From the NCBI GenBank assembly GCA_041658665.1, contig JBAZZR010000001.1, forward strand, positions 256,576 through 320,575: a stretch of 64,000 bases of DNA, written 5' to 3'. The translations under genes were made by a program, and so were the position numbers. The DNA comes from Patescibacteria group bacterium. GTDB taxonomy: Bacteria; Patescibacteriota; Patescibacteriia; Patescibacteriales; UBA12465. The stretch's first letter is position 1; every line of letters begins with the position of its first letter. The notes beneath the pieces were generated by a model. That model made no database searches and was not told the DNA's origin. It saw only the letters and a program-made list of their open reading frames with translations. Positions 1 to 64,000 of this stretch are shown here, piece after piece.

Positions 1-15
1 GATGAAATTATAAAT

Positions 16-921
16 ATGAGTATTAGAGAATTGGGAAACTATTTTAAAAATAGAAAAAGTAACAAAAATATTATTTTTGAACACCCCTTTAAAGTTAGTT
101 GGCTAATTGAAGAAAAATGTAATTTGGATTGTATTTATTGTATTGCACATAATAAAATGTATAAAGATTTGAAATTATGTGGTTTAGCTAATACCGCAGA
201 ACATATTATAAAATTAAAGATAATGAATGTCTGCATTTCGGGCGGAGAGCCATTCCTGAGCAGCGGTTTAAGCCAAATCATTTCTATGTTATCGAGAAAA
301 TGTGCGATAACTATAGATACAAATGGAACGATACGTATTTTAAAAGACAGGTTAGAAATCTTGAAAAAAGCAGATGTTCTTATCAGAATATCTGTTGATA
401 GCTTAAATAAAAATATTGTTAATAAAGTTAGACCTGCCAAGAATAAATACACAGGAAAATATTTGAGAAATATTATTGAAAATATAAAAATACTAACCGA
501 AAATAATATTGACGTAATGATACATACTGTAATTACTAATATAAATAAGGATGATTTGGCGATGTTGGGGGAGGAGTTGATAGAACTTGGAATTACGAGG
601 TGGCATTTATTTGAAGTTATCTGCTCGAGTAAATGCGAACCTATTTATAATGAAATCAAAGTGGCCTCGCCAGATTTAATTGAAATAAAAGAGCGGTTGT
701 TAAAAAGGTTTGGAGACAGAATGGATATTACTTTTGATTTTGATAAAATGAAATCAAATTCCAAAGTGGTTCTTCTAATAGATAATCAAGGAAGATTTTT
801 CTTAGATACATTTGTTGATGGAATTAAATTTATTGGTGAAATACCAGAGAAACCAAGTATTGAAGAAATCAATGAAAAATTAGATATCTTGGGGCATTGT
901 AATGAATATTTGTTGGGTTAA
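16..921 (+). CDS. radical SAM protein
   Basis: 301 aa ORF with canonical Cx3Cx2C cluster motif (CNLDCIYC) about 35 aa from the start and a GGEP-type SAM motif (ISGGEPFL). The frame is open to base 1, so the start could lie upstream of the window. Confidence 0.75.
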   Translation: MSIRELGNYFKNRKSNKNIIFEHPFKVSWLIEEKCNLDCIYCIAHNKMYKDLKLCGLANTAEHIIKLKIMNVCISGGEPFLSSGLSQIISMLSRKCAITIDTNGTIRILKDRLEILKKADVLIRISVDSLNKNIVNKVRPAKNKYTGKYLRNIIENIKILTENNIDVMIHTVITNINKDDLAMLGEELIELGITRWHLFEVICSSKCEPIYNEIKVASPDLIEIKERLLKRFGDRMDITFDFDKMKSNSKVVLLIDNQGRFFLDTFVDGIKFIGEIPEKPSIEEINEKLDILGHCNEYLLG

Positions 922-957
922 TTAACGAAAATGTGGATCTAGGTATAAATAAATTTT

Positions 958-2007
958 ATGAAGTTTAAAGATAAAAAAGGAAGCTTATTATGTGTTGCAA
1001 AACTTACTTTAAATTGTCCGGGTAATTGTAAATGTTGCGCTAATAGACAAGAATTGTTTAATGATAAAAGTAAGGGGGGTAGGTTAATGAGTCTAGAATT
1101 ATTTTTGAAAATTTGTAGGGAGCTAAGGGAATTAGGTGGGGGATATATTTCACTTAGCGGCGGAGAGCCAACCTTGTTGCCAAATATTGTTGAATATATT
1201 AAAATTGCGAAACAAAATCAATTGGTTGTCAGGATAAATACAAATGGGTGGGGAATTACTGAAGAATTTTTGACAAAATGGTTAGATGAAGGGCTTGATC
1301 AAATATGTTTATCCATTTACGGCCTAAGTTCCGAGGAGGTTGCTATTATGAGGGGAAATAAAGAAATTCAGACGAGAACTATGAATGCTTTAGATATACT
1401 TTCAAGGGTCAGACGTAAGAGACCATTCTTATTTATCATGCAAACAATTATAATGCGGACTAATTATACAATTATTCCAAAACTACTTAAGAAAGCTTTT
1501 GAAAGCAAATGTGACTTTTTTTGGCCATCGTATCTAGAAGATGCTTTTAACTTACCGGAACTTAGATTAGATGAAAGCGATGTGTCCGATTTTAAGGACA
1601 ATATTTCTCCTAAGATTATTCAAATAATAAAGAATAATGTAACGGACAAAAAGCAGTATAAAGAATTATGCGGGCAGGTGGACAAATATTTTAACAATTG
1701 TACATATTTAAACGGAGTTTATAGGGAGGGAGCTAATTTATCGTGTTCATTACTTGGACATTTTTTATTAATTTATCCTAATGGTTTAGTGGCCCCATGT
1801 CCAGGCCATGAATATTTTGTAAGTTGCAAGGAACTTTTATTCGAAGATAAAACACTCGGAGATATTCTTTTGTCGGACAAATTTAAAGATTTTTATTTAC
1901 ATCATAATCAGTATTGCTTTTATTGTCCGCGAGGGCTACACGTCGGACTTAAATTAAACCCTAATGAGATACATGAGCATATATCAGCTTCTGAATTGCG
2001 CTATTGA
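958..2007 (+). CDS. radical SAM protein with partial SPASM/twitch-like C-terminal Cys motif
   Basis: 349 aa ORF with CPGNCKCC (Cx3Cx2C) and LSGGEPTL. The C-terminus has Cx13Gx4C (CSLLGHFLLIYPNGLVAPC) and a CFYC pair. Confidence 0.75.
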   Translation: MKFKDKKGSLLCVAKLTLNCPGNCKCCANRQELFNDKSKGGRLMSLELFLKICRELRELGGGYISLSGGEPTLLPNIVEYIKIAKQNQLVVRINTNGWGITEEFLTKWLDEGLDQICLSIYGLSSEEVAIMRGNKEIQTRTMNALDILSRVRRKRPFLFIMQTIIMRTNYTIIPKLLKKAFESKCDFFWPSYLEDAFNLPELRLDESDVSDFKDNISPKIIQIIKNNVTDKKQYKELCGQVDKYFNNCTYLNGVYREGANLSCSLLGHFLLIYPNGLVAPCPGHEYFVSCKELLFEDKTLGDILLSDKFKDFYLHHNQYCFYCPRGLHVGLKLNPNEIHEHISASELRY

Positions 2008-2037
2008 GCATATAAGTGGTCAAAGTTATCCGTGGTT

Positions 2038-2066
2038 AAAAAAGCTCAGCTAACGCTGGGCTTTTA
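2038..2066. terminator. bidirectional rho-independent terminator between convergent genes
   Basis: AAAAAAGCTCAGC-TAAC-GCTGGGCTTTT: an 8 bp stem with one G-U pair, an A-run on one side and a T-run on the other. Confidence 0.5.
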
Positions 2067-2117
2067 ATAAATGTGATTTGTTGATTTTCGCCACCCACCA
2101 TATAATGATTTTTATAT

Positions 2118-3251
2118 TCAAAGTTCAAAATTACTATTAAGCGATGATGCCAAGATATCTGCCCCATTACAAAACCCCGTATTAATTTTGAATGAATTAA
2201 TATTTGACTTAAATTTTTCTAGATTTGAAATATATTTTTTTATTGATTCGACAGTTAATAATTTTACACTCTTTCCCATACCATAACTTTCCCAAACCCA
2301 TGCATTATATTGTTGTTCATATGTATCAAATGGCAAAACAAGCACCGGTTTATCAAGTAGTATAGCCTCGCTTAGAAGTTGGTGTCCAGCTGTTGATATT
2401 ATTGCATTGCAGTCGAGTAATTTTTTCAAAAATAGTTGTCTATCAAAATTAAATATATGTACATTTTTACATTGCTCAACATTTATAGAATTGGCGTCGT
2501 AACAGAATAAATTAAAATTATATTCATTTATGCTACTTAGTATTTTCATTATATCTTTTATATTTTGTCTAAATAGACCATAAGGCGATAAATAAACTAA
2601 AATGTTATTTTCTTTCGGGAGTATATTCAATTCTTTTGCTTTCATTATGTCGTTTGCAAGAAGCGGGGGAGTCAAATCAACTTGATATCTTTCGTCAATT
2701 TGATCGGTTATCGGGAAAAAAGAGGACGAATATCGTTTGCTGGCTATCGGAAAAAATAATTTCAAGCGGGCAACTTCCTCATTCCTGGTAAAGTTTCCTA
2801 TGTCTTGTGTCTTGTACCCCAAAAATTTACTTTGTTGCTCAAAACAAATTAAAGGTTTGTCCAAAATATAAGCAAATTGGGCACATGTAGGCTCATAATC
2901 CGTCAAGACTATATCTGGCTCTCCACCTAAAATTGTTAAAGCTTTATCCATTGCAAGAAAATTATTCATTACAAAAGAATTTGATCTATTAATTTGATTT
3001 TTACCAGTCTTTAGGAAATCAATGCCGTTCCTGTCGCAATGTATCCAGGGAACCGACACATTGATTGACGGAATATTTGGAAAATTTTTTTTAAAAAAAT
3101 TGCTGCTTATATTTGTGATAAATGTAATAATTGTATGATTATTTTTTAGCAAATAATCGAGTATGACTTTCTGTCTTATGCTATGTCCATGTCCGATTCC
3201 GCAAATTCCTACTAATATCTTTTTTTTATTATGTTTTGTCATATCCTTCAC
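2118..3251 (-). CDS. GT-B fold glycosyltransferase (MurG/MJ1255-like)
   Basis: 377 aa ORF. The N-terminal ILVGICGIGHGHSIRQ motif is typical of the GxGHxxR glycosyltransferase family. Strong SD (AAGAGGTGAAGG) upstream of the ATG. Confidence 0.6.
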   Translation of the reverse strand: MKDMTKHNKKKILVGICGIGHGHSIRQKVILDYLLKNNHTIITFITNISSNFFKKNFPNIPSINVSVPWIHCDRNGIDFLKTGKNQINRSNSFVMNNFLAMDKALTILGGEPDIVLTDYEPTCAQFAYILDKPLICFEQQSKFLGYKTQDIGNFTRNEEVARLKLFFPIASKRYSSSFFPITDQIDERYQVDLTPPLLANDIMKAKELNILPKENNILVYLSPYGLFRQNIKDIMKILSSINEYNFNLFCYDANSINVEQCKNVHIFNFDRQLFLKKLLDCNAIISTAGHQLLSEAILLDKPVLVLPFDTYEQQYNAWVWESYGMGKSVKLLTVESIKKYISNLEKFKSNINSFKINTGFCNGADILASSLNSNFEL

Positions 3252-3400
3252 CTCTTAAATTAAATTTATATTAAAGCTATCAATAAATTGGTTCAGTAAT
3301 TTAGCTCTTTAGGTTTTGGTCTATTTATATATGCTACAAAATAACATAAAAAGTAGTTAAAGTCAAAGAAATCGCAGGTGAGCTCAACAAGTAAGTGCAA

Positions 3401-3419
3401 CACTAGTATGATACTAGTG
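3401..3419. promoter_or_regulatory. perfect 19 bp palindrome upstream of the glycosyltransferase promoter
   Basis: CACTAGTAT-G-ATACTAGTG read directly. It lies in the 3252-3567 intergenic region. Confidence 0.3.
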
Positions 3420-3464
3420 AGCGAACGAGCCATTAAGTGTCGATATAATAAGCCGAAGATTAAG

Positions 3465-3522
3465 AAAAAATAAAAAACCCTATGCCTGTTAATCTTATAA
3501 AAAGATAAATCAAGGCATAGGG
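3465..3522 (-). terminator. rho-independent terminator of the 3568-5010 gene
   Basis: A 10 bp stem CCCTATGCCT/AGGCATAGGG (3478-3487 / 3513-3522), followed on the minus strand by a long T-run. Confidence 0.6.
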
Positions 3523-3567
3523 AAAAGTGATTGAGAAAGTGATCGGCTGATTTTTTAAAGAAAAAAA

Positions 3568-5010
3568 TCATTTGCAGATCACCATTTTTTGAACCAAGGT
3601 GGAATGATCGGAAGAAAGTTTATATAAATAAACTCCACTTGGTAAATTGCCGGCGTTAAATTTAAATGAATGTGTGCCGGCTTGAATGAACTCGTCTATT
3701 AAAGTCGCAATCTCTCTCCCGATAATATCGTAGACTTTAAGAGACGTGTGGCCTGACTTTGACAAAGAGAAGTTAATTGTCGTCGTCGGATTAAACGGAT
3801 TAGGATAGTTTTGCGAGAGGGAGAAATTGTTCGGCGGAACTGGCGAGGGGTTATCATCGATGCCAGTTATTCCGTCAATTTCATATTTCCAGATTTTGTT
3901 GCCACCAACGCTAGTATAACCACCTAAAATAAGGTAATTTTCCTTATCCCAAGCAACCGCTCGGAATGATCCTATGTTCGGATCTGGTACTTTGTTTTTC
4001 CAGATAATTTGGCCGCTATCGTTGAAAGCGATAGCAACAGGATTCAAGCTATTACAATCATATTCTGGACTCGTCATATCCTGGTCGGGTCGTGTCGACG
4101 CCCCAACTACGATACATCCGCCAGTTGGCAGATTAATAATATCTCTCACACTCATCGTTACTAAGTTGTTGGGGGGGTAATCTCCGTTCCAGTCAACTGA
4201 CCAGATTTGATTTCCCTCTAGATCGAATTTTCGGATATTCCAGGTCATTCCCGGAAAATCTAGATGAAGTTGTATCGCGGCATAATAAACATAGCCGCCG
4301 CTTAAACAAACTTGATCGCTGTGTTGATCAGGGAAATGAGTCGACCAGACTACGTTGCCTAGTAGATCATATTTTACTAGGTCCGATGAAACATTACTAA
4401 TTTCTCCGCCGCCATAATCATTAGCCGCGACATAGAGAAAATTATCATCAACCGCCCAGACATTTCCTCCTGAAAATTTAACCGGAAAGGATCTGATTAA
4501 GTTGAAATTCATGTCGTACATAAATACGGTTGAATTTCCCGAGTGATCCTGAAAACTAATTCTGTCTCCAATAAAATAGAAATCATTATTCTTGGTAATG
4601 TTTAGTCCGCCAGTGAAATTAGTCGGCACCGTGATTTGTCTAACGACTTCTCCTTGGGAATCATATTGAGATACGATATTTTTAATAGCCATTAAAAATC
4701 CGCTCCCGTTATTAACAGCCACGGCGTTACGAGGGGTCATTGTGTAGAGCGATGAGTCAGCCGAATTTTTGACCCATTTTTTTACACCATCGTTTTGAAA
4801 GACGGTGATAGTTTTTTGGTTATTTTCACTGGAGTTGTCGGTAACTGCTACGTAATTGTTACCGTCAATAACCATCGAAAGCAATTGTTTTGGGGCTGAG
4901 TCAATTGACGTCTCCCAAACCTTCACGGGCATACCCTGAGCTAGGGTTTCCGGAATTACGAGAAAGAGCAGGCTGACTGCTATGACGAAAGAGATAAGTA
5001 TTCGTTTCAT
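3568..5010 (-). CDS. secreted repeat (beta-propeller-like) protein with T9SS-type C-terminal sorting domain
   Basis: 480 aa ORF with N-terminal signal peptide (MKRILISFVIAVSLLFLVIPETLAQG). The C-terminal approx 80 aa (QNYPNPFNPTTTINFSL...VYDIIGREIATL...SGVYLYKL) match the Por/T9SS type A sorting domain pattern. Confidence 0.7.
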   Translation of the reverse strand: MKRILISFVIAVSLLFLVIPETLAQGMPVKVWETSIDSAPKQLLSMVIDGNNYVAVTDNSSENNQKTITVFQNDGVKKWVKNSADSSLYTMTPRNAVAVNNGSGFLMAIKNIVSQYDSQGEVVRQITVPTNFTGGLNITKNNDFYFIGDRISFQDHSGNSTVFMYDMNFNLIRSFPVKFSGGNVWAVDDNFLYVAANDYGGGEISNVSSDLVKYDLLGNVVWSTHFPDQHSDQVCLSGGYVYYAAIQLHLDFPGMTWNIRKFDLEGNQIWSVDWNGDYPPNNLVTMSVRDIINLPTGGCIVVGASTRPDQDMTSPEYDCNSLNPVAIAFNDSGQIIWKNKVPDPNIGSFRAVAWDKENYLILGGYTSVGGNKIWKYEIDGITGIDDNPSPVPPNNFSLSQNYPNPFNPTTTINFSLSKSGHTSLKVYDIIGREIATLIDEFIQAGTHSFKFNAGNLPSGVYLYKLSSDHSTLVQKMVICK

Positions 5011-5202
5011 TTTGGACTCCGTTTATTGTTTTTTATTTTTAAAGTTCGTTTTCTATTGAGTTGATTATACCATATATACTGGTCATTTGTCAATGGTAGG
5101 CTAATATTAGTAATTATTTATTGACTTTAATTGTCTAAAAATTAAATTAGTTATATAATGTTAATAAGAAAAATATTAATTTTTAAATTAAAATTAAATA
5201 AT

Positions 5203-6735
5203 ATGACCGCTAAAAACAAGGTCTATCTAAGCGCTTTAGGAATCGCTCTTATTCTTACTTTATTTTATTTAATTCTCTATTTAATTATTCCTGGTTTTTA
5301 TCCGCCGAATGCGGCTAAAAAAGGAGAGGATATTTTAAATATTCCTTTGTCTCCTCTAGCGACTAGTTCGCCGGCGACTTCTACTAAAGAAGTTTATACT
5401 AATAAAAGAGGAGATAAATGGACTCTCGACGATAACGCTAAGTTTAGTGTCTCTAGTGCTAACGGCGCTAAGATTAAATTTTTAGAAGGTCAAATAACTC
5501 CGCTTAAGGTTCATCCCGGTGATACTCAGAAAATGCGTATCGTTGTTCAAGGCGTTAACGGGATAACCGGCGTAAAAGCGGAAATTGAAACAGACAACGG
5601 AACGACGACTGTCGCTTTGAAAAAAACCGGTGTTTTAGCGGTTCGCGATCTCGATTTTCGTTTATTTCAGTATCAGGTGAATGATAGTAACCAATTAGTT
5701 GTTCTTTCTCCGCTAAACGCGTTAACTAGTCGGGAACAAGAAATTGCCAAAGAAACTCGGTCAGAGACTATTAGTTCGGCCGCGGCCGCCAGCGGCGAAA
5801 GAGAAGTTTATGAGGCCTCTTGGCTCGTTAAAGATACGAGTGTCCGCGACTATATTACGATTTTTACCGCGACTGATAGTCAGGGGAATAAAGAAAAAAT
5901 AACTCTTGCCTGGAGTGACCCGTGTCGAACCTCAGCGGGGGGCACTTCTTACTGGCCTTTAAATGGCGGTGGCGCAACTACGACGGATATGGGTGAGGCC
6001 TGTTCTATCGCTAGCGTTTATGGTATTGATAACGGTAATTTAAGTTTAAAAGATGGTTCAGATATAACTATTAGCTCTGGCGGCCAATTAGTCTTTAATC
6101 CTGACCGGTTTATTACCATACAACCTAATACGAATGCCCATATTTATTTAACCGGTAGCGGCAGTATGGCGGCCAGTTATCTTTGGGCGGTTGATGGCGA
6201 TGGTGATCATTATGCGCCTAATGATACGAGATTAGCTTACTCTGACCCTAGCAATCCTCCGAATGTCGGTTATGTCCGACAAATGTCTTTGGCAGCCTCT
6301 ACTACTGATTGTTATGACAGTAATGCCAATGCTAAGCCTGGACAAACAGCATATTTTTTAACTCAGAGAGGCGATGGATCATTTGATTATGACTGTAACG
6401 GTGCTCTTGGCTATAGCACATCAACTTCCGCTACTAGCGCTGTGCATTATACTTGCCTTGGTACGGAAACATATTGTAATGATGTATCAGGGAAACGGTT
6501 ATATATTTATGATGCTGAATTAAGTCTTGAGAAAGTCAATCAGTTTGGCGGTGCGGGTAGTTGTTTTGATACTCCCGGCGGGAATCCTCCCGCCGCTTTT
6601 CCGGCTTGTGGCTCCATACATGTCGGTGGAACATATTTTAGCGGTGAATCTTGTGTTTTTTTCGATGGTATAGAGGACTTTAAAAGAGGCGATATCACTC
6701 CAAGCTACTTTTATGAGGACGTGTATTGCAAATAA
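5203..6735 (+). CDS. membrane-anchored or secreted Cys-rich protein
   Basis: The ORF track starts at 5158, but that ATG sits inside a TATAAT box. M16 (MTAKNKVYLSALGIALILTLF...) precedes a TM/signal segment. The C-terminal half has DCYDSNANAKPGQ...DYDCNG, resembling MopE-type Cys-rich metal-binding repeats. Confidence 0.55.
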   Translation: MTAKNKVYLSALGIALILTLFYLILYLIIPGFYPPNAAKKGEDILNIPLSPLATSSPATSTKEVYTNKRGDKWTLDDNAKFSVSSANGAKIKFLEGQITPLKVHPGDTQKMRIVVQGVNGITGVKAEIETDNGTTTVALKKTGVLAVRDLDFRLFQYQVNDSNQLVVLSPLNALTSREQEIAKETRSETISSAAAASGEREVYEASWLVKDTSVRDYITIFTATDSQGNKEKITLAWSDPCRTSAGGTSYWPLNGGGATTTDMGEACSIASVYGIDNGNLSLKDGSDITISSGGQLVFNPDRFITIQPNTNAHIYLTGSGSMAASYLWAVDGDGDHYAPNDTRLAYSDPSNPPNVGYVRQMSLAASTTDCYDSNANAKPGQTAYFLTQRGDGSFDYDCNGALGYSTSTSATSAVHYTCLGTETYCNDVSGKRLYIYDAELSLEKVNQFGGAGSCFDTPGGNPPAAFPACGSIHVGGTYFSGESCVFFDGIEDFKRGDITPSYFYEDVYCK

Positions 6736-6922
6736 TTAAGGTTTGATATATCTTTCTAAAACAAAAAACCGCTTCGAATTAATTTTTCTAGCAGTTTTTT
6801 TTAATATTCTTATCCCTCTTTTATTCTTGACCCTCTTTTTTAAAATTGCTATAATTATATTAGTTTAATTTAGTCTGAAAGAAGATGAGTTTTTCTCTTC
6901 TTCTGTAAGAATTTATCTATTT

Positions 6923-7129
6923 ATGAAAAAAACATTAATCGGTCCTATTCTGACCGTTATTGCCTTGGTTTTAGTCCTCGGCATCTTTATTTATTTTTAC
7001 GTTTCTTTGAATCGCCTCGAGAAGAAATCCATAGATTTACAGAACGCTATCGTGACCGACTCCGGTCAGATTACCGCTATCGTTAATTTCTTGAATACCA
7101 ACGCTAATGCCCAGACTAATAAAAAATAA
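6923..7129 (+). CDS. small single-pass membrane protein
   Basis: 68 aa with an N-terminal TM helix (LIGPILTVIALVLVLGIFIYFYV). TTGACC-17-TATAAT promoter at about 6828-6856. Paralogue of the next ORF. Confidence 0.5.
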   Translation: MKKTLIGPILTVIALVLVLGIFIYFYVSLNRLEKKSIDLQNAIVTDSGQITAIVNFLNTNANAQTNKK

Positions 7130-7184
7130 TATAATCAATCCGGTAAGGACAATTAAGCCTCGCCGCGAATTAAATAATAATACT

Positions 7185-7415
7185 ATGAAAAGAGAATTTG
7201 TTTTTCCTTTAATTGTCGGAGTTATCCTAGGCGCTTTAGTGATGATTTTCTGGCAATTTAACAGCCGTTTGAATAACGTGATGGCGGGTATGAGCCAAAT
7301 CGAACAAGCCACTATTCAAAACACTAAGACCGTTGGCGACGTTGTTACCTTTATTAATAACGCGACTGGTCAGAATGGCGCTAAAGCCGCTCCGGCCGCT
7401 ACTCCCGCTAAATAG
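7185..7415 (+). CDS. small single-pass membrane protein (paralogue of 6923-7129)
   Basis: Internal Met of track ORF 7107-7415 (MKREFVFPLIVGVILGALVMIFWQF). Same TM + NxRL...(V/T)(N/F)F(L/I)NN layout as the upstream ORF. Confidence 0.5.
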   Translation: MKREFVFPLIVGVILGALVMIFWQFNSRLNNVMAGMSQIEQATIQNTKTVGDVVTFINNATGQNGAKAAPAATPAK

Positions 7416-7439
7416 TTTATCCTACTAGTCTAACTCTTT

Positions 7440-7468
7440 AAAACCCTCGCCGTTCGGCGGGGGTTTTA
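7440..7468 (+). terminator. rho-independent terminator
   Basis: AAACCCTCGCC-GTTC-GGCGGGGGTTTT. Confidence 0.7.
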
Positions 7469-7517
7469 GTTATGGCTAGGCTCTTAGCGCCACAGTATTA
7501 GATATAACCTGTTATAA

Positions 7518-7546
7518 TTGACAGTTAGAGGTAATATTGGTAAAGT
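7518..7546 (+). promoter_or_regulatory. sigma70-type promoter of hisS
   Basis: TTGACA, 17 nt spacer ending in TGG, then TAAAGT. Confidence 0.5.
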
Positions 7547-7656
7547 ATTTCGAAGGTCTTTGTTATTAAAATGGCAAAGGCTTAAAGGTCTTTAACATTA
7601 GAATAACTTAAACTAAGGAATATAATAAGTAAATAATTACCTAAATAATCACAATC

Positions 7657-7671
7657 AAGACCGGAGGTCTT
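7657..7671 (+). promoter_or_regulatory. hairpin enclosing the hisS Shine-Dalgarno sequence
   Basis: AAGACC-GGA-GGTCTT immediately before the ATG at 7672. The GGAGG SD lies in the loop and 3' arm. Confidence 0.4.
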
Positions 7672-9114
7672 ATGGAAAAGAAAAAATTAATTAAACCGGA
7701 AAGCCCAGCAGGTTTTCTGGATTTTTTAACCCCTGATTTTCTGGCTCGCGAAAGCGCCTTGAAAATCATAAACCAAGTATTCCGTTCCTACGGATACGAT
7801 CAAATCGAAGGACCAGTCGCGGAGTTTCTGGATGTCCTCACCGGAGAAGATGAAACTTCTAAGAATATTTTTCTCCTTCGTGATAACGGAAGAACGTCTG
7901 CCGAACAACCAATGGCGCTTCGTTTCGATCACACGGTTCAAACCGCCCGTATTTTAGCCGCCAATCCTTATAATCCAAAAACTAAAACCGGGATTAAACT
8001 GCCCTGGCGTCGCATGGTTGTCGGACCATCTTTTAGAACGGATACCCCGCAAAATGGTCGTTATCGTCAGTTCTATCAGTTTGATATTGACATCCTGGGA
8101 ACAAGTTCGATGTTGGCAGATGCCGAAGTAGTTTCTATTATTAATGAAACGTTCAGAGCTCTTGGTATTACTAGTTTTCTGATTAAGATTAATAATCGGA
8201 AAATTCTTAATGGTTTAGGGGAACTTATCGGGTTACAATCTAGACCTAAAGTCGCCTTAGAAAATATTCTGAGAGCTATCTTTAGGATTTTAGATAAGCT
8301 GGATAAGATAGGCTTGGACGGCGTAGAGAGGGAATTATTAGAAGCGCCAGAAAATGAATATGATCCGAGGCCGAATTTGTCTCCGTTCGCGGTAGAAAAG
8401 ATTAAAGAGCTCATTTCTATCTCCGGCGGTAATTTAGAAAGACTAGCCACTGCTAAGAAAATCTTTAAAGGTATTAAAACGGCCGAAGAAGGTTTGGCGG
8501 AGCTAGAAGATATTATTCGGCTTTGTCCTGGTATCTCGGAAGTGATTAAAGTTGATTTCACTGTCGTTAGAGGGCTCGATTATTATACCGGTCCGGTTAT
8601 GGAAACCTCTCTTTTAGACGCTCCGGAATTTGGCAGTGTTTTCTCCGGTGGTCGCTATGATAATCTAATGGAAAGATTCACCGGACAGGCGATGCCGGCG
8701 GTTGGTGCTTCCATCGGTGTTGATCGTTTATTTGCTGCTTTAAAGCATTTAGGTATTATCAAAACCGATAGACAGTCAGCCACGGAAGTCGTCGTCCTTA
8801 ATATTGATGAATCGTTAACGCCTCTTTATTTACAGGTGGCCAAAGAAATACGAGAGTGGGGATTTAATGTGGAGGTTTGTCTTTTAGAAGATAAAACATT
8901 CAAATCGCAATTTAATTTCGCTCTAAATCGGGGAGCAGATTTCTTGATAATTCTGGGCGCTGATGAAGCGGCCCGGGGAGTTGTCAAACTAAAAAATTTG
9001 TCTTCCCGTGAGCAATTAGAATTGTCTCCGGTGGGGTTATATCATTATTTCCAAAAATTAGTAATAACTGAATTAGCAAAAAAACTGACTGAAGGAGTCA
9101 AACATGAAAACTGA
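7672..9114 (+). CDS. hisS: histidyl-tRNA synthetase
   Basis: 480 aa. Class II motif 2 is FRTDTPQNGRYRQFYQFDIDILG and motif 3 region is SGGRYDNL...AVGASIGVDRL. A C-terminal anticodon-binding domain is present. LRFDHTVQTAR resembles the eukaryote/archaeal-like HisRS subtype rather than LRPEGTA. Confidence 0.9.
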   Translation: MEKKKLIKPESPAGFLDFLTPDFLARESALKIINQVFRSYGYDQIEGPVAEFLDVLTGEDETSKNIFLLRDNGRTSAEQPMALRFDHTVQTARILAANPYNPKTKTGIKLPWRRMVVGPSFRTDTPQNGRYRQFYQFDIDILGTSSMLADAEVVSIINETFRALGITSFLIKINNRKILNGLGELIGLQSRPKVALENILRAIFRILDKLDKIGLDGVERELLEAPENEYDPRPNLSPFAVEKIKELISISGGNLERLATAKKIFKGIKTAEEGLAELEDIIRLCPGISEVIKVDFTVVRGLDYYTGPVMETSLLDAPEFGSVFSGGRYDNLMERFTGQAMPAVGASIGVDRLFAALKHLGIIKTDRQSATEVVVLNIDESLTPLYLQVAKEIREWGFNVEVCLLEDKTFKSQFNFALNRGADFLIILGADEAARGVVKLKNLSSREQLELSPVGLYHYFQKLVITELAKKLTEGVKHEN

Positions 9115-17014: not shown

Positions 17015-17644
17015 ATGTCTAATTTAGGTGAAATTTTGTGTCAGCTAAACGAAGGAAAAACTTTTAATCTTCCGGAAGTGGTGGCTGAATGTGCAATTTC
17101 TAGTGCCGATTCTAGTGCCGATCATTGGTTGCATTCCCCCTTGAGGTTATATGAAAAAAATGGTTTATCTCTTTCCGGTCTTGATACGCCGCCCGTAGAT
17201 ATTATGGCTTTTGGTTTGACAGTGCCAGCGACATTTAAAGATTTATTTTTTTCTGTCGGAGGAATAAATATGGATTATTTATGCCTGACCACTGAGCAAT
17301 CTTTATTGTTTGTTTATCTCTATCGGCGTTTTATTATAAATATGGTTGGAGCTACTTGCTGCTTTCTATTTAAAGAACAAGATTCGTATAAAGTAGCTTG
17401 TGTTTCAATGTGGCCTAGCTGGTTTGAAAATTTAACGATAAGATCTTCTAAGTCTCAACTATTAATTCCTTTCCGAGATTTATCAATTAATTTATCAAAA
17501 GCGAAAAGTCAGGAAGATTGTCTTGGCTTAATAGGCGAAGGCAATGCTATAGTACAAACTTTCTCTCTTGATAATACTAATTTATTATCTCCGAGCATGA
17601 ATATTATAGCCCTGCGGCCACAACCTAAGCCAGAGGTAGTATAG
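17015..17644 (+). CDS. hypothetical protein
   Basis: 209 aa ORF with its own promoter, an SD (AAAGGAG) and a terminator. No recognisable motif. Confidence 0.5.
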   Translation: MSNLGEILCQLNEGKTFNLPEVVAECAISSADSSADHWLHSPLRLYEKNGLSLSGLDTPPVDIMAFGLTVPATFKDLFFSVGGINMDYLCLTTEQSLLFVYLYRRFIINMVGATCCFLFKEQDSYKVACVSMWPSWFENLTIRSSKSQLLIPFRDLSINLSKAKSQEDCLGLIGEGNAIVQTFSLDNTNLLSPSMNIIALRPQPKPEVV

Positions 17645-17680
17645 TAGTTCAAGTAGTACAGTGATTTCGGTTTATTCGAC

Positions 17681-17706
17681 GCCCTCTTAAAATAAGAGGG
17701 CTTTTT
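17681..17706 (+). terminator. rho-independent terminator
   Basis: GCCCTCTT-AAAAT-AAGAGGGCTTTTT. Confidence 0.7.
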
Positions 17707-17791
17707 AATACAAAATTTATTTTTATCCGGTTTAGAAAATTTCTGTTTTATGTTATAATTTAAGCTATAATGAAGATTATTTTCCGTTTAA

Positions 17792-19972
<2,181 letters not shown>

Positions 19973-19981
19973 TCATTATTT

Positions 19982-20269
19982 ATGGCGATTACTAAAGAAG
20001 AAATTAAACATATCGCGGAACTCGCGCGACTCGATTTAAGCGCCGAGGAACAAGAAAAATTCGGGGCACAGCTCGATTTGATTTTAGGTTATGTTAAACA
20101 ACTCGACGAAGTTAATACTAAAGGCGTAGAAATAACTTCTCAAGTTAGCGGTTTAGTAGACGTTTGGCGCGAAGATGAGGCGAAAGACTGGCCGAGAGAT
20201 GAAGTTGAAAGAGCTTTAAGCCAGGGAGATTTAGAAGGCGGACAGGTCAAAGTTAAGAAAGTTTTGTAA
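19982..20269 (+). CDS. gatC: Asp/Glu-tRNA amidotransferase subunit C
   Basis: 95 aa with typical GatC sequence (IAELARLDLSAEEQEKF...QLDEVNT). Sits directly upstream of gatA. Confidence 0.9.
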   Translation: MAITKEEIKHIAELARLDLSAEEQEKFGAQLDLILGYVKQLDEVNTKGVEITSQVSGLVDVWREDEAKDWPRDEVERALSQGDLEGGQVKVKKVL

Positions 20270-20281
20270 ATAAACGGGGAT

Positions 20282-21721
20282 ATGAATTTAAACGAACTGA
20301 CTATAAAAAAAGCGCGGCAGAAATTAATGGCGGGCGAAATTAGTGCGCTTAGTTTAACCGTCGCCTGTTTAGAAAAAATAAAAAAAGCCGATTCTGATAT
20401 CCGGGCCTGTTTAACTGTCTGTGAAGAAGAGGCGATTTTAGAGGCTAAATTAGCTGATGAAAGAATAGCCGCCGGCGAGAAGGGAGGTCTTTTAGGTATT
20501 CCTTATTTATGTAAAGACAATATCATGACTAAGGGGATACGGACGACCGCCGCTTCGCTTATTCTTGACGGTTATACGGCGCCCTACGACGCGACAGTTG
20601 TTAAAAAATTAAAAGAGGCGGGAGCGATTCTTTTAGGCAAGACTAATTTAGACGAATTCGCGCATGGCGCTTCGACTGAAAATTCCGCTTATGGACCGAC
20701 GAAAAATCCTCACGATTTATCGCGGGTGCCTGGCGGTTCTTCGGGCGGGAGTGCGGCCGCTCTAGCGGCGGATATGTGTTTATTTGCGATTGGGTCAGAC
20801 ACCGGTGGTTCGATTCGTTATCCGGCGAGTTTTTGCGGCGTCGTCGGGCTTAAGCCTAGTTACGGCCGAGTTTCCCGTTCTGGTTTATTATCAATGACTT
20901 CTTCGACTGACGTTATTGGCCCCTTAGCTAAAACTGTTTATGACGCGGCGCTGGTTTTACAAGTAATCGCCGGTCGAGATAAATTAGACGCTACGACGGC
21001 CTTAGAAGAGGTCGATGATTATAGCGCCGAATTAGAGTCATCGTTTAGTTTAAACGGTTTGACGATTGGGCTGCCGAATGAATATTTTTTGCCGGAATTA
21101 AATAAACAAGTGGCGCAAAGAGTAAAAGAAGCCGCTCGTAAATTAGAAACGGCGGGAGCTAAGTTAATACCGGTTAGTTTGCCTTATACTAAATACGGAA
21201 TTCCGGTTTATTATGTTATTACTCCGTCAGAGATAAGTTCTAATTTAGCGCGTTTTGATGGTATTGGCTGGGGTTTAGCTAATGATGAGGCTAAAAATTT
21301 ACAGGAGTTATATAAGCTCACGCGCGGCCAAGGTTTTGGGCCGGAAGTAAAAAGACGAATAATGCTCGGCACTTATGCTTTAAGCGCTGGTTATTATGAC
21401 GCTTATTATAAGAAAGCTCAATCGGTTAGAACTTTAATTATTAAGGATTTTACCGCCGCTTTTAAAAAAGTTGATTTATTACTAACGCCGACGGCGCCGC
21501 ACGCCGCTTTTAAAATTGGTGATCAGGTTAATGACCCTTTGGCGATGTATTTAGAAGATGTTTTCGTAACGGGCGCTTCGCTCGCCGGACTTCCGGCTAT
21601 TTCTGTCCCGGCCGGTCGGGTAGATATTGAGGCGGGGCGGCTAATGCCTATTGGCGCTCAATTAATTGCCCCTCGGTTAGAAGAGAAACTGCTTTTAAAG
21701 GTCGCGGAAATTTTAGAATAA
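20282..21721 (+). CDS. gatA: Asp/Glu-tRNA amidotransferase subunit A
   Basis: 479 aa. Amidase signature GGSSGGSAAALA and GSDTGGSIR. Confidence 0.92.
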   Translation: MNLNELTIKKARQKLMAGEISALSLTVACLEKIKKADSDIRACLTVCEEEAILEAKLADERIAAGEKGGLLGIPYLCKDNIMTKGIRTTAASLILDGYTAPYDATVVKKLKEAGAILLGKTNLDEFAHGASTENSAYGPTKNPHDLSRVPGGSSGGSAAALAADMCLFAIGSDTGGSIRYPASFCGVVGLKPSYGRVSRSGLLSMTSSTDVIGPLAKTVYDAALVLQVIAGRDKLDATTALEEVDDYSAELESSFSLNGLTIGLPNEYFLPELNKQVAQRVKEAARKLETAGAKLIPVSLPYTKYGIPVYYVITPSEISSNLARFDGIGWGLANDEAKNLQELYKLTRGQGFGPEVKRRIMLGTYALSAGYYDAYYKKAQSVRTLIIKDFTAAFKKVDLLLTPTAPHAAFKIGDQVNDPLAMYLEDVFVTGASLAGLPAISVPAGRVDIEAGRLMPIGAQLIAPRLEEKLLLKVAEILE

Positions 21722-21758
21722 AATAAGTTAGGAAAAAATATCTAGATTAATAAATTTT

Positions 21759-22481
21759 ATGAGGACAACTATTAAGTGGAATAAATCTACTTTGTATTTA
21801 GGCTTAGCGGTCATTGTCGTTTTGGCGGCGATATTTTTATCACTGTTTCGTTATTTTAAAAAAGCCCCAGAGGATGTTATTGTGAATGATGTAGTGTCTA
21901 AAGGAGCCGTGGCCCAAAGTTACTCCGTCTTAAGTTCGCCGCGCTTAAAAGATGATGATAAATTTTTTGGCCCAGAAGAAGCTTTGCTTAAAATTTTTGT
22001 CTTTGAAGATTATACTAGTTCTTATAGCGCTTCTTTAGCGGATACTTTAGATCGGATTAAAGCCGAGCTGGGCGATAAAGTAGCGGTGGTTGTTCGCCCT
22101 TTTTCTAGTAATTCTTTAGAAGCCCTCGAAGCGGCTCGCGCCGTCTTTTGCGCGGGCCAAGAAGGGAAATGGAAAGAAATGCGCGCTTTATTATTTATAA
22201 GAGCCAAGAATAAACAGCTGATTACTGACGATTGGTCGCCGTATATTGGACAGTTGAAATTAGCGGAAAATAATTTTTTAAGTTGCTTGACTAATCAAAA
22301 AAAATCAGGAACAATAGAGCAGTTGTTAGGCGAAGCAAAAAATTATGGCGTCCAAGGAGCGCCGACTATTTTTATCAGCGATGAACTCGTGGTTGGCGCG
22401 CGGCCGTATGACGATTATGTTGATTCTAACGGTGATAAAATTGAAGGTTTAAAATCTTTAGTAATTAGAAAATTATTTTAA
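21759..22481 (+). CDS. membrane-anchored DsbA-like thioredoxin-fold protein with SxxS in place of CxxC
   Basis: 240 aa with an N-terminal TM. The DsbA-family pattern (FVFEDYTSSYSAS..., CAGQEGKWKEM, GAPTIFI) is present, but the active-site position reads S-S-Y-S. Confidence 0.6.
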   Translation: MRTTIKWNKSTLYLGLAVIVVLAAIFLSLFRYFKKAPEDVIVNDVVSKGAVAQSYSVLSSPRLKDDDKFFGPEEALLKIFVFEDYTSSYSASLADTLDRIKAELGDKVAVVVRPFSSNSLEALEAARAVFCAGQEGKWKEMRALLFIRAKNKQLITDDWSPYIGQLKLAENNFLSCLTNQKKSGTIEQLLGEAKNYGVQGAPTIFISDELVVGARPYDDYVDSNGDKIEGLKSLVIRKLF

Positions 22482-22495
22482 AGTCTAAATTTAGA

Positions 22496-22580
22496 GGAGA
22501 GGTCGCATAGCGGTCTAGTGCGCACGCCTGGAAAGTGTGTGTACCGCAAGGTACCGAGGGTTCGAATCCCTCTCTCTCCG
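22496..22580 (+). tRNA. tRNA-Ser (anticodon GGA)
   Basis: Hand-folded class II tRNA: acceptor GGAGAGG/TCTCTCC, anticodon arm CACGC-CTGGAAA-GTGTG, long variable arm (GTACCGCAAGGTAC), T arm GAGGG-TTCGAAT-CCCTC, discriminator G. No encoded CCA. Confidence 0.85.
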
Positions 22581-22760
22581 CAACATCGTGCTAGCACGAG
22601 GTACTTAGAAATAGAGCTTATTTAGGCTCTATTTTTAGTTGTAAAAAAGGCTTATTTTTAGCATATATTTCAATTATGACAACTTTTGTCATTTTTTGAC
22701 TTTTTAGCCTAAAAATAGTAATCTTAAAATATATTTCTAAACCAATTAAACCATTTTAAT

Positions 22761-23513
22761 ATGAGAATTAATGAGTGGTCAGGCGGCGACAAAGAGAAAC
22801 TGGAGGAAAATCAGATTAAGGCAGCTTGCTGGGAACTTACTATTTCTGGCAAAATACCCTTTAATGAAGAGTTTAGTAAGATAAATAGTGAAGACATTCT
22901 TGAGGATACTTACTTTCACAACGGAATGTTTACAGAGGATTTAAAAAAGGAAATTGAATCTTGGGACTTAAGAAAAAAATTTATACATTTAGGTGATGCC
23001 GTATTTTACGACCAAAGCAAAGATAAATTTTTTTACGAAAAAACTCTTGGCTTTAATGAAAAAGAAGCATCAGAAAAAGGATTCGCCCTCAGTCAAAAAA
23101 ATGAAGACGGCGGATTTTTGGAGTCGACTGGGGAATTTGATGTTTTCAAAGAAAAAGCAAAAAAACAACTTAATAAAAAATTAGTATACCCGTCTGATGT
23201 TAATGAAAAGTATATGTTATTAAAGACGTCTGATGCGGCCTACTTGATTAGAAATTTTTCCGGCAATAATAATTACCATCATTACCCAAAAAATTTACTT
23301 CCTCTAGATAATCCTCTGGGCATTGCTCGTATGGGTGACTATAGATTTTCGAAACTTCCGGCTGAGATGTATGATGAGTTAAAGGATAAGGTAATAACAA
23401 GGTCTGACGAAAGCCTAGAAATATTTGATGAAAAATTTGACGCAGTGAAAGGAGGAAGAATATTAACAGATTTTCAATACCCTGGTTTAAAGTACGGAGA
23501 GTCATCTGAGTAA
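22761..23513 (+). CDS. hypothetical acidic protein
   Basis: 250 aa ORF, the first unit after tRNA-Ser. No recognisable motif. Confidence 0.45.
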   Translation: MRINEWSGGDKEKLEENQIKAACWELTISGKIPFNEEFSKINSEDILEDTYFHNGMFTEDLKKEIESWDLRKKFIHLGDAVFYDQSKDKFFYEKTLGFNEKEASEKGFALSQKNEDGGFLESTGEFDVFKEKAKKQLNKKLVYPSDVNEKYMLLKTSDAAYLIRNFSGNNNYHHYPKNLLPLDNPLGIARMGDYRFSKLPAEMYDELKDKVITRSDESLEIFDEKFDAVKGGRILTDFQYPGLKYGESSE

Positions 23514-23636
23514 TAGTGACTTTTAATTTTTATTTTAAAGCCCCCCTCACTCCTGGCGTAACCACTTTTCGGTATAGTGCGAAGCTTGTCGTAGAAAGTA
23601 CTAAAGATTATATTTTTAATATGAAAAAATATAAAT

Positions 23637-23675
23637 ATAGTACCAAGCACCCCGCCAATATTGACATAAAATACC
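23637..23675 (+). repeat. cassette-junction element copy (contains a TTGACA -35 box)
   Basis: ATAGTACCAAGCACCCCGCCAATATTGACATAAAATACC, homologous to the copy at 24370-24405. Confidence 0.5.
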
Positions 23676-23746
23676 AATATGCTATTATGTAAATACATTC
23701 AGAATATGGTGATTAATGAAGAAATTCCTTTGTTTTACTAAAACCA

Positions 23747-23783
23747 CCCACCCTGCCTCCGAAAGGGGGCACGGTGGGTTTTT
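23747..23783 (+). terminator. strong GAAA-tetraloop hairpin plus T-run, ending 6 nt before the NYN start codon
   Basis: CCCACCCTGCCTCC-GAAA-GGGGGCACGGTGGGTTTTT. Confidence 0.6.
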
Positions 23784-23789
23784 CATTAT

Positions 23790-24344
23790 ATGGGCAAGGA
23801 TAAAGAAATAAGAGTTGCTATCTATATCGACGGAAGCAACTTGTATCACAAATTAAAAGATTTAAAAATTGAAAGAACTACCGAGTTTGACTATCTTGGT
23901 TTATGCAATCTTCTGGCCAGAAAAAGGGTTATTGTTTCTTATCGTTATTATGTAGGCGCTGTTAGAGCTAAGGTAGGGGATTCTTTGAGCCAGTCTAAAA
24001 GATATGGACAGCAAAAGTTATTTAATCATTTAGAAAATCAGGGTTTTCGTGTTAAGCAAGGCTATTTAATGGAAAACGGCGGGATATTTCACGAAAAGGG
24101 TGTTGATGTTAAAATTTCCGTTGATTTATTGGTTGGTGCTTATGATGATTTGTATGATGTTGCTATTTTAATTTCTTCGGATACGGATTTAATTCCGGCT
24201 ATTAAAAAAGTAAGACATTTAGGCAAAGAATTAGAATATGTGGGCTTCTCCCATCTTCCTAGTTTTGCTCTGCAGAAAAATGCGACATTATCAAGATTAT
24301 TGTTAAGGGACGATTTGGAAGAATTTATTAAAAAAGACGAATAG
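23790..24344 (+). CDS. NYN (LabA-like, PIN-related) domain protein
   Basis: 184 aa. IYIDGSNLY, GVDVKISVDLL and ILISSDTDLIPAIKKV are typical of NYN domain nucleases. Confidence 0.75.
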   Translation: MGKDKEIRVAIYIDGSNLYHKLKDLKIERTTEFDYLGLCNLLARKRVIVSYRYYVGAVRAKVGDSLSQSKRYGQQKLFNHLENQGFRVKQGYLMENGGIFHEKGVDVKISVDLLVGAYDDLYDVAILISSDTDLIPAIKKVRHLGKELEYVGFSHLPSFALQKNATLSRLLLRDDLEEFIKKDE

Positions 24345-24369
24345 TCTTATTCTTAATCTCTTTTCCAAC

Positions 24370-24405
24370 ATAGTACCAAGTTCTCCGCGTACAAAATAAA
24401 ATACC
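24370..24405 (+). repeat. cassette-junction element copy
   Basis: ATAGTACCAAGTTCTCCGCGTACAAAATAAAATACC. Confidence 0.55.
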
Positions 24406-24426
24406 CCAGCGGGGTGTTTTATTTTG
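24398..24426 (+). terminator. rho-independent terminator
   Basis: AAAATACCCC-AGC-GGGGTGTTTTATTTT. Confidence 0.6.
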
Positions 24427-24623
24427 TAAGGAGATAAGAGCTTTGGCTATGCTCCAATAATTTTAGCTAAAGATTTTAACTATCAAAAAACTAACGCCGA
24501 ATTTAACCCCAAGGATCTCATTGGTGTTAACCATAGGGGAAAGGCTTTTCGTAAAGCTATTCAAATTTTGAATGATTATTTTAAAAAAGAGGCGTAGATA
24601 AATAATTTTGGCAAATTACTATT

Positions 24624-24651
24624 CCCACTACGTCCCTCTCTCCGCAGATTG
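24624..24651 (+). repeat. cassette-junction element copy (tRNA-Ser 3'-end-like)
   Basis: CCCACTACGTCCCTCTCTCCGCAGATTG. The core TCCCTCTCTCCGCA compares with the tRNA 3' end TCCCTCTCTCTCCGCA. Confidence 0.65.
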
Positions 24652-24654
24652 TCA

Positions 24655-24680
24655 AAATAGCACCAAATGTGCTATTTTTT
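24655..24680 (+). terminator. rho-independent terminator ending 5 nt before the 24685 start codon
   Basis: ATAGCAC-CAAAT-GTGCTATTTTTT. The track ORF's ATG at 24667 lies inside this hairpin. Confidence 0.6.
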
Positions 24681-24684
24681 GTAT

Positions 24685-25224
24685 ATGAATGTTTTATTAA
24701 ATAATCAAAAAATAAATTTTGACTCCAGTGATTTCCCGATGTTAATCTCTGGTGCGGAAAAGACGGGTTCGTCATTTTTTAGTATATGTTTATTAGCTGA
24801 ATTGTTAAAAAATGGTTATAAAGTATTATTTTTTTCGGCTTACCCTATGGCTAAGGAAGAATTTAGAAAACAAATAGGTGATAAAATTGAGAATGCCGTA
24901 ATTATCGAATCTGGCGAAGAAGGGGATTTAATAAAAGAGATTAAAAATATCTCAGATTTAGAAGAACGTTTTGTTTTAATAAAAAATATTGATATATACA
25001 GCCATAAAATATTTGACGTCCTAAAAGACTTAGAATTAGTTATTTTTTCGGGTGATTTAGATAAGTGCCAATTTGCTGATAGTTTAATTAATAAAGCTTT
25101 TTCATCTAAGATATTTTTTTCGCCATCAGAGAAATATTCGCACAGCATGGTATCAAATTTGGCAAAGTTTTGTGGAGAAATAGTTAGTAAAAAACATAAT
25201 GGTATAATTAGTTTGGATGTTTAG
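24685..25224 (+). CDS. hypothetical protein with degenerate P-loop-like motif
   Basis: Start moved to M7 of the track ORF. ISGAEKTGSS resembles Walker A and FVLIKNID resembles Walker B. The assignment is weak. Confidence 0.4.
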   Translation: MNVLLNNQKINFDSSDFPMLISGAEKTGSSFFSICLLAELLKNGYKVLFFSAYPMAKEEFRKQIGDKIENAVIIESGEEGDLIKEIKNISDLEERFVLIKNIDIYSHKIFDVLKDLELVIFSGDLDKCQFADSLINKAFSSKIFFSPSEKYSHSMVSNLAKFCGEIVSKKHNGIISLDV

Positions 25225-25254
25225 TAAAAAATTATGTTTTCATAATAGCCATCT

Positions 25255-25292
25255 CAACTACGTCTCACCCTCTCCACTAACAAAAAATACCC
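25255..25292 (+). repeat. cassette-junction element copy
   Basis: CAACTACGTCTCACCCTCTCCACTAACAAAAAATACC. It bridges the two sequence variants of the element. Confidence 0.55.
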
Positions 25293-25317
25293 GATTTTTG
25301 AATTGTACTCCATAAAA

Positions 25318-25344
25318 TAGACACGGAAACGTGTCTACTTTTTT
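25318..25344. terminator. bidirectional terminator between convergent genes
   Basis: TAGACACG-GAAA-CGTGTCTACTTTTTT, with an A-rich run on the other side. Confidence 0.65.
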
Positions 25345-25378
25345 GTGGTTAAATTGAATTATGCTATTGAATATATCA

Positions 25379-27088
25379 TCACTGAAGCTGCTTAAACGAT
25401 ACAGTTGCGGCGCTTTGATTTGTTGTGCTAGAATTTCCCGGTATGCCAATCGCGGCCGAATTTCCGGCAGCCGCATTAACGCTTAAAAATGAATTTGTGG
25501 TAGTCGTTTCGATAATAACACTGCCGCTGACAGAGCCGTTCGGCGATTTACCAATCATCGTATAAGGAAGAGGCGCCATATCGGTAATCGTAGCACCAAA
25601 ATATAAGACAACGCCGCCATCTTCAGGGTATGTCATTTGATAATTTATTTCATAGCGCCCGATATTGGCCAAAGTAAAAATTGTGCCACTGGCTTCGAAT
25701 TGTGGGAATATAGCAGTTTCAGAAGTGATTCCTGGTGTTGATAAAACGGTTGTGGTGTAGGTAAATGGCTTACCGGCAGCGACTGTGGCTAAGGCTCCTA
25801 ATTGAACGTATTGAGCAGAAGATATTACGCCGCTTGTTCCAGTATCGCCCTTATCACCTTTATCACCCTTATCTCCTTTTGGTCCGGCCACAATTGAATC
25901 AGCCCCCGTTGCGCCAGCCAGACCACTTGCGCCAGTCGCACCGATATCACCGGTTGCTCCAATACTGCCGGTTGCTCCAATACTGCCGGTTGCCCCGGCA
26001 GATCCAGCTGCACCCGTTGCCCCAACCGCACCAGTTGAACCTGTCGCACCAGTTGAACCAGCAAGACCACTTGCTCCAGTTGCTCCAATACTGCCGGTTG
26101 CTCCTGTCGCGCCTGTCGCGCCAGTTGGCCCGGTAAGACCAGTTATGCCTACAGATCCAGTCAGTCCGATTGGTCCGGTCACGCCGATTGGTCCTGTTAG
26201 TCCCGTTAATCCTGTGATTCCGGTTAAACCAATTTCCCCCGTATCTCCAATGGGTCCAATAATTCCAGTTAAACCGATAGTACCGGTCGCACCAGCTGGT
26301 CCAGTAAGACCAGTTATACCTACAGATCCAGTTAGTCCGATTGGTCCGGTTATTCCAATTGGTCCAGTAAGTCCTGTTAGTCCCGTTAATCCTGTTATTC
26401 CAGTTAAACCAATAGCTCCAGTATCTCCAATAGGCCCGATAGTACCAGTCAGTCCAATAGTACCCGCTGTACCCGTTGCACCGGTAGAGCCAATTGCTCC
26501 CGTAGAGCCAGTTGCCCCGGCAGATCCAGTCGCTCCCGTAGAACCGGTTGCACCTCTACTACCCGACCAACCAGGCATGCCCGTCGCGCCCGTTGCCCCT
26601 GTCGCGCCCGTTGCCCCTGTCGCGCCCGTCGCACCAATATTACCCGTTAGTTTGTTTATTATAAGTTTGTTTAATTTTTCTCTAGTTGTCTGATTAACTA
26701 TTCCTTCGGCCTTTAGGCCCTCTTTTATTTGAAAATGTTTAACGGCATTTTCCGTGAGCGATCCAAAATAACCAGTAACTAATCCTTCGGGGTAAATATC
26801 GGGGAATTGTTTAAGAAATTCTTGTAATTTTTTTACTTCTTCACCCTGTGCGCCTGTTTGTAGAGGTTTTGTAAACGGCGCGGCGGCTGGTACCAGTCGG
26901 GTTTCTAAAGTAACATTCTTTGATTCTAATTTTGGTTCCGACTTCGGCTCCGACTTCGGTTCTGATTTCTCAACTTTTTGCGGTAGCGGTGAAGTTATTA
27001 ATTCTAAACTTTCGCCTCCCGCATGAACCACAAAAGGTGAAAAAAACAAGGCTGCTAGAAGAATATTGAGAATCACTTTATTTTTCAT
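25379..27088 (-). CDS. secreted collagen-like (Gly-X-Thr) protein with peptidoglycan-binding domain and BclA/C1q-like C-terminal domain
   Basis: 569 aa. Contains a signal peptide, (SEPK)x3, and a PG_binding_1-like segment ([11 protein letters not shown]...[15 protein letters not shown]). By hand count there are about 82 uninterrupted G-X-Y triplets plus 6 more after a 4-residue break. The C-terminal approx 150 aa globular domain has a BclA-CTD-like pattern. Confidence 0.85.
26123..26473. repeat. internal tandem duplication (about 175 bp x2) within the collagen-like region
   Basis: The peptide blocks [60 protein letters not shown] and [57 protein letters not shown] are adjacent. The DNA is visibly near-identical. 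Confidence 0.7.
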
Positions 27089-27176
27089 ATTTTTATATAC
27101 GAATTTATTATACTACATTTTTTGATTTTTTAATAATTTGATCTCCATATTTACTAGCCTTTTTATACAAAGCCGT

Positions 27177-27206
27177 CCCCACTATGTCCACTCTCTCCGC
27201 AGATTG
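27177..27206 (+). repeat. cassette-junction element copy (tRNA-Ser 3'-end-like)
   Basis: CCCCACTATGTCCACTCTCTCCGCAGATTG. By hand alignment 27 of 29 positions are identical to the copy at 24624. Confidence 0.65.
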
Positions 27207-27288
27207 AACTTTAAAACGAGTGGTGCTAAGATTTAATTAAATGCCATCACTACAAAAATAAACATAATATTTTATTGTATTAAAAAAT

Positions 27289-27702
27289 ATGGAAGAACAA
27301 AAAGAAGCTATAAAAGTAGGGGTGGTCGCTGGTGTTGTTATTAGGCAAGACGGTAAATTTTTATTGTTACAGGAGAAACAGCCTAAAGCTTATGGGCTCT
27401 GGAATTTTCCAGCTGGCCACGTTGATATCGGTGAGTCGCTGGAACAAGCGGCTGTCAGAGAAGCTAAGGAAGAGTCCGGATATGATGTGGAGCTAATTAA
27501 AGAGCTTGCTATTTTTCATGTTCAATCAACTGATGTCGTAAAACATGCTTTTGCAGGTAAAATAGTGGGTGGAGAATTAAAATTTCCTGTTGATGAAATA
27601 TTAGATGCTCAGTGGTTTACCTTCGATGAAATAAAACATATGAAAGATCAACTTAGAGGTGGGTGGATACTGGAAAGTATAAGTATTTTAGAAAATGAAT
27701 AG
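27289..27702 (+). CDS. Nudix hydrolase
   Basis: 137 aa with a complete Nudix box, GHVDIGESLEQAAVREAKEESG. Confidence 0.85.
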   Translation: MEEQKEAIKVGVVAGVVIRQDGKFLLLQEKQPKAYGLWNFPAGHVDIGESLEQAAVREAKEESGYDVELIKELAIFHVQSTDVVKHAFAGKIVGGELKFPVDEILDAQWFTFDEIKHMKDQLRGGWILESISILENE

Positions 27703-27731
27703 ATAATAAATAGATTTTGTCTATAAGCAAT

Positions 27732-27765
27732 CGCCGTTCTAATTACTTCCTATCCTCCTCCGCAA
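27732..27765 (+). repeat. cassette-junction element copy (degenerate)
   Basis: CGCCGTTCTAATTACTTCCTATCCTCCTCCGCAA. Confidence 0.45.
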
Positions 27766-27846
27766 ACATGCAAACTTTGTAGCGAATTAAGACTTGTAAA
27801 CATTTAAGAAAATTTAAAAAAAATATAAATATTTTTTCTTAATCTC

Positions 27847-28290
27847 ATGAAAGATCAATTTATTGTTGCCGCCTTCGGATTTATTTTCGATGAGAATAAC
27901 AAAATTTTACTCTGCCATCGCTGCGACTATGACTTATGGAACTTACCTGGAGGAACAATGGAGACCGGAGAATCCCCCTGGGAATGCGTTGTCCGGGAAG
28001 TCAGAGAAGAAACTGGCTTAAAAGTTGAAATAACTAGGCTGGCAGGAATCTATAACAAGCCAGACAAAGGAGAATTAGTTTTTTCTTTTATTTGTAGAGT
28101 TGTTGGCGGTCAATTAACTTTAAACGAAGAGGCTGATAAAATTGGGTATTTTAATATTAAAGACATTCCTGCTAATATCTCTCAGAAACAAATTGCGAGA
28201 ATACATGACGCTCTTGAAGAAAAAGAGATAGTACTAAAAAATCAAACTGGCAAGGGGTCAATTGAACTTATAAAAGAAGGTAAATTGTAA
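27847..28290 (+). CDS. Nudix hydrolase
   Basis: 147 aa with Nudix box GTMETGESPWECVVREVREETG. Confidence 0.85.
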   Translation: MKDQFIVAAFGFIFDENNKILLCHRCDYDLWNLPGGTMETGESPWECVVREVREETGLKVEITRLAGIYNKPDKGELVFSFICRVVGGQLTLNEEADKIGYFNIKDIPANISQKQIARIHDALEEKEIVLKNQTGKGSIELIKEGKL

Positions 28291-28294
28291 ATAA

Positions 28295-28326
28295 CCGTTC
28301 CCACACCCCCTCCCTCTCCGCAATTT
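28295..28326 (+). repeat. cassette-junction element copy (tRNA-Ser 3'-end-like)
   Basis: CCGTTCCCACACCCCCTCCCTCTCCGCAATTT. CTCTCCGCAA is identical to the tRNA end plus its first flanking bases. Confidence 0.6.
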
Positions 28327-28328
28327 AC

Positions 28329-28355
28329 AAATAGCCCTAAACACGGGCTATTTTC
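28329..28355 (+). terminator. rho-independent terminator
   Basis: ATAGCCC-TAAACAC-GGGCTATTTT. Confidence 0.6.
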
Positions 28356-28409
28356 TAGCGAGGAGCATTACCCCTTAAAACCATCTATGCTATAATAAAG
28401 AGGCATAAT

Positions 28410-29615
28410 ATGATCGAAAATAGCATTGTTTATCGAGATTTCAAGGGAAAATATGATTATCTTCCGCTCTCAAAAGCCGAAGGCTCTTTAATTTGGGATA
28501 GAGACGGAAAGAGATATATTGATTTTTCATCCGCCTGGAATGTCACTAATCTAGGCTGGAACAATCCCGAGGTGAGGGAAGCAATAATTGAACAGGCTAA
28601 GAAAAATGTGCAAGGACTTCTTTGGGGGTCAGATCCAATTCAAGAAGAATACGCCAAAGCATTAACCGAAGCGCTGCCAAAAGAACTAGATGCTTGTATT
28701 AAAGAAACTAGCGGGACTGAATCAGTAGAAGCGGCAATTAAAGTCGCTCGCGTATATACAGGGAGAAGCAAAATTATTGGTTTTAATGCTCAATATCACG
28801 GGCAATTATTTGCTTCTTTAGCTATTGGATATCCAAAAAATTCACATTCTAAACTCGAGCCTTTAGTCCCGGAGATTGCGCCTATTGTTTTCCCCCATAA
28901 TAAAATTAGCGTTGCAGATTGGCAAAAATTTCTTTTAGATTTTGAAGAAATCCTTGCCAAAAAAGATGTTGCCGCCGTTGTCACAGAACCAGGGATTATT
29001 ACTGGTTGGGGCTCAACGCTCCTGGCTTATCCCGGTTTTCTTACAAAACTTCGAGAACTCACTTTAAAATATGGGACGCTACTTATCGTTGATGAAGTGG
29101 GAACGGGATTTTCTCGGACCGGAAAACTTTTTGCAATTCAGCATGAAAATGTTGTTCCTGATATGATCGCTCTGGCCAAAGGAATATCTAACGGCGCTTC
29201 CGCCATCGGCGCCGTCGTTGGAAAATCAGAAATATTTGAGAAAGCATTTTCAGAATCAATTTTAGTTTCAACTTTTGGTTGGACTCCGATTGCCTGCGCC
29301 GCGTCTTTAAAAGTGTTGCAAATTCATTTAAGAGATAAAACCTGGGAAATGGCGGAGAAAAAGGGAAGTTACGTCAAAGAAAAATTAAAAGCTCATATTG
29401 GAGATATCTTGGTCGATGTAGGAGGAATGGGTTTGGAAATTGGTGCCCGATTTAAAGACGCTGAAACGTGCTCAAGAATACAAAAAGCCTGTTTTGCCGC
29501 GGGGCTTCACGTAGTTGTTGGAAGCAAAGACAATATGCAAATTATGCCGCCCCTTACTATTTCGCAAGAACTTTTAGATGAAGGGTTAGATATTTTAATA
29601 AGAAATTTTAAATAG
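28410..29615 (+). CDS. class III (acetylornithine/GABA-type) PLP aminotransferase
   Basis: 401 aa. DEVGTGFSRTGKLFA, the PLP-lysine region ALAKGISNG and GTESVEAAIKVAR. SD is AAGAGG. Confidence 0.85.
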   Translation: MIENSIVYRDFKGKYDYLPLSKAEGSLIWDRDGKRYIDFSSAWNVTNLGWNNPEVREAIIEQAKKNVQGLLWGSDPIQEEYAKALTEALPKELDACIKETSGTESVEAAIKVARVYTGRSKIIGFNAQYHGQLFASLAIGYPKNSHSKLEPLVPEIAPIVFPHNKISVADWQKFLLDFEEILAKKDVAAVVTEPGIITGWGSTLLAYPGFLTKLRELTLKYGTLLIVDEVGTGFSRTGKLFAIQHENVVPDMIALAKGISNGASAIGAVVGKSEIFEKAFSESILVSTFGWTPIACAASLKVLQIHLRDKTWEMAEKKGSYVKEKLKAHIGDILVDVGGMGLEIGARFKDAETCSRIQKACFAAGLHVVVGSKDNMQIMPPLTISQELLDEGLDILIRNFK

Positions 29616-29660
29616 CAAATTTATTTAAAATTATTGGTATTTTCTCTCATTTAAGTTTGG

Positions 29661-29695
29661 ATATAGTTCCTTTCTCTCCGTTAACAAAATAAACC
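29661..29695 (+). repeat. cassette-junction element copy
   Basis: ATATAGTTCCTTTCTCTCCGTTAACAAAATAAACC, homologous to the copy at 24370. Confidence 0.55.
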
Positions 29696-29716
29696 TGCCC
29701 GGCGGCAGGTTTATTC
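29691..29716 (+). terminator. rho-independent terminator
   Basis: AAACCTGCC-CGGC-GGCAGGTTTATT. Confidence 0.65.
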
Positions 29717-29857
29717 TGTTATGGTTGGAGTTTAAGAATGGTAACTTCCTGGACGCTCCAGCCCTCTCAGTAACTTGACAAAATTATATTATTATTGTAA
29801 GATTATTATCTTAGTATTTAGTAGTTAATTTAACAATTTAAAAATTTGGGAGCTGTC

Positions 29858-30433
29858 ATGAAAAGAGAGAAAAAATACGGCAAGCCCCCTTGCCGACTTA
29901 AGATCAAAATTACCGGGGAAGAATTTCTAATATTAGTGAAAAAATTTGAATATAGGGGTGATTGGTCGGAGGTATTTTATTTATATTTTGATACTGACGA
30001 TTGTCAGAATAAGGCTGATCTTTATAGTCAGCAATTTCGTCTAAGAGTTCGGGAGAGAAAAGGTGAATACTCTTTAGAATTGAAGAAATATAAAGGGGAG
30101 AAACATGTAGAAATGTCACAGCGGATTTCTGATGAGGAGTTTCGTCTACTCTTCCAAGGTTTAGTACCAAATGGAGAAATTAGAAGAAATATATCTTTTC
30201 TTCAGAGGCCAGTTCGTTGTATCGGCCTAGCGAACACAGTTCGAAAAAAGATACATTTTCATCACGGAATTTTGGTTCTTGATCAAACTCATTGTAATGC
30301 TCACACTTATTATGGAATTGAATTCCGGTCCGATGAAGCGGTATCACCGGAGATCATTCAAGAGATCCAGAGTCAGCTAAATGTGCCGATGCGTGAGTAT
30401 CAGCTAAAAATTGAAGGATTGTGGGGGACATAA
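29858..30433 (+). CDS. CYTH-like (triphosphate tunnel) domain protein lacking the N-terminal ExExK signature
   Basis: The ATG at 29858 follows a GGGAG SD. FRLRVRERKGEYSLELKKYKG...EMSQRISDEEF and VRKKIHFHHGILVLDQT...YYGIEFRS parallel the CYTH pattern (LRLR..G.Y.lTLK ... R.....g..lD.f..l...EvEf). The N-terminal strand reads LKIKIT instead of EIERK. Confidence 0.55.
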   Translation: MKREKKYGKPPCRLKIKITGEEFLILVKKFEYRGDWSEVFYLYFDTDDCQNKADLYSQQFRLRVRERKGEYSLELKKYKGEKHVEMSQRISDEEFRLLFQGLVPNGEIRRNISFLQRPVRCIGLANTVRKKIHFHHGILVLDQTHCNAHTYYGIEFRSDEAVSPEIIQEIQSQLNVPMREYQLKIEGLWGT

Positions 30434-30458
30434 AGAGACAGGGGCTGTCTCTTTTTTA
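30434..30458 (+). terminator. rho-independent terminator
   Basis: AGAGACAG-GGG-CTGTCTCTTTTTT. Confidence 0.7.
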
Positions 30459-30630
30459 TTAGTACTGGCGATTGAACCATTTTTATTAAATCTTGTTTTC
30501 TCTTAGGCTATTCTAAGAGACGAATTTATCACTCAGGAAGACTTTTAGCGCTCCTTAATATCTGTTTTAGTTATTTTATGTTATAATTTAAATATATATT
30601 TGACTAATTTAATAGATATTTTTGAAAAAT

Positions 30631-32313
30631 ATGGCTAAGCCACAGTTACTCGACTATATTAAAAAGTGTTCCGACCAAAATTTTAATAAAGATCAAATTA
30701 GTGCAGAACTGACAAAAGTTGGTTGGTCGGCCGCTGATATTAATGAGGCCTTTGCTGAGTTTTTATCAGTTCGACCAGACCGATCAGCAGTTCAATCAAC
30801 CGCCCAATCAATAGTTCGGCCGACGACTCAGCCGATAGTTCAACCGACGGTTCAACCGATAGCCCAACCGATGACGCAGTCGCCGGTCACCGAAAATTTA
30901 GTGAAGGCAGAAACTAAAGTCACGCCGCCGGGCAAAATAAAAAAGTCCTGGTCCTGGCCGACTATTAAATTTAATAGAACCTCGATTATAATAATTTCCG
31001 TTTTAGGTGTTTTGTTTTTAGGCGCGGGAGCCTTAGCTTATTTTTATTATTTTCCTTCGCCTCAAAGAGTCTTAAATAAGATGGTCGCTCGTCTAGGCAG
31101 CGTTCAATCCTTAACTTATTCTAGTGAAATAAAAGTAGAATATAAGATTAGCGAGTCGCTTATTAATAGTCAGGCTTATCTGGATATAATTGACAAAAAT
31201 TCGACCAGCTCTCTTTTCGGCGCTTCTTTTAGCGGTCCGGACGCCTCGAAAAATATTCATGAACTTACTCTTAATTTAATTGGCCAAACTGATTTTCAGA
31301 CTAATCTAAAAAATTCCTTAATTTTTGAAGCGCGTTCCTCGGAGATAGCGGGCGGAGCGAAATTCGCTTTAGAGACGCGTTTGATTAATAATTGGGTATA
31401 TCTAAATTTAGATTTACCGAATTTAGGTTTTATTGACCCTAGTATTTTAAAAAATCAGTGGCTGAAATTAGAGACGGCGACTGATTTGAGTAAGCTAGCA
31501 GATGTTAACGAACCAGTGGTTAGTACGACAACGGATAATAAAAATAGTTTAGCGCAGTGGTTTGCCAGATCCGAACAACTGAAAGACGCTTTAATTGAGT
31601 CGGCGGCTTTTAAGCTTAATAGTGTTCTGGCGAGCGAACAAATAAATAATTCCGCTACTTATCATTATAGTTTTGCGGTTGATAAAACCGGTCTGGAAAC
31701 TTTTATTATTAAAGCTAATAAAATACTATTAGCTAAGGATTTAAACGACCAAGATATCGCCCCCATCAAAAAAAATATTGATCGAATCGACTTAGCGACC
31801 GGGGAGATTTGGATCGGCCAAACGGATTTTTTACCCTATAAAATATCTTTTAATTTTACCCTGAAAGATAAAGCGGATGATCCTATTAAGGTAGAAAAAA
31901 TAACTTTAGTTTTATCCGGTCAAAATTTTAACTCGCCGCTGACTGTTAAAGAACCGGAATATTCTAGAACTGTGGCGCAAATGATGCAAGAATTTTTAGA
32001 GCCGCTGCTCGCTAGTAGTATTAAAGAGACGGCTAGTTCAAGCGACGCCTCCTTAGCGACTAGTACGAATTTAGGCGAATTGTCTACTAGTTCGCCGGTT
32101 ATGTCTGACCAAAATATTGACTCTGATAGCGACGGTTTAACTGATTACCAGGAAGTTAATGTTTATCAAACCGATCCTCTAAATAGAGATAGCGATGGCG
32201 ACTCCTATTCGGACGGGGAAGAAGTTAAGAATGGGTATGATCCTAAAGGCCCGGGCAAGCTCGCTAGCAGTACGGTAATATTACTGGCGCCAAGTGTTCC
32301 TATTGACAGATAA
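30631..32313 (+). CDS. single-pass membrane protein with C-terminal thrombospondin type-3-like Ca-binding repeats
   Basis: ATG at 30631 (MAKPQLLDYIKK...). Contains TQPIVQPTVQPIAQP repeats, one TM (IIIISVLGVLFLGAGALAYFYYF) and a C-terminal DSDSDGLTDYQE...DPLNRDSDGDSYSDGEE. Confidence 0.55.
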   Translation: MAKPQLLDYIKKCSDQNFNKDQISAELTKVGWSAADINEAFAEFLSVRPDRSAVQSTAQSIVRPTTQPIVQPTVQPIAQPMTQSPVTENLVKAETKVTPPGKIKKSWSWPTIKFNRTSIIIISVLGVLFLGAGALAYFYYFPSPQRVLNKMVARLGSVQSLTYSSEIKVEYKISESLINSQAYLDIIDKNSTSSLFGASFSGPDASKNIHELTLNLIGQTDFQTNLKNSLIFEARSSEIAGGAKFALETRLINNWVYLNLDLPNLGFIDPSILKNQWLKLETATDLSKLADVNEPVVSTTTDNKNSLAQWFARSEQLKDALIESAAFKLNSVLASEQINNSATYHYSFAVDKTGLETFIIKANKILLAKDLNDQDIAPIKKNIDRIDLATGEIWIGQTDFLPYKISFNFTLKDKADDPIKVEKITLVLSGQNFNSPLTVKEPEYSRTVAQMMQEFLEPLLASSIKETASSSDASLATSTNLGELSTSSPVMSDQNIDSDSDGLTDYQEVNVYQTDPLNRDSDGDSYSDGEEVKNGYDPKGPGKLASSTVILLAPSVPIDR

Positions 32314-32388
32314 ATAGAAAAGTTATATAAATATTCTAGCTATTTATTAAATGTGGTTTTTTAAAAATTTAAGTTGAAAGGGACTAAA

Positions 32389-32868
32389 ATGGAAGATGCT
32401 CAAGCAAACCGGCCGATAGAAAATTTTTGTTTTTTGGCTAATCTAATAAAAACCGGGATTCCTCTAGATTATGAGGATAAACCTCTGGCTCATCTTATTA
32501 AAGCTAGCGAATATTTTGCCGTTGATCAAGAAATTAGTAATTCGATTAATGGTCAAAACAGCGTTAGCTCTATAAAACGTATTGGCGTTTTATTTTCTTT
32601 TAATTCCGGTATTAGTTTATCCGGAGGACTAAAGGATAGAAATTGTCGAGCGGCTAATTTAGCTGAATTATTAGTTCTCGGCTTTAAATATCCTGGCTTT
32701 CAGCGCTTTTTTCCTATTGTCGCTCCGGCCAGTCATTTCCCAGGGTTTTCCTTAATTACCCTGATGCCGTATTTAGGGATGGAAAGCGGCTCTCGAGTTT
32801 TGAGGTTGGTAGCTATTACTGATCATAAAGCCCTCAAAAAAATGTGTGTTTTGGGAATTAAAAATTAA
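32389..32868 (+). CDS. hypothetical protein
   Basis: ATG at 32389 preceded by AAAGGGA. About 159 aa with no recognisable motif. Terminator AACCTCG...CGAGGTTTT at 32895-32925. Confidence 0.4.
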   Translation: MEDAQANRPIENFCFLANLIKTGIPLDYEDKPLAHLIKASEYFAVDQEISNSINGQNSVSSIKRIGVLFSFNSGISLSGGLKDRNCRAANLAELLVLGFKYPGFQRFFPIVAPASHFPGFSLITLMPYLGMESGSRVLRLVAITDHKALKKMCVLGIKN

Positions 32869-32949
32869 TCGTTAATGTCGTCAATTAGGTTATTAAAAAA
32901 CCTCGTCTAACAGCGAGGTTTTATATTGGCTAATATTTATTAAATGCTA

Positions 32950-32978
32950 TTGACTGATATAGAATAAAGAGGTATTAT
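32950..32978 (+). promoter_or_regulatory. sigma70-type promoter
   Basis: TTGACT, 17 nt spacer, then TATTAT. Confidence 0.5.
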
Positions 32979-33046
32979 TATTTTACATTGTTGGCTTTAA
33001 TAAATAATTTTTCTTTTTAATCCAAATCACAAAAGGGTCAGTTATC

Positions 33047-33241
33047 ATGAAAAACACAATTGGTCTGTTATTCTCGTTAGATCTTAACAATTTACCTTCC
33101 GGGTTTTCTGGTTCTCATAACAAATCTATACGACAAGTTTCTTCACAAAAATATTTTTTGCGAGGGAAAGTTCCTCACAATCCTGGCCGCGCCGTTGAAT
33201 CAATTCAAAAGCGCAGCGAAAATAGAGGAAGATTCTCCTAA
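33047..33241 (+). CDS. small basic hypothetical protein
   Basis: 64 aa ORF bracketed by its own promoter (32950) and terminator (33318). Coding status is unproven. Confidence 0.35.
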   Translation: MKNTIGLLFSLDLNNLPSGFSGSHNKSIRQVSSQKYFLRGKVPHNPGRAVESIQKRSENRGRFS

Positions 33242-33277
33242 AAAGATTTTCCTAAATTATATTTAGATCTAAGCCGA

Positions 33278-33312
33278 CTCAACTCGGCTCAACTTAGCTC
33301 AACAGCCTCAAC
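33278..33312 (+). repeat. four CTCAAC motifs phased at 10, 10 and 9 bp
   Basis: CTCAACTCGG CTCAACTTAG CTCAACAGC CTCAAC, read directly. Confidence 0.6.
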
Positions 33313-33317
33313 AATGT

Positions 33318-33348
33318 AAAAGCCAGTCCCCTCGGATTGGCTTTATTT
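33318..33348 (+). terminator. rho-independent terminator
   Basis: GCCAGTCC-CCTC-GGATTGGCTTTATTT. Confidence 0.55.
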
Positions 33349-33405
33349 ATTACAGGTGAAAACTACCCGCGTTAATGGGTGTGGGCGTTTGGCGGCGAAG
33401 CTGTG

Positions 33406-34215
33406 CTAAAATAAATCAACAAACATAGTTAGAACGTAAATAATGACGAGGGCGATTACCCATAAGAAAATTCCGAAGAACCATTCTTGGCTCGTACTTT
33501 TTTGGGAAAGTTCGGAGGCGACTATTTTATCTTTATCAAGTTTACGGACCAGGCGCGAGGAGGTTACTTTACTAGTAAATAGTTGGCTTTGCTTCTTAAA
33601 GTATTGCCAGATATTCTGGCCGTGATTTTTAACTAGCCAGTATATTAGCCAGCTGGCTAAGGCTAGAAGTAATAGAAAGCCAAGCTTGTGCGACCATTTT
33701 CTAATAATAGTAATTAAAACATTACCCGAAAAATATCCGAGTAGAGCGCTCGAGACGGCCCAGACGACAGCACCGCTTAAATTCCAAATTAAAAAAGTTT
33801 TTTGTTTCATTCTAGAGGCGCCGGCGATGAAGGGAACGACTGCTCGGGTCGCTCCAAAAAATCGTCCCCAGAGGATGCTTTTCGCTCCGTATTTTTCAAA
33901 AAAAGTTTCTCCTTTAGCGAGCGTTTCGTCTTTAATTAATTTTTTACTCGATAGCCAAGGCGCGCCCCAACGGCCTAAAGAAAAACTTAAATAATCGCCG
34001 ATAACCGCGCCGATCGTGGCAAAAATAATTATTTCTTCAATTTTAAAATAACCTTGCGCCGCTAAAAAGCCGCCGATTGATATTAGAGTGCCGCCGGGAA
34101 AGAAGGCACCGATAAAGGGAAAACATTCAACTAGAGCAATAAATAAAAATAGCCAGTTGCCTAGCCAGCTTAAGCGGCCAATAATAGTAAAAATAAAAGA
34201 CGGATTATTGTCCAT
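33406..34215 (-). CDS. DedA family membrane protein
   Basis: 269 aa, multi-TM, with the DedA/SNARE-associated pattern (FFEKYGAKSILWGRF...VVPFIAGASRM). Confidence 0.8.
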   Translation of the reverse strand: MDNNPSFIFTIIGRLSWLGNWLFLFIALVECFPFIGAFFPGGTLISIGGFLAAQGYFKIEEIIIFATIGAVIGDYLSFSLGRWGAPWLSSKKLIKDETLAKGETFFEKYGAKSILWGRFFGATRAVVPFIAGASRMKQKTFLIWNLSGAVVWAVSSALLGYFSGNVLITIIRKWSHKLGFLLLLALASWLIYWLVKNHGQNIWQYFKKQSQLFTSKVTSSRLVRKLDKDKIVASELSQKSTSQEWFFGIFLWVIALVIIYVLTMFVDLF

Positions 34216-34235
34216 ATTTATATTATAACAAATTT

Positions 34236-34985
34236 TTAGAAGTATTGTCTTATTTTACTAAGTAGGCGGCGGATGATAAACAGCGGTGGTAATTTAAAGT
34301 TGTTGATTCGCCAGGCTAGTTTAAGCTCGCGCCAACCGGCACGCCGTTGTTTTAAGTTACGGCCGCTCCGACCGCCGCTGCGCATACAAACCAGAATTTC
34401 CGGTAAATAAAAAGTCGATATTTTTTCTTTTTTTAGCAAACGGAGAATGAGTTCATAATCACCGGCGATTTTAAAATCCGGGCGGAAGGCGCCGTACTGT
34501 TGATAAACTTCCCGTCGGACGAATAAAGTCGGATGAGGAATCGTCCAGCCACTATTTAATTTTTGGGCGGCGTACTTACCGGCTCGCCAGAATCTGACTA
34601 TTTTTTTAGGATTATCTCGTTCAACAAATTCTAAATCGCCATAACAAGCCTGGCAGTCAGGATTCTCCTCAAAACAATGAACTACTTTTTTAAGAATTGA
34701 TTCGTCTTTATAAAAATCATCAGAATTTAAGATGCCGATAATGTCGCCCGTCGCTAACTTTATGCCTTTATTCATTGCCTCGTATAGTCCTTGATCAGGC
34801 TCGGAGAGGAGAGTAATGCCAATTTTAGCCGAGTAGGCGCGGATAATATCTAGAGTATTATCGCTCGAAGCGCCGTCAATAACAATATATTCTAATTCGA
34901 CCCCAGTTTGTTGGAGGAGACTATTAAGAGTATCGCCAATCGTGGCGCCGCTGTTATAAGTTGGGGTGATAATTGAAATTTTCAT
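34236..34985 (-). CDS. family 2 glycosyltransferase
   Basis: 249 aa. ISIITPTYNS...VIDGASSDNT...LNSDD is typical GT2. Confidence 0.85.
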   Translation of the reverse strand: MKISIITPTYNSGATIGDTLNSLLQQTGVELEYIVIDGASSDNTLDIIRAYSAKIGITLLSEPDQGLYEAMNKGIKLATGDIIGILNSDDFYKDESILKKVVHCFEENPDCQACYGDLEFVERDNPKKIVRFWRAGKYAAQKLNSGWTIPHPTLFVRREVYQQYGAFRPDFKIAGDYELILRLLKKEKISTFYLPEILVCMRSGGRSGRNLKQRRAGWRELKLAWRINNFKLPPLFIIRRLLSKIRQYF

Positions 34986-35003
34986 ATTAGACGAGCGCGT
35001 AGA

Positions 35004-36143
35004 TTAACTGAAGAATTCTTTAATTTTTTTGATGATATAGTCCTGTTCGGTCGTTTTTAAAAAAGGATAGCAAGGCAGGGACAATATTTCTTTTTGAAAG
35101 GCATCAGTTTTTTCTAAACGTAGATCAGGATATTGCGGAGCATAACAGGCTTGACGGTGAATGGCGGTTGGATAGTGGATTAAAGTTTCAATTCCTTGAG
35201 AATTTAAGTAGGTGCGCAGAGCGTCGCGTTTTTCGTTCTGGAGGCGGATGACGAACAGATGATAGGAATGGTTAGAAGAGAATTCGGGTAGAATTAAATC
35301 TTTGAGATTAGTTAATTCAGTAATATACTTCTGAGCGATTGTTTGGCGGGTTTTAATAAAATCAGCTAGTTTAGCTAATTTTAAATTTAGAAAAAGGCAT
35401 TGGAGGGCGTCCGCGCGATAATTATTGCCTGGGATTAAGTGTTGATAGCGGCCCTGTTGCCCGTAATTACGATAGACAGTTGCAAAGTCGCGGATTTTTT
35501 CGTCATTAGTGAGAATTAATCCGCCCTCCCCTAGAGCGCCTAAATTTTTAGTCGGATAAAAACTGAAAGCTTTAGTATTAATTACTCCGGCGCCCGTAAA
35601 ATTAGCGCCGTGCGCTTGGCAGGCGTCTTCAATAACGATGAGCTGATGTCGCGCGGCTAGGCGATTAATTTCGGCGAGATTGGCGATTTGTCCGAATAAA
35701 TGAACCGGTAAAATCGCGCGGGTTTTGTTAGTAATTAAAGCTTCGATTTTATTCTCATTAATTAAATAATTGTCTTTAATATCGCAAAATATTGGCCGGG
35801 CGCCGATATTAGAAATCGCTAAACTAGTGGCGACGGCGCTGTTGGCGACCGTGATAACTTTATCCCCCGGTTTTAGGCCGTGTGCTAAAAGAGCTACTTC
35901 GAGCGCCGCTAAGCCAGTGGAAACGGCTACGCCGTATTTATAACCGTTCGCCGCGGCGAAATTTTGTTCAAAGGTAGCGGTCGCGGAGCCGAGAATATAA
36001 ATTCCCGCTCGTCCGAATTTTTTAAAGGCCGCTAAAAAATCATTTTCAAAATAAGCCCATTCCCGAGTTAAATCCAAGAAGGGGACGTGCTTGGTCGGTG
36101 GGGTTGCTAGTTTATCGGTTAACAAATTTTTTAAAATCTTCAT
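35004..36143 (-). CDS. DegT/DnrJ/EryC1-type sugar aminotransferase
   Basis: 379 aa. VPFLDL..., the PLP-lysine region SFYPTKNLGALGEGG and IEDACQAHGA. Overlaps the upstream FdtA-like gene by 32 nt. Confidence 0.85.
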   Translation of the reverse strand: MKILKNLLTDKLATPPTKHVPFLDLTREWAYFENDFLAAFKKFGRAGIYILGSATATFEQNFAAANGYKYGVAVSTGLAALEVALLAHGLKPGDKVITVANSAVATSLAISNIGARPIFCDIKDNYLINENKIEALITNKTRAILPVHLFGQIANLAEINRLAARHQLIVIEDACQAHGANFTGAGVINTKAFSFYPTKNLGALGEGGLILTNDEKIRDFATVYRNYGQQGRYQHLIPGNNYRADALQCLFLNLKLAKLADFIKTRQTIAQKYITELTNLKDLILPEFSSNHSYHLFVIRLQNEKRDALRTYLNSQGIETLIHYPTAIHRQACYAPQYPDLRLEKTDAFQKEILSLPCYPFLKTTEQDYIIKKIKEFFS

Positions 36144-36555
36144 AATTTCTAAGATAATCGGACTCCTGATAATAATCGGCGGCGATAACTAAAATAACGC
36201 AATCAGCCGAAAAATTAGACATAGTATGCCAAAGAGCGGGGCCGAGCCGTAGACCATAATACGGGCTGTTTATTTTTAAACTCTGTTTAGTTTTTCCGTC
36301 ATCGAGATTAATGGTAAAAGAGCCGTTAAGACAAAAAATAATTTGTTCGAGTTTTTTATGAGCATGATGGCCCCGTTTTGCCTTTTTATTAAAAAGATGA
36401 TTAATAAAATAAAGTCGTTTAATCGCGAAGGGCACGTTTTTTAAAGCTTCAGCGATGACTAAATTACCGTCGGGAAAATCATCAAAAAACTGTAAAGTGA
36501 TGAGGCCGGAGTTCTTAACTTTTATTTTTGGTAATTTGATTTTTGGTTTATTCAT
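36112..36555 (-). CDS. WxcM/FdtA-like sugar 3,4-ketoisomerase (cupin)
   Basis: 147 aa. RGHHAHKKLEQIIFCLNGSF matches the FdtA-type RGxHAHK motif. Confidence 0.7.
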   Translation of the reverse strand: MNKPKIKLPKIKVKNSGLITLQFFDDFPDGNLVIAEALKNVPFAIKRLYFINHLFNKKAKRGHHAHKKLEQIIFCLNGSFTINLDDGKTKQSLKINSPYYGLRLGPALWHTMSNFSADCVILVIAADYYQESDYLRNYEDFKKFVNR

Positions 36556-37513
36556 ATTTTTTATGAGAAAAATAAAGGGCGACCGCTAATCTTTTAAGAA
36601 TTTGTTTAAATTTATCGAGTAGGCCTTCAGGAGAACGATAACCGTAGTTAAATTTCGCATCGACGATTTTAACTTGAGCGATTACTTGATCGAGCTTGGT
36701 CGTGTAGGGGCGATAAATTATTTTTTCAATAATAGGGTTGAGGCGGTAAAAAGAAGAATGGAGCTCATATTTTTGCGGCGCGATGATTCTTAGAGTATGA
36801 GTGTGGTAGAAAATTAAGGGCTGATTATCAATTAGAATTTGGCCGTTATTTTCTCGAATATGATAGCGGTTAGCGTTCCAAGGAGCGACGTTAGCGCCGG
36901 GATGTTTTAAGACATGAATGCCGGCGAAATCTTGAGGCCAAGTGTCTAAATACATCTGATCACCGAATTTTCCCTCCTCATGTCTATTATAGCACCATTT
37001 TAAACAAGCTTGGCTCCACTGCGCTAAAACCGCTTGTCCAATCTCGTTATTTTTAAAAATAATCAAGGCGACGTTATAAATACCGGATTTTTCTAAGTAT
37101 TTAAGGCGTTCCTCGTAGTTATGTCGAATAATTAAGACGGAATCGGAACCTAATTCGTCATAAATTGGCTGCGGCGAAGAATAGAAATAAATATCACTAT
37201 CAAGATAAGCTAAATCAGTTAATTCTGGTTGATTTTTTAATAGATAATTGGTAAAGACTGAGCCTAAGGTCCAGCAGTATTCACCGCGCGAACGATTAGC
37301 TTTTGCCGCTAGCAACTGAGTATCTTCAATATCGCTCAGTTTAATTAAAATAGTATTTTTTAAGGCTAATTTTTTTAATAAATCATAAGTTTCTGCGTCT
37401 AAGCAGAGAATATAGAGTTGAAAGTCGGGGCAGTAGCGGACAATAGAATCATGTAGGGCCAGCCCGCGGAAAGCATAATTTTTATCGAATAGGGTACAAA
37501 AATTATAAAGCAT
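36548..37513 (-). CDS. putative GT-A fold nucleotide-sugar transferase
   Basis: 321 aa. N-terminal FCTLFDKNY and a DxD-like LDSDIYF. The family was not resolved. Confidence 0.5.
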   Translation of the reverse strand: MLYNFCTLFDKNYAFRGLALHDSIVRYCPDFQLYILCLDAETYDLLKKLALKNTILIKLSDIEDTQLLAAKANRSRGEYCWTLGSVFTNYLLKNQPELTDLAYLDSDIYFYSSPQPIYDELGSDSVLIIRHNYEERLKYLEKSGIYNVALIIFKNNEIGQAVLAQWSQACLKWCYNRHEEGKFGDQMYLDTWPQDFAGIHVLKHPGANVAPWNANRYHIRENNGQILIDNQPLIFYHTHTLRIIAPQKYELHSSFYRLNPIIEKIIYRPYTTKLDQVIAQVKIVDAKFNYGYRSPEGLLDKFKQILKRLAVALYFSHKKYE

Positions 37514-37517
37514 AAGA

Positions 37518-38240
37518 TTATTTTTTAGCCGTTATGGCGTAGTCTAGAGTCAGCCAGGAGTTTCTAAAAATAAAATCTAAAATAATAAAAATAATTTGAA
37601 TCGGAAAACAGAGAATAAGCGCGCTTAAGAGTTTAAACGGTTTATTTTTTAAAAATAATCTTTCAAAAATAAAAGCGGCGATAAGTTGGCCACAGACCCG
37701 AAAGACGCCGCTCGTTTCTTCCAGTTTTTCAATAGTGAGACCGGACTTGGCAAAGATCCGTTTATGCTCGTAACGAGTGAAGCGGCGAAAATCGTTAGGG
37801 ATTTCGTGTTCGCTCCAAACCAGGGGCATAGTGAGAAAAACTTGACCGTTAGTTTTTAAAACTCGTCTGATTTCGCTCAGGAGTTTTTCGGGGTCCCCAG
37901 CGTGTTCTAAAACTTCAGTACAGATTACCGCGTCAAAATTATTATCCGGAAAGGGGATAGTGGTGCCGTTATAAAATTTATCGACTATTTTCGCTTGGTC
38001 AAAATGTCCGCCGCCAGCAATATCGATACCGATATATGTCGCCCCCGGAAATAAACTAGCGTAGGGCTTCGAACCGCAACCGACGTCTAGAATCGTTTGT
38101 GACGTAAAATCAGCGGCCGCAAATTTTTTTATTTTTTTAAGTAAACCGTAGCGGGCAATAAAATACGGATTAATTAATACGGAATACCAGGCCGGTCGGA
38201 AAAAATGTCGATCGATGATTTGTTTTATTTTAGTTGGCAT
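37518..38240 (-). CDS. class I SAM-dependent methyltransferase
   Basis: 240 aa with motif I ILDVGCGSKPY, plus C-terminal TM segments. Confidence 0.75.
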   Translation of the reverse strand: MPTKIKQIIDRHFFRPAWYSVLINPYFIARYGLLKKIKKFAAADFTSQTILDVGCGSKPYASLFPGATYIGIDIAGGGHFDQAKIVDKFYNGTTIPFPDNNFDAVICTEVLEHAGDPEKLLSEIRRVLKTNGQVFLTMPLVWSEHEIPNDFRRFTRYEHKRIFAKSGLTIEKLEETSGVFRVCGQLIAAFIFERLFLKNKPFKLLSALILCFPIQIIFIILDFIFRNSWLTLDYAITAKK

Positions 38241-38251
38241 AAAGACAATAA

Positions 38252-39175
38252 CTAAGCCCGGGCGCTAAAGATTTTTGTAAATATTTTGAGGTAGTATTTA
38301 CAATTGATAAAAAAGATAAGGAGTCTTAAGCGGGGGGAGCGGAAATATTCTATAATCGTTTTTTTAGCGGCGCTATTTTCTTCAATCGGAATGGGGCCGA
38401 TTTTAATGGGTTGGGTAGAAAGGAGTGTCTGAAAAACTTGGGTGCGTCCTGTATGGGTACCGCTGTTATCAAAACCAGCATTAGAAACTAAGGAGCGTCC
38501 GGGGTAAAGAGTTAGTTTATTTTTTAAGAAAGCGGTTGCATACCAACGAATGGCCCAAGAATTATTTAGACCTTTTAATTGTCCCTTAAGCATCTGGAGA
38601 TAAGGATAAGAACCGTCTAAGTCGAATTCATAGCCTAATTTTTCGGCTCGTAAGGCTGTTAATAACTTTTGACTATCGGTTTCGAGCAAGTCCCAGCCTC
38701 TTTTCCAGGTCGCCCAGCCCCAACAATCCGCCCCTCTTAAAAAAAAAGTTTCCGGCAGCGGGCGCTTAGTCGGATAGACATAGCCATGGATACTAATAAT
38801 TTTATCGTTCTCTGCGTAACGATCGAGGGCTTCGTTCAGGTATTTTAAGAAATAGGGCGCCGTAATTAAATCATCTTCTAAAACGATTATTTTAGTAAAC
38901 TGACGGATGATTTCGGTGACGCCCTTAATAATTGAATCAGCCAAACCGAGATTTTTTTCGCGTTCGATAATTTTAACGCTTTTAAAGCCGGTTACGGTTT
39001 TTAAATAGGTTCTGACTGCCTGGACACTAGCGAGGGACTTATCGTTCTTAGCACCATCAGAAAAAATAATTAAATCGCTCTCAGCGGCTGATTCATTCTT
39101 GGCTAGAGCGGCGAGAGTTTGTTGGGTATGCTCTAAGCGGTTATAAGTAAATAGCGCGATGGGAGCAAGAGACAT
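38252..39175 (-). CDS. putative GT-A fold glycosyltransferase
   Basis: The MSLAPIALFTYNR start at 39175 lies 4 nt after the wecB stop. The track start at 39229 would overlap wecB by 50 nt. VLEDDL is a DxD-like motif. Confidence 0.55.
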   Translation of the reverse strand: MSLAPIALFTYNRLEHTQQTLAALAKNESAAESDLIIFSDGAKNDKSLASVQAVRTYLKTVTGFKSVKIIEREKNLGLADSIIKGVTEIIRQFTKIIVLEDDLITAPYFLKYLNEALDRYAENDKIISIHGYVYPTKRPLPETFFLRGADCWGWATWKRGWDLLETDSQKLLTALRAEKLGYEFDLDGSYPYLQMLKGQLKGLNNSWAIRWYATAFLKNKLTLYPGRSLVSNAGFDNSGTHTGRTQVFQTLLSTQPIKIGPIPIEENSAAKKTIIEYFRSPRLRLLIFFINCKYYLKIFTKIFSARA

Positions 39176-39179
39176 AAAT

Positions 39180-40298
39180 TTAAGAATTTTTTTTGAGTAC
39201 TTTAATAATTCGTTCACAAGTTCGGCCATCTCCGTAAGGGTTCTTGATTTTTGCCATTTGTTGGTATTTTTTAGAATTATTAAGTAAGCTCAGGGTTTCT
39301 TGCACTATTTTTTTATAGTTAGCACCAACTAGTTTAGCCGTTCCGGCTTTTAAGCCCTCCGTTCGCTCCGTTACTTCTCGAGTGACAAGAATTGGTTTAT
39401 TAAGAGACGGCGCTTCTTCTTGAATACCGCCGGAGTCTGTAATAATTAAATAGGATTTTTTCATTAACCAAATGAGGTAAGGATATTCCAGAGGTTTGAT
39501 GAGATGGATATTTTCAGTATTACCTAAAATTTTGTAAACCGGTTCTTTAACTCGCGGATTGAGGTGGACGGGATAAACGATTTGGACGGGATAATTTTCC
39601 GCTAAATTTTTTAAGGCGCGGCAGATATTTTCGAGAGGCTTTCCGAAACTTTCTCGACGGTGTCCGGTCACTAAGATTATTTTTTTAGAATAATCTAAAA
39701 AATTAAAGAATTTTTGATACCGATCATTTTTCTTAGTCAGGTGAATTATTTTAAGCGCGTGGCGTAAGGCGTCGATGACGCTATTGCCTACTACCCAGAC
39801 ATTCTGTTTAATATTTTCTCGGCGTAAATTTTGACCGGCTAATTTAGTCGGGGCAAAATGGAAGTCCGCGAGTTGGCTGATCATCTTACGATTAATCTCT
39901 TCAGGAAAAGGCGAATATTTATTAAAACTACGGAGGCCGTCTTCGAGATAAGCGATTTTTATGCGGCGATAGAAAGCGGCGAGAGCGCCGACGAAAGCGG
40001 AAGTAGTATCCCCCTGGACGATTAAAATATCCGGATTGATCTCCTCTAAGATAGTATCCATATTTTTTAACGAGCTGGCGGTAAGATCGAACAGAAATTG
40101 ATTATTTTTCATCAGGTTTAAATCGAAGTCAGGTACGATTTTAAAAAAACTTAAAATCTGATCCAACATTTCTCGATGTTGGCCGGTCACGCAGACCTTA
40201 ACGTTAAAAAATCTTTTTTGTTTTTTCATCCTGATGATTAAGGGGGCTAGCTTAATCGCTTCCGGTCGAGTACCGAAAACAAAGAGAATAGTTTTCAT
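39180..40298 (-). CDS. wecB: UDP-N-acetylglucosamine 2-epimerase
   Basis: 372 aa. FGTRPEAIKLAP, VTGQHREML and TDSGGIQEEAPSL are diagnostic. Confidence 0.88.
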   Translation of the reverse strand: MKTILFVFGTRPEAIKLAPLIIRMKKQKRFFNVKVCVTGQHREMLDQILSFFKIVPDFDLNLMKNNQFLFDLTASSLKNMDTILEEINPDILIVQGDTTSAFVGALAAFYRRIKIAYLEDGLRSFNKYSPFPEEINRKMISQLADFHFAPTKLAGQNLRRENIKQNVWVVGNSVIDALRHALKIIHLTKKNDRYQKFFNFLDYSKKIILVTGHRRESFGKPLENICRALKNLAENYPVQIVYPVHLNPRVKEPVYKILGNTENIHLIKPLEYPYLIWLMKKSYLIITDSGGIQEEAPSLNKPILVTREVTERTEGLKAGTAKLVGANYKKIVQETLSLLNNSKKYQQMAKIKNPYGDGRTCERIIKVLKKNS

Positions 40299-40302
40299 AA
40301 AT

Positions 40303-41541
40303 TTATTTTTGGATATATCTTTGTTTAATTAAAGGCCATAACCAATTGAAAGGTCGAAAAAGCCCGGGGTAACGACGATATAATTTAGTGGCCCGATTAG
40401 ATCGCTGCGCTTCGTAATTAATTATCGCTTGTCGGGCGGAGTTTTTTTGGGCGGAATCGATTATTTTAAATTCTGGGAAAAGCTTCACTAGGGGTTGACT
40501 ATTAACTTGCCAATTAAGTTTTTCTTCGGCCGAGCGTCGCGCCTGCTTCTTATAATTAGATAAGCTAGCGATATTGTCAATATAAAATTGCATTTTTTCG
40601 GTTAAACTTTCTAAATTAGGATCACAGAGCGGCCAGTAATAGTTATCGGAGCGCGGCCGCCAACTGTCGATTTTTACTAATTGTCCATTATTTTCGTCGA
40701 TAAATTCGTTCATGGGCGGGTTATCGCTCGTGATTACCGGTAAGCCACAGGCTAGCGCTTCTGGTAGGGTTAAACCGATGCCGTCTAAGCGGGAAGGGTA
40801 CACATAAATATCGCCTAAATGATAAAGACCGGGCGCTGTCACCGTTCCTTGGTAAAATTTTAATTTTTGTTGGGCGATTAGTTCGGTTATTAAGTCAGTC
40901 AACTCAGGATAAGTTTTAGTTAAGTCAATTTGGGTGTGAATGAGTAATTGGGCCGGTCCCGTGATCTTGGCCCAAGCCTTAATAACTAAATCAGTCCCTT
41001 TTCTTTCCGGGCTGACGCCGGCGGAATGAAAGAACGTGACTAGTCCCGGATTAGCCGGGGCGGAACTATGTGGTTGAAAAATTTTTAAATCCGTCCCCCA
41101 GGGTATGTATACTGCTTGAGGATGCCAAGAAAAAACGCTCTGATGCCGTTTGGTATTGCAGATTAGAAAATCATAAATGGCGAAAAGAGGCACGGTTTCC
41201 GGTGTGTAGTAGTCAATATAAGAACCGGTTTTAACTTTCAAGTCTTGGCATAATAGGACCGGGTCCCACCACTGTTGTTCGTTGAAAAAGACCAGATCTA
41301 GTTTATTTTTTAGAATCCAGGTTTTAAAATCCGCTAAATCAATGGACATGGCGACGTGGAGAGGTATCTTTTTGCCCCAAGTAACTGTAGGATCGTCCCA
41401 ATATTTATCACCGATAGCATAATGTTCACCACCGCGGGCATAAATAAAAATTTCATGGTCAGTCTGCAGTGACTCGCGGTACTGGCGGGAGACATAAGCC
41501 GCGCCGCGTTCTTGCCAGGTTGTTACTATGCCAATTTTCAT
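40303..41541 (-). CDS. GT-B (family 4-like) glycosyltransferase
   Basis: 412 aa with a C-terminal EGIGLTLPEALACGLPVI-type EX7E region. Confidence 0.7.
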   Translation of the reverse strand: MKIGIVTTWQERGAAYVSRQYRESLQTDHEIFIYARGGEHYAIGDKYWDDPTVTWGKKIPLHVAMSIDLADFKTWILKNKLDLVFFNEQQWWDPVLLCQDLKVKTGSYIDYYTPETVPLFAIYDFLICNTKRHQSVFSWHPQAVYIPWGTDLKIFQPHSSAPANPGLVTFFHSAGVSPERKGTDLVIKAWAKITGPAQLLIHTQIDLTKTYPELTDLITELIAQQKLKFYQGTVTAPGLYHLGDIYVYPSRLDGIGLTLPEALACGLPVITSDNPPMNEFIDENNGQLVKIDSWRPRSDNYYWPLCDPNLESLTEKMQFYIDNIASLSNYKKQARRSAEEKLNWQVNSQPLVKLFPEFKIIDSAQKNSARQAIINYEAQRSNRATKLYRRYPGLFRPFNWLWPLIKQRYIQK

Positions 41542-41553
41542 AATTGAGGCTGG

Positions 41554-42366
41554 TTATTTTTTAGCGATTAGACTCTTAAAATCGTCTAAGATTTCGTAAA
41601 GAGTCGGCGGAAAATAACTTTTATCTTTATTTAGATCTAAAACTTTGATTTGAAAGTCGACTTGAGGGTCAAAGGGGTAGGTTTTACTCTCGACCGCCGC
41701 GGTTAAAATTTCGGTTTGGGCGAGAGATTGATAATCCTGTTGGTGGGCATACCCCTTTATTTTAGCAAGCATTTCGGGAATCGTTAAGCACCAGGAGAAA
41801 TGACAGCCCGTTATTTCGGGATAAATCCAACCGGCGTAACGCCACTGGCCGGGATAACGGAATTTATAATACCAGGCGCGGCAGACCGTTGGGGCAATGA
41901 ATTTATTATTAGCCCAGAGATAGTTAAGTCGGTAGTAAAATTGGTAGAGAGGTAATTGAATAGCTGGTCGCCAGAATTTAAGCTGAGCGATGAGCTGAGG
42001 ATATTTTTGACCAAAGATTATTTCATCCGCGTCCACAGAAAAGATTATATCATTATTAGCTAATTTAATTTGAGAGGCGAAATAACCCCGCATAATTTTT
42101 TCATTTTTATGAGCTTGCTGGCGGTTGTCTTGAGCCGGTTTAATAAAAGAAGCAGCCTCGACGCCTAAATAAATAATTTTGGCTTGTTCGCTCGCCGAAA
42201 ATTCCGAGTAGTAATTATTAAAAATTAATTCGCGGGTGGCACCAGTATGAGTTCGATTAAATTCGCAGATAATAAATTTATCGATATAAGGGAAAGCTTC
42301 CCGAATATTTAATTTTAGATATTTTATTTCCGCGGCGGCCGAAAAAATTGTCTTAAGATAAATCAT
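41554..42366 (-). CDS. hypothetical protein, possibly GT17-like glycosyltransferase
   Basis: 270 aa with a DxD-like SVDADEIIF. The assignment is tentative. Confidence 0.35.
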   Translation of the reverse strand: MIYLKTIFSAAAEIKYLKLNIREAFPYIDKFIICEFNRTHTGATRELIFNNYYSEFSASEQAKIIYLGVEAASFIKPAQDNRQQAHKNEKIMRGYFASQIKLANNDIIFSVDADEIIFGQKYPQLIAQLKFWRPAIQLPLYQFYYRLNYLWANNKFIAPTVCRAWYYKFRYPGQWRYAGWIYPEITGCHFSWCLTIPEMLAKIKGYAHQQDYQSLAQTEILTAAVESKTYPFDPQVDFQIKVLDLNKDKSYFPPTLYEILDDFKSLIAKK

Positions 42367-42375
42367 ATAATAATG

Positions 42376-43218
42376 TTAACAGGCGTGCCACAGGGAATAA
42401 TAAGGATTGTCGGTTTGACGCAATTTAACCCAAAAAGGATCGTTTTGCTCCGTCATATAATCAAGCCACTCTTGACTGTGAATGATTTTTTTAGGTTTGC
42501 CGATTACTCCTGCTAAGATAGCGAAAGTGCTGGGAGAGGAAATTAAAACATCACATTGCGATAGTTGATAAAAATCAATGATGGGTAAATTTAAATTATC
42601 GCTTTGGTAAAATTCTTGTTTATTATTTTGTAAAAAATGGCTTGTTTCTAAGTAGGCGGGGAAGTTCTGGTCATCAGTAAAAAGAACAAAAACTAGTTTT
42701 TGACCAGGGAAATTAGCCAGACAATATTCGATTGCTTTTTGATAATAGTTGAATTTTAAAGAAGCGCGAGCGTTCCAGGCGGCGAAATCAGTACCGCGGA
42801 AATGTAGGCCGATTACTAGTTTATTGGTGGTGATAAAGGTAAATTCTTTTTGATAGTTCGGTTTTATTTCTATGAAATTTTGGGGCGGAAAGAATAAATA
42901 GTCGAAAAAAACATTGCCGAGAAATGGTGGCTGGAGGATAATATTATAATTTTCCGCATTTTTTTCCGTGATTAATCGTAAAAGCTCGATTGGCTTTTGC
43001 CGACCGACTTGAGCGGCGGTTAAGGTAATTTTTTTCGTGAAAATTAAAGGGTAAAGACTCGGCCGCCGTTTTTGCTCCAGGCCGACAAAAAATGGCGCTT
43101 CGGGAAATTTTAAATGAAAATATTCCAGGCCGGTTTGAGCGGCGAGTTGTCTTAAAAAGTGATAATGGAAGAGCCGATTACCTAGGCGGCCAGAGGAAAG
43201 TTTAGTGATACCAATCAT
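42376..43218 (-). CDS. GT11-like alpha-1,2-fucosyltransferase
   Basis: Start at MIGITKLSSGRLGNRLFHY (GT11 motif GGLGNQMFQY-like). HFRGTDF and SSPSTFAILAG parallel GT11 motifs. The co-located gmd and fcl supply GDP-fucose. Confidence 0.6.
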   Translation of the reverse strand: MIGITKLSSGRLGNRLFHYHFLRQLAAQTGLEYFHLKFPEAPFFVGLEQKRRPSLYPLIFTKKITLTAAQVGRQKPIELLRLITEKNAENYNIILQPPFLGNVFFDYLFFPPQNFIEIKPNYQKEFTFITTNKLVIGLHFRGTDFAAWNARASLKFNYYQKAIEYCLANFPGQKLVFVLFTDDQNFPAYLETSHFLQNNKQEFYQSDNLNLPIIDFYQLSQCDVLISSPSTFAILAGVIGKPKKIIHSQEWLDYMTEQNDPFWVKLRQTDNPYYSLWHAC

Positions 43219-43916
43219 ATTTTTTTTAAAATAGCCCGGAAACAATATAATTGTTTATCTGGAGAATAGAGGGCGCGAGGCGGGAGAGTAAAGTCAACGG
43301 CCGCGGCAAAAGTCAAATTAAGGCGTTCAATAATTCTTTTAAAGTAGTAGAGGTTAATAGTTGGATAATCAAAAGTCAGGATAATCAAACCATTATCCTT
43401 TAAAACTCGGCGAAATTCTCGGAGAGAGTGTTCGATATTTCTGGGGATGAATTTATCAAAGCCAGGGTGGTCGTTAAAATAGGGATATTTATTCGGCCAG
43501 TCGTTGAGGTGCTCAAGCACGGAGAGACAATAAATTTTATCAAATTTTTTATTTTCGTAGGGCATTTTAGTTAAACTCGCTTTTTGGTAGACGATTTTTT
43601 GAAAATATTCCGGGGTCATTTTATTTAGACCGGTGGCGCCGAAGACTTCGAATATCTCCTTTTTTATTTCCCCTTCTTCGAGGATTCGTGGATCGTAGTC
43701 GAGCGCGTGAGTCTCCTGGCCATGATCCGCCAGATAAAACTTAAAGGGATGGCAAATACCACTAGCGGCATCTAAAGAAATATCTGTTTTTTCTATAAAT
43801 TTACTAGCCCAGATATATTCATAAAAACGACTCCACCAGGTCGGATGAAGGGGGAAAAAAAAATCGCTATTTTTTTCATCGTCAACTAAGAAAAAACGAG
43901 AAGTGTAATCGGACAT
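43215..43916 (-). CDS. putative SAM-dependent methyltransferase
   Basis: 233 aa. LDAASG..., the acidic loop LDYD and a VLEHL region. Weak but consistent with a class I MTase. Confidence 0.5.
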   Translation of the reverse strand: MSDYTSRFFLVDDEKNSDFFFPLHPTWWSRFYEYIWASKFIEKTDISLDAASGICHPFKFYLADHGQETHALDYDPRILEEGEIKKEIFEVFGATGLNKMTPEYFQKIVYQKASLTKMPYENKKFDKIYCLSVLEHLNDWPNKYPYFNDHPGFDKFIPRNIEHSLREFRRVLKDNGLIILTFDYPTINLYYFKRIIERLNLTFAAAVDFTLPPRALYSPDKQLYCFRAILKKI

Positions 43917-43917
43917 A

Positions 43918-44595
43918 TTAGTCGGTTGAACTAGTTAGTTTTTTTAAAATTATAAAATCGGCCCCTGATTGGTCACGATATTTTTGGGCGATTGTTTCTA
44001 AAATAAGGAAATTTTTAAATTCTTTCAAATATTTATAAGTATCCCAGTAGACAATATGGCGACCGCGACGATAGTTAAAATTTTCTGTATTGGTGTAGAG
44101 AATAACCAGATTATTAGCGCAAGAGAATATATCGGTCAGCGTTTTTTTCAAATCGACTTCGCTCGTTATATGATAGAGCACATCCAGGCAGATGACTAAA
44201 TCCGCTTTAATAAAATTATTAAAAAAACTCTGGGGATGGTAAAGAATAAAGCTTTTGCTCTGGTCATCTGAGTATAGCTTTTGGCACATTTGTACCGAAG
44301 AGGGGGCAATGTCTAGGCCGAGATACTTTTTTATTTTTATATTTTTAATTTGTTGCCCGTCGCCGCAGCCAAAATCGATCATAGTTTCGGCTTGGTATTC
44401 TTGAATAAATTTATTGATAATGTTTGTTTTAAAATCGCTTAAGACACCGTAAGAACCTAAGCCCGAATTGCCGCCTTGGCGATAGCGTTTTTCCCAGTAG
44501 TTAGTGTAGTTAAATTTATAATGGGGATTATATTCGGCCAAAGTTGTTCTAAGGGCCGTTAAAATAGATCGCCAAGTTGGTCGGATACTAGACAT
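43918..44595 (-). CDS. class I SAM-dependent methyltransferase
   Basis: 225 aa with motif I MIDFGCGDGQ. Confidence 0.7.
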   Translation of the reverse strand: MSSIRPTWRSILTALRTTLAEYNPHYKFNYTNYWEKRYRQGGNSGLGSYGVLSDFKTNIINKFIQEYQAETMIDFGCGDGQQIKNIKIKKYLGLDIAPSSVQMCQKLYSDDQSKSFILYHPQSFFNNFIKADLVICLDVLYHITSEVDLKKTLTDIFSCANNLVILYTNTENFNYRRGRHIVYWDTYKYLKEFKNFLILETIAQKYRDQSGADFIILKKLTSSTD

Positions 44596-44597
44596 AT

Positions 44598-45887
44598 TTA
44601 AGATTGAAATTTATTTATTTTTACTCTAATAACTGGAAAGAGTAAGAGCGATAGTGGCACCGCGCTGTAAGAGATGAGAGTCGCTAGAGCACTTCCCAGT
44701 ATACCATAATGGGGAATAAGGAGGATATTTAAGATAATATTGAGCCCGGCACCTAGGACGGTTATAAACAAGTAGAGTCGGGTGAGGTTTTCGGCGATTA
44801 AATAATAGTTAACCACGATCATTAAAAAACTGGGGATAATCGACCAGAGGTAAATTTTAAAAGTAGCGACGGATAGTAAATAGGCGGTGCCAAAAAGTAA
44901 CCGGATAATTGGTTCCGCTAAGACAAATAAAACTAAGGCGATAAAAATAGCGATTAATGAAATCAGTAAAAATAATTTTTTTAATCGAGCTAAGTAGTTG
45001 TCTTGATTGTCTCTGGCGTTGACGATCGAAGGGAATAAGGAAGCGCAGATAATGCTAGGGATGAAACAGCAGGCCTCAGTCAGCCGAGCGGAAACGGAAT
45101 AAAGGCCGACGGCCGTGGTGTCTAAAAGTTGTTTGATAAAAATTTGATCAATTTTTGAATAGGTCGTCACCGCTATCGCCGTTAGCATAATCGGCCACGA
45201 ATCGCGCAGGAGAAGATTAACGACCCCTTTGTTCAATTGTCGATAAAAAAAAGTTTTATAATTTTTATAATAAATAAATAATAAGCCGAGCGCTAAAGTC
45301 AGACTGTCAAAAATATAAACGGCGGTGAGCCAGATTACTCCCAGATTAAGACCAATGAGGACTAATTTAAGGATAGCGGAAATTAGGGTGACTGATAACT
45401 GTATGACTACTGCTTTTTTCGCTAGAACTTGGGATTGAAAAAAAATATTAATAACCGTGAAACTTTGTCCGACGAGGGTTAAGGAAAAAATAAAAATTAA
45501 TAACCGAATTAGATAACTTTGATTAAAAGTCCAGGAGACTAAATTAATAATAATAATAGCGAGGAGTCCGCCGCCTAATTTTAACCAAAAACCAGCGCTG
45601 AGTAGTTCATCCCTTTTTTCCGGAAATTTTATTAATTCTCGATTAAGAATATTTTCTACTCCGAAACCGGCTAAGAAGCCAAATAGAGCGACGAAACTGA
45701 GCGCGTAGTTCATGGCGCCAAAATTTTCTGGTCCTAAATAGCGGGCGATATAAGTGCCGACAAAAAAGGAGACTGCTAAACTAAAAAATTGCCCGAGAAA
45801 CATCCAGCTAGTGTTTTTAAAATAGCGCTGGAAACCGGGCTGGAGAATTTTAGTTTTTAAGTTTTCTAACTTTAAGTATTCTAACAT
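44598..45887 (-). CDS. wzx: MOP-family polysaccharide flippase (Wzx-like)
   Basis: 429 aa with about 12 predicted TM segments and the typical N-terminal FKNTSWMFLGQ pattern. Confidence 0.7.
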   Translation of the reverse strand: MLEYLKLENLKTKILQPGFQRYFKNTSWMFLGQFFSLAVSFFVGTYIARYLGPENFGAMNYALSFVALFGFLAGFGVENILNRELIKFPEKRDELLSAGFWLKLGGGLLAIIIINLVSWTFNQSYLIRLLIFIFSLTLVGQSFTVINIFFQSQVLAKKAVVIQLSVTLISAILKLVLIGLNLGVIWLTAVYIFDSLTLALGLLFIYYKNYKTFFYRQLNKGVVNLLLRDSWPIMLTAIAVTTYSKIDQIFIKQLLDTTAVGLYSVSARLTEACCFIPSIICASLFPSIVNARDNQDNYLARLKKLFLLISLIAIFIALVLFVLAEPIIRLLFGTAYLLSVATFKIYLWSIIPSFLMIVVNYYLIAENLTRLYLFITVLGAGLNIILNILLIPHYGILGSALATLISYSAVPLSLLLFPVIRVKINKFQS

Positions 45888-45889
45888 GT

Positions 45890-46837
45890 TTATTTTTTTA
45901 TTTTTTGTTCATTTTTTAAAAACCAGTCGTAAGTTATTTTTAGCCCATGAGTTAACGATATTTGCGGTCGCCAGCCGAGGGTTTTTAAACGGTTAATTGC
46001 TAGTAGTTTGCGGGGTGTGCCATCAGGTTTAGTTTTGTCCCAAGTAATTTTTCCGGTGAAGCCAGTCAGCTTTTTTATTTTTTCAGCCAGTTCTTTAATG
46101 CTTAAATCCCGCCCGTTGCCAATATTGACTGGTCCGCGGCGGCCGTCATATTTATCTAGCAAGAAGATAAGAGCGCTCGCTAAGTCGTCAATATAAAGAA
46201 AGTCTCGCCGCGGTTGGCCGCTACCCCAGAGGATGACCGTCGCTTGGTTCTTTGTTTTCGCTTCCTGAAATTTATGGATTAGGGCCGGCAAGACATGGGC
46301 ATTATTAAGATTAAAATTATCGTGCGGGCCGTAAAGATTAGTTGGCATGGCGGTAATATAACTAGTATTATATTGTTGGTTATAAAATTCGCACATTTTT
46401 AAACCGGCGATTTTCGCGATCGCGTAAGCTTCATTGGTTTTTTCTAGCGGCGCGCTCAGGAGATATTCTTCCTTAATCGGCTGTTTAGCGTCGCGCGGAT
46501 AAATACAAGACGACCCTAAAAATAATAATTTTTTGACTTTATTTTGATAAGCGGCTTGGATAACGTTGAGTTCAATCGCTAAGTTATCATAAATAAATTC
46601 CGCCGGATAAGTTTGGTTGGCTAAAATACCGCCGACTTTCGCCGCCGCCAAAAAAACATAGTCGGGCCGACAGCGTCGAAAAAAATTATTGACTTGGTTT
46701 TGATTTTTTAAATCTAGCGCTTGGTGTGAGCGGGTAAGTAGATTATTAAAACCTTGCTTAGTCAGGGCGCGGACTAAGGCGGAACCGACTAGTCCCTGAT
46801 GACCGGCGATATAGATTTTGGAATTTTTGTTAATCAT
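45890..46837 (-). CDS. fcl: GDP-L-fucose synthase
   Basis: 315 aa. [14 protein letters not shown], the YAIAK catalytic Y/K and NIGNG... are diagnostic of the Fcl/WcaG family. Confidence 0.88.
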
Positions 46838-47876
46838 TTTTATTTTTTTCTTTATCGAAGTCGGCTGCCACCATTATTTTAACGAGTTCAGTAAACTTAA
46901 CCCGGGCTTCCCAGTTTAAAGCGTTTTTGGCTTTACTCGGGTCGCCGAGTAAAATATCAACTTCGGCCGGCCGGAAATATTTCGGATCGATTTCAATAAT
47001 AGTTTGGCCAGTATTTTTATCAATGCCTTTTTCGTTTAAGTCTTTGCCTTGCCAAATTATATTCATGCCTAGAGCTTGGCCGGCGGCCTCGACGAATTCT
47101 CTAACCGTATGGGTTTCCGCGCTAGCTAAAATATAATCATCTGGTTTGGTTTGCTGAAGCATTAAATACATCCCGACGACATAATCCGGCGCGTAACCCC
47201 AGTCGCGCTGGGCGTCGAGGTTGCCTAAAAAGAGGGTTTTTTCTTTACCGAGTTTAAGGCGGGCGAGCCCGCGGCTAATTTTTCGAGTCACGAAAGTTTC
47301 GCCGCGCCGCGGTGATTCGTGGTTAAATAATATGCCGTTAACCGCGAAGAGATTATAACTTTCTCGATAATTTTTAGTAATCCAGTAAGCGTAGACCTTG
47401 GCACAGCCGTAGGGAGAACGAGGCTGGAAAGGAGTATTTTCTGTAATCGGTAAATTTTCGGGAGCGACTTGGCCGAACATCTCGCTCGAAGAAGCTTGAT
47501 AGAATTTAGTTTTAAGGCCGGAGTTCTTAATTGCGTCTAAGATCCGTACTGTCCCGAGCCCGGTGGTATCCCCGGTATATTCTGGTAAATCGAAACTAAC
47601 CCGGACATGGCTTTGGGCGGCCAGATGATAAATTTCGTCCGGCTGAATTTTTTCTATTAGGCGGCTGATATTACTGCTGTCGGCGATATCGCCGTAATGT
47701 AAAAATAATTTGACGTCGCTTAAATGAGGATCTTTATAAAGATGATCTATTCGCTCGGTATTAAAAGTAGAGGCGCGCCGGATAATGCCGTGAACTTCGT
47801 AGTCTTTACTTAATAATAATTCCGCTAAGTAGGATCCGTCTTGGCCAGTGATCCCGGTAATTAAGGCTTTCTTCAT
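46830..47876 (-). CDS. gmd: GDP-mannose 4,6-dehydratase
   Basis: 348 aa. [29 protein letters not shown] and [15 protein letters not shown]. Confidence 0.92.
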
Positions 47877-47903
47877 AAATTAAAATTTAAGGCCTCTAAA
47901 TTT

Positions 47904-49226
47904 TTAGCGGCCGGCTTGGCTCAGCATCGTTGCTAAGGTTTTTAGAGTGATAGCGAGGTCAAGATAGAGAGAGCGCTGTTTTAAATAAAATAAATCGTAT
48001 TGTAATTTTTCCCAACTGTCGGCGGCAGAGGCGGAATGATATTCGCCAGAAATTTGGTCCCAGCCGGTTAGGCCGGGTTTGATTAGTAGGCGGGTTTTAT
48101 AGAAAGGAATGCGACTTTCTAGTTCCGTGACGATCTCCGGTCGTTCCGGCCGCGGACCGATGAAGCTCATTTCGCCTTTAAGGATATTAATAACTTGAGG
48201 TATTTCGTCGAAGCGAGTTTTTCGGAGCCAAGAGCCGAACCAAGTAATGCGCTCATCATTTTTTTCCGTCGGCGCCTGTTGGTTATTTTCTATCCGCATG
48301 GTTCGGAATTTGATTATTTTAAAAGTTGTGCCATGTTGCCCGGATCTTAATTGGCTAAAGAATACTTGGCCGCGGCTGCTTAATTTTATCATTAAAGCAA
48401 TAAGCGGCCAGAGGGGAAGAGAAATAATTAAGACTAGGAGAGCTAAAACGAGGTCCAGCAAGCGTTTGCTGAAGTTATAAGCTTTTTTTTCATTATTTTT
48501 AATATTTTCTAGGAACCAGCTCGGGCCGATCGCTTCGACCGGAATTTTCCCGGTGATAAGTTCATAAAAGTCCGGATAATTAAAAAAATTGATATTATAA
48601 GTCAGGCCGCTAAAAAGAACTTCTTTTAAATCTTGATTATTAAAATCGTCGCTGACGACTAAACTACTGATATTTTTAGATTTAATGAGGGCGGCTAGTG
48701 CCGCTAACTTGTCTAAATTGTCTAAGACTAGAATCGGGCGGTAGTTACAGCCGGGATGTTTTTCTATCTCTTGGATTAATTTCTTAGTGAGATGGCCGCT
48801 GCCGATAATTGCTAAATTTTCTTTAGAGATTATCGAAGGCATGATTTTTGAATACAAGCTGCGCCAGGCCAAAAAAATTACTAAAAAAATTAGAATAAAT
48901 AGGAGTAGGTTGGTTTTGGGAGTTATGTCCGCTTGATTATTGAGATAGAAATAACTGAGCGATAAGAAGGAGCTCAGGGCGGCGGCGTTTAAGCTAAGGC
49001 GGTAAAAGCGGCGGCTGTTAGTTTTAAGATTAAGGTCGTAGAGGTTATTAATATAAAAGCCAAAAATCCAGAGGCCGAAAATAATAATAAATTTTGGCCA
49101 ATGGTTTGCCCAGGCTTCGGCCCAGGAAAGACGCGAGTAGCGGATGAGAATAGTTAATAATAAAGCTAAATGAAAGCCGATTAAATCGCCGCCGAGAATA
49201 ATTATTTGTTTTAAGCGTTTGAGCAT
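47904..49226 (-). CDS. polyprenyl-phosphate glycosyl-1-phosphate transferase (WbaP/bacterial sugar transferase family)
   Basis: 440 aa with N-terminal TM segments and the C-terminal sugar transferase domain (KRLLDLVLA..., GPRPERP, PGLTGWDQI). Confidence 0.85.
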   Translation of the reverse strand: MLKRLKQIIILGGDLIGFHLALLLTILIRYSRLSWAEAWANHWPKFIIIFGLWIFGFYINNLYDLNLKTNSRRFYRLSLNAAALSSFLSLSYFYLNNQADITPKTNLLLFILIFLVIFLAWRSLYSKIMPSIISKENLAIIGSGHLTKKLIQEIEKHPGCNYRPILVLDNLDKLAALAALIKSKNISSLVVSDDFNNQDLKEVLFSGLTYNINFFNYPDFYELITGKIPVEAIGPSWFLENIKNNEKKAYNFSKRLLDLVLALLVLIISLPLWPLIALMIKLSSRGQVFFSQLRSGQHGTTFKIIKFRTMRIENNQQAPTEKNDERITWFGSWLRKTRFDEIPQVINILKGEMSFIGPRPERPEIVTELESRIPFYKTRLLIKPGLTGWDQISGEYHSASAADSWEKLQYDLFYLKQRSLYLDLAITLKTLATMLSQAGR

Positions 49227-49388
49227 GGATAATTAAATTATGGTTTTAATATATCAGTTTGTAGGGGGAAAATCAATGAATATTTTAATAAAGAGAGCGA
49301 AAAAATGCTAGTTTGATAATTTATTATCTTATGATAATGTGTTATAATATAAACAAATATTTAATTAGCTGATTTTTTAGAGTTTATT

Positions 49389-50822
49389 ATGCTAATCTTA
49401 AATAAAAATAAATTTTTAGCGATTTTTTTCGTTTGGCTATCTTTAGTGGCTTTATTCTTTTTTAATTATCCGGCCTTAGCCCTGAGCGCGACTGTTCGTC
49501 AAGTTAAGTTAAAAAATAGCCCAGTTATTTATTTTTTAAATCATAAAACCCATACGCGAAGAGCTTATCTTAATCCGACGGCTTATTTAAGTTATGGAAA
49601 TAAATGGTCGGATATTAAGATTATTAGTTTAACGGAATTGAATAAATGGTCGGAGGTAGTCTTAGCGAGAGCGGCTAGTCGTCCAGAAATTTATTATATT
49701 AAAGGACGACAAAAAACTTTAATTCATGATTTATCTGATTTAAATAAGTTTAATTTACGGAGTCGGCCGGTTTTAGAGCTTAATCAAATAGACTTAGCCC
49801 AGTATACTTTAGTTAGTTACGAGGAAATTGGTTTAGAGAAGAAAACGGCGAATTCCGACTCTCCAACTGATCCGGTTGTGTCGGGTCCCGTCGCGCCGCC
49901 GCTAGCTTCGGCTCAGATTTTAGTGTCGAGCGAGACGCTTATAAGTACTAGTACGGTTTTAAGCCCCGGGACTTTAGTCGCTAATACTAAAGAAAATTTA
50001 TTAGGTATTTTTAATTTTCAAGCGGTCGCTAGTGAGGCTACAATTAGTAGTTTAGTTTTTACTATTTCCGGTGTTTATAACTCGAGTATAATTGGTGGGG
50101 TAGTGGCGCGCGACGGCTATGATATTAAATATAAAGCTAATGTTAATTGGCACCGTTCTGACGAGCAGATTATTATTAATTTTTCGGAGCCGCTGCAACT
50201 GGCGGCCGGCGAACGCCGGAGCGTTAAAATTTATGCCGACTTAGTCAGTTGTCCTAGTTGCCTTAATCAAAGTTTGTTTGTCGAACTGAAAAATTCGGGT
50301 GCGGCTTCTAGTAGCCGGCCGCTTCTAGCGACTTGGCCGCTGAAGGGTGGAACGTTTAAAATTATTGACGGCAGTAATACCGTCGCGGCGCTACGAGTAG
50401 AGGAAGAGAGTCTGGCCGGAGAGAATTTAACGATTAATAACGGCAGTCGTTTTATTGGGAAATTTAAAATTTTTGAAGACTCGGGACGCGAAGAGGGAAT
50501 TATTAAACATTTGGTTTTTGATAATGCGGGTACCGCTAGTAAGGATGATTGGAATAATTTTCGTTTATTACGGGACGGGGCGGTTATTTCCCGGCTGGCC
50601 GAGTTAAATAATGATCGGCAGATAGATTTTAGTTTAAGTTATTTACGGGTGAGCTCCAGCAGCCCGGTTGAATTAGTCCTCAGCGCTGATTTAAAACCAG
50701 AGTATAGCAGTAGTTCTACTTTTAATTTACAACTGGATAGTCTAGAAGCATTGGGCAAAACTTATAATCTTTTACTCTATCCGAAAATTAATAATTTAGC
50801 GGAAAGTTATATTTTAAACTAA
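49389..50822 (+). CDS. secreted or membrane-anchored hypothetical protein
   Basis: 477 aa with an N-terminal hydrophobic signal (FLAIFFVWLSLVALFFF...ALALSA). Extended -10 promoter TGTTATAAT near 49345. Confidence 0.5.
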   Translation: MLILNKNKFLAIFFVWLSLVALFFFNYPALALSATVRQVKLKNSPVIYFLNHKTHTRRAYLNPTAYLSYGNKWSDIKIISLTELNKWSEVVLARAASRPEIYYIKGRQKTLIHDLSDLNKFNLRSRPVLELNQIDLAQYTLVSYEEIGLEKKTANSDSPTDPVVSGPVAPPLASAQILVSSETLISTSTVLSPGTLVANTKENLLGIFNFQAVASEATISSLVFTISGVYNSSIIGGVVARDGYDIKYKANVNWHRSDEQIIINFSEPLQLAAGERRSVKIYADLVSCPSCLNQSLFVELKNSGAASSSRPLLATWPLKGGTFKIIDGSNTVAALRVEEESLAGENLTINNGSRFIGKFKIFEDSGREEGIIKHLVFDNAGTASKDDWNNFRLLRDGAVISRLAELNNDRQIDFSLSYLRVSSSSPVELVLSADLKPEYSSSSTFNLQLDSLEALGKTYNLLLYPKINNLAESYILN

Positions 50823-50824
50823 AT

Positions 50825-53035
50825 ATGTCTACAAATTTTAAATTGAGCGGGTTCAGTCGGTCATTAATTTATTTCAGTTTTTTCTTAGTTTTTGCTTTTT
50901 TGGCTGGGATTAATAGTGCTCGCGCCGAGAATTGTCGGGGAAATACCAATATTAATTTCGTAGTTCTTGATCCTAGTGGAGCCTTTATTCCTAATGCCCG
51001 CGTCGACGTTTATGAACAGACCACTGATTTTTATGATCAGCCTAAGCCTAAACTTAATCGTCGTTTTGCTGGAGCGAGTACGGACGCCGTTTTAGGAACC
51101 GCGTTCCTTAGTTGGCGTAACAATTTAATGGCGGATACTTATGCGATTCGGGTTCAGGTTGTCGGTAAAGATAACGCCAGTTTTTGGTATTATGGCTATA
51201 ATTTTAGCTGTGGCGAAAGCCAAACTATTAGTAAACGTCTCAGCGGAATTTTATTCGTTTTGCGCGATACCGATGGTAACCCCTTGAAAAATACTAATTT
51301 CAATGTTTATTCGCAGCAGTACGATTCTAATAAGAAACCGCTTAAATCTTATAAAGAACAATTGACTAATTTAAATACCGGTGCGGCTGGCCAAGTAAAA
51401 GTTTATTTGCCGCAAGGCAGCTTGCGGAGTATGGATAATACGCCGAGCGATGATTATGCTCTAGAATTATCCCGCAATAATTCTAAATTTATTTATTATA
51501 ATATTGCCGTTCATGACGAACAACTAACGACCTTGTCTTATTACTTAAGTTCTTTGCGAGTTAGTTTACAAGATACTTCCGGCGCTTTATTTCCCAGTGG
51601 AACGAAAGTGGAGATCTTTAAACAAGAGGTCGGGGCTGATAACGAACGACAAAAGGGGGCGCGAGTAACCGATTTTTCTATTAGTACCGACGGTTATGGC
51701 TCGATAGAAATTCCGGCGGGGACTTATGTTCTAGGCGTTAAAGGTCAGAGCAATAATTATCAATATTTTTGGGATGTTGATGTCTTGGACGGTCAGAGTA
51801 ATGAAAAAGTAATTACGGCGACTCAAGTCGCCTCGCCGGTCGCCACCGCCTGTCAGAATAACTCTAAGTTAACGGTGATTTTACGAAATGCGAGCGGTAA
51901 TTTAATTCCTAATTTAAAATTTGAAATTTACGAACAAAATTCCGATGCTAATGGACTGCCAGTCGCCGGTAATAAAGTCGGGGGCGGCACGATGGACAAA
52001 ACCGGGAAGGCCACGATTAGTTTCGCGCCGGATCCGCGTAAAACTTATGCATTGAAAGCTTGGGATAAACGGGCCGATCTCGGCGATTTTTGGTTTTTTG
52101 ACGCAGTGCGTTTCGTCTGTAATTATGACCGAACGGTGACTAAATATTTACCGGCTTTAAAGATTATTTTGCGCGATAGCCAAAAGAGATTAAAGGCTAA
52201 TTATAATTTTTCTTTGTATGCTCAGCAATATGACGCGGATGAAAAGCCTTTTTTTGAAAATAGTGATTTAATCGCTAATCTTAAAACTGACGCGGGGGGT
52301 AAAAGTATTGTCTATGTCGCGTCTTATAACCCCTATCATGATAATCAATCCGGCGTTTATGTTTTAAGCGTTAAGGACGCGGGTGGCAATATCGCTAATG
52401 TTTATAATATTAAAATACCGCTAGACAAAGACTATACTTTTAATTATGTTTTTTCTAGTTTAAGTGGCGAATTGCGTAATGGTCAGAAAAAAATATTAAC
52501 CAATCGAGAAATTCGTTTTTATGAACAGTTGGTTGATAATGGTCAAAAGAGCCTAGGGCGTCAGCTACTTAAAACTAAATCAGACCTTAAGGGTCGTTTC
52601 CAGTTTGATTACCCGGCGGGAATTTATGCGTTAGTGGTTCTAGATGATTTTAATCAGGAAAATATCTTCTGGAATATTAATATAAAATCCGGCCAGCTGA
52701 ATTCTCAGAAGCTCGTTACTAATACCACTAAAATTAGCTTGACTAATTTAGCGAGTACGGAAAGAGCGAGTACGATTAATCTTAAATTATATAATTTATC
52801 GACGGAGGGCGATAGAAAATATTACCGAGACAGCGAAATTGGCGTCATTAAAATCGCTCGTAATAAAACCGTTTATTCCTCCTTAACCCCTGGGTATTAT
52901 TTATTAGTCTATACCGATAAAAGTGGAAAAGAGTATGGCCGGGCCTTTAAAGCCAATAACGGCCAGCTGCAAAGTATTACGCTGAGCGCGACTACTAAAA
53001 TGCGAATTAGCTCTAGTCAGGCTTTTAAATTTTAA
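50825..53035 (+). CDS. secreted protein built of repeated CarboxypepD_reg/prealbumin-like modules
   Basis: 736 aa with a signal peptide. A recurring module signature appears, e.g. NFNVYSQQYDSNKKP...GAAGQVKVYLP, KFEIYEQNSDANGLP...KTGKATISF, NFSLYAQQYDADEKP...DAGGKSIVYV and IRFYEQLVDNGQK...LKGRFQFDYPAGIYALVV. Confidence 0.55.
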   Translation: MSTNFKLSGFSRSLIYFSFFLVFAFLAGINSARAENCRGNTNINFVVLDPSGAFIPNARVDVYEQTTDFYDQPKPKLNRRFAGASTDAVLGTAFLSWRNNLMADTYAIRVQVVGKDNASFWYYGYNFSCGESQTISKRLSGILFVLRDTDGNPLKNTNFNVYSQQYDSNKKPLKSYKEQLTNLNTGAAGQVKVYLPQGSLRSMDNTPSDDYALELSRNNSKFIYYNIAVHDEQLTTLSYYLSSLRVSLQDTSGALFPSGTKVEIFKQEVGADNERQKGARVTDFSISTDGYGSIEIPAGTYVLGVKGQSNNYQYFWDVDVLDGQSNEKVITATQVASPVATACQNNSKLTVILRNASGNLIPNLKFEIYEQNSDANGLPVAGNKVGGGTMDKTGKATISFAPDPRKTYALKAWDKRADLGDFWFFDAVRFVCNYDRTVTKYLPALKIILRDSQKRLKANYNFSLYAQQYDADEKPFFENSDLIANLKTDAGGKSIVYVASYNPYHDNQSGVYVLSVKDAGGNIANVYNIKIPLDKDYTFNYVFSSLSGELRNGQKKILTNREIRFYEQLVDNGQKSLGRQLLKTKSDLKGRFQFDYPAGIYALVVLDDFNQENIFWNINIKSGQLNSQKLVTNTTKISLTNLASTERASTINLKLYNLSTEGDRKYYRDSEIGVIKIARNKTVYSSLTPGYYLLVYTDKSGKEYGRAFKANNGQLQSITLSATTKMRISSSQAFKF

Positions 53036-53037
53036 AT

Positions 53038-54012
53038 ATGACGGAAGTCGAGTGGCCAAAAATCGGGAATGAGCAGGCCGTTAAATTTTTAACAGGCGCG
53101 CTTCAGAATGATAAGGTTGCTCAGTCTTATGTTTTTGTCGGTCCAGACGATCTTGGCAAATCGACGATCGCCCTTTCTTTTGCTCGTCATTTGCAGGGAG
53201 CGCTAGAGGGCTTTAACAGCGATTTGCATATTTTACAACCTCTCGCTGACCAGAAAAATATTACTATCGAGGCGGTGCGAGGATTTATTAAAATTTTAAA
53301 TTTGAGTTCTTTTTCAAATTCCTATAAAATAGGGATTATTAAGGAGGCCGACTGTTTAAGCGAGGAGGCTAAGAGCGCTCTTTTAAAGACTTTAGAAGAA
53401 CCTAAAGATAAAGTAGTGATTATTCTTTTAGTGAGCGATGATAATAATTTACCCGCTACGATTTTGTCGCGGAGCCAGGTCTTATATTTTTATCCGGTGG
53501 CGGCCGCGGTTATCTATGATTATTTAATTGATAATCAAGGTGCCAGTCGCTCCTTAGCTAAAGACTTGGCTAATTTATCAATTGGTCGGCCGTTTTTAGC
53601 CCTTCGTTTATTAGAACATCCTGATGACTATCAGGCTTATTTAAAAATGGCTTCTCTCTGGTTATCTCTAATATCCGTCGAGGTGAGCGAGCGGCTGGCT
53701 ATTTTAGATCAGATCTTTAAAGATCGAACCTGGAGTAAGGCGGCGCGTGATTTAGCGGCTAAAATAATTGCTATGGCAGAAGGTTTGGCGCGCGATTTAT
53801 TGCTTTTGAATTTTGCGGAAAACGATCGCGTTCAACACCTAGCGATTTCGGCTGATTTAGAGAAAGCCCTTAACTATTTAAATGAGTCGAGCGACCAGGA
53901 TCCTTTACCCTTAATTTTGCAACAGTTGAAATTAGCCGCTCAGGCCCGAGAATATTTAGCAGGGAATATTAATCCGCGTTTGGTTTTAGAACAGCTCGCT
54001 TTAAATTATTAA
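53038..54012 (+). CDS. holB: DNA polymerase III delta-prime subunit
   Basis: 324 aa. YVFVGPDDLGKST is P-loop-like and LLKTLEEP...TILSR is the typical clamp-loader pattern. Confidence 0.75.
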   Translation: MTEVEWPKIGNEQAVKFLTGALQNDKVAQSYVFVGPDDLGKSTIALSFARHLQGALEGFNSDLHILQPLADQKNITIEAVRGFIKILNLSSFSNSYKIGIIKEADCLSEEAKSALLKTLEEPKDKVVIILLVSDDNNLPATILSRSQVLYFYPVAAAVIYDYLIDNQGASRSLAKDLANLSIGRPFLALRLLEHPDDYQAYLKMASLWLSLISVEVSERLAILDQIFKDRTWSKAARDLAAKIIAMAEGLARDLLLLNFAENDRVQHLAISADLEKALNYLNESSDQDPLPLILQQLKLAAQAREYLAGNINPRLVLEQLALNY

Positions 54013-54073
54013 TTAGTAAATTTCAATTAGTCAGTTTTCGCGCTCGCTTCTCGGGCCGGAAAATAATAATTAT

Positions 54074-55195
54074 ATGTCTTTGAAGAATTTAAAATTAATC
54101 ATTGCTTTAAGTGTCTTAGCTTTAATTAGCACGGCCTGTTCTATTTCTACTTCAACAGCTAAACCGAGTCTGCCCGGTAATACTGTTGATAGCAGCGTCT
54201 TTTTATCGACAGACGGCGGGAAATCTTGGCAAGCGAAAGTTGATGTGCCGACTGCTGATAGCCGGCCACAAACCATCGGTAGCCTTAATGTTAATACACT
54301 GGTGATGGATCCGGCCGATAGCTTAGCTATTTATTTGGCGAGTTTTGAGAAGGGACTATATTATACTTATAATATTACGGCTGGCTGGAATAAAGTGGCT
54401 AGTTTACCGACCGCTACAGTAAGCGATGTCAAAGTCGATCCTAAAAATAAGTGTATAATCTACGCGGCGATCGCTAACCGTCTTTATCGCAGTGTCGATT
54501 GCACTCGGAATTGGGTGCAGGTTTATTTTGATAATAATACCGGCGTGGGAGTAACGACTGTGGCCATTGATCATTATAATCCGCGTAATTTATATATTGG
54601 GACTTCGCGCGGCGAAATTATTAAAAGTATTGACTCCGGAGAATCGTGGCGAACGATTCAACGGTTGGATGATGGTTTGGCTCGCCTAATCGTGTCGCCG
54701 CTTGATAGCCGTTTACTTTTTGTGGCGACTGTTAAAAATCAAATTTTTAGTTTTCGTTCAAGTACGGTTACTAATGCGGCTAACTCCGCTGATGTGGACG
54801 AGAATTTCTTAGTAGAGGACTGGACCGACTTAAATGAAGTGCTGCGTGATTATACTTTAGGCAATAATTTTAAGGATATTATCGCGACTAAAGACGGCTT
54901 GGTTTTTCTGGCCACTGATAAATTAATTCTTCGCTCGTCTGACGATGGCCTGACTTGGGAGAACATAAAATTACTCCAACCCGAAAAAGACGCCGTTATT
55001 AACGCTTTGGCGATTAATCCTCAGGCGACGACGGATATATCTTACGTAACTAATACCACGTTTTTTCATTCTTTAGACGGCGGCGCCACTTGGTCGACGA
55101 AAAGTTTGCCGACTAAGCGGGCTGGCCGCAATCTTCTAATTGATTTTAAAAATCCTAATAATATTTATTTGAGTACTGTCCAGTTAAAACAATAA
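54074..55195 (+). CDS. secreted BNR/Ycf48-like beta-propeller protein
   Basis: 373 aa with a signal peptide ending ...LISTAC (weak lipobox). Four BNR motifs are present: STDGGKSW, SIDSGESW, SSDDGLTW and SLDGGATW. Confidence 0.65.
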   Translation: MSLKNLKLIIALSVLALISTACSISTSTAKPSLPGNTVDSSVFLSTDGGKSWQAKVDVPTADSRPQTIGSLNVNTLVMDPADSLAIYLASFEKGLYYTYNITAGWNKVASLPTATVSDVKVDPKNKCIIYAAIANRLYRSVDCTRNWVQVYFDNNTGVGVTTVAIDHYNPRNLYIGTSRGEIIKSIDSGESWRTIQRLDDGLARLIVSPLDSRLLFVATVKNQIFSFRSSTVTNAANSADVDENFLVEDWTDLNEVLRDYTLGNNFKDIIATKDGLVFLATDKLILRSSDDGLTWENIKLLQPEKDAVINALAINPQATTDISYVTNTTFFHSLDGGATWSTKSLPTKRAGRNLLIDFKNPNNIYLSTVQLKQ

Positions 55196-55225
55196 TTGCT
55201 ATAATAGTTTTTTAATTATAAATAT

Positions 55226-55780
55226 ATGAATGAATATTTAGTGGCGAAGCAAAGCGATTTTAATAACGCGCTTGATTTTTTTAAGAAAGAAATATCGGCT
55301 TTGCGAACCGGGCGCGCTAACCCGGCCGTGTTAGAGGGTTTGCAGGTTGAAGCTTATGGTGTTTTGAGTCCGCTTAATGCGGTTGGTAATATTGCTGTCA
55401 CCGATTCCCGTAGTATTATTATCGCGCCTTGGGATAAGGGAGTTTTAAAAAATATTGAGAAAGCGGTGGTGGAGGCTAATTTAGGCTTAGGAGTAGTTAA
55501 TGAAGGCGATAAGATCCGTTTAACCGTCGCGCCACTGACTGAGGAAAATCGTAAAGAATTAGTCAAAAGGTTAAATGAAAAGATGGAAAAAACACGGATA
55601 ATTTTACGCGGGGTGCGTGATGATGTTAAAAATGCTATAGAACATGTTTTTGTCGCTAAAGAAATTAGCGAGGATGAAAAATTTCGGGCCGTTAAAGAAT
55701 TAGATGAATTTTCGGCTAAGAAGAATTTAGAGCTAAAAGATGTCCGCGACCGTAAGGAAAAGGATATCCTGGAAATATAA
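55226..55780 (+). CDS. frr: ribosome recycling factor
   Basis: 184 aa, typical RRF sequence throughout (LRTGRANPAVLEGLQVEAYG...). Confidence 0.92.
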   Translation: MNEYLVAKQSDFNNALDFFKKEISALRTGRANPAVLEGLQVEAYGVLSPLNAVGNIAVTDSRSIIIAPWDKGVLKNIEKAVVEANLGLGVVNEGDKIRLTVAPLTEENRKELVKRLNEKMEKTRIILRGVRDDVKNAIEHVFVAKEISEDEKFRAVKELDEFSAKKNLELKDVRDRKEKDILEI

Positions 55781-55789
55781 TATTTTTTT

Positions 55790-56944
55790 ATGTTTTTAAC
55801 AATAATAATTTTCGTCCTAGTTTTATCAGTTTTAGTTTTTGCTCACGAGTTCGGTCATTTTTGGAGCGCTCGACGGTTTGGAATTCGAGCGGAAGAATTT
55901 GGTTTTGGTTTTCCGCCGCGGGCTTTTGGTTTTTATCGCAATCAAGCGGGGCAGTGGAAAAAAGTACTAGGCAATATCGCCGTTGACGAACTAGACGCTA
56001 GTCCGGATAAGTCCATTCGACCGGCGAGCACAGTTTATTCTTTAAATGTTTTGCCTTTAGGTGGTTTCGTTAAAATTAAAGGCGAAAATGGCGAAGGGCA
56101 GGTTGCTTCGGATAGTTTTGCGTCAAAAAAAATTTGGCAACGAGTTATTGTCCTAGCGGCCGGAGTAGTTATGAATGTTATTTTAGCTTGGTTGTTGTTT
56201 TCTGGCGGTTATTTAATTGGTCTGCCGCAATCAACTGATTCTCTAGGCTCTAACGCTGAGCTCCGTGGCGCTCAAGTAATTATTGCTCAAGTTATCCCCG
56301 GTTCCGTCGCCGAGCAGGCCGGCCTTAAAGAAGGAGACATAGTTTTGCGTATTAATAATATAGAAACTAAAACGGAAAAAGAGTTGCAAGATACAGTCGC
56401 CGCTAGCGCTAATCAGGAAGCCGAATTTTTAGTGAAGCGGGGGGATCAAGAAATAATTATTAAAGCGACGCCTAAAGTTAAGGAAGGATCGCGGGCGACG
56501 GTCGGTATTGCTATTTTTTCTTCCGGCTTAGTTCGCTATCCTTTTTTACCAGCCTTTTGGGAGGGAGCGAAGACTACGGTTTTCGTCGTCCAGGAAATTT
56601 TTACTTCTTTTGGGGCTTTATTTAAGAGTCTGTTCCAGGGGCAAGCAGTCGGCGATCAATTTGCCGGACCGGTGGGCATCGCTAATATCACTGGTCAAGC
56701 CGCTCGCCTGGGCTTTGCTTACTTATTACAGTTTACCGCCCTCTTATCTCTTAATCTCGCCGTGTTAAATATTTTACCCTTTCCGGCGTTAGATGGCGGT
56801 AGAATTTTATTCTTACTGGTGGAAAAGTTGAAAGGGAAGCCGGTTCGTCAGGAACTGGAAAATCTTATTCATAATATCGGCTTCGCTCTCTTAATTGCCT
56901 TAGTTATCTTTATTACTTATAAAGATATCGTTAAATTATTTTAG
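55790..56944 (+). CDS. rseP: RIP metalloprotease (site-2 protease, M50)
   Basis: 384 aa. HEFGHF zinc motif, a PDZ segment and a C-terminal NLLPFPALDGG. Confidence 0.85.
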   Translation: MFLTIIIFVLVLSVLVFAHEFGHFWSARRFGIRAEEFGFGFPPRAFGFYRNQAGQWKKVLGNIAVDELDASPDKSIRPASTVYSLNVLPLGGFVKIKGENGEGQVASDSFASKKIWQRVIVLAAGVVMNVILAWLLFSGGYLIGLPQSTDSLGSNAELRGAQVIIAQVIPGSVAEQAGLKEGDIVLRINNIETKTEKELQDTVAASANQEAEFLVKRGDQEIIIKATPKVKEGSRATVGIAIFSSGLVRYPFLPAFWEGAKTTVFVVQEIFTSFGALFKSLFQGQAVGDQFAGPVGIANITGQAARLGFAYLLQFTALLSLNLAVLNILPFPALDGGRILFLLVEKLKGKPVRQELENLIHNIGFALLIALVIFITYKDIVKLF

Positions 56945-56968
56945 CCATTAGCAGTTTATTACAAATTT

Positions 56969-57292
56969 ATGCAAACAAGAATTAAAGCGACTAAGCTAGA
57001 GTTAACGGCGGCAATTAAAAGCTATATTGAAACTAAGCTCGCGACCATTGATAAATATTTAGGAGAAATAAAGGCGATTAATTGTGATGTCGAAGTCGGT
57101 CGGGTCGTGGGTAGCCGGCATAAGGGCGATATTTTTCGGATGGAAGTTAATTTAGAGGTTCCACATAAGCTTTTAAGAGTGGAAAAAACCGAAAAAGATT
57201 TATATAAGGCGATTGATAAAGTTAAGGACCATTTAGAATTAGTTGTTAAAAAGTATAAAGAGAAACTAATTGATAAACGGCGCGGTCAGTAG
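56969..57292 (+). CDS. hpf: ribosome hibernation promoting factor / RaiA family (short form)
   Basis: 107 aa. The pattern ...LELTAAIKSYIETKL..KYL... is typical of the sigma54-modulation/HPF family. Confidence 0.8.
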   Translation: MQTRIKATKLELTAAIKSYIETKLATIDKYLGEIKAINCDVEVGRVVGSRHKGDIFRMEVNLEVPHKLLRVEKTEKDLYKAIDKVKDHLELVVKKYKEKLIDKRRGQ

Positions 57293-57325
57293 TTTATCCC
57301 CAGTTTAAAATAAAAAAACTTAATT

Positions 57326-57356
57326 AAAAAATCCGTCTAGTTGGCGGATTTTTTAT
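57326..57356 (+). terminator. rho-independent terminator
   Basis: AATCCGTC-TAGTT-GGCGGATTTTTTATTT. Confidence 0.7.
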
Positions 57357-57395
57357 TTCTTAATTTTAGCCATATTTTTAAGGGGTCGCGTGGTC

Positions 57396-57424
57396 TTGCT
57401 AGCTAACACAATATATTGTATAAT
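57396..57424 (+). promoter_or_regulatory. nrdAB promoter
   Basis: TTGCTA, 17 nt spacer, then TATAAT. Confidence 0.55.
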
Positions 57425-57454
57425 AAAGATAAATTCGACCACAATATAGCCGAA
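57406..57454 (+). promoter_or_regulatory. two NrdR-box-like sites overlapping the nrd promoter
   Basis: ACACAATATATTGTAT (57406-57421) is palindromic and fits the acaCwAtATaTwGtgt-type consensus. CCACAATATAGCCGAA (57439-57454) has a good left half only. The spacing is 33 bp. Confidence 0.5.
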
Positions 57455-57482
57455 TTATTTATTTTCTTAATCTTTGTTATTT

Positions 57483-59969
57483 ATGACATTTAAAATTATT
57501 AGTTATACTGGTGAGCCCGCGGTAATTAGCGCCGCGACTATCTTGAAAAAGATAGAACTTGCCGCTACGGGCTTAGATTTATCGCCAGAGGCGCTAGAAA
57601 CTATAGTTCAAGAAACCGTTTTGACCGTTTACGAGAATATGTCCGAATTGGAGCTGGATAAGGCGCTCTTACAAGTAGCCGTTCAACATATTAAAGACGA
57701 TCCAGTGTATGACCAATTGGCGGCTAACTTATTACTTAATAATCTCTACCGCGAAGTTTTGGGTTTAGCGAGCGATGACCCCTTATTTAATACTCGCTAC
57801 GAGGAGCAGTTTATCGCTAATTTAGAAAGGGGTATAACTGGCGGTTGGCTATCTCCGGATTTGCGTCGTTTTAATTGGCCTGCCTTAATTACGGCGGCTG
57901 ATAAAAAACGCGATTATTTATTTACTTACGCGGGGCTGGCGACTTTATCCCGTCGTTACATGGTTCGTGATACTCGGCAGAGCCTTGTGGAACTGCCGCA
58001 GTTTCTGTGGCTGCGCATTGCCATGGGTTTGTCTTTGAACGAGGTAGAGCCGGATAAACTCGCGCTGAAATTTTATGACCGTTTATCGAAACTCTACTAT
58101 ATTCCGGGCGGCTCGACTAATATTAACGCTGGCGCTCTCAAGCCGCGGCTCAGTAATTGTTATATTTTAGATATGGAAGATAATATAGAACATATTGGGA
58201 AAACGATCACCGATGTCTTAAAACTTTCTAAAGCGACCGGTGGGATCGGTTTGTCCGTCACTAAATTAAGAGCGAGCGGTTCAGCGATTTCGACCAACAA
58301 TACTTTTTCGTCCGGCCCGATTCCTTTTTTACATATTATCGATTCGGCTATCCGAGCGATTTCGCGGGCGGGCAAGAAGATGGGGGCACTATGTTTTTAT
58401 TTGGAAAATTGGCATTTAGATTTTCAAGAATACATGGATTTGAAGCAGAATGCCGGGGACGATTATCGCCGCACGCGCACGGCGAATATCGCTGTTTATT
58501 TAAGTGATGAATTTATGCGGCGAGTAAAAAACGATGACGATTGGTATCTGTTCGATCCAGCCGATGTGCGTGATTTAGTCGAATTATCAGGCAGCGCTTT
58601 TAAGGAGCGCTACCAGGAGTATTGTGCTTTAGCGCAGTCTGGAAAAATAAAAAACTTTAAGAAGTTGAAAGCGCTCGATCAGTTCCGACAAATTATCGTT
58701 TCTTTACAGGCGACCGCTCATCCCTGGCTTACTTTTAAAGACGCGATTAACGTCCGCGCTTTGAACAATAATACGGGAACAATTTATGGTTCTAACTTGT
58801 GTACGGAAATAACCTTGCCGGCGAACCAAGATAATATTGCTGTTTGTAATTTAGCGTCCATAAATTTATCTCGCCATGTGAAAGATAAAAAAATCGATTG
58901 GTCGGAATTAGCTTTAAGTACTCGCTTAGCCGTTCGTCAGTTAGACAACCTCGTGGATATTAATCGTCCGCCCGTTCCCGAAGCCAGTAATTTTGATAGT
59001 GCTAATCGCGCTTTAGGTTTAGGAGTGATGGGTCTCGCCGATGTCTTTGAACAACTGGACTTGCCTTATGACGCTCCCGCGGCCAGTGATTTGACGGATG
59101 AAATCTTAGAATTTATTAGCTATGAAGCGATTAGTACCAGCGCGGATTTAGCACAAGAAAAAGGGAGTTATAAAAATTTTCCTGGTTCGCGTTGGTCAGA
59201 GGGCTATGTTCCTTTCGATACTATTGCTATTTTAGAACAGAATCGTGAGCGGCCGATTAAGATTAGTCGTCAATTTAAATTAGATTGGCCGGCACTGAGG
59301 GAAAAAGTGAAAAAAGGAATGCGTAACTCGACCTTACTAGCTATCGCTCCTAATGCTAATATCGGTCTGGTAGCGGGGACTTCGACCGGGATTGATCCGC
59401 GCTTTGCTCAGATTTTTAGTCGTAATACCTTAGGCGGTAAACATCTGGAATTGAATCATAATTTAGTTAGTCGTTTGAAGGCTTTAGGTTTATGGGAGAA
59501 GACTAGGGAAGATCTGCTAACTAATTACGGCGATATTAGCAGTTTCGATTATTTACCAGTGGATTTAAGGAATATTTTTAAAGATTCTTTTTCCGTTTCT
59601 TCGGCCGCTTTTGTTGAAGTCGCGGCGCGCGCCCAGAAATGGGTCGATCAAGCGATTAGCCGTAATATTTATTTAGCGACTCGCGAAATTGATGAAGTAA
59701 TGGCTGTTTATTTAGCGGCTTGGGAAAGTGGTTTAAAAACCACTTACTATTTGCATATGAAACCGCGTCATAGCGCTGAGCAGAGTACTGTTAAAGTAAA
59801 CAAAGCTTCGGCTCTGGGGAAACGCGGTTTTGGTGCGGCCCTAAATTTTGAGTCTTCGATTAAACCAACTCCGCCTACTCCACTCGTTCCATCAGTTCAG
59901 TCGAATGATCAATATCAGGCTTGTCCGCTGGATCCGCAAGAAAGATTAATGTGTGAAAGCTGTCAGTAA
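57483..59969 (+). CDS. nrdA: class I ribonucleotide reductase alpha subunit (no N-terminal ATP-cone evident)
   Basis: About 828 aa from the ATG at 57483 (the track uses TTG at 57474). Catalytic region NLCTEI, C-terminal CxxC-like tail (CPLDPQERLMCESC). No VxKRDG ATP-cone motif was seen. Confidence 0.9.
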   Translation: MTFKIISYTGEPAVISAATILKKIELAATGLDLSPEALETIVQETVLTVYENMSELELDKALLQVAVQHIKDDPVYDQLAANLLLNNLYREVLGLASDDPLFNTRYEEQFIANLERGITGGWLSPDLRRFNWPALITAADKKRDYLFTYAGLATLSRRYMVRDTRQSLVELPQFLWLRIAMGLSLNEVEPDKLALKFYDRLSKLYYIPGGSTNINAGALKPRLSNCYILDMEDNIEHIGKTITDVLKLSKATGGIGLSVTKLRASGSAISTNNTFSSGPIPFLHIIDSAIRAISRAGKKMGALCFYLENWHLDFQEYMDLKQNAGDDYRRTRTANIAVYLSDEFMRRVKNDDDWYLFDPADVRDLVELSGSAFKERYQEYCALAQSGKIKNFKKLKALDQFRQIIVSLQATAHPWLTFKDAINVRALNNNTGTIYGSNLCTEITLPANQDNIAVCNLASINLSRHVKDKKIDWSELALSTRLAVRQLDNLVDINRPPVPEASNFDSANRALGLGVMGLADVFEQLDLPYDAPAASDLTDEILEFISYEAISTSADLAQEKGSYKNFPGSRWSEGYVPFDTIAILEQNRERPIKISRQFKLDWPALREKVKKGMRNSTLLAIAPNANIGLVAGTSTGIDPRFAQIFSRNTLGGKHLELNHNLVSRLKALGLWEKTREDLLTNYGDISSFDYLPVDLRNIFKDSFSVSSAAFVEVAARAQKWVDQAISRNIYLATREIDEVMAVYLAAWESGLKTTYYLHMKPRHSAEQSTVKVNKASALGKRGFGAALNFESSIKPTPPTPLVPSVQSNDQYQACPLDPQERLMCESCQ

Positions 59970-59992
59970 ATTATTAATTAAAATATATATAT

Positions 59993-60970
59993 ATGATTTT
60001 AGGCAAACCTTTAAGCCAAGATATGCAACTGCGGCCGATTCGCTATCAATGGGCTTATGATTTATATAACCAGGCCGTCGCTAATACTTGGTTTCCCCAT
60101 GAGATCGCTCTCGGCGAGGATTTGGAAGACTTTAAAAAAATGAGCGAGGATGAAAAACACGCGGTTAGTTTTTTGATGAGCTTTTTTAATCCCGCCGAAT
60201 TAATTGTCAACCGTTCTTTAGCGCTCGGAGTTTATCCTTACCTAAAAGCGCCGGAAGCGCATCTTTATTTAGCTAAGCAGATGTGGGAGGAAGCTAACCA
60301 CTGTCAGGCTTTTGAATATGTGCTGGAAACTTTTCCCCTCGATCAGGAAAAAGTTTTTAATGTCCATTTAGAAACCGCTTCGATTAAGGCGAAAGAAGAA
60401 TTTATTGCTAAATATTTAGGACGCATGACCGAGAATTTAGATATTGAAAGCGTTAGCGGTCAACGCGATTTAGTGCGCAATTTGGTAGCTTTTAATATTG
60501 TGATGGAGGGGATTTGGTTTTATAGCGGTTTTATGGTAGCGCTTAGTTTTCGGCAAAAACAGCAACTTAAGAATTTTGGCTCGATGGTTGATTGGGTATT
60601 GCGGGATGAAAGCCTGCATTTAAAATTTGGTTTAAATTTAATTCTCACTATTTTAGAAGAAAACCCGGCGCTGGCGACGCCGGAATTTGCCGCTGAAATA
60701 AAACAGATAATTATTGCCGGAGTTAAACTCGAGAACAGCTATAATCAAGATTTGTTTCCGCGCGGTATTCAAGGAATAAACGCTGATTATGTTAACCAGT
60801 ACGTGCGTTATGTCGCTGATCGTCGTTTAGAAGAGTTGGGATTTGAGCCATATTTTCATGATACTAATCCCGCTCAATGGATGGCGACAGAAACGGATAC
60901 GCTAGAATTAGTAAATTTTTTTGAAGCACAAAATACTAAGTACGAAGTTGATAATCGCGCTCATAAGTAA
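59993..60970 (+). CDS. nrdB: class I ribonucleotide reductase beta subunit, class Ic-like (Phe at radical site)
   Basis: 325 aa. Metal ligands are FFNPAE (Glu where class Ia has Asp), EEANH, MEGIWFYSGF and RDESLH. The residue at His+4 is Phe (EANHCQAF) instead of the radical Tyr. Confidence 0.9.
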   Translation: MILGKPLSQDMQLRPIRYQWAYDLYNQAVANTWFPHEIALGEDLEDFKKMSEDEKHAVSFLMSFFNPAELIVNRSLALGVYPYLKAPEAHLYLAKQMWEEANHCQAFEYVLETFPLDQEKVFNVHLETASIKAKEEFIAKYLGRMTENLDIESVSGQRDLVRNLVAFNIVMEGIWFYSGFMVALSFRQKQQLKNFGSMVDWVLRDESLHLKFGLNLILTILEENPALATPEFAAEIKQIIIAGVKLENSYNQDLFPRGIQGINADYVNQYVRYVADRRLEELGFEPYFHDTNPAQWMATETDTLELVNFFEAQNTKYEVDNRAHK

Positions 60971-61104
60971 AAAAATATAAATGAATATTTGTCAATATTT
61001 ATTTAATCAAAAATAAGCATTATAATAAATTGTACTAATATTAATATAAAGTCCGGCTAAACTTTATCTGTTTTTTGTTTAGTAATAGGCAAATTAATCT
61101 TATT

Positions 61105-63828
61105 ATGAATATTTTTAAATTATTTGGTGACGCGAATGAAAAAGTTATAAAATCTTTAAATCCGCTAATTGAGAAAATTAGTAGTTTTGAGTTAGCTCTC
61201 CAAAAATTATCCGCTGAGGAATTAAAAGCCAAGACCGTAGAATTTAAGGAGCGTTTAAAGAAAGAAGAAACTCTGGACGATTTATTACCCGAGGCTTTTG
61301 CGACTATTCGAGAAGCGGCGCGTCGAATTTTAGGACAAAGACATTTTGACGTCCAATTAATCGGCGGCATCGTTTTGCACCGGGGTCAAATCGCGGAAAT
61401 GAAGACGGGTGAAGGTAAGACTTTGGTCGCTACTTTACCGCTTTATCTTAACGCTTTGGCCGGGGCCGGGGCCCATCTTATTACGGTTAATGATTATTTG
61501 GCACGAATTGGGGCCGGTTGGATGGCGCCGGTTTTTTGGTCTTTAGGTTTGACTACCGGGGTTATTGTACACGAAAATGCCTATAAATATGATCCGGAAT
61601 ATTTAGATGAAGACCAGTATGACGAACGTTTACAACATTTCCGCCGGGTGCCGCGCCGGGAGGCTTATTACTGCGATATTACTTATGGCACCAACAATGA
61701 ATTTGGTTTTGATTACTTAAAAGATAACATGGTTTATTCCTTGGATCAGGCCGTTCAACGTTCGCTCCATTATGCAATCGTTGACGAAATTGATTCGATT
61801 TTAATTGATGAAGCGCGGACCCCTTTGATTATTAGTGCGTCGGCTGAAGAATCAACCGATAAATATTTTAAATTTTCTCAAATAGTCGGCCAGTTGACGG
61901 AGAACGATGACTATAATGTTGATGAAAAAATGAGGGCGGCTACTTTAACCGAGGAGGGGATTTCGCGGGTAGAAAAAATATTAGGCTTAGGTAATATTTA
62001 TGTTGAAAAAGGCGTAAAAGAAGTCCATCATTTAGAACAGGCCTTGAAAGCGCGCGTTTTATTTAAACGCGATAAAGATTATGTCGTCAAAGATGGCGAA
62101 ATAATTATTGTTGATGAATTCACGGGGCGTTTAATGCCGGGTCGGCGTTATAGCGAAGGCCTCCATCAGGCGATAGAAGCGAAGGAGGGAGTAAAAGTCC
62201 AAAAAGAATCACGAACGATGGCGACCATCACTTTTCAGAATCTTTTTCGCCTCTACACTAAATTATCCGGAATGACGGGAACGGCGGCGACGGAAGCGGA
62301 AGAGTTTCATAAAATTTATAATCTCGAGACGATTGTTATTCCGACTAATAAAACTAACGTCCGCGCCGATCATAATGATTTTATTTATCGCACGGAAATG
62401 GATAAATTTCAGGCGGTTATTAAAGATATTAAAGAGCGTAATACTAAAGGGCAGCCTATTTTAATCGGAACTATTTCTATTGAAAAAAATGAACTTTTAG
62501 CGGAATTAATGGAGCGCGAAGGTTTAAGGCCACAAATGCTTAACGCTAAAAATCATCAAAAGGAAGCGGAAATAATCGCGCAAGCCGGACGAAAGGGCGC
62601 GATTACTTTAGCAACTAATATGGCCGGACGTGGCGTGGATATAATTTTGGGCGGCAATCCGCCGGTTGAAGCCGAACAGGCGGCAGTCAGAGGTTTAGGC
62701 GGTTTGCATGTTATTGGCACGGAACGCCATGAGTCGCGTCGAATTGATAATCAATTGCGCGGGCGGGCTGGACGTCAAGGCGACCCGGGCTCGTCGCAGT
62801 TTTATGTTTCGACTGAAGACGATTTAATGCGGATTTTCGGAGGCGATCGGATGAAAGGCTTGATGCAGACTTTAAAAGTGCCGGCCGATATGCCGATTGA
62901 AAATAAGATGATTTCTAAGTCGATAGAAAGCGCGCAAAAAAAAGTTGAGGGCAATAATTTTGATATTAGAAAACATCTAGTCGAGTATGACGATGTTATT
63001 AATAAACATCGTTTGGCTATTTATCGCCGCCGCCGAGAAATATTAAATATGGCTGAAGGAGGGGAGACTAAAATAGAACCGGCCGCGCCGCGTGGTTTAG
63101 CCGATATAATTTTGACGATGGTGCGCGAAGAAGTGACTAAATTAGTTAATTTTCAGACGGCGGCTGATAGTGTCGCTGACTGGAATATTAAAGAGCTTAA
63201 GGAAACCCTACAGACTATTTGGCCTTGGCGTGACGATTTAATGGCCGGTTTAGATAATATTATAAAATCAGATCAGCCACGCTCTGATTTACGCGCTGAA
63301 TTATGTAATTATATAACTCAAGCCGCGGCTGAAAAATATGCTAGCCTTCAACAGGCCTTTGCCGCCGCTAATTTAGATTTTGGGGAGATCGAGAAAGGAA
63401 TTCTAATTCGTTCCATAGACGAGATGTGGGTTGAGCATCTTGAGACCGTCGACTATTTAAGACGGGGAATCGGTTTACGCGGTTATGGCCAGCGCGATCC
63501 GTTAGTTGAGTATAAAAAAGAAGCCTACCATTTATATCGAGAATTAAATGATTTAATTAATCGGGGAGTCGTTTATTCAATTTACAAAACCGGCGACGCT
63601 TTGTTAGGTACTCAGCGGTTATCTGATTTAGAACTATTTGCCAAACAACCCCAGGAAAAATTAGAGTTTAGCGGCGCGGCCAAAGAAATGCAGAAAGACG
63701 CCGCTAGCCGCAATACGGTTGATCTCGTGTCGGAGAAAGAAAAGGGCGAAGACGGAGAAAAAATTGGCCGTAATGACTTATGTCCTTGTGGCAGCGGGAA
63801 GAAATATAAGAAATGCCACGGACAGTAG
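61105..63828 (+). CDS. secA: preprotein translocase ATPase SecA
   Basis: Start at MNIFKLFGD (ATG 61105; the track start at 61075 is an upstream non-ATG extension). Walker A MKTGEGKT, DEAD-like VDEIDSILIDEARTPLII and the C-terminal zinc motif CPCGSGKKYKKCHG. Confidence 0.93.
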   Translation: MNIFKLFGDANEKVIKSLNPLIEKISSFELALQKLSAEELKAKTVEFKERLKKEETLDDLLPEAFATIREAARRILGQRHFDVQLIGGIVLHRGQIAEMKTGEGKTLVATLPLYLNALAGAGAHLITVNDYLARIGAGWMAPVFWSLGLTTGVIVHENAYKYDPEYLDEDQYDERLQHFRRVPRREAYYCDITYGTNNEFGFDYLKDNMVYSLDQAVQRSLHYAIVDEIDSILIDEARTPLIISASAEESTDKYFKFSQIVGQLTENDDYNVDEKMRAATLTEEGISRVEKILGLGNIYVEKGVKEVHHLEQALKARVLFKRDKDYVVKDGEIIIVDEFTGRLMPGRRYSEGLHQAIEAKEGVKVQKESRTMATITFQNLFRLYTKLSGMTGTAATEAEEFHKIYNLETIVIPTNKTNVRADHNDFIYRTEMDKFQAVIKDIKERNTKGQPILIGTISIEKNELLAELMEREGLRPQMLNAKNHQKEAEIIAQAGRKGAITLATNMAGRGVDIILGGNPPVEAEQAAVRGLGGLHVIGTERHESRRIDNQLRGRAGRQGDPGSSQFYVSTEDDLMRIFGGDRMKGLMQTLKVPADMPIENKMISKSIESAQKKVEGNNFDIRKHLVEYDDVINKHRLAIYRRRREILNMAEGGETKIEPAAPRGLADIILTMVREEVTKLVNFQTAADSVADWNIKELKETLQTIWPWRDDLMAGLDNIIKSDQPRSDLRAELCNYITQAAAEKYASLQQAFAAANLDFGEIEKGILIRSIDEMWVEHLETVDYLRRGIGLRGYGQRDPLVEYKKEAYHLYRELNDLINRGVVYSIYKTGDALLGTQRLSDLELFAKQPQEKLEFSGAAKEMQKDAASRNTVDLVSEKEKGEDGEKIGRNDLCPCGSGKKYKKCHGQ

Positions 63829-63854
63829 AATCACACGGATAGTAGAATTAAATT

Positions 63855-64000
63855 ATGAATAAATTTTTAAGAGTAATTCAATCGGAATTAATTTTGAGCC
63901 GTATTAGAAAAGATTTAGAAATAAACGGCGCTAGTAGCAAGGAGCTCAAGTATTTAGATTTTCATCGGTCCCGGTTCGATTATTTATTAAGACTGGGCGA
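63855..64000 (+). CDS. 5' end of an ORF truncated by the window edge
   Basis: The ATG at 63855 opens a frame (MNKFLRVIQSELILSRIRKDLEING...) that runs to the end of the window. Function unknown. Confidence 0.3.
   Translation, partial: MNKFLRVIQSELILSRIRKDLEINGASSKELKYLDFHRSRFDYLLRLG

Follow-up and report, generated by a model that had tools for sequence, protein, structure and literature searches.

A collagen-like protein encoded in a Patescibacteria genome, putatively a wall-anchored surface fibre with a BclA/C1q-type tip

Main finding

A stretch of 64,000 nucleotides from the metagenome-assembled genome (MAG) of an ultra-small Patescibacteria (CPR) bacterium, hereafter the window, carries a single collagen gene, and its secreted product most likely forms a triple-helical fibre of ~75 nm, held in the cell's own wall via an N-terminal PG_binding_1 domain and bearing a BclA/C1q-type tip.

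The gene and its locus

25379..27088, minus strand: gene of the collagen-like secreted protein, 569 aa (ORF list; ATG start; stop codon 25379-25381)
25318..25337, no strand assigned: hairpin with T-runs on both strands, between convergent genes, a likely bidirectional terminator (consensus match only)
27089..27288, no strand assigned: divergent intergenic region of 200 nt, common to the gene and a NUDIX gene (sequence)

The gene is monocistronic and lies in a housekeeping part of the chromosome, its neighbours encoding LigA, GatA, a DsbA-like protein, NYN, two NUDIX proteins and an aminotransferase. On the minus strand a TATAAT box (27107-27112) precedes the ATG by 18 nt; it resembles the consensus and nothing more, and the promoter scan returned no minus-strand site. 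The identical protein has also been called on an ENA metagenome contig of 821,845 bp, whereas a look-up of exact-sequence clusters had no entry for it. Two plus-strand ORFs, 25765-26136 and 26145-26693, were rejected as genes, being shadow frames of the repeat.

The sequence-only reading had described the gene as an inverted cassette, and as the only cassette in inverted orientation. Neither statement could be upheld: other minus-strand genes occur at 2118-5010 and 33406-49226, the collagen gene being the only one between 5158 and 32868, and amid its housekeeping neighbours no flanking repeats, recombinase or mobile genes were found, the inverted repeats around it consisting only of short AT-rich chance matches.

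Elsewhere in the window SecA is encoded at 61075-63828, and a glycosylation operon (33406-49226) lies 6 kb from the collagen gene. Rfam detected two tRNAs and nothing else in the whole window. No peptidoglycan synthesis genes were seen within these 64 kb and no spore genes were present in them; a cell wall in the source organism is assumed from CPR genomes generally. When 12 window neighbours were compared with 24 other loci carrying a homologous gene, none was found nearby and there was no synteny, and the sortase and Ice_binding neighbours known from relatives were absent from the window. The surroundings of the gene thus offer no hint of its function.

Signal peptide, linker and putative wall anchor

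27020..27088, minus strand: signal peptide, aa 1-23 (MKNK, hydrophobic core and VHA, with GG after the cut), read from the sequence
26873..27019, minus strand: disordered acidic/basic linker, aa 24-72 (sequence; AF2 pLDDT about 50)
26672..26848, minus strand: PG_binding_1, aa 81-139, three-helix bundle, presumed non-covalent wall anchor (Pfam)

All three N-terminal parts proposed in the sequence-only reading, a signal peptide, a (SEPK)x3 linker and a PG_binding_1-type domain, were borne out. By reading, the first 23 residues, followed by GG, are laid out in n, h and c regions like a Sec signal peptide, and orthologues keep this layout. The (SEPK)x3 repeat occupies aa 42-53 (nt 26930-26965), where TRF reports a period of 12 nt (26937-26959). 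In L020, the closest full-length relative, the linker is missing.

The anchor domain matched Pfam PG_binding_1 (PF01471) over profile positions 1-57 of 57 at 51.3 bits, against a cut-off of 23 (E 1.3e-13), and its profile matches peptidoglycan-binding domains in the PDB, including 1lbu (9.8e-10), phiKZ gp144, SleB and CtpB. AF2 modelled it as three helices with pLDDT above 90, and Foldseek placed the model with the N-terminal domain of SleB (TMt 0.86 at an rmsd of 1.8 A), CtpB, SleC and 1lbu at 30-36% identity. A point against the anchor reading is that PG_binding_1 can also be a pro-domain without wall binding, as in the MMPs, which stood low among the matches. The N-terminal domain is a putative peptidoglycan binder. 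The protein has no LPXTG or transmembrane tail, its C-terminus reading ...SFKQLQ.

The same start, a signal peptide, in some cases a coiled coil, and PG_binding_1, is also found in many small Patescibacteria proteins, which then run on into long stretches of low complexity, and PG_binding_1 has been named as a candidate anchor of fibrillar adhesins (PMC8286594).

The collagen stalk

25898..26644, minus strand: main collagen-like region, aa 149-397, 83 unbroken Gly-X-Y triplets (sequence; Pfam Collagen)
26285..26464, minus strand: Ile/Leu-rich collagen module, long copy, 60 aa, aa 209-268 (repeat comparison)
26114..26284, minus strand: Ile/Leu-rich collagen module, short copy, 57 aa, aa 269-325 (repeat comparison)
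25886..25897, minus strand: SIVA, four-residue break in the Gly-X-Y register, aa 398-401, a possible hinge below the head (sequence)
25823..25885, minus strand: second collagen run, aa 402-422, 7 triplets (sequence)

Pfam Collagen (PF01391) recognised the stalk with E 2.1e-38 and 130.3 bits, against a cut-off of 27.2. The long triplet region and its break had been described before at about 82 plus 6 triplets by hand count; region and break were confirmed, and the exact counts are 83 and 7. Threonine fills the Y position in 49 of the 83 main triplets (59% Gly-X-Thr) and isoleucine in 18, whereas proline is scarce (8/83 in X, 1/83 in Y) and the stalk is almost uncharged. Because of this low proline content and near absence of charge, the thermal stability of an unglycosylated stalk would be uncertain. 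A triple helix is the presumed fold, and with the collagen rise of 0.286 nm per residue the 249 residues of the main region would span ~71 nm if triple-helical.

Within the main region, two Ile/Leu-rich modules stand in direct repeat, with 85% nucleotide identity and one 9-nt indel between the long and the short copy. The tandem duplication reported earlier at 26123-26473 thus exists, with exact units at 26114-26464; that it is recent did not hold, given the 85% identity and the conservation of the module elsewhere. The long/short pair is also present in L003, L006, L007 and L008, orthologues carry 2-6 module copies, and the modules are absent from L020, L005, L013-L015 and others. Hydrophobic residues in the 57/60-aa modules fall on solvent-exposed X and Y positions.

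Below the head, the SIVA break is kept as STVA in L020. The 21-residue run that follows contains three GDK triplets, compared with four in L020, and these charged Lys/Asp residues beside the head may act as a stabilising 'clamp'.

The head domain

25382..25822, minus strand: C-terminal head, aa 423-569, BclA_C/C1q/TNF-like jelly roll, presumed trimerisation and distal binding domain (AF2, Foldseek, profiles)

The head folds, as modelled, as a BclA/C1q/TNF jelly roll. The AF2 monomer model had pLDDT 80 and pTM 0.79, and its best PDB matches in Foldseek were F-BclA 9h38 (E 4e-6, TM 0.66/0.72) followed by BclA 1wck, 2z5w and 2r6q, this group as a whole spanning E 4e-6 to 1e-5 and TM 0.64-0.74. 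Adiponectin, C1q, CTRP5, CD40L and ExsFA came after BclA, together with TNF-family ligands. The earlier proposal of a TNF/C1q fold therefore agrees with the predicted structure. The proposed kinship with BclA stood at the level of fold and profile-profile comparison but not at that of the Pfam model: BclA_C (PF18573) scored the head at 17.6 bits (E 0.0035), below its cut-off of 38 bits, and on this sub-threshold score the filing of the head as a Pfam BclA_C member was rejected.

Intermediates narrow this gap. Eleven of 26 homologues match BclA_C weakly (best E 1.4e-6), and the head profile, which gave 423 matches at E <= 1e-3, reaches distant proteins with BclA_C scores of 30-41 bits, of which one exceeds the cut-off. 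Alignment of the head with BclA_C-positive proteins by hhalign gave a probability of 99.2% and E 3.6e-19. Neither the head sequence nor the head profile matched any PDB chain, even at E <= 10, and therefore the kinship with BclA rests on fold comparison and intermediates; Pfam C1q likewise had no sequence-level match to the head. By analogy with these relatives, the head would form trimers.

The head by itself, mounted on different stalks, also occurs in Bacteroidota and Babeliales and on giant-virus contigs (47-78% identity), and identity is nearly equal within and between phyla, the giant-virus contigs included. Its presence in free-living-type Bacteroidota as well as in giant-virus contigs argues against a host recognition specific to CPR.

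A conserved family with variable stalk length

Proteins of this architecture make up a conserved family in CPR lineages, and their stalk length is very variable. The architecture recurs in at least 13 other loci, comprising nine MAGs in the genome scan (L003-L008 and L013-L015, eight of them labelled as CPR lineages) and the metagenome loci L020, L022, L023 and L025. Of 13 sequences scanned with Pfam, counting the window protein, 9 had a confirmed PG_binding_1. The length variation expected from the repeat was found among orthologues, which have 19-144 triplets (16-124 nm), an about 8-fold range between species; L020, for example, has 53 triplets, against 90 here (83 + 7). Members of the family would trimerise, form a triple helix, bind peptidoglycan and be exposed at the surface. 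Literature searches on collagen-like proteins in Patescibacteria, CPR or Parcubacteria, and on BclA combined with a peptidoglycan-binding domain, returned nothing relevant.

Proposed assembly and function

We propose that the protein would be exported by Sec, with the signal peptide cut after VHA, and that three chains would then join through their C-terminal jelly-roll heads, as in BclA, C1q and TNF. The charged (GDK)3 triplets would set the chains in register and the helix would zip towards the N-terminus, giving a rod of ~75 nm with a possible hinge at SIVA. At the base, three PG_binding_1 bundles would hold the fibre non-covalently in the cell's own peptidoglycan, the linker giving slack and the head lying distal; Y-position threonines may carry O-glycans, as those of BclA do. 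In its most likely role the head would contact another surface, be it that of a particle or of a host or partner cell, and gain and loss of triplets and modules would tune the length of the fibre. Attachment to a host or between cells, as put forward in the sequence-only reading, is an inference.

The same molecule with the same anchor might instead have a structural role, many copies forming a dense, hair-like nap or sheath on a tiny cell, as BclA does on the exosporium, to serve as a spacer, a hydrophobic or hydrated barrier or a shield against grazers and phages, with the Ile/Leu modules packing helices laterally. This is possible, if clearly less probable than attachment: BclA, the closest structural relative, does form a nap, a thick sheath has been seen on a CPR cell by cryo-EM, the 57/60-aa modules are conserved across genomes with hydrophobic residues at exposed positions, and a head so conserved across phyla suits a self-assembly surface over diversifying host recognition. 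However, the modules are dispensable, being missing from L020, L005, L013-L015 and others, and a layer with a fixed architecture would not usually show an about 8-fold range of stalk length. A fibre of reversed polarity, in which PG_binding_1 grips the peptidoglycan of another bacterium, host or prey, or in which shed protein bridges cells, we hold to be improbable. Episymbiosis on walled hosts is common among CPR bacteria, the protein could conceivably be shed, having neither a covalent nor a membrane anchor, and orthologues often adjoin sortase and other surface proteins, which hints at a separate anchoring partner. Yet the head is without a recognisable anchoring motif as well, host peptidoglycan is usually masked by outer layers, and the same N-terminal module starts many unrelated small CPR surface proteins, which suits a generic self-anchor. 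To our knowledge, the jelly-roll head is distal in every characterised fibre of the BclA/C1q type.

A viral source for the gene, either as a phage or prophage tail-fibre gene or as a recently transferred viral gene, is the least probable. Phage and giant-virus proteins commonly combine a collagen stalk with a C1q-like head, and a viral source could account for the BFVD matches to a Solivirus protein (61% identity) and to many Caudovirales proteins, for the head on the IMG/VR contigs L018 and L019, and for the want of synteny between genomes. However, no phage-related Pfam families occur among the 42 neighbouring ORFs scanned and no phage genes within 64 kb, flanking repeats and an integrase are absent, neither a Sec signal peptide nor a wall-binding domain is characteristic of virion fibres, and at least 13 other loci, eight of them labelled as CPR lineages, have kept the architecture. 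We regard the gene product as probably a surface fibre of the Patescibacteria (Falkowbacteria-like) cell itself.

A separate proposal concerns the tip. The head module occurs at 47-78% identity in CPR bacteria, in Babeliales, which are amoeba endosymbionts, in Bacteroidota and in giant viruses of protists, and it might be a horizontally exchanged fibre-tip module, possibly with the same widespread ligand, such as a protist surface glycan or phagocytosis receptor. We consider this a long shot; were it true, a collagen fibre anchored in the wall would serve some CPR bacteria for uptake by, or attachment to, eukaryotic microbes and not bacterial hosts, and the PG_binding_1/coiled-coil module would be the general CPR mount for surface fibres, replacing sortase-LPXTG. 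The near-equal head identity within and between phyla offers a clear lead on the horizontal exchange of fibre tips.

The envelope of CPR/Patescibacteria and their contact with partners are largely unexplored, almost none having been cultured, and talk of their appendages is usually confined to type IV pili. The family offers a testable candidate, a rod of 16-124 nm for which both the wall anchor and the distal head are defined, conserved in many CPR classes and, like BclA, varying in length. With it, BclA/C1q-type fibres would extend past spores and viruses to vegetative cells in a remote radiation of bacteria. The Gly-Leu/Ile-Thr modules, hydrophobic and poor in proline, represent an unusual class of triple-helix sequence for biomaterials.

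Comparison with known systems

BclA, the glycoprotein of the exosporium nap of Bacillus anthracis and B. cereus (1wck, 2z5w; PF18573), resembles the protein in its Gly-X-Thr stalk with a polymorphic number of triplets, in its C-terminal jelly-roll head of C1q/TNF fold, and in having, as is presumed here, a proximal N-terminus and a distal head. It differs in that the two heads are only 14-18% identical in structural alignment, that its stalk is (GPT)n whereas the X positions here are rich in Ala, Leu, Ser and Ile, that its exosporium-targeting peptide binds BxpB/ExsFA where the present protein has a Sec signal peptide and PG_binding_1, and that the present protein belongs to a non-sporulating CPR bacterium. 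F-BclA, the tip fibrillum of the F-type endospore appendages (ENA) of Bacillus thuringiensis (9h38), the best Foldseek match of the head, likewise has a collagen-like stalk and a BclA-type distal head, but it is mounted on a pilus-like spore appendage by a dedicated anchor complex, whereas the protein described here would sit on peptidoglycan by a domain of its own.

Giant-virus collagen-like proteins (Solivirus A0A3G5AJ93, Sylvanvirus, Klosneuvirus; L018 and L019) carry the same head family at 43-70% identity after a Gly-X-Thr region, but have Cys-rich or other viral N-termini, without signal peptide or PG_binding_1. The context of L019 is viral, with ankyrin and RING-like neighbours, while the Solivirus and L018 sequences are possibly MAG contamination. 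In C1q, adiponectin, the CTRPs and the NC1 domains of collagens VIII-X a collagen stalk is also followed by a trimeric jelly roll (Foldseek E 6e-5 to 1e-3, TM 0.5-0.66), but these eukaryotic proteins are soluble or part of the matrix and have no wall anchor.

Scl1/Scl2 (SclA/SclB) of Streptococcus pyogenes and Lcl of Legionella are trimeric collagen-like surface adhesins with, as here, variable triplets. Scl has its globular trimerisation domain at the N-terminus, which is distal, and is anchored by LPXTG at the C-terminus, whereas here the polarity is reversed and the putative anchor is the non-covalent PG_binding_1. Membership in SclB, SclA or Lcl was considered and rejected, as the NCBIfam models match only the collagen region and far below their cut-offs (140.7 vs 325 and 125 vs 500 bits; for Scl1/Scl2, NF038329 and NF038330, 140.7 vs 325 and 116 vs 400). 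Reversed-polarity, non-covalent anchoring of a bacterial collagen is absent from the reviews searched.

SleB, SleC, CtpB, the Streptomyces Zn DD-peptidase 1lbu and phiKZ gp144 share the three-helix domain at one end of a secreted protein, at 30-36% identity; in these wall enzymes it targets an enzyme to the wall, whereas here it carries a non-enzymatic collagen fibre. The mount is most likely an undescribed way to carry a known kind of surface fibre, and not a new kind of system.

Architecture of the collagen protein

The collagen gene (25379-27088, minus strand) has an ATG start in the ORF list and encodes 569 aa; an identical protein was also called on an ENA metagenome contig, and the RNR beta subunit of the same contig clusters with Candidatus Falkowbacteria at an identity of at least 90%. 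The protein is laid out as follows:

aa 1-23, signal peptide read from the sequence (MKNK, a 17-residue hydrophobic core and VHA/GG)
aa 24-72, charged linker, including (SEPK)x3 at aa 42-53
aa 81-139, PG_binding_1 domain (the anchor)
aa 149-397, main stalk, 83 Gly-X-Y triplets without interruption
aa 398-401, four-residue break, SIVA
aa 402-422, second collagen run, 7 further triplets
aa 423-569, globular head

This is essentially the five-part anatomy of the sequence-only reading, whose hand count of 82 + 6 triplets becomes exactly 83 + 7. Judged from its residues, aa 1-23 would be a Sec-type signal peptide, in a layout common to the orthologues, and the linker is disordered in the AF2 prediction. 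In the 83-triplet stalk, X is occupied by Ala (29), Leu (15), Ser (13), Pro (8) and Ile (6), and Y by Thr (49), Ile (18) and Ala (7). Apart from the collagen region of this protein, no Gly-X-Y run of at least six triplets was found in the window when all frames were scanned. GC content is 48% in the collagen gene and 56% in the stalk versus 39% in the window, the gene being raised because of the Gly codons of the stalk. Two plus-strand ORFs opposite this region, 25765-26136 (123 aa) and 26145-26693 (182 aa), are not genes, their PVxPVx repeats being shadow frames of the Gly-X-Y periodicity.

Anchor and head domains

The collagen and anchor assignments made by eye were upheld by Pfam, with 130.3 bits for Collagen (cut-off 27.2) and 51.3 bits for PG_binding_1 (cut-off 23), the latter across the entire 57-position model. 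The profile of the N-terminal module matches PG-binding domains of solved wall enzymes (Streptomyces Zn DD-peptidase 1lbu, 9.8e-10), together with phiKZ gp144, SleB, CtpB and L,D-transpeptidases, and the structural matches of its AF2 model, a three-helix bundle with pLDDT >90, are the N-terminal domain of SleB (TMt 0.86, rmsd 1.8 A), CtpB, SleC and 1lbu, identity to the matched domains being 30-36%. The protein ends in ...SFKQLQ, and apart from PG_binding_1 neither an LPXTG-type nor any other anchoring signal was found in it. Many small Patescibacteria proteins (P0039-P0070) open with a signal peptide followed, in most cases, by a coiled coil and then by the same conserved PG_binding_1 subtype, beyond which they run into PAIPAxP (Pro/Ala-) or Thr-rich low-complexity extended regions, several of them being truncated at contig ends; this combination fits a generic surface-anchor module of the Patescibacteria radiation (CPR). 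The window protein has its (SEPK)3 linker where these small proteins have the coiled coil. A published list (PMC8286594) names PG_binding_1 as a candidate anchor for fibrillar adhesins.

The head had been likened to BclA and C1q. It has no match among PDB sequences, either as a single sequence or as a profile, and alone it scores 17.6 bits against the Pfam BclA_C cut-off of 38, so membership of that Pfam family is rejected; the likeness stands through the fold and through homology by way of intermediates. A model built with AF2 on 26 homologues is all-beta (pLDDT 80.3, pTM 0.79), and its best PDB matches are F-BclA (9h38) and B. anthracis BclA (2z5w, 2r6q, 1wck, 3tyj), at E 4e-6 to 3e-5 and TM 0.63-0.74, followed by adiponectin, CTRP5, C1q, collagen VIII NC1, CD40L, APRIL, TNF and ExsFA. 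BclA_C is matched by 11 of the 26 homologues (best E 1.4e-6). An exhaustive profile search over 1.84 billion representatives returned 423 proteins at E <= 1e-3, 47 of them at E <= 1e-30; six of ten scanned proteins of the weaker tier are recognised by BclA_C (30-41 bits), and hhalign joins the head to the BclA_C-positive proteins with 99.2% probability (E 3.6e-19, 128 columns). Because of three independent lines, the fold match, the BclA_C matches of the homologues and this profile-profile link, we place the head in the BclA_C/C1q-TNF jelly-roll superfamily, as a divergent branch. The most conserved stretch of the head family, within aa 538-562, largely overlaps the sole internal segment that the AF2 monomer cannot place (aa 543-558, 25415-25462, pLDDT <50); it may serve as a trimer interface, bind a ligand or carry glycans.

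Distribution of the family and stalk variation

When each GTDB species was sampled by one genome, the head turned up in 16 loci, and in nine of them all four parts are present: signal peptide, PG_binding_1, collagen and head. The nine MAGs are assigned to Gracilibacteria, Wolfebacteria, Falkowbacteria, Uhrbacteria, Parcubacteria, Nomurabacteria, Adlerbacteria, an unclassified 'bacterium' and one labelled Gammaproteobacteria; four additional metagenome loci show the same architecture. Pfam confirmed PG_binding_1 in 9 of 13 sequences scanned, the window protein counted. For both protein ends, many database entries are small pieces from short contigs; the repeat is probably a place where assemblies break, and counts of the family are probably too low.

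The suspected variation in stalk length was borne out among orthologues, from 19 triplets (Wolfebacteria) to 144 (Gracilibacteria). Collagen rises 0.286 nm per residue, and as triple helices the stalks would span about 16-124 nm, with about 77 nm for the window's 90 triplets. Locus L020, the closest full-length relative (head 88% identical), has in common with the window protein the signal peptide, the anchor, an S-x-V-A break and the GDK clamp, but differs in having 53 triplets, four GDK triplets instead of three, and neither the (SEPK)3 linker nor Ile/Leu-rich modules; close relatives therefore do differ in stalk length and module content. The copies of the Ile/Leu-rich module in the window, whose pattern includes (LTG), are:

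26285-26464, minus strand, long module copy (60 aa)
26114-26284, minus strand, short module copy (57 aa)

A tandem repeat is thus present as first described, but its supposed recency does not survive, since the copies are only 85% identical in DNA (with a single 9-nt indel) and the module is common to other genomes. The long/short pair also occurs in locus L008, and three to six copies occur in L003, L006 and L007. Module identity is 75-89% within and 64-79% between genomes, a pattern that fits an old array under concerted evolution, or local duplication that has recurred, and does not fit a recent duplication peculiar to the window genome. L020, L005 and L022, the relatives nearest to the window, lack the module, which suggests that modules are gained and lost or pass from one collagen gene to another. 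The hydrophobic X and Y residues of the module would be solvent-exposed on the triple helix, lateral packing being one possibility.

Beyond CPR, the head lies behind non-collagen stalks or up to 258 triplets in Bacteroidota (L009-L012, L016) and behind a different N-terminal domain in a Babeliales MAG (L017). On giant-virus and IMG/VR contigs it is 43-70% identical to the window's, behind collagen regions with Cys-rich viral N-termini: a 391-kb IMG/VR contig (L018) carries two collagen genes (gene at 3540-5477), a giant-virus MAG (L019, IMG/VR) has the head gene at 2809-3591 with ankyrin and RING-like neighbours, and BFVD holds a Solivirus protein (A0A3G5AJ93, 61% identity) and a Sylvanvirus protein (43%). 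Mean head identity is 74% between CPR heads, 74% between CPR and Babeliales, 67% between CPR and Bacteroidota and 60% between CPR and viral contigs. Head identity does not track taxonomy; horizontal exchange, an unusually strong constraint, or the two combined would account for this. As to the viral occurrences, either genes have moved between protist viruses and CPR or other bacteria, or the contigs are mis-binned, and some head-bearing MAGs may be mis-binned. The 'uncultured Gammaproteobacteria' MAG (L007, CAYRYG010000001.1) shows every part of the CPR-type architecture, its stalk having 104 triplets and the Ile/Leu modules, through either mis-binning or true cross-phylum transfer.

Genomic context

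The features near the gene that may bear on its expression and decoration are:

200 nt, upstream intergenic region of the collagen gene, divergent from a NUDIX gene
25318-25337, hairpin with T-runs on both strands, between the collagen gene and a convergent gene
33406-49226, minus strand, 16-kb surface polysaccharide/glycan synthesis operon

With its own upstream region and the hairpin, the collagen gene looks monocistronic. It had been called the only cassette in inverted orientation, a description that we abandon: its neighbours are tRNA-His, LigA, GatA, a DsbA-like protein, tRNA-Ser, an NYN protein, two NUDIX proteins and a class III aminotransferase, with HisRS, RNR, HolB, RseP and SecA farther off; the inverted repeats on either side amount to short AT-rich matches, neither a recombinase nor a phage gene was found, and other minus-strand genes occur at 2118-5010 and 33406-49226. 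None of the window's 12 neighbouring proteins lies beside the homologous gene in any of 24 other loci, and the gene is therefore not syntenic.

In relatives, a sortase gene (PF04203) adjoins the PG_binding-collagen-head gene in L004, L005, L008 and L020 (67-82 bits in three scanned, the fourth by tblastn only), and four distinct loci (L005/L021, L008, L022, L023) encode, close by, a surface protein of about 600 aa of the Ice_binding-like/DUF7507 type, which suggests a surface-protein island; neither occurs within the window's 64 kb. The window's glycan operon, 6 kb from the Gly-X-Thr collagen gene, encodes Bac_transf, GDP-mannose 4,6-dehydratase, a Wzx-like flippase, GT2 and GT4 glycosyltransferases, UDP-GlcNAc 2-epimerase and a DegT aminotransferase, and by analogy with BclA could possibly serve in glycosylation of the stalk Thr residues.

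Elsewhere in the window, a 563-aa protein with TSP3_bac (bacterial thrombospondin type 3) repeats (30622-32313, plus strand), about 3.5 kb from the collagen gene, is likely another calcium-binding surface protein. A 480-aa protein (3568-5010, minus strand) ends in a Por_Secre_tail (type IX secretion sorting; 45.9 bits, cut-off 27), typical of Bacteroidota and odd in a Patescibacteria genome. Two adjacent radical-SAM proteins at the window start (16-2007, plus strand) and an aromatic amino-acid ammonia-lyase (498 bits; 9104-10768, plus strand) immediately following HisRS are unusual metabolic genes in a reduced CPR genome.

Discussion

We think it fairly probable that the protein forms a wall-anchored fibre. 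It would be exported through Sec, and three chains would first associate through the C-terminal jelly roll, the way BclA, C1q and TNF do; Lys/Asp-rich triplets beside the head would register the chains and the helix would zip toward the N-terminus. Three PG_binding_1 bundles would fix the base in the producer's wall without covalent bonds, and the head would be displayed distally. We tentatively favour an adhesin over a structural nap.

The core of the sequence-only reading, a BclA-like collagen fibre with a PG-binding anchor, is retained, and its "cassette" and "recent" are dropped. A review of prokaryotic collagen-like proteins describes anchoring by LPXTG, exosporium and membrane, and never mentions PG-binding domains (PMC8968730); we found nothing relevant in the literature on collagen-like proteins in Patescibacteria, CPR or Parcubacteria. 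The proteins make up a conserved, previously undescribed CPR family of putative wall-anchored, BclA-like collagen fibres, a fibre kind that is itself already known. The window protein resembles BclA in stalk type, head fold, polarity and length polymorphism, but differs from it in anchor, cell type and Pfam membership; relative to Scl1/2, both its polarity and its anchoring chemistry are reversed.
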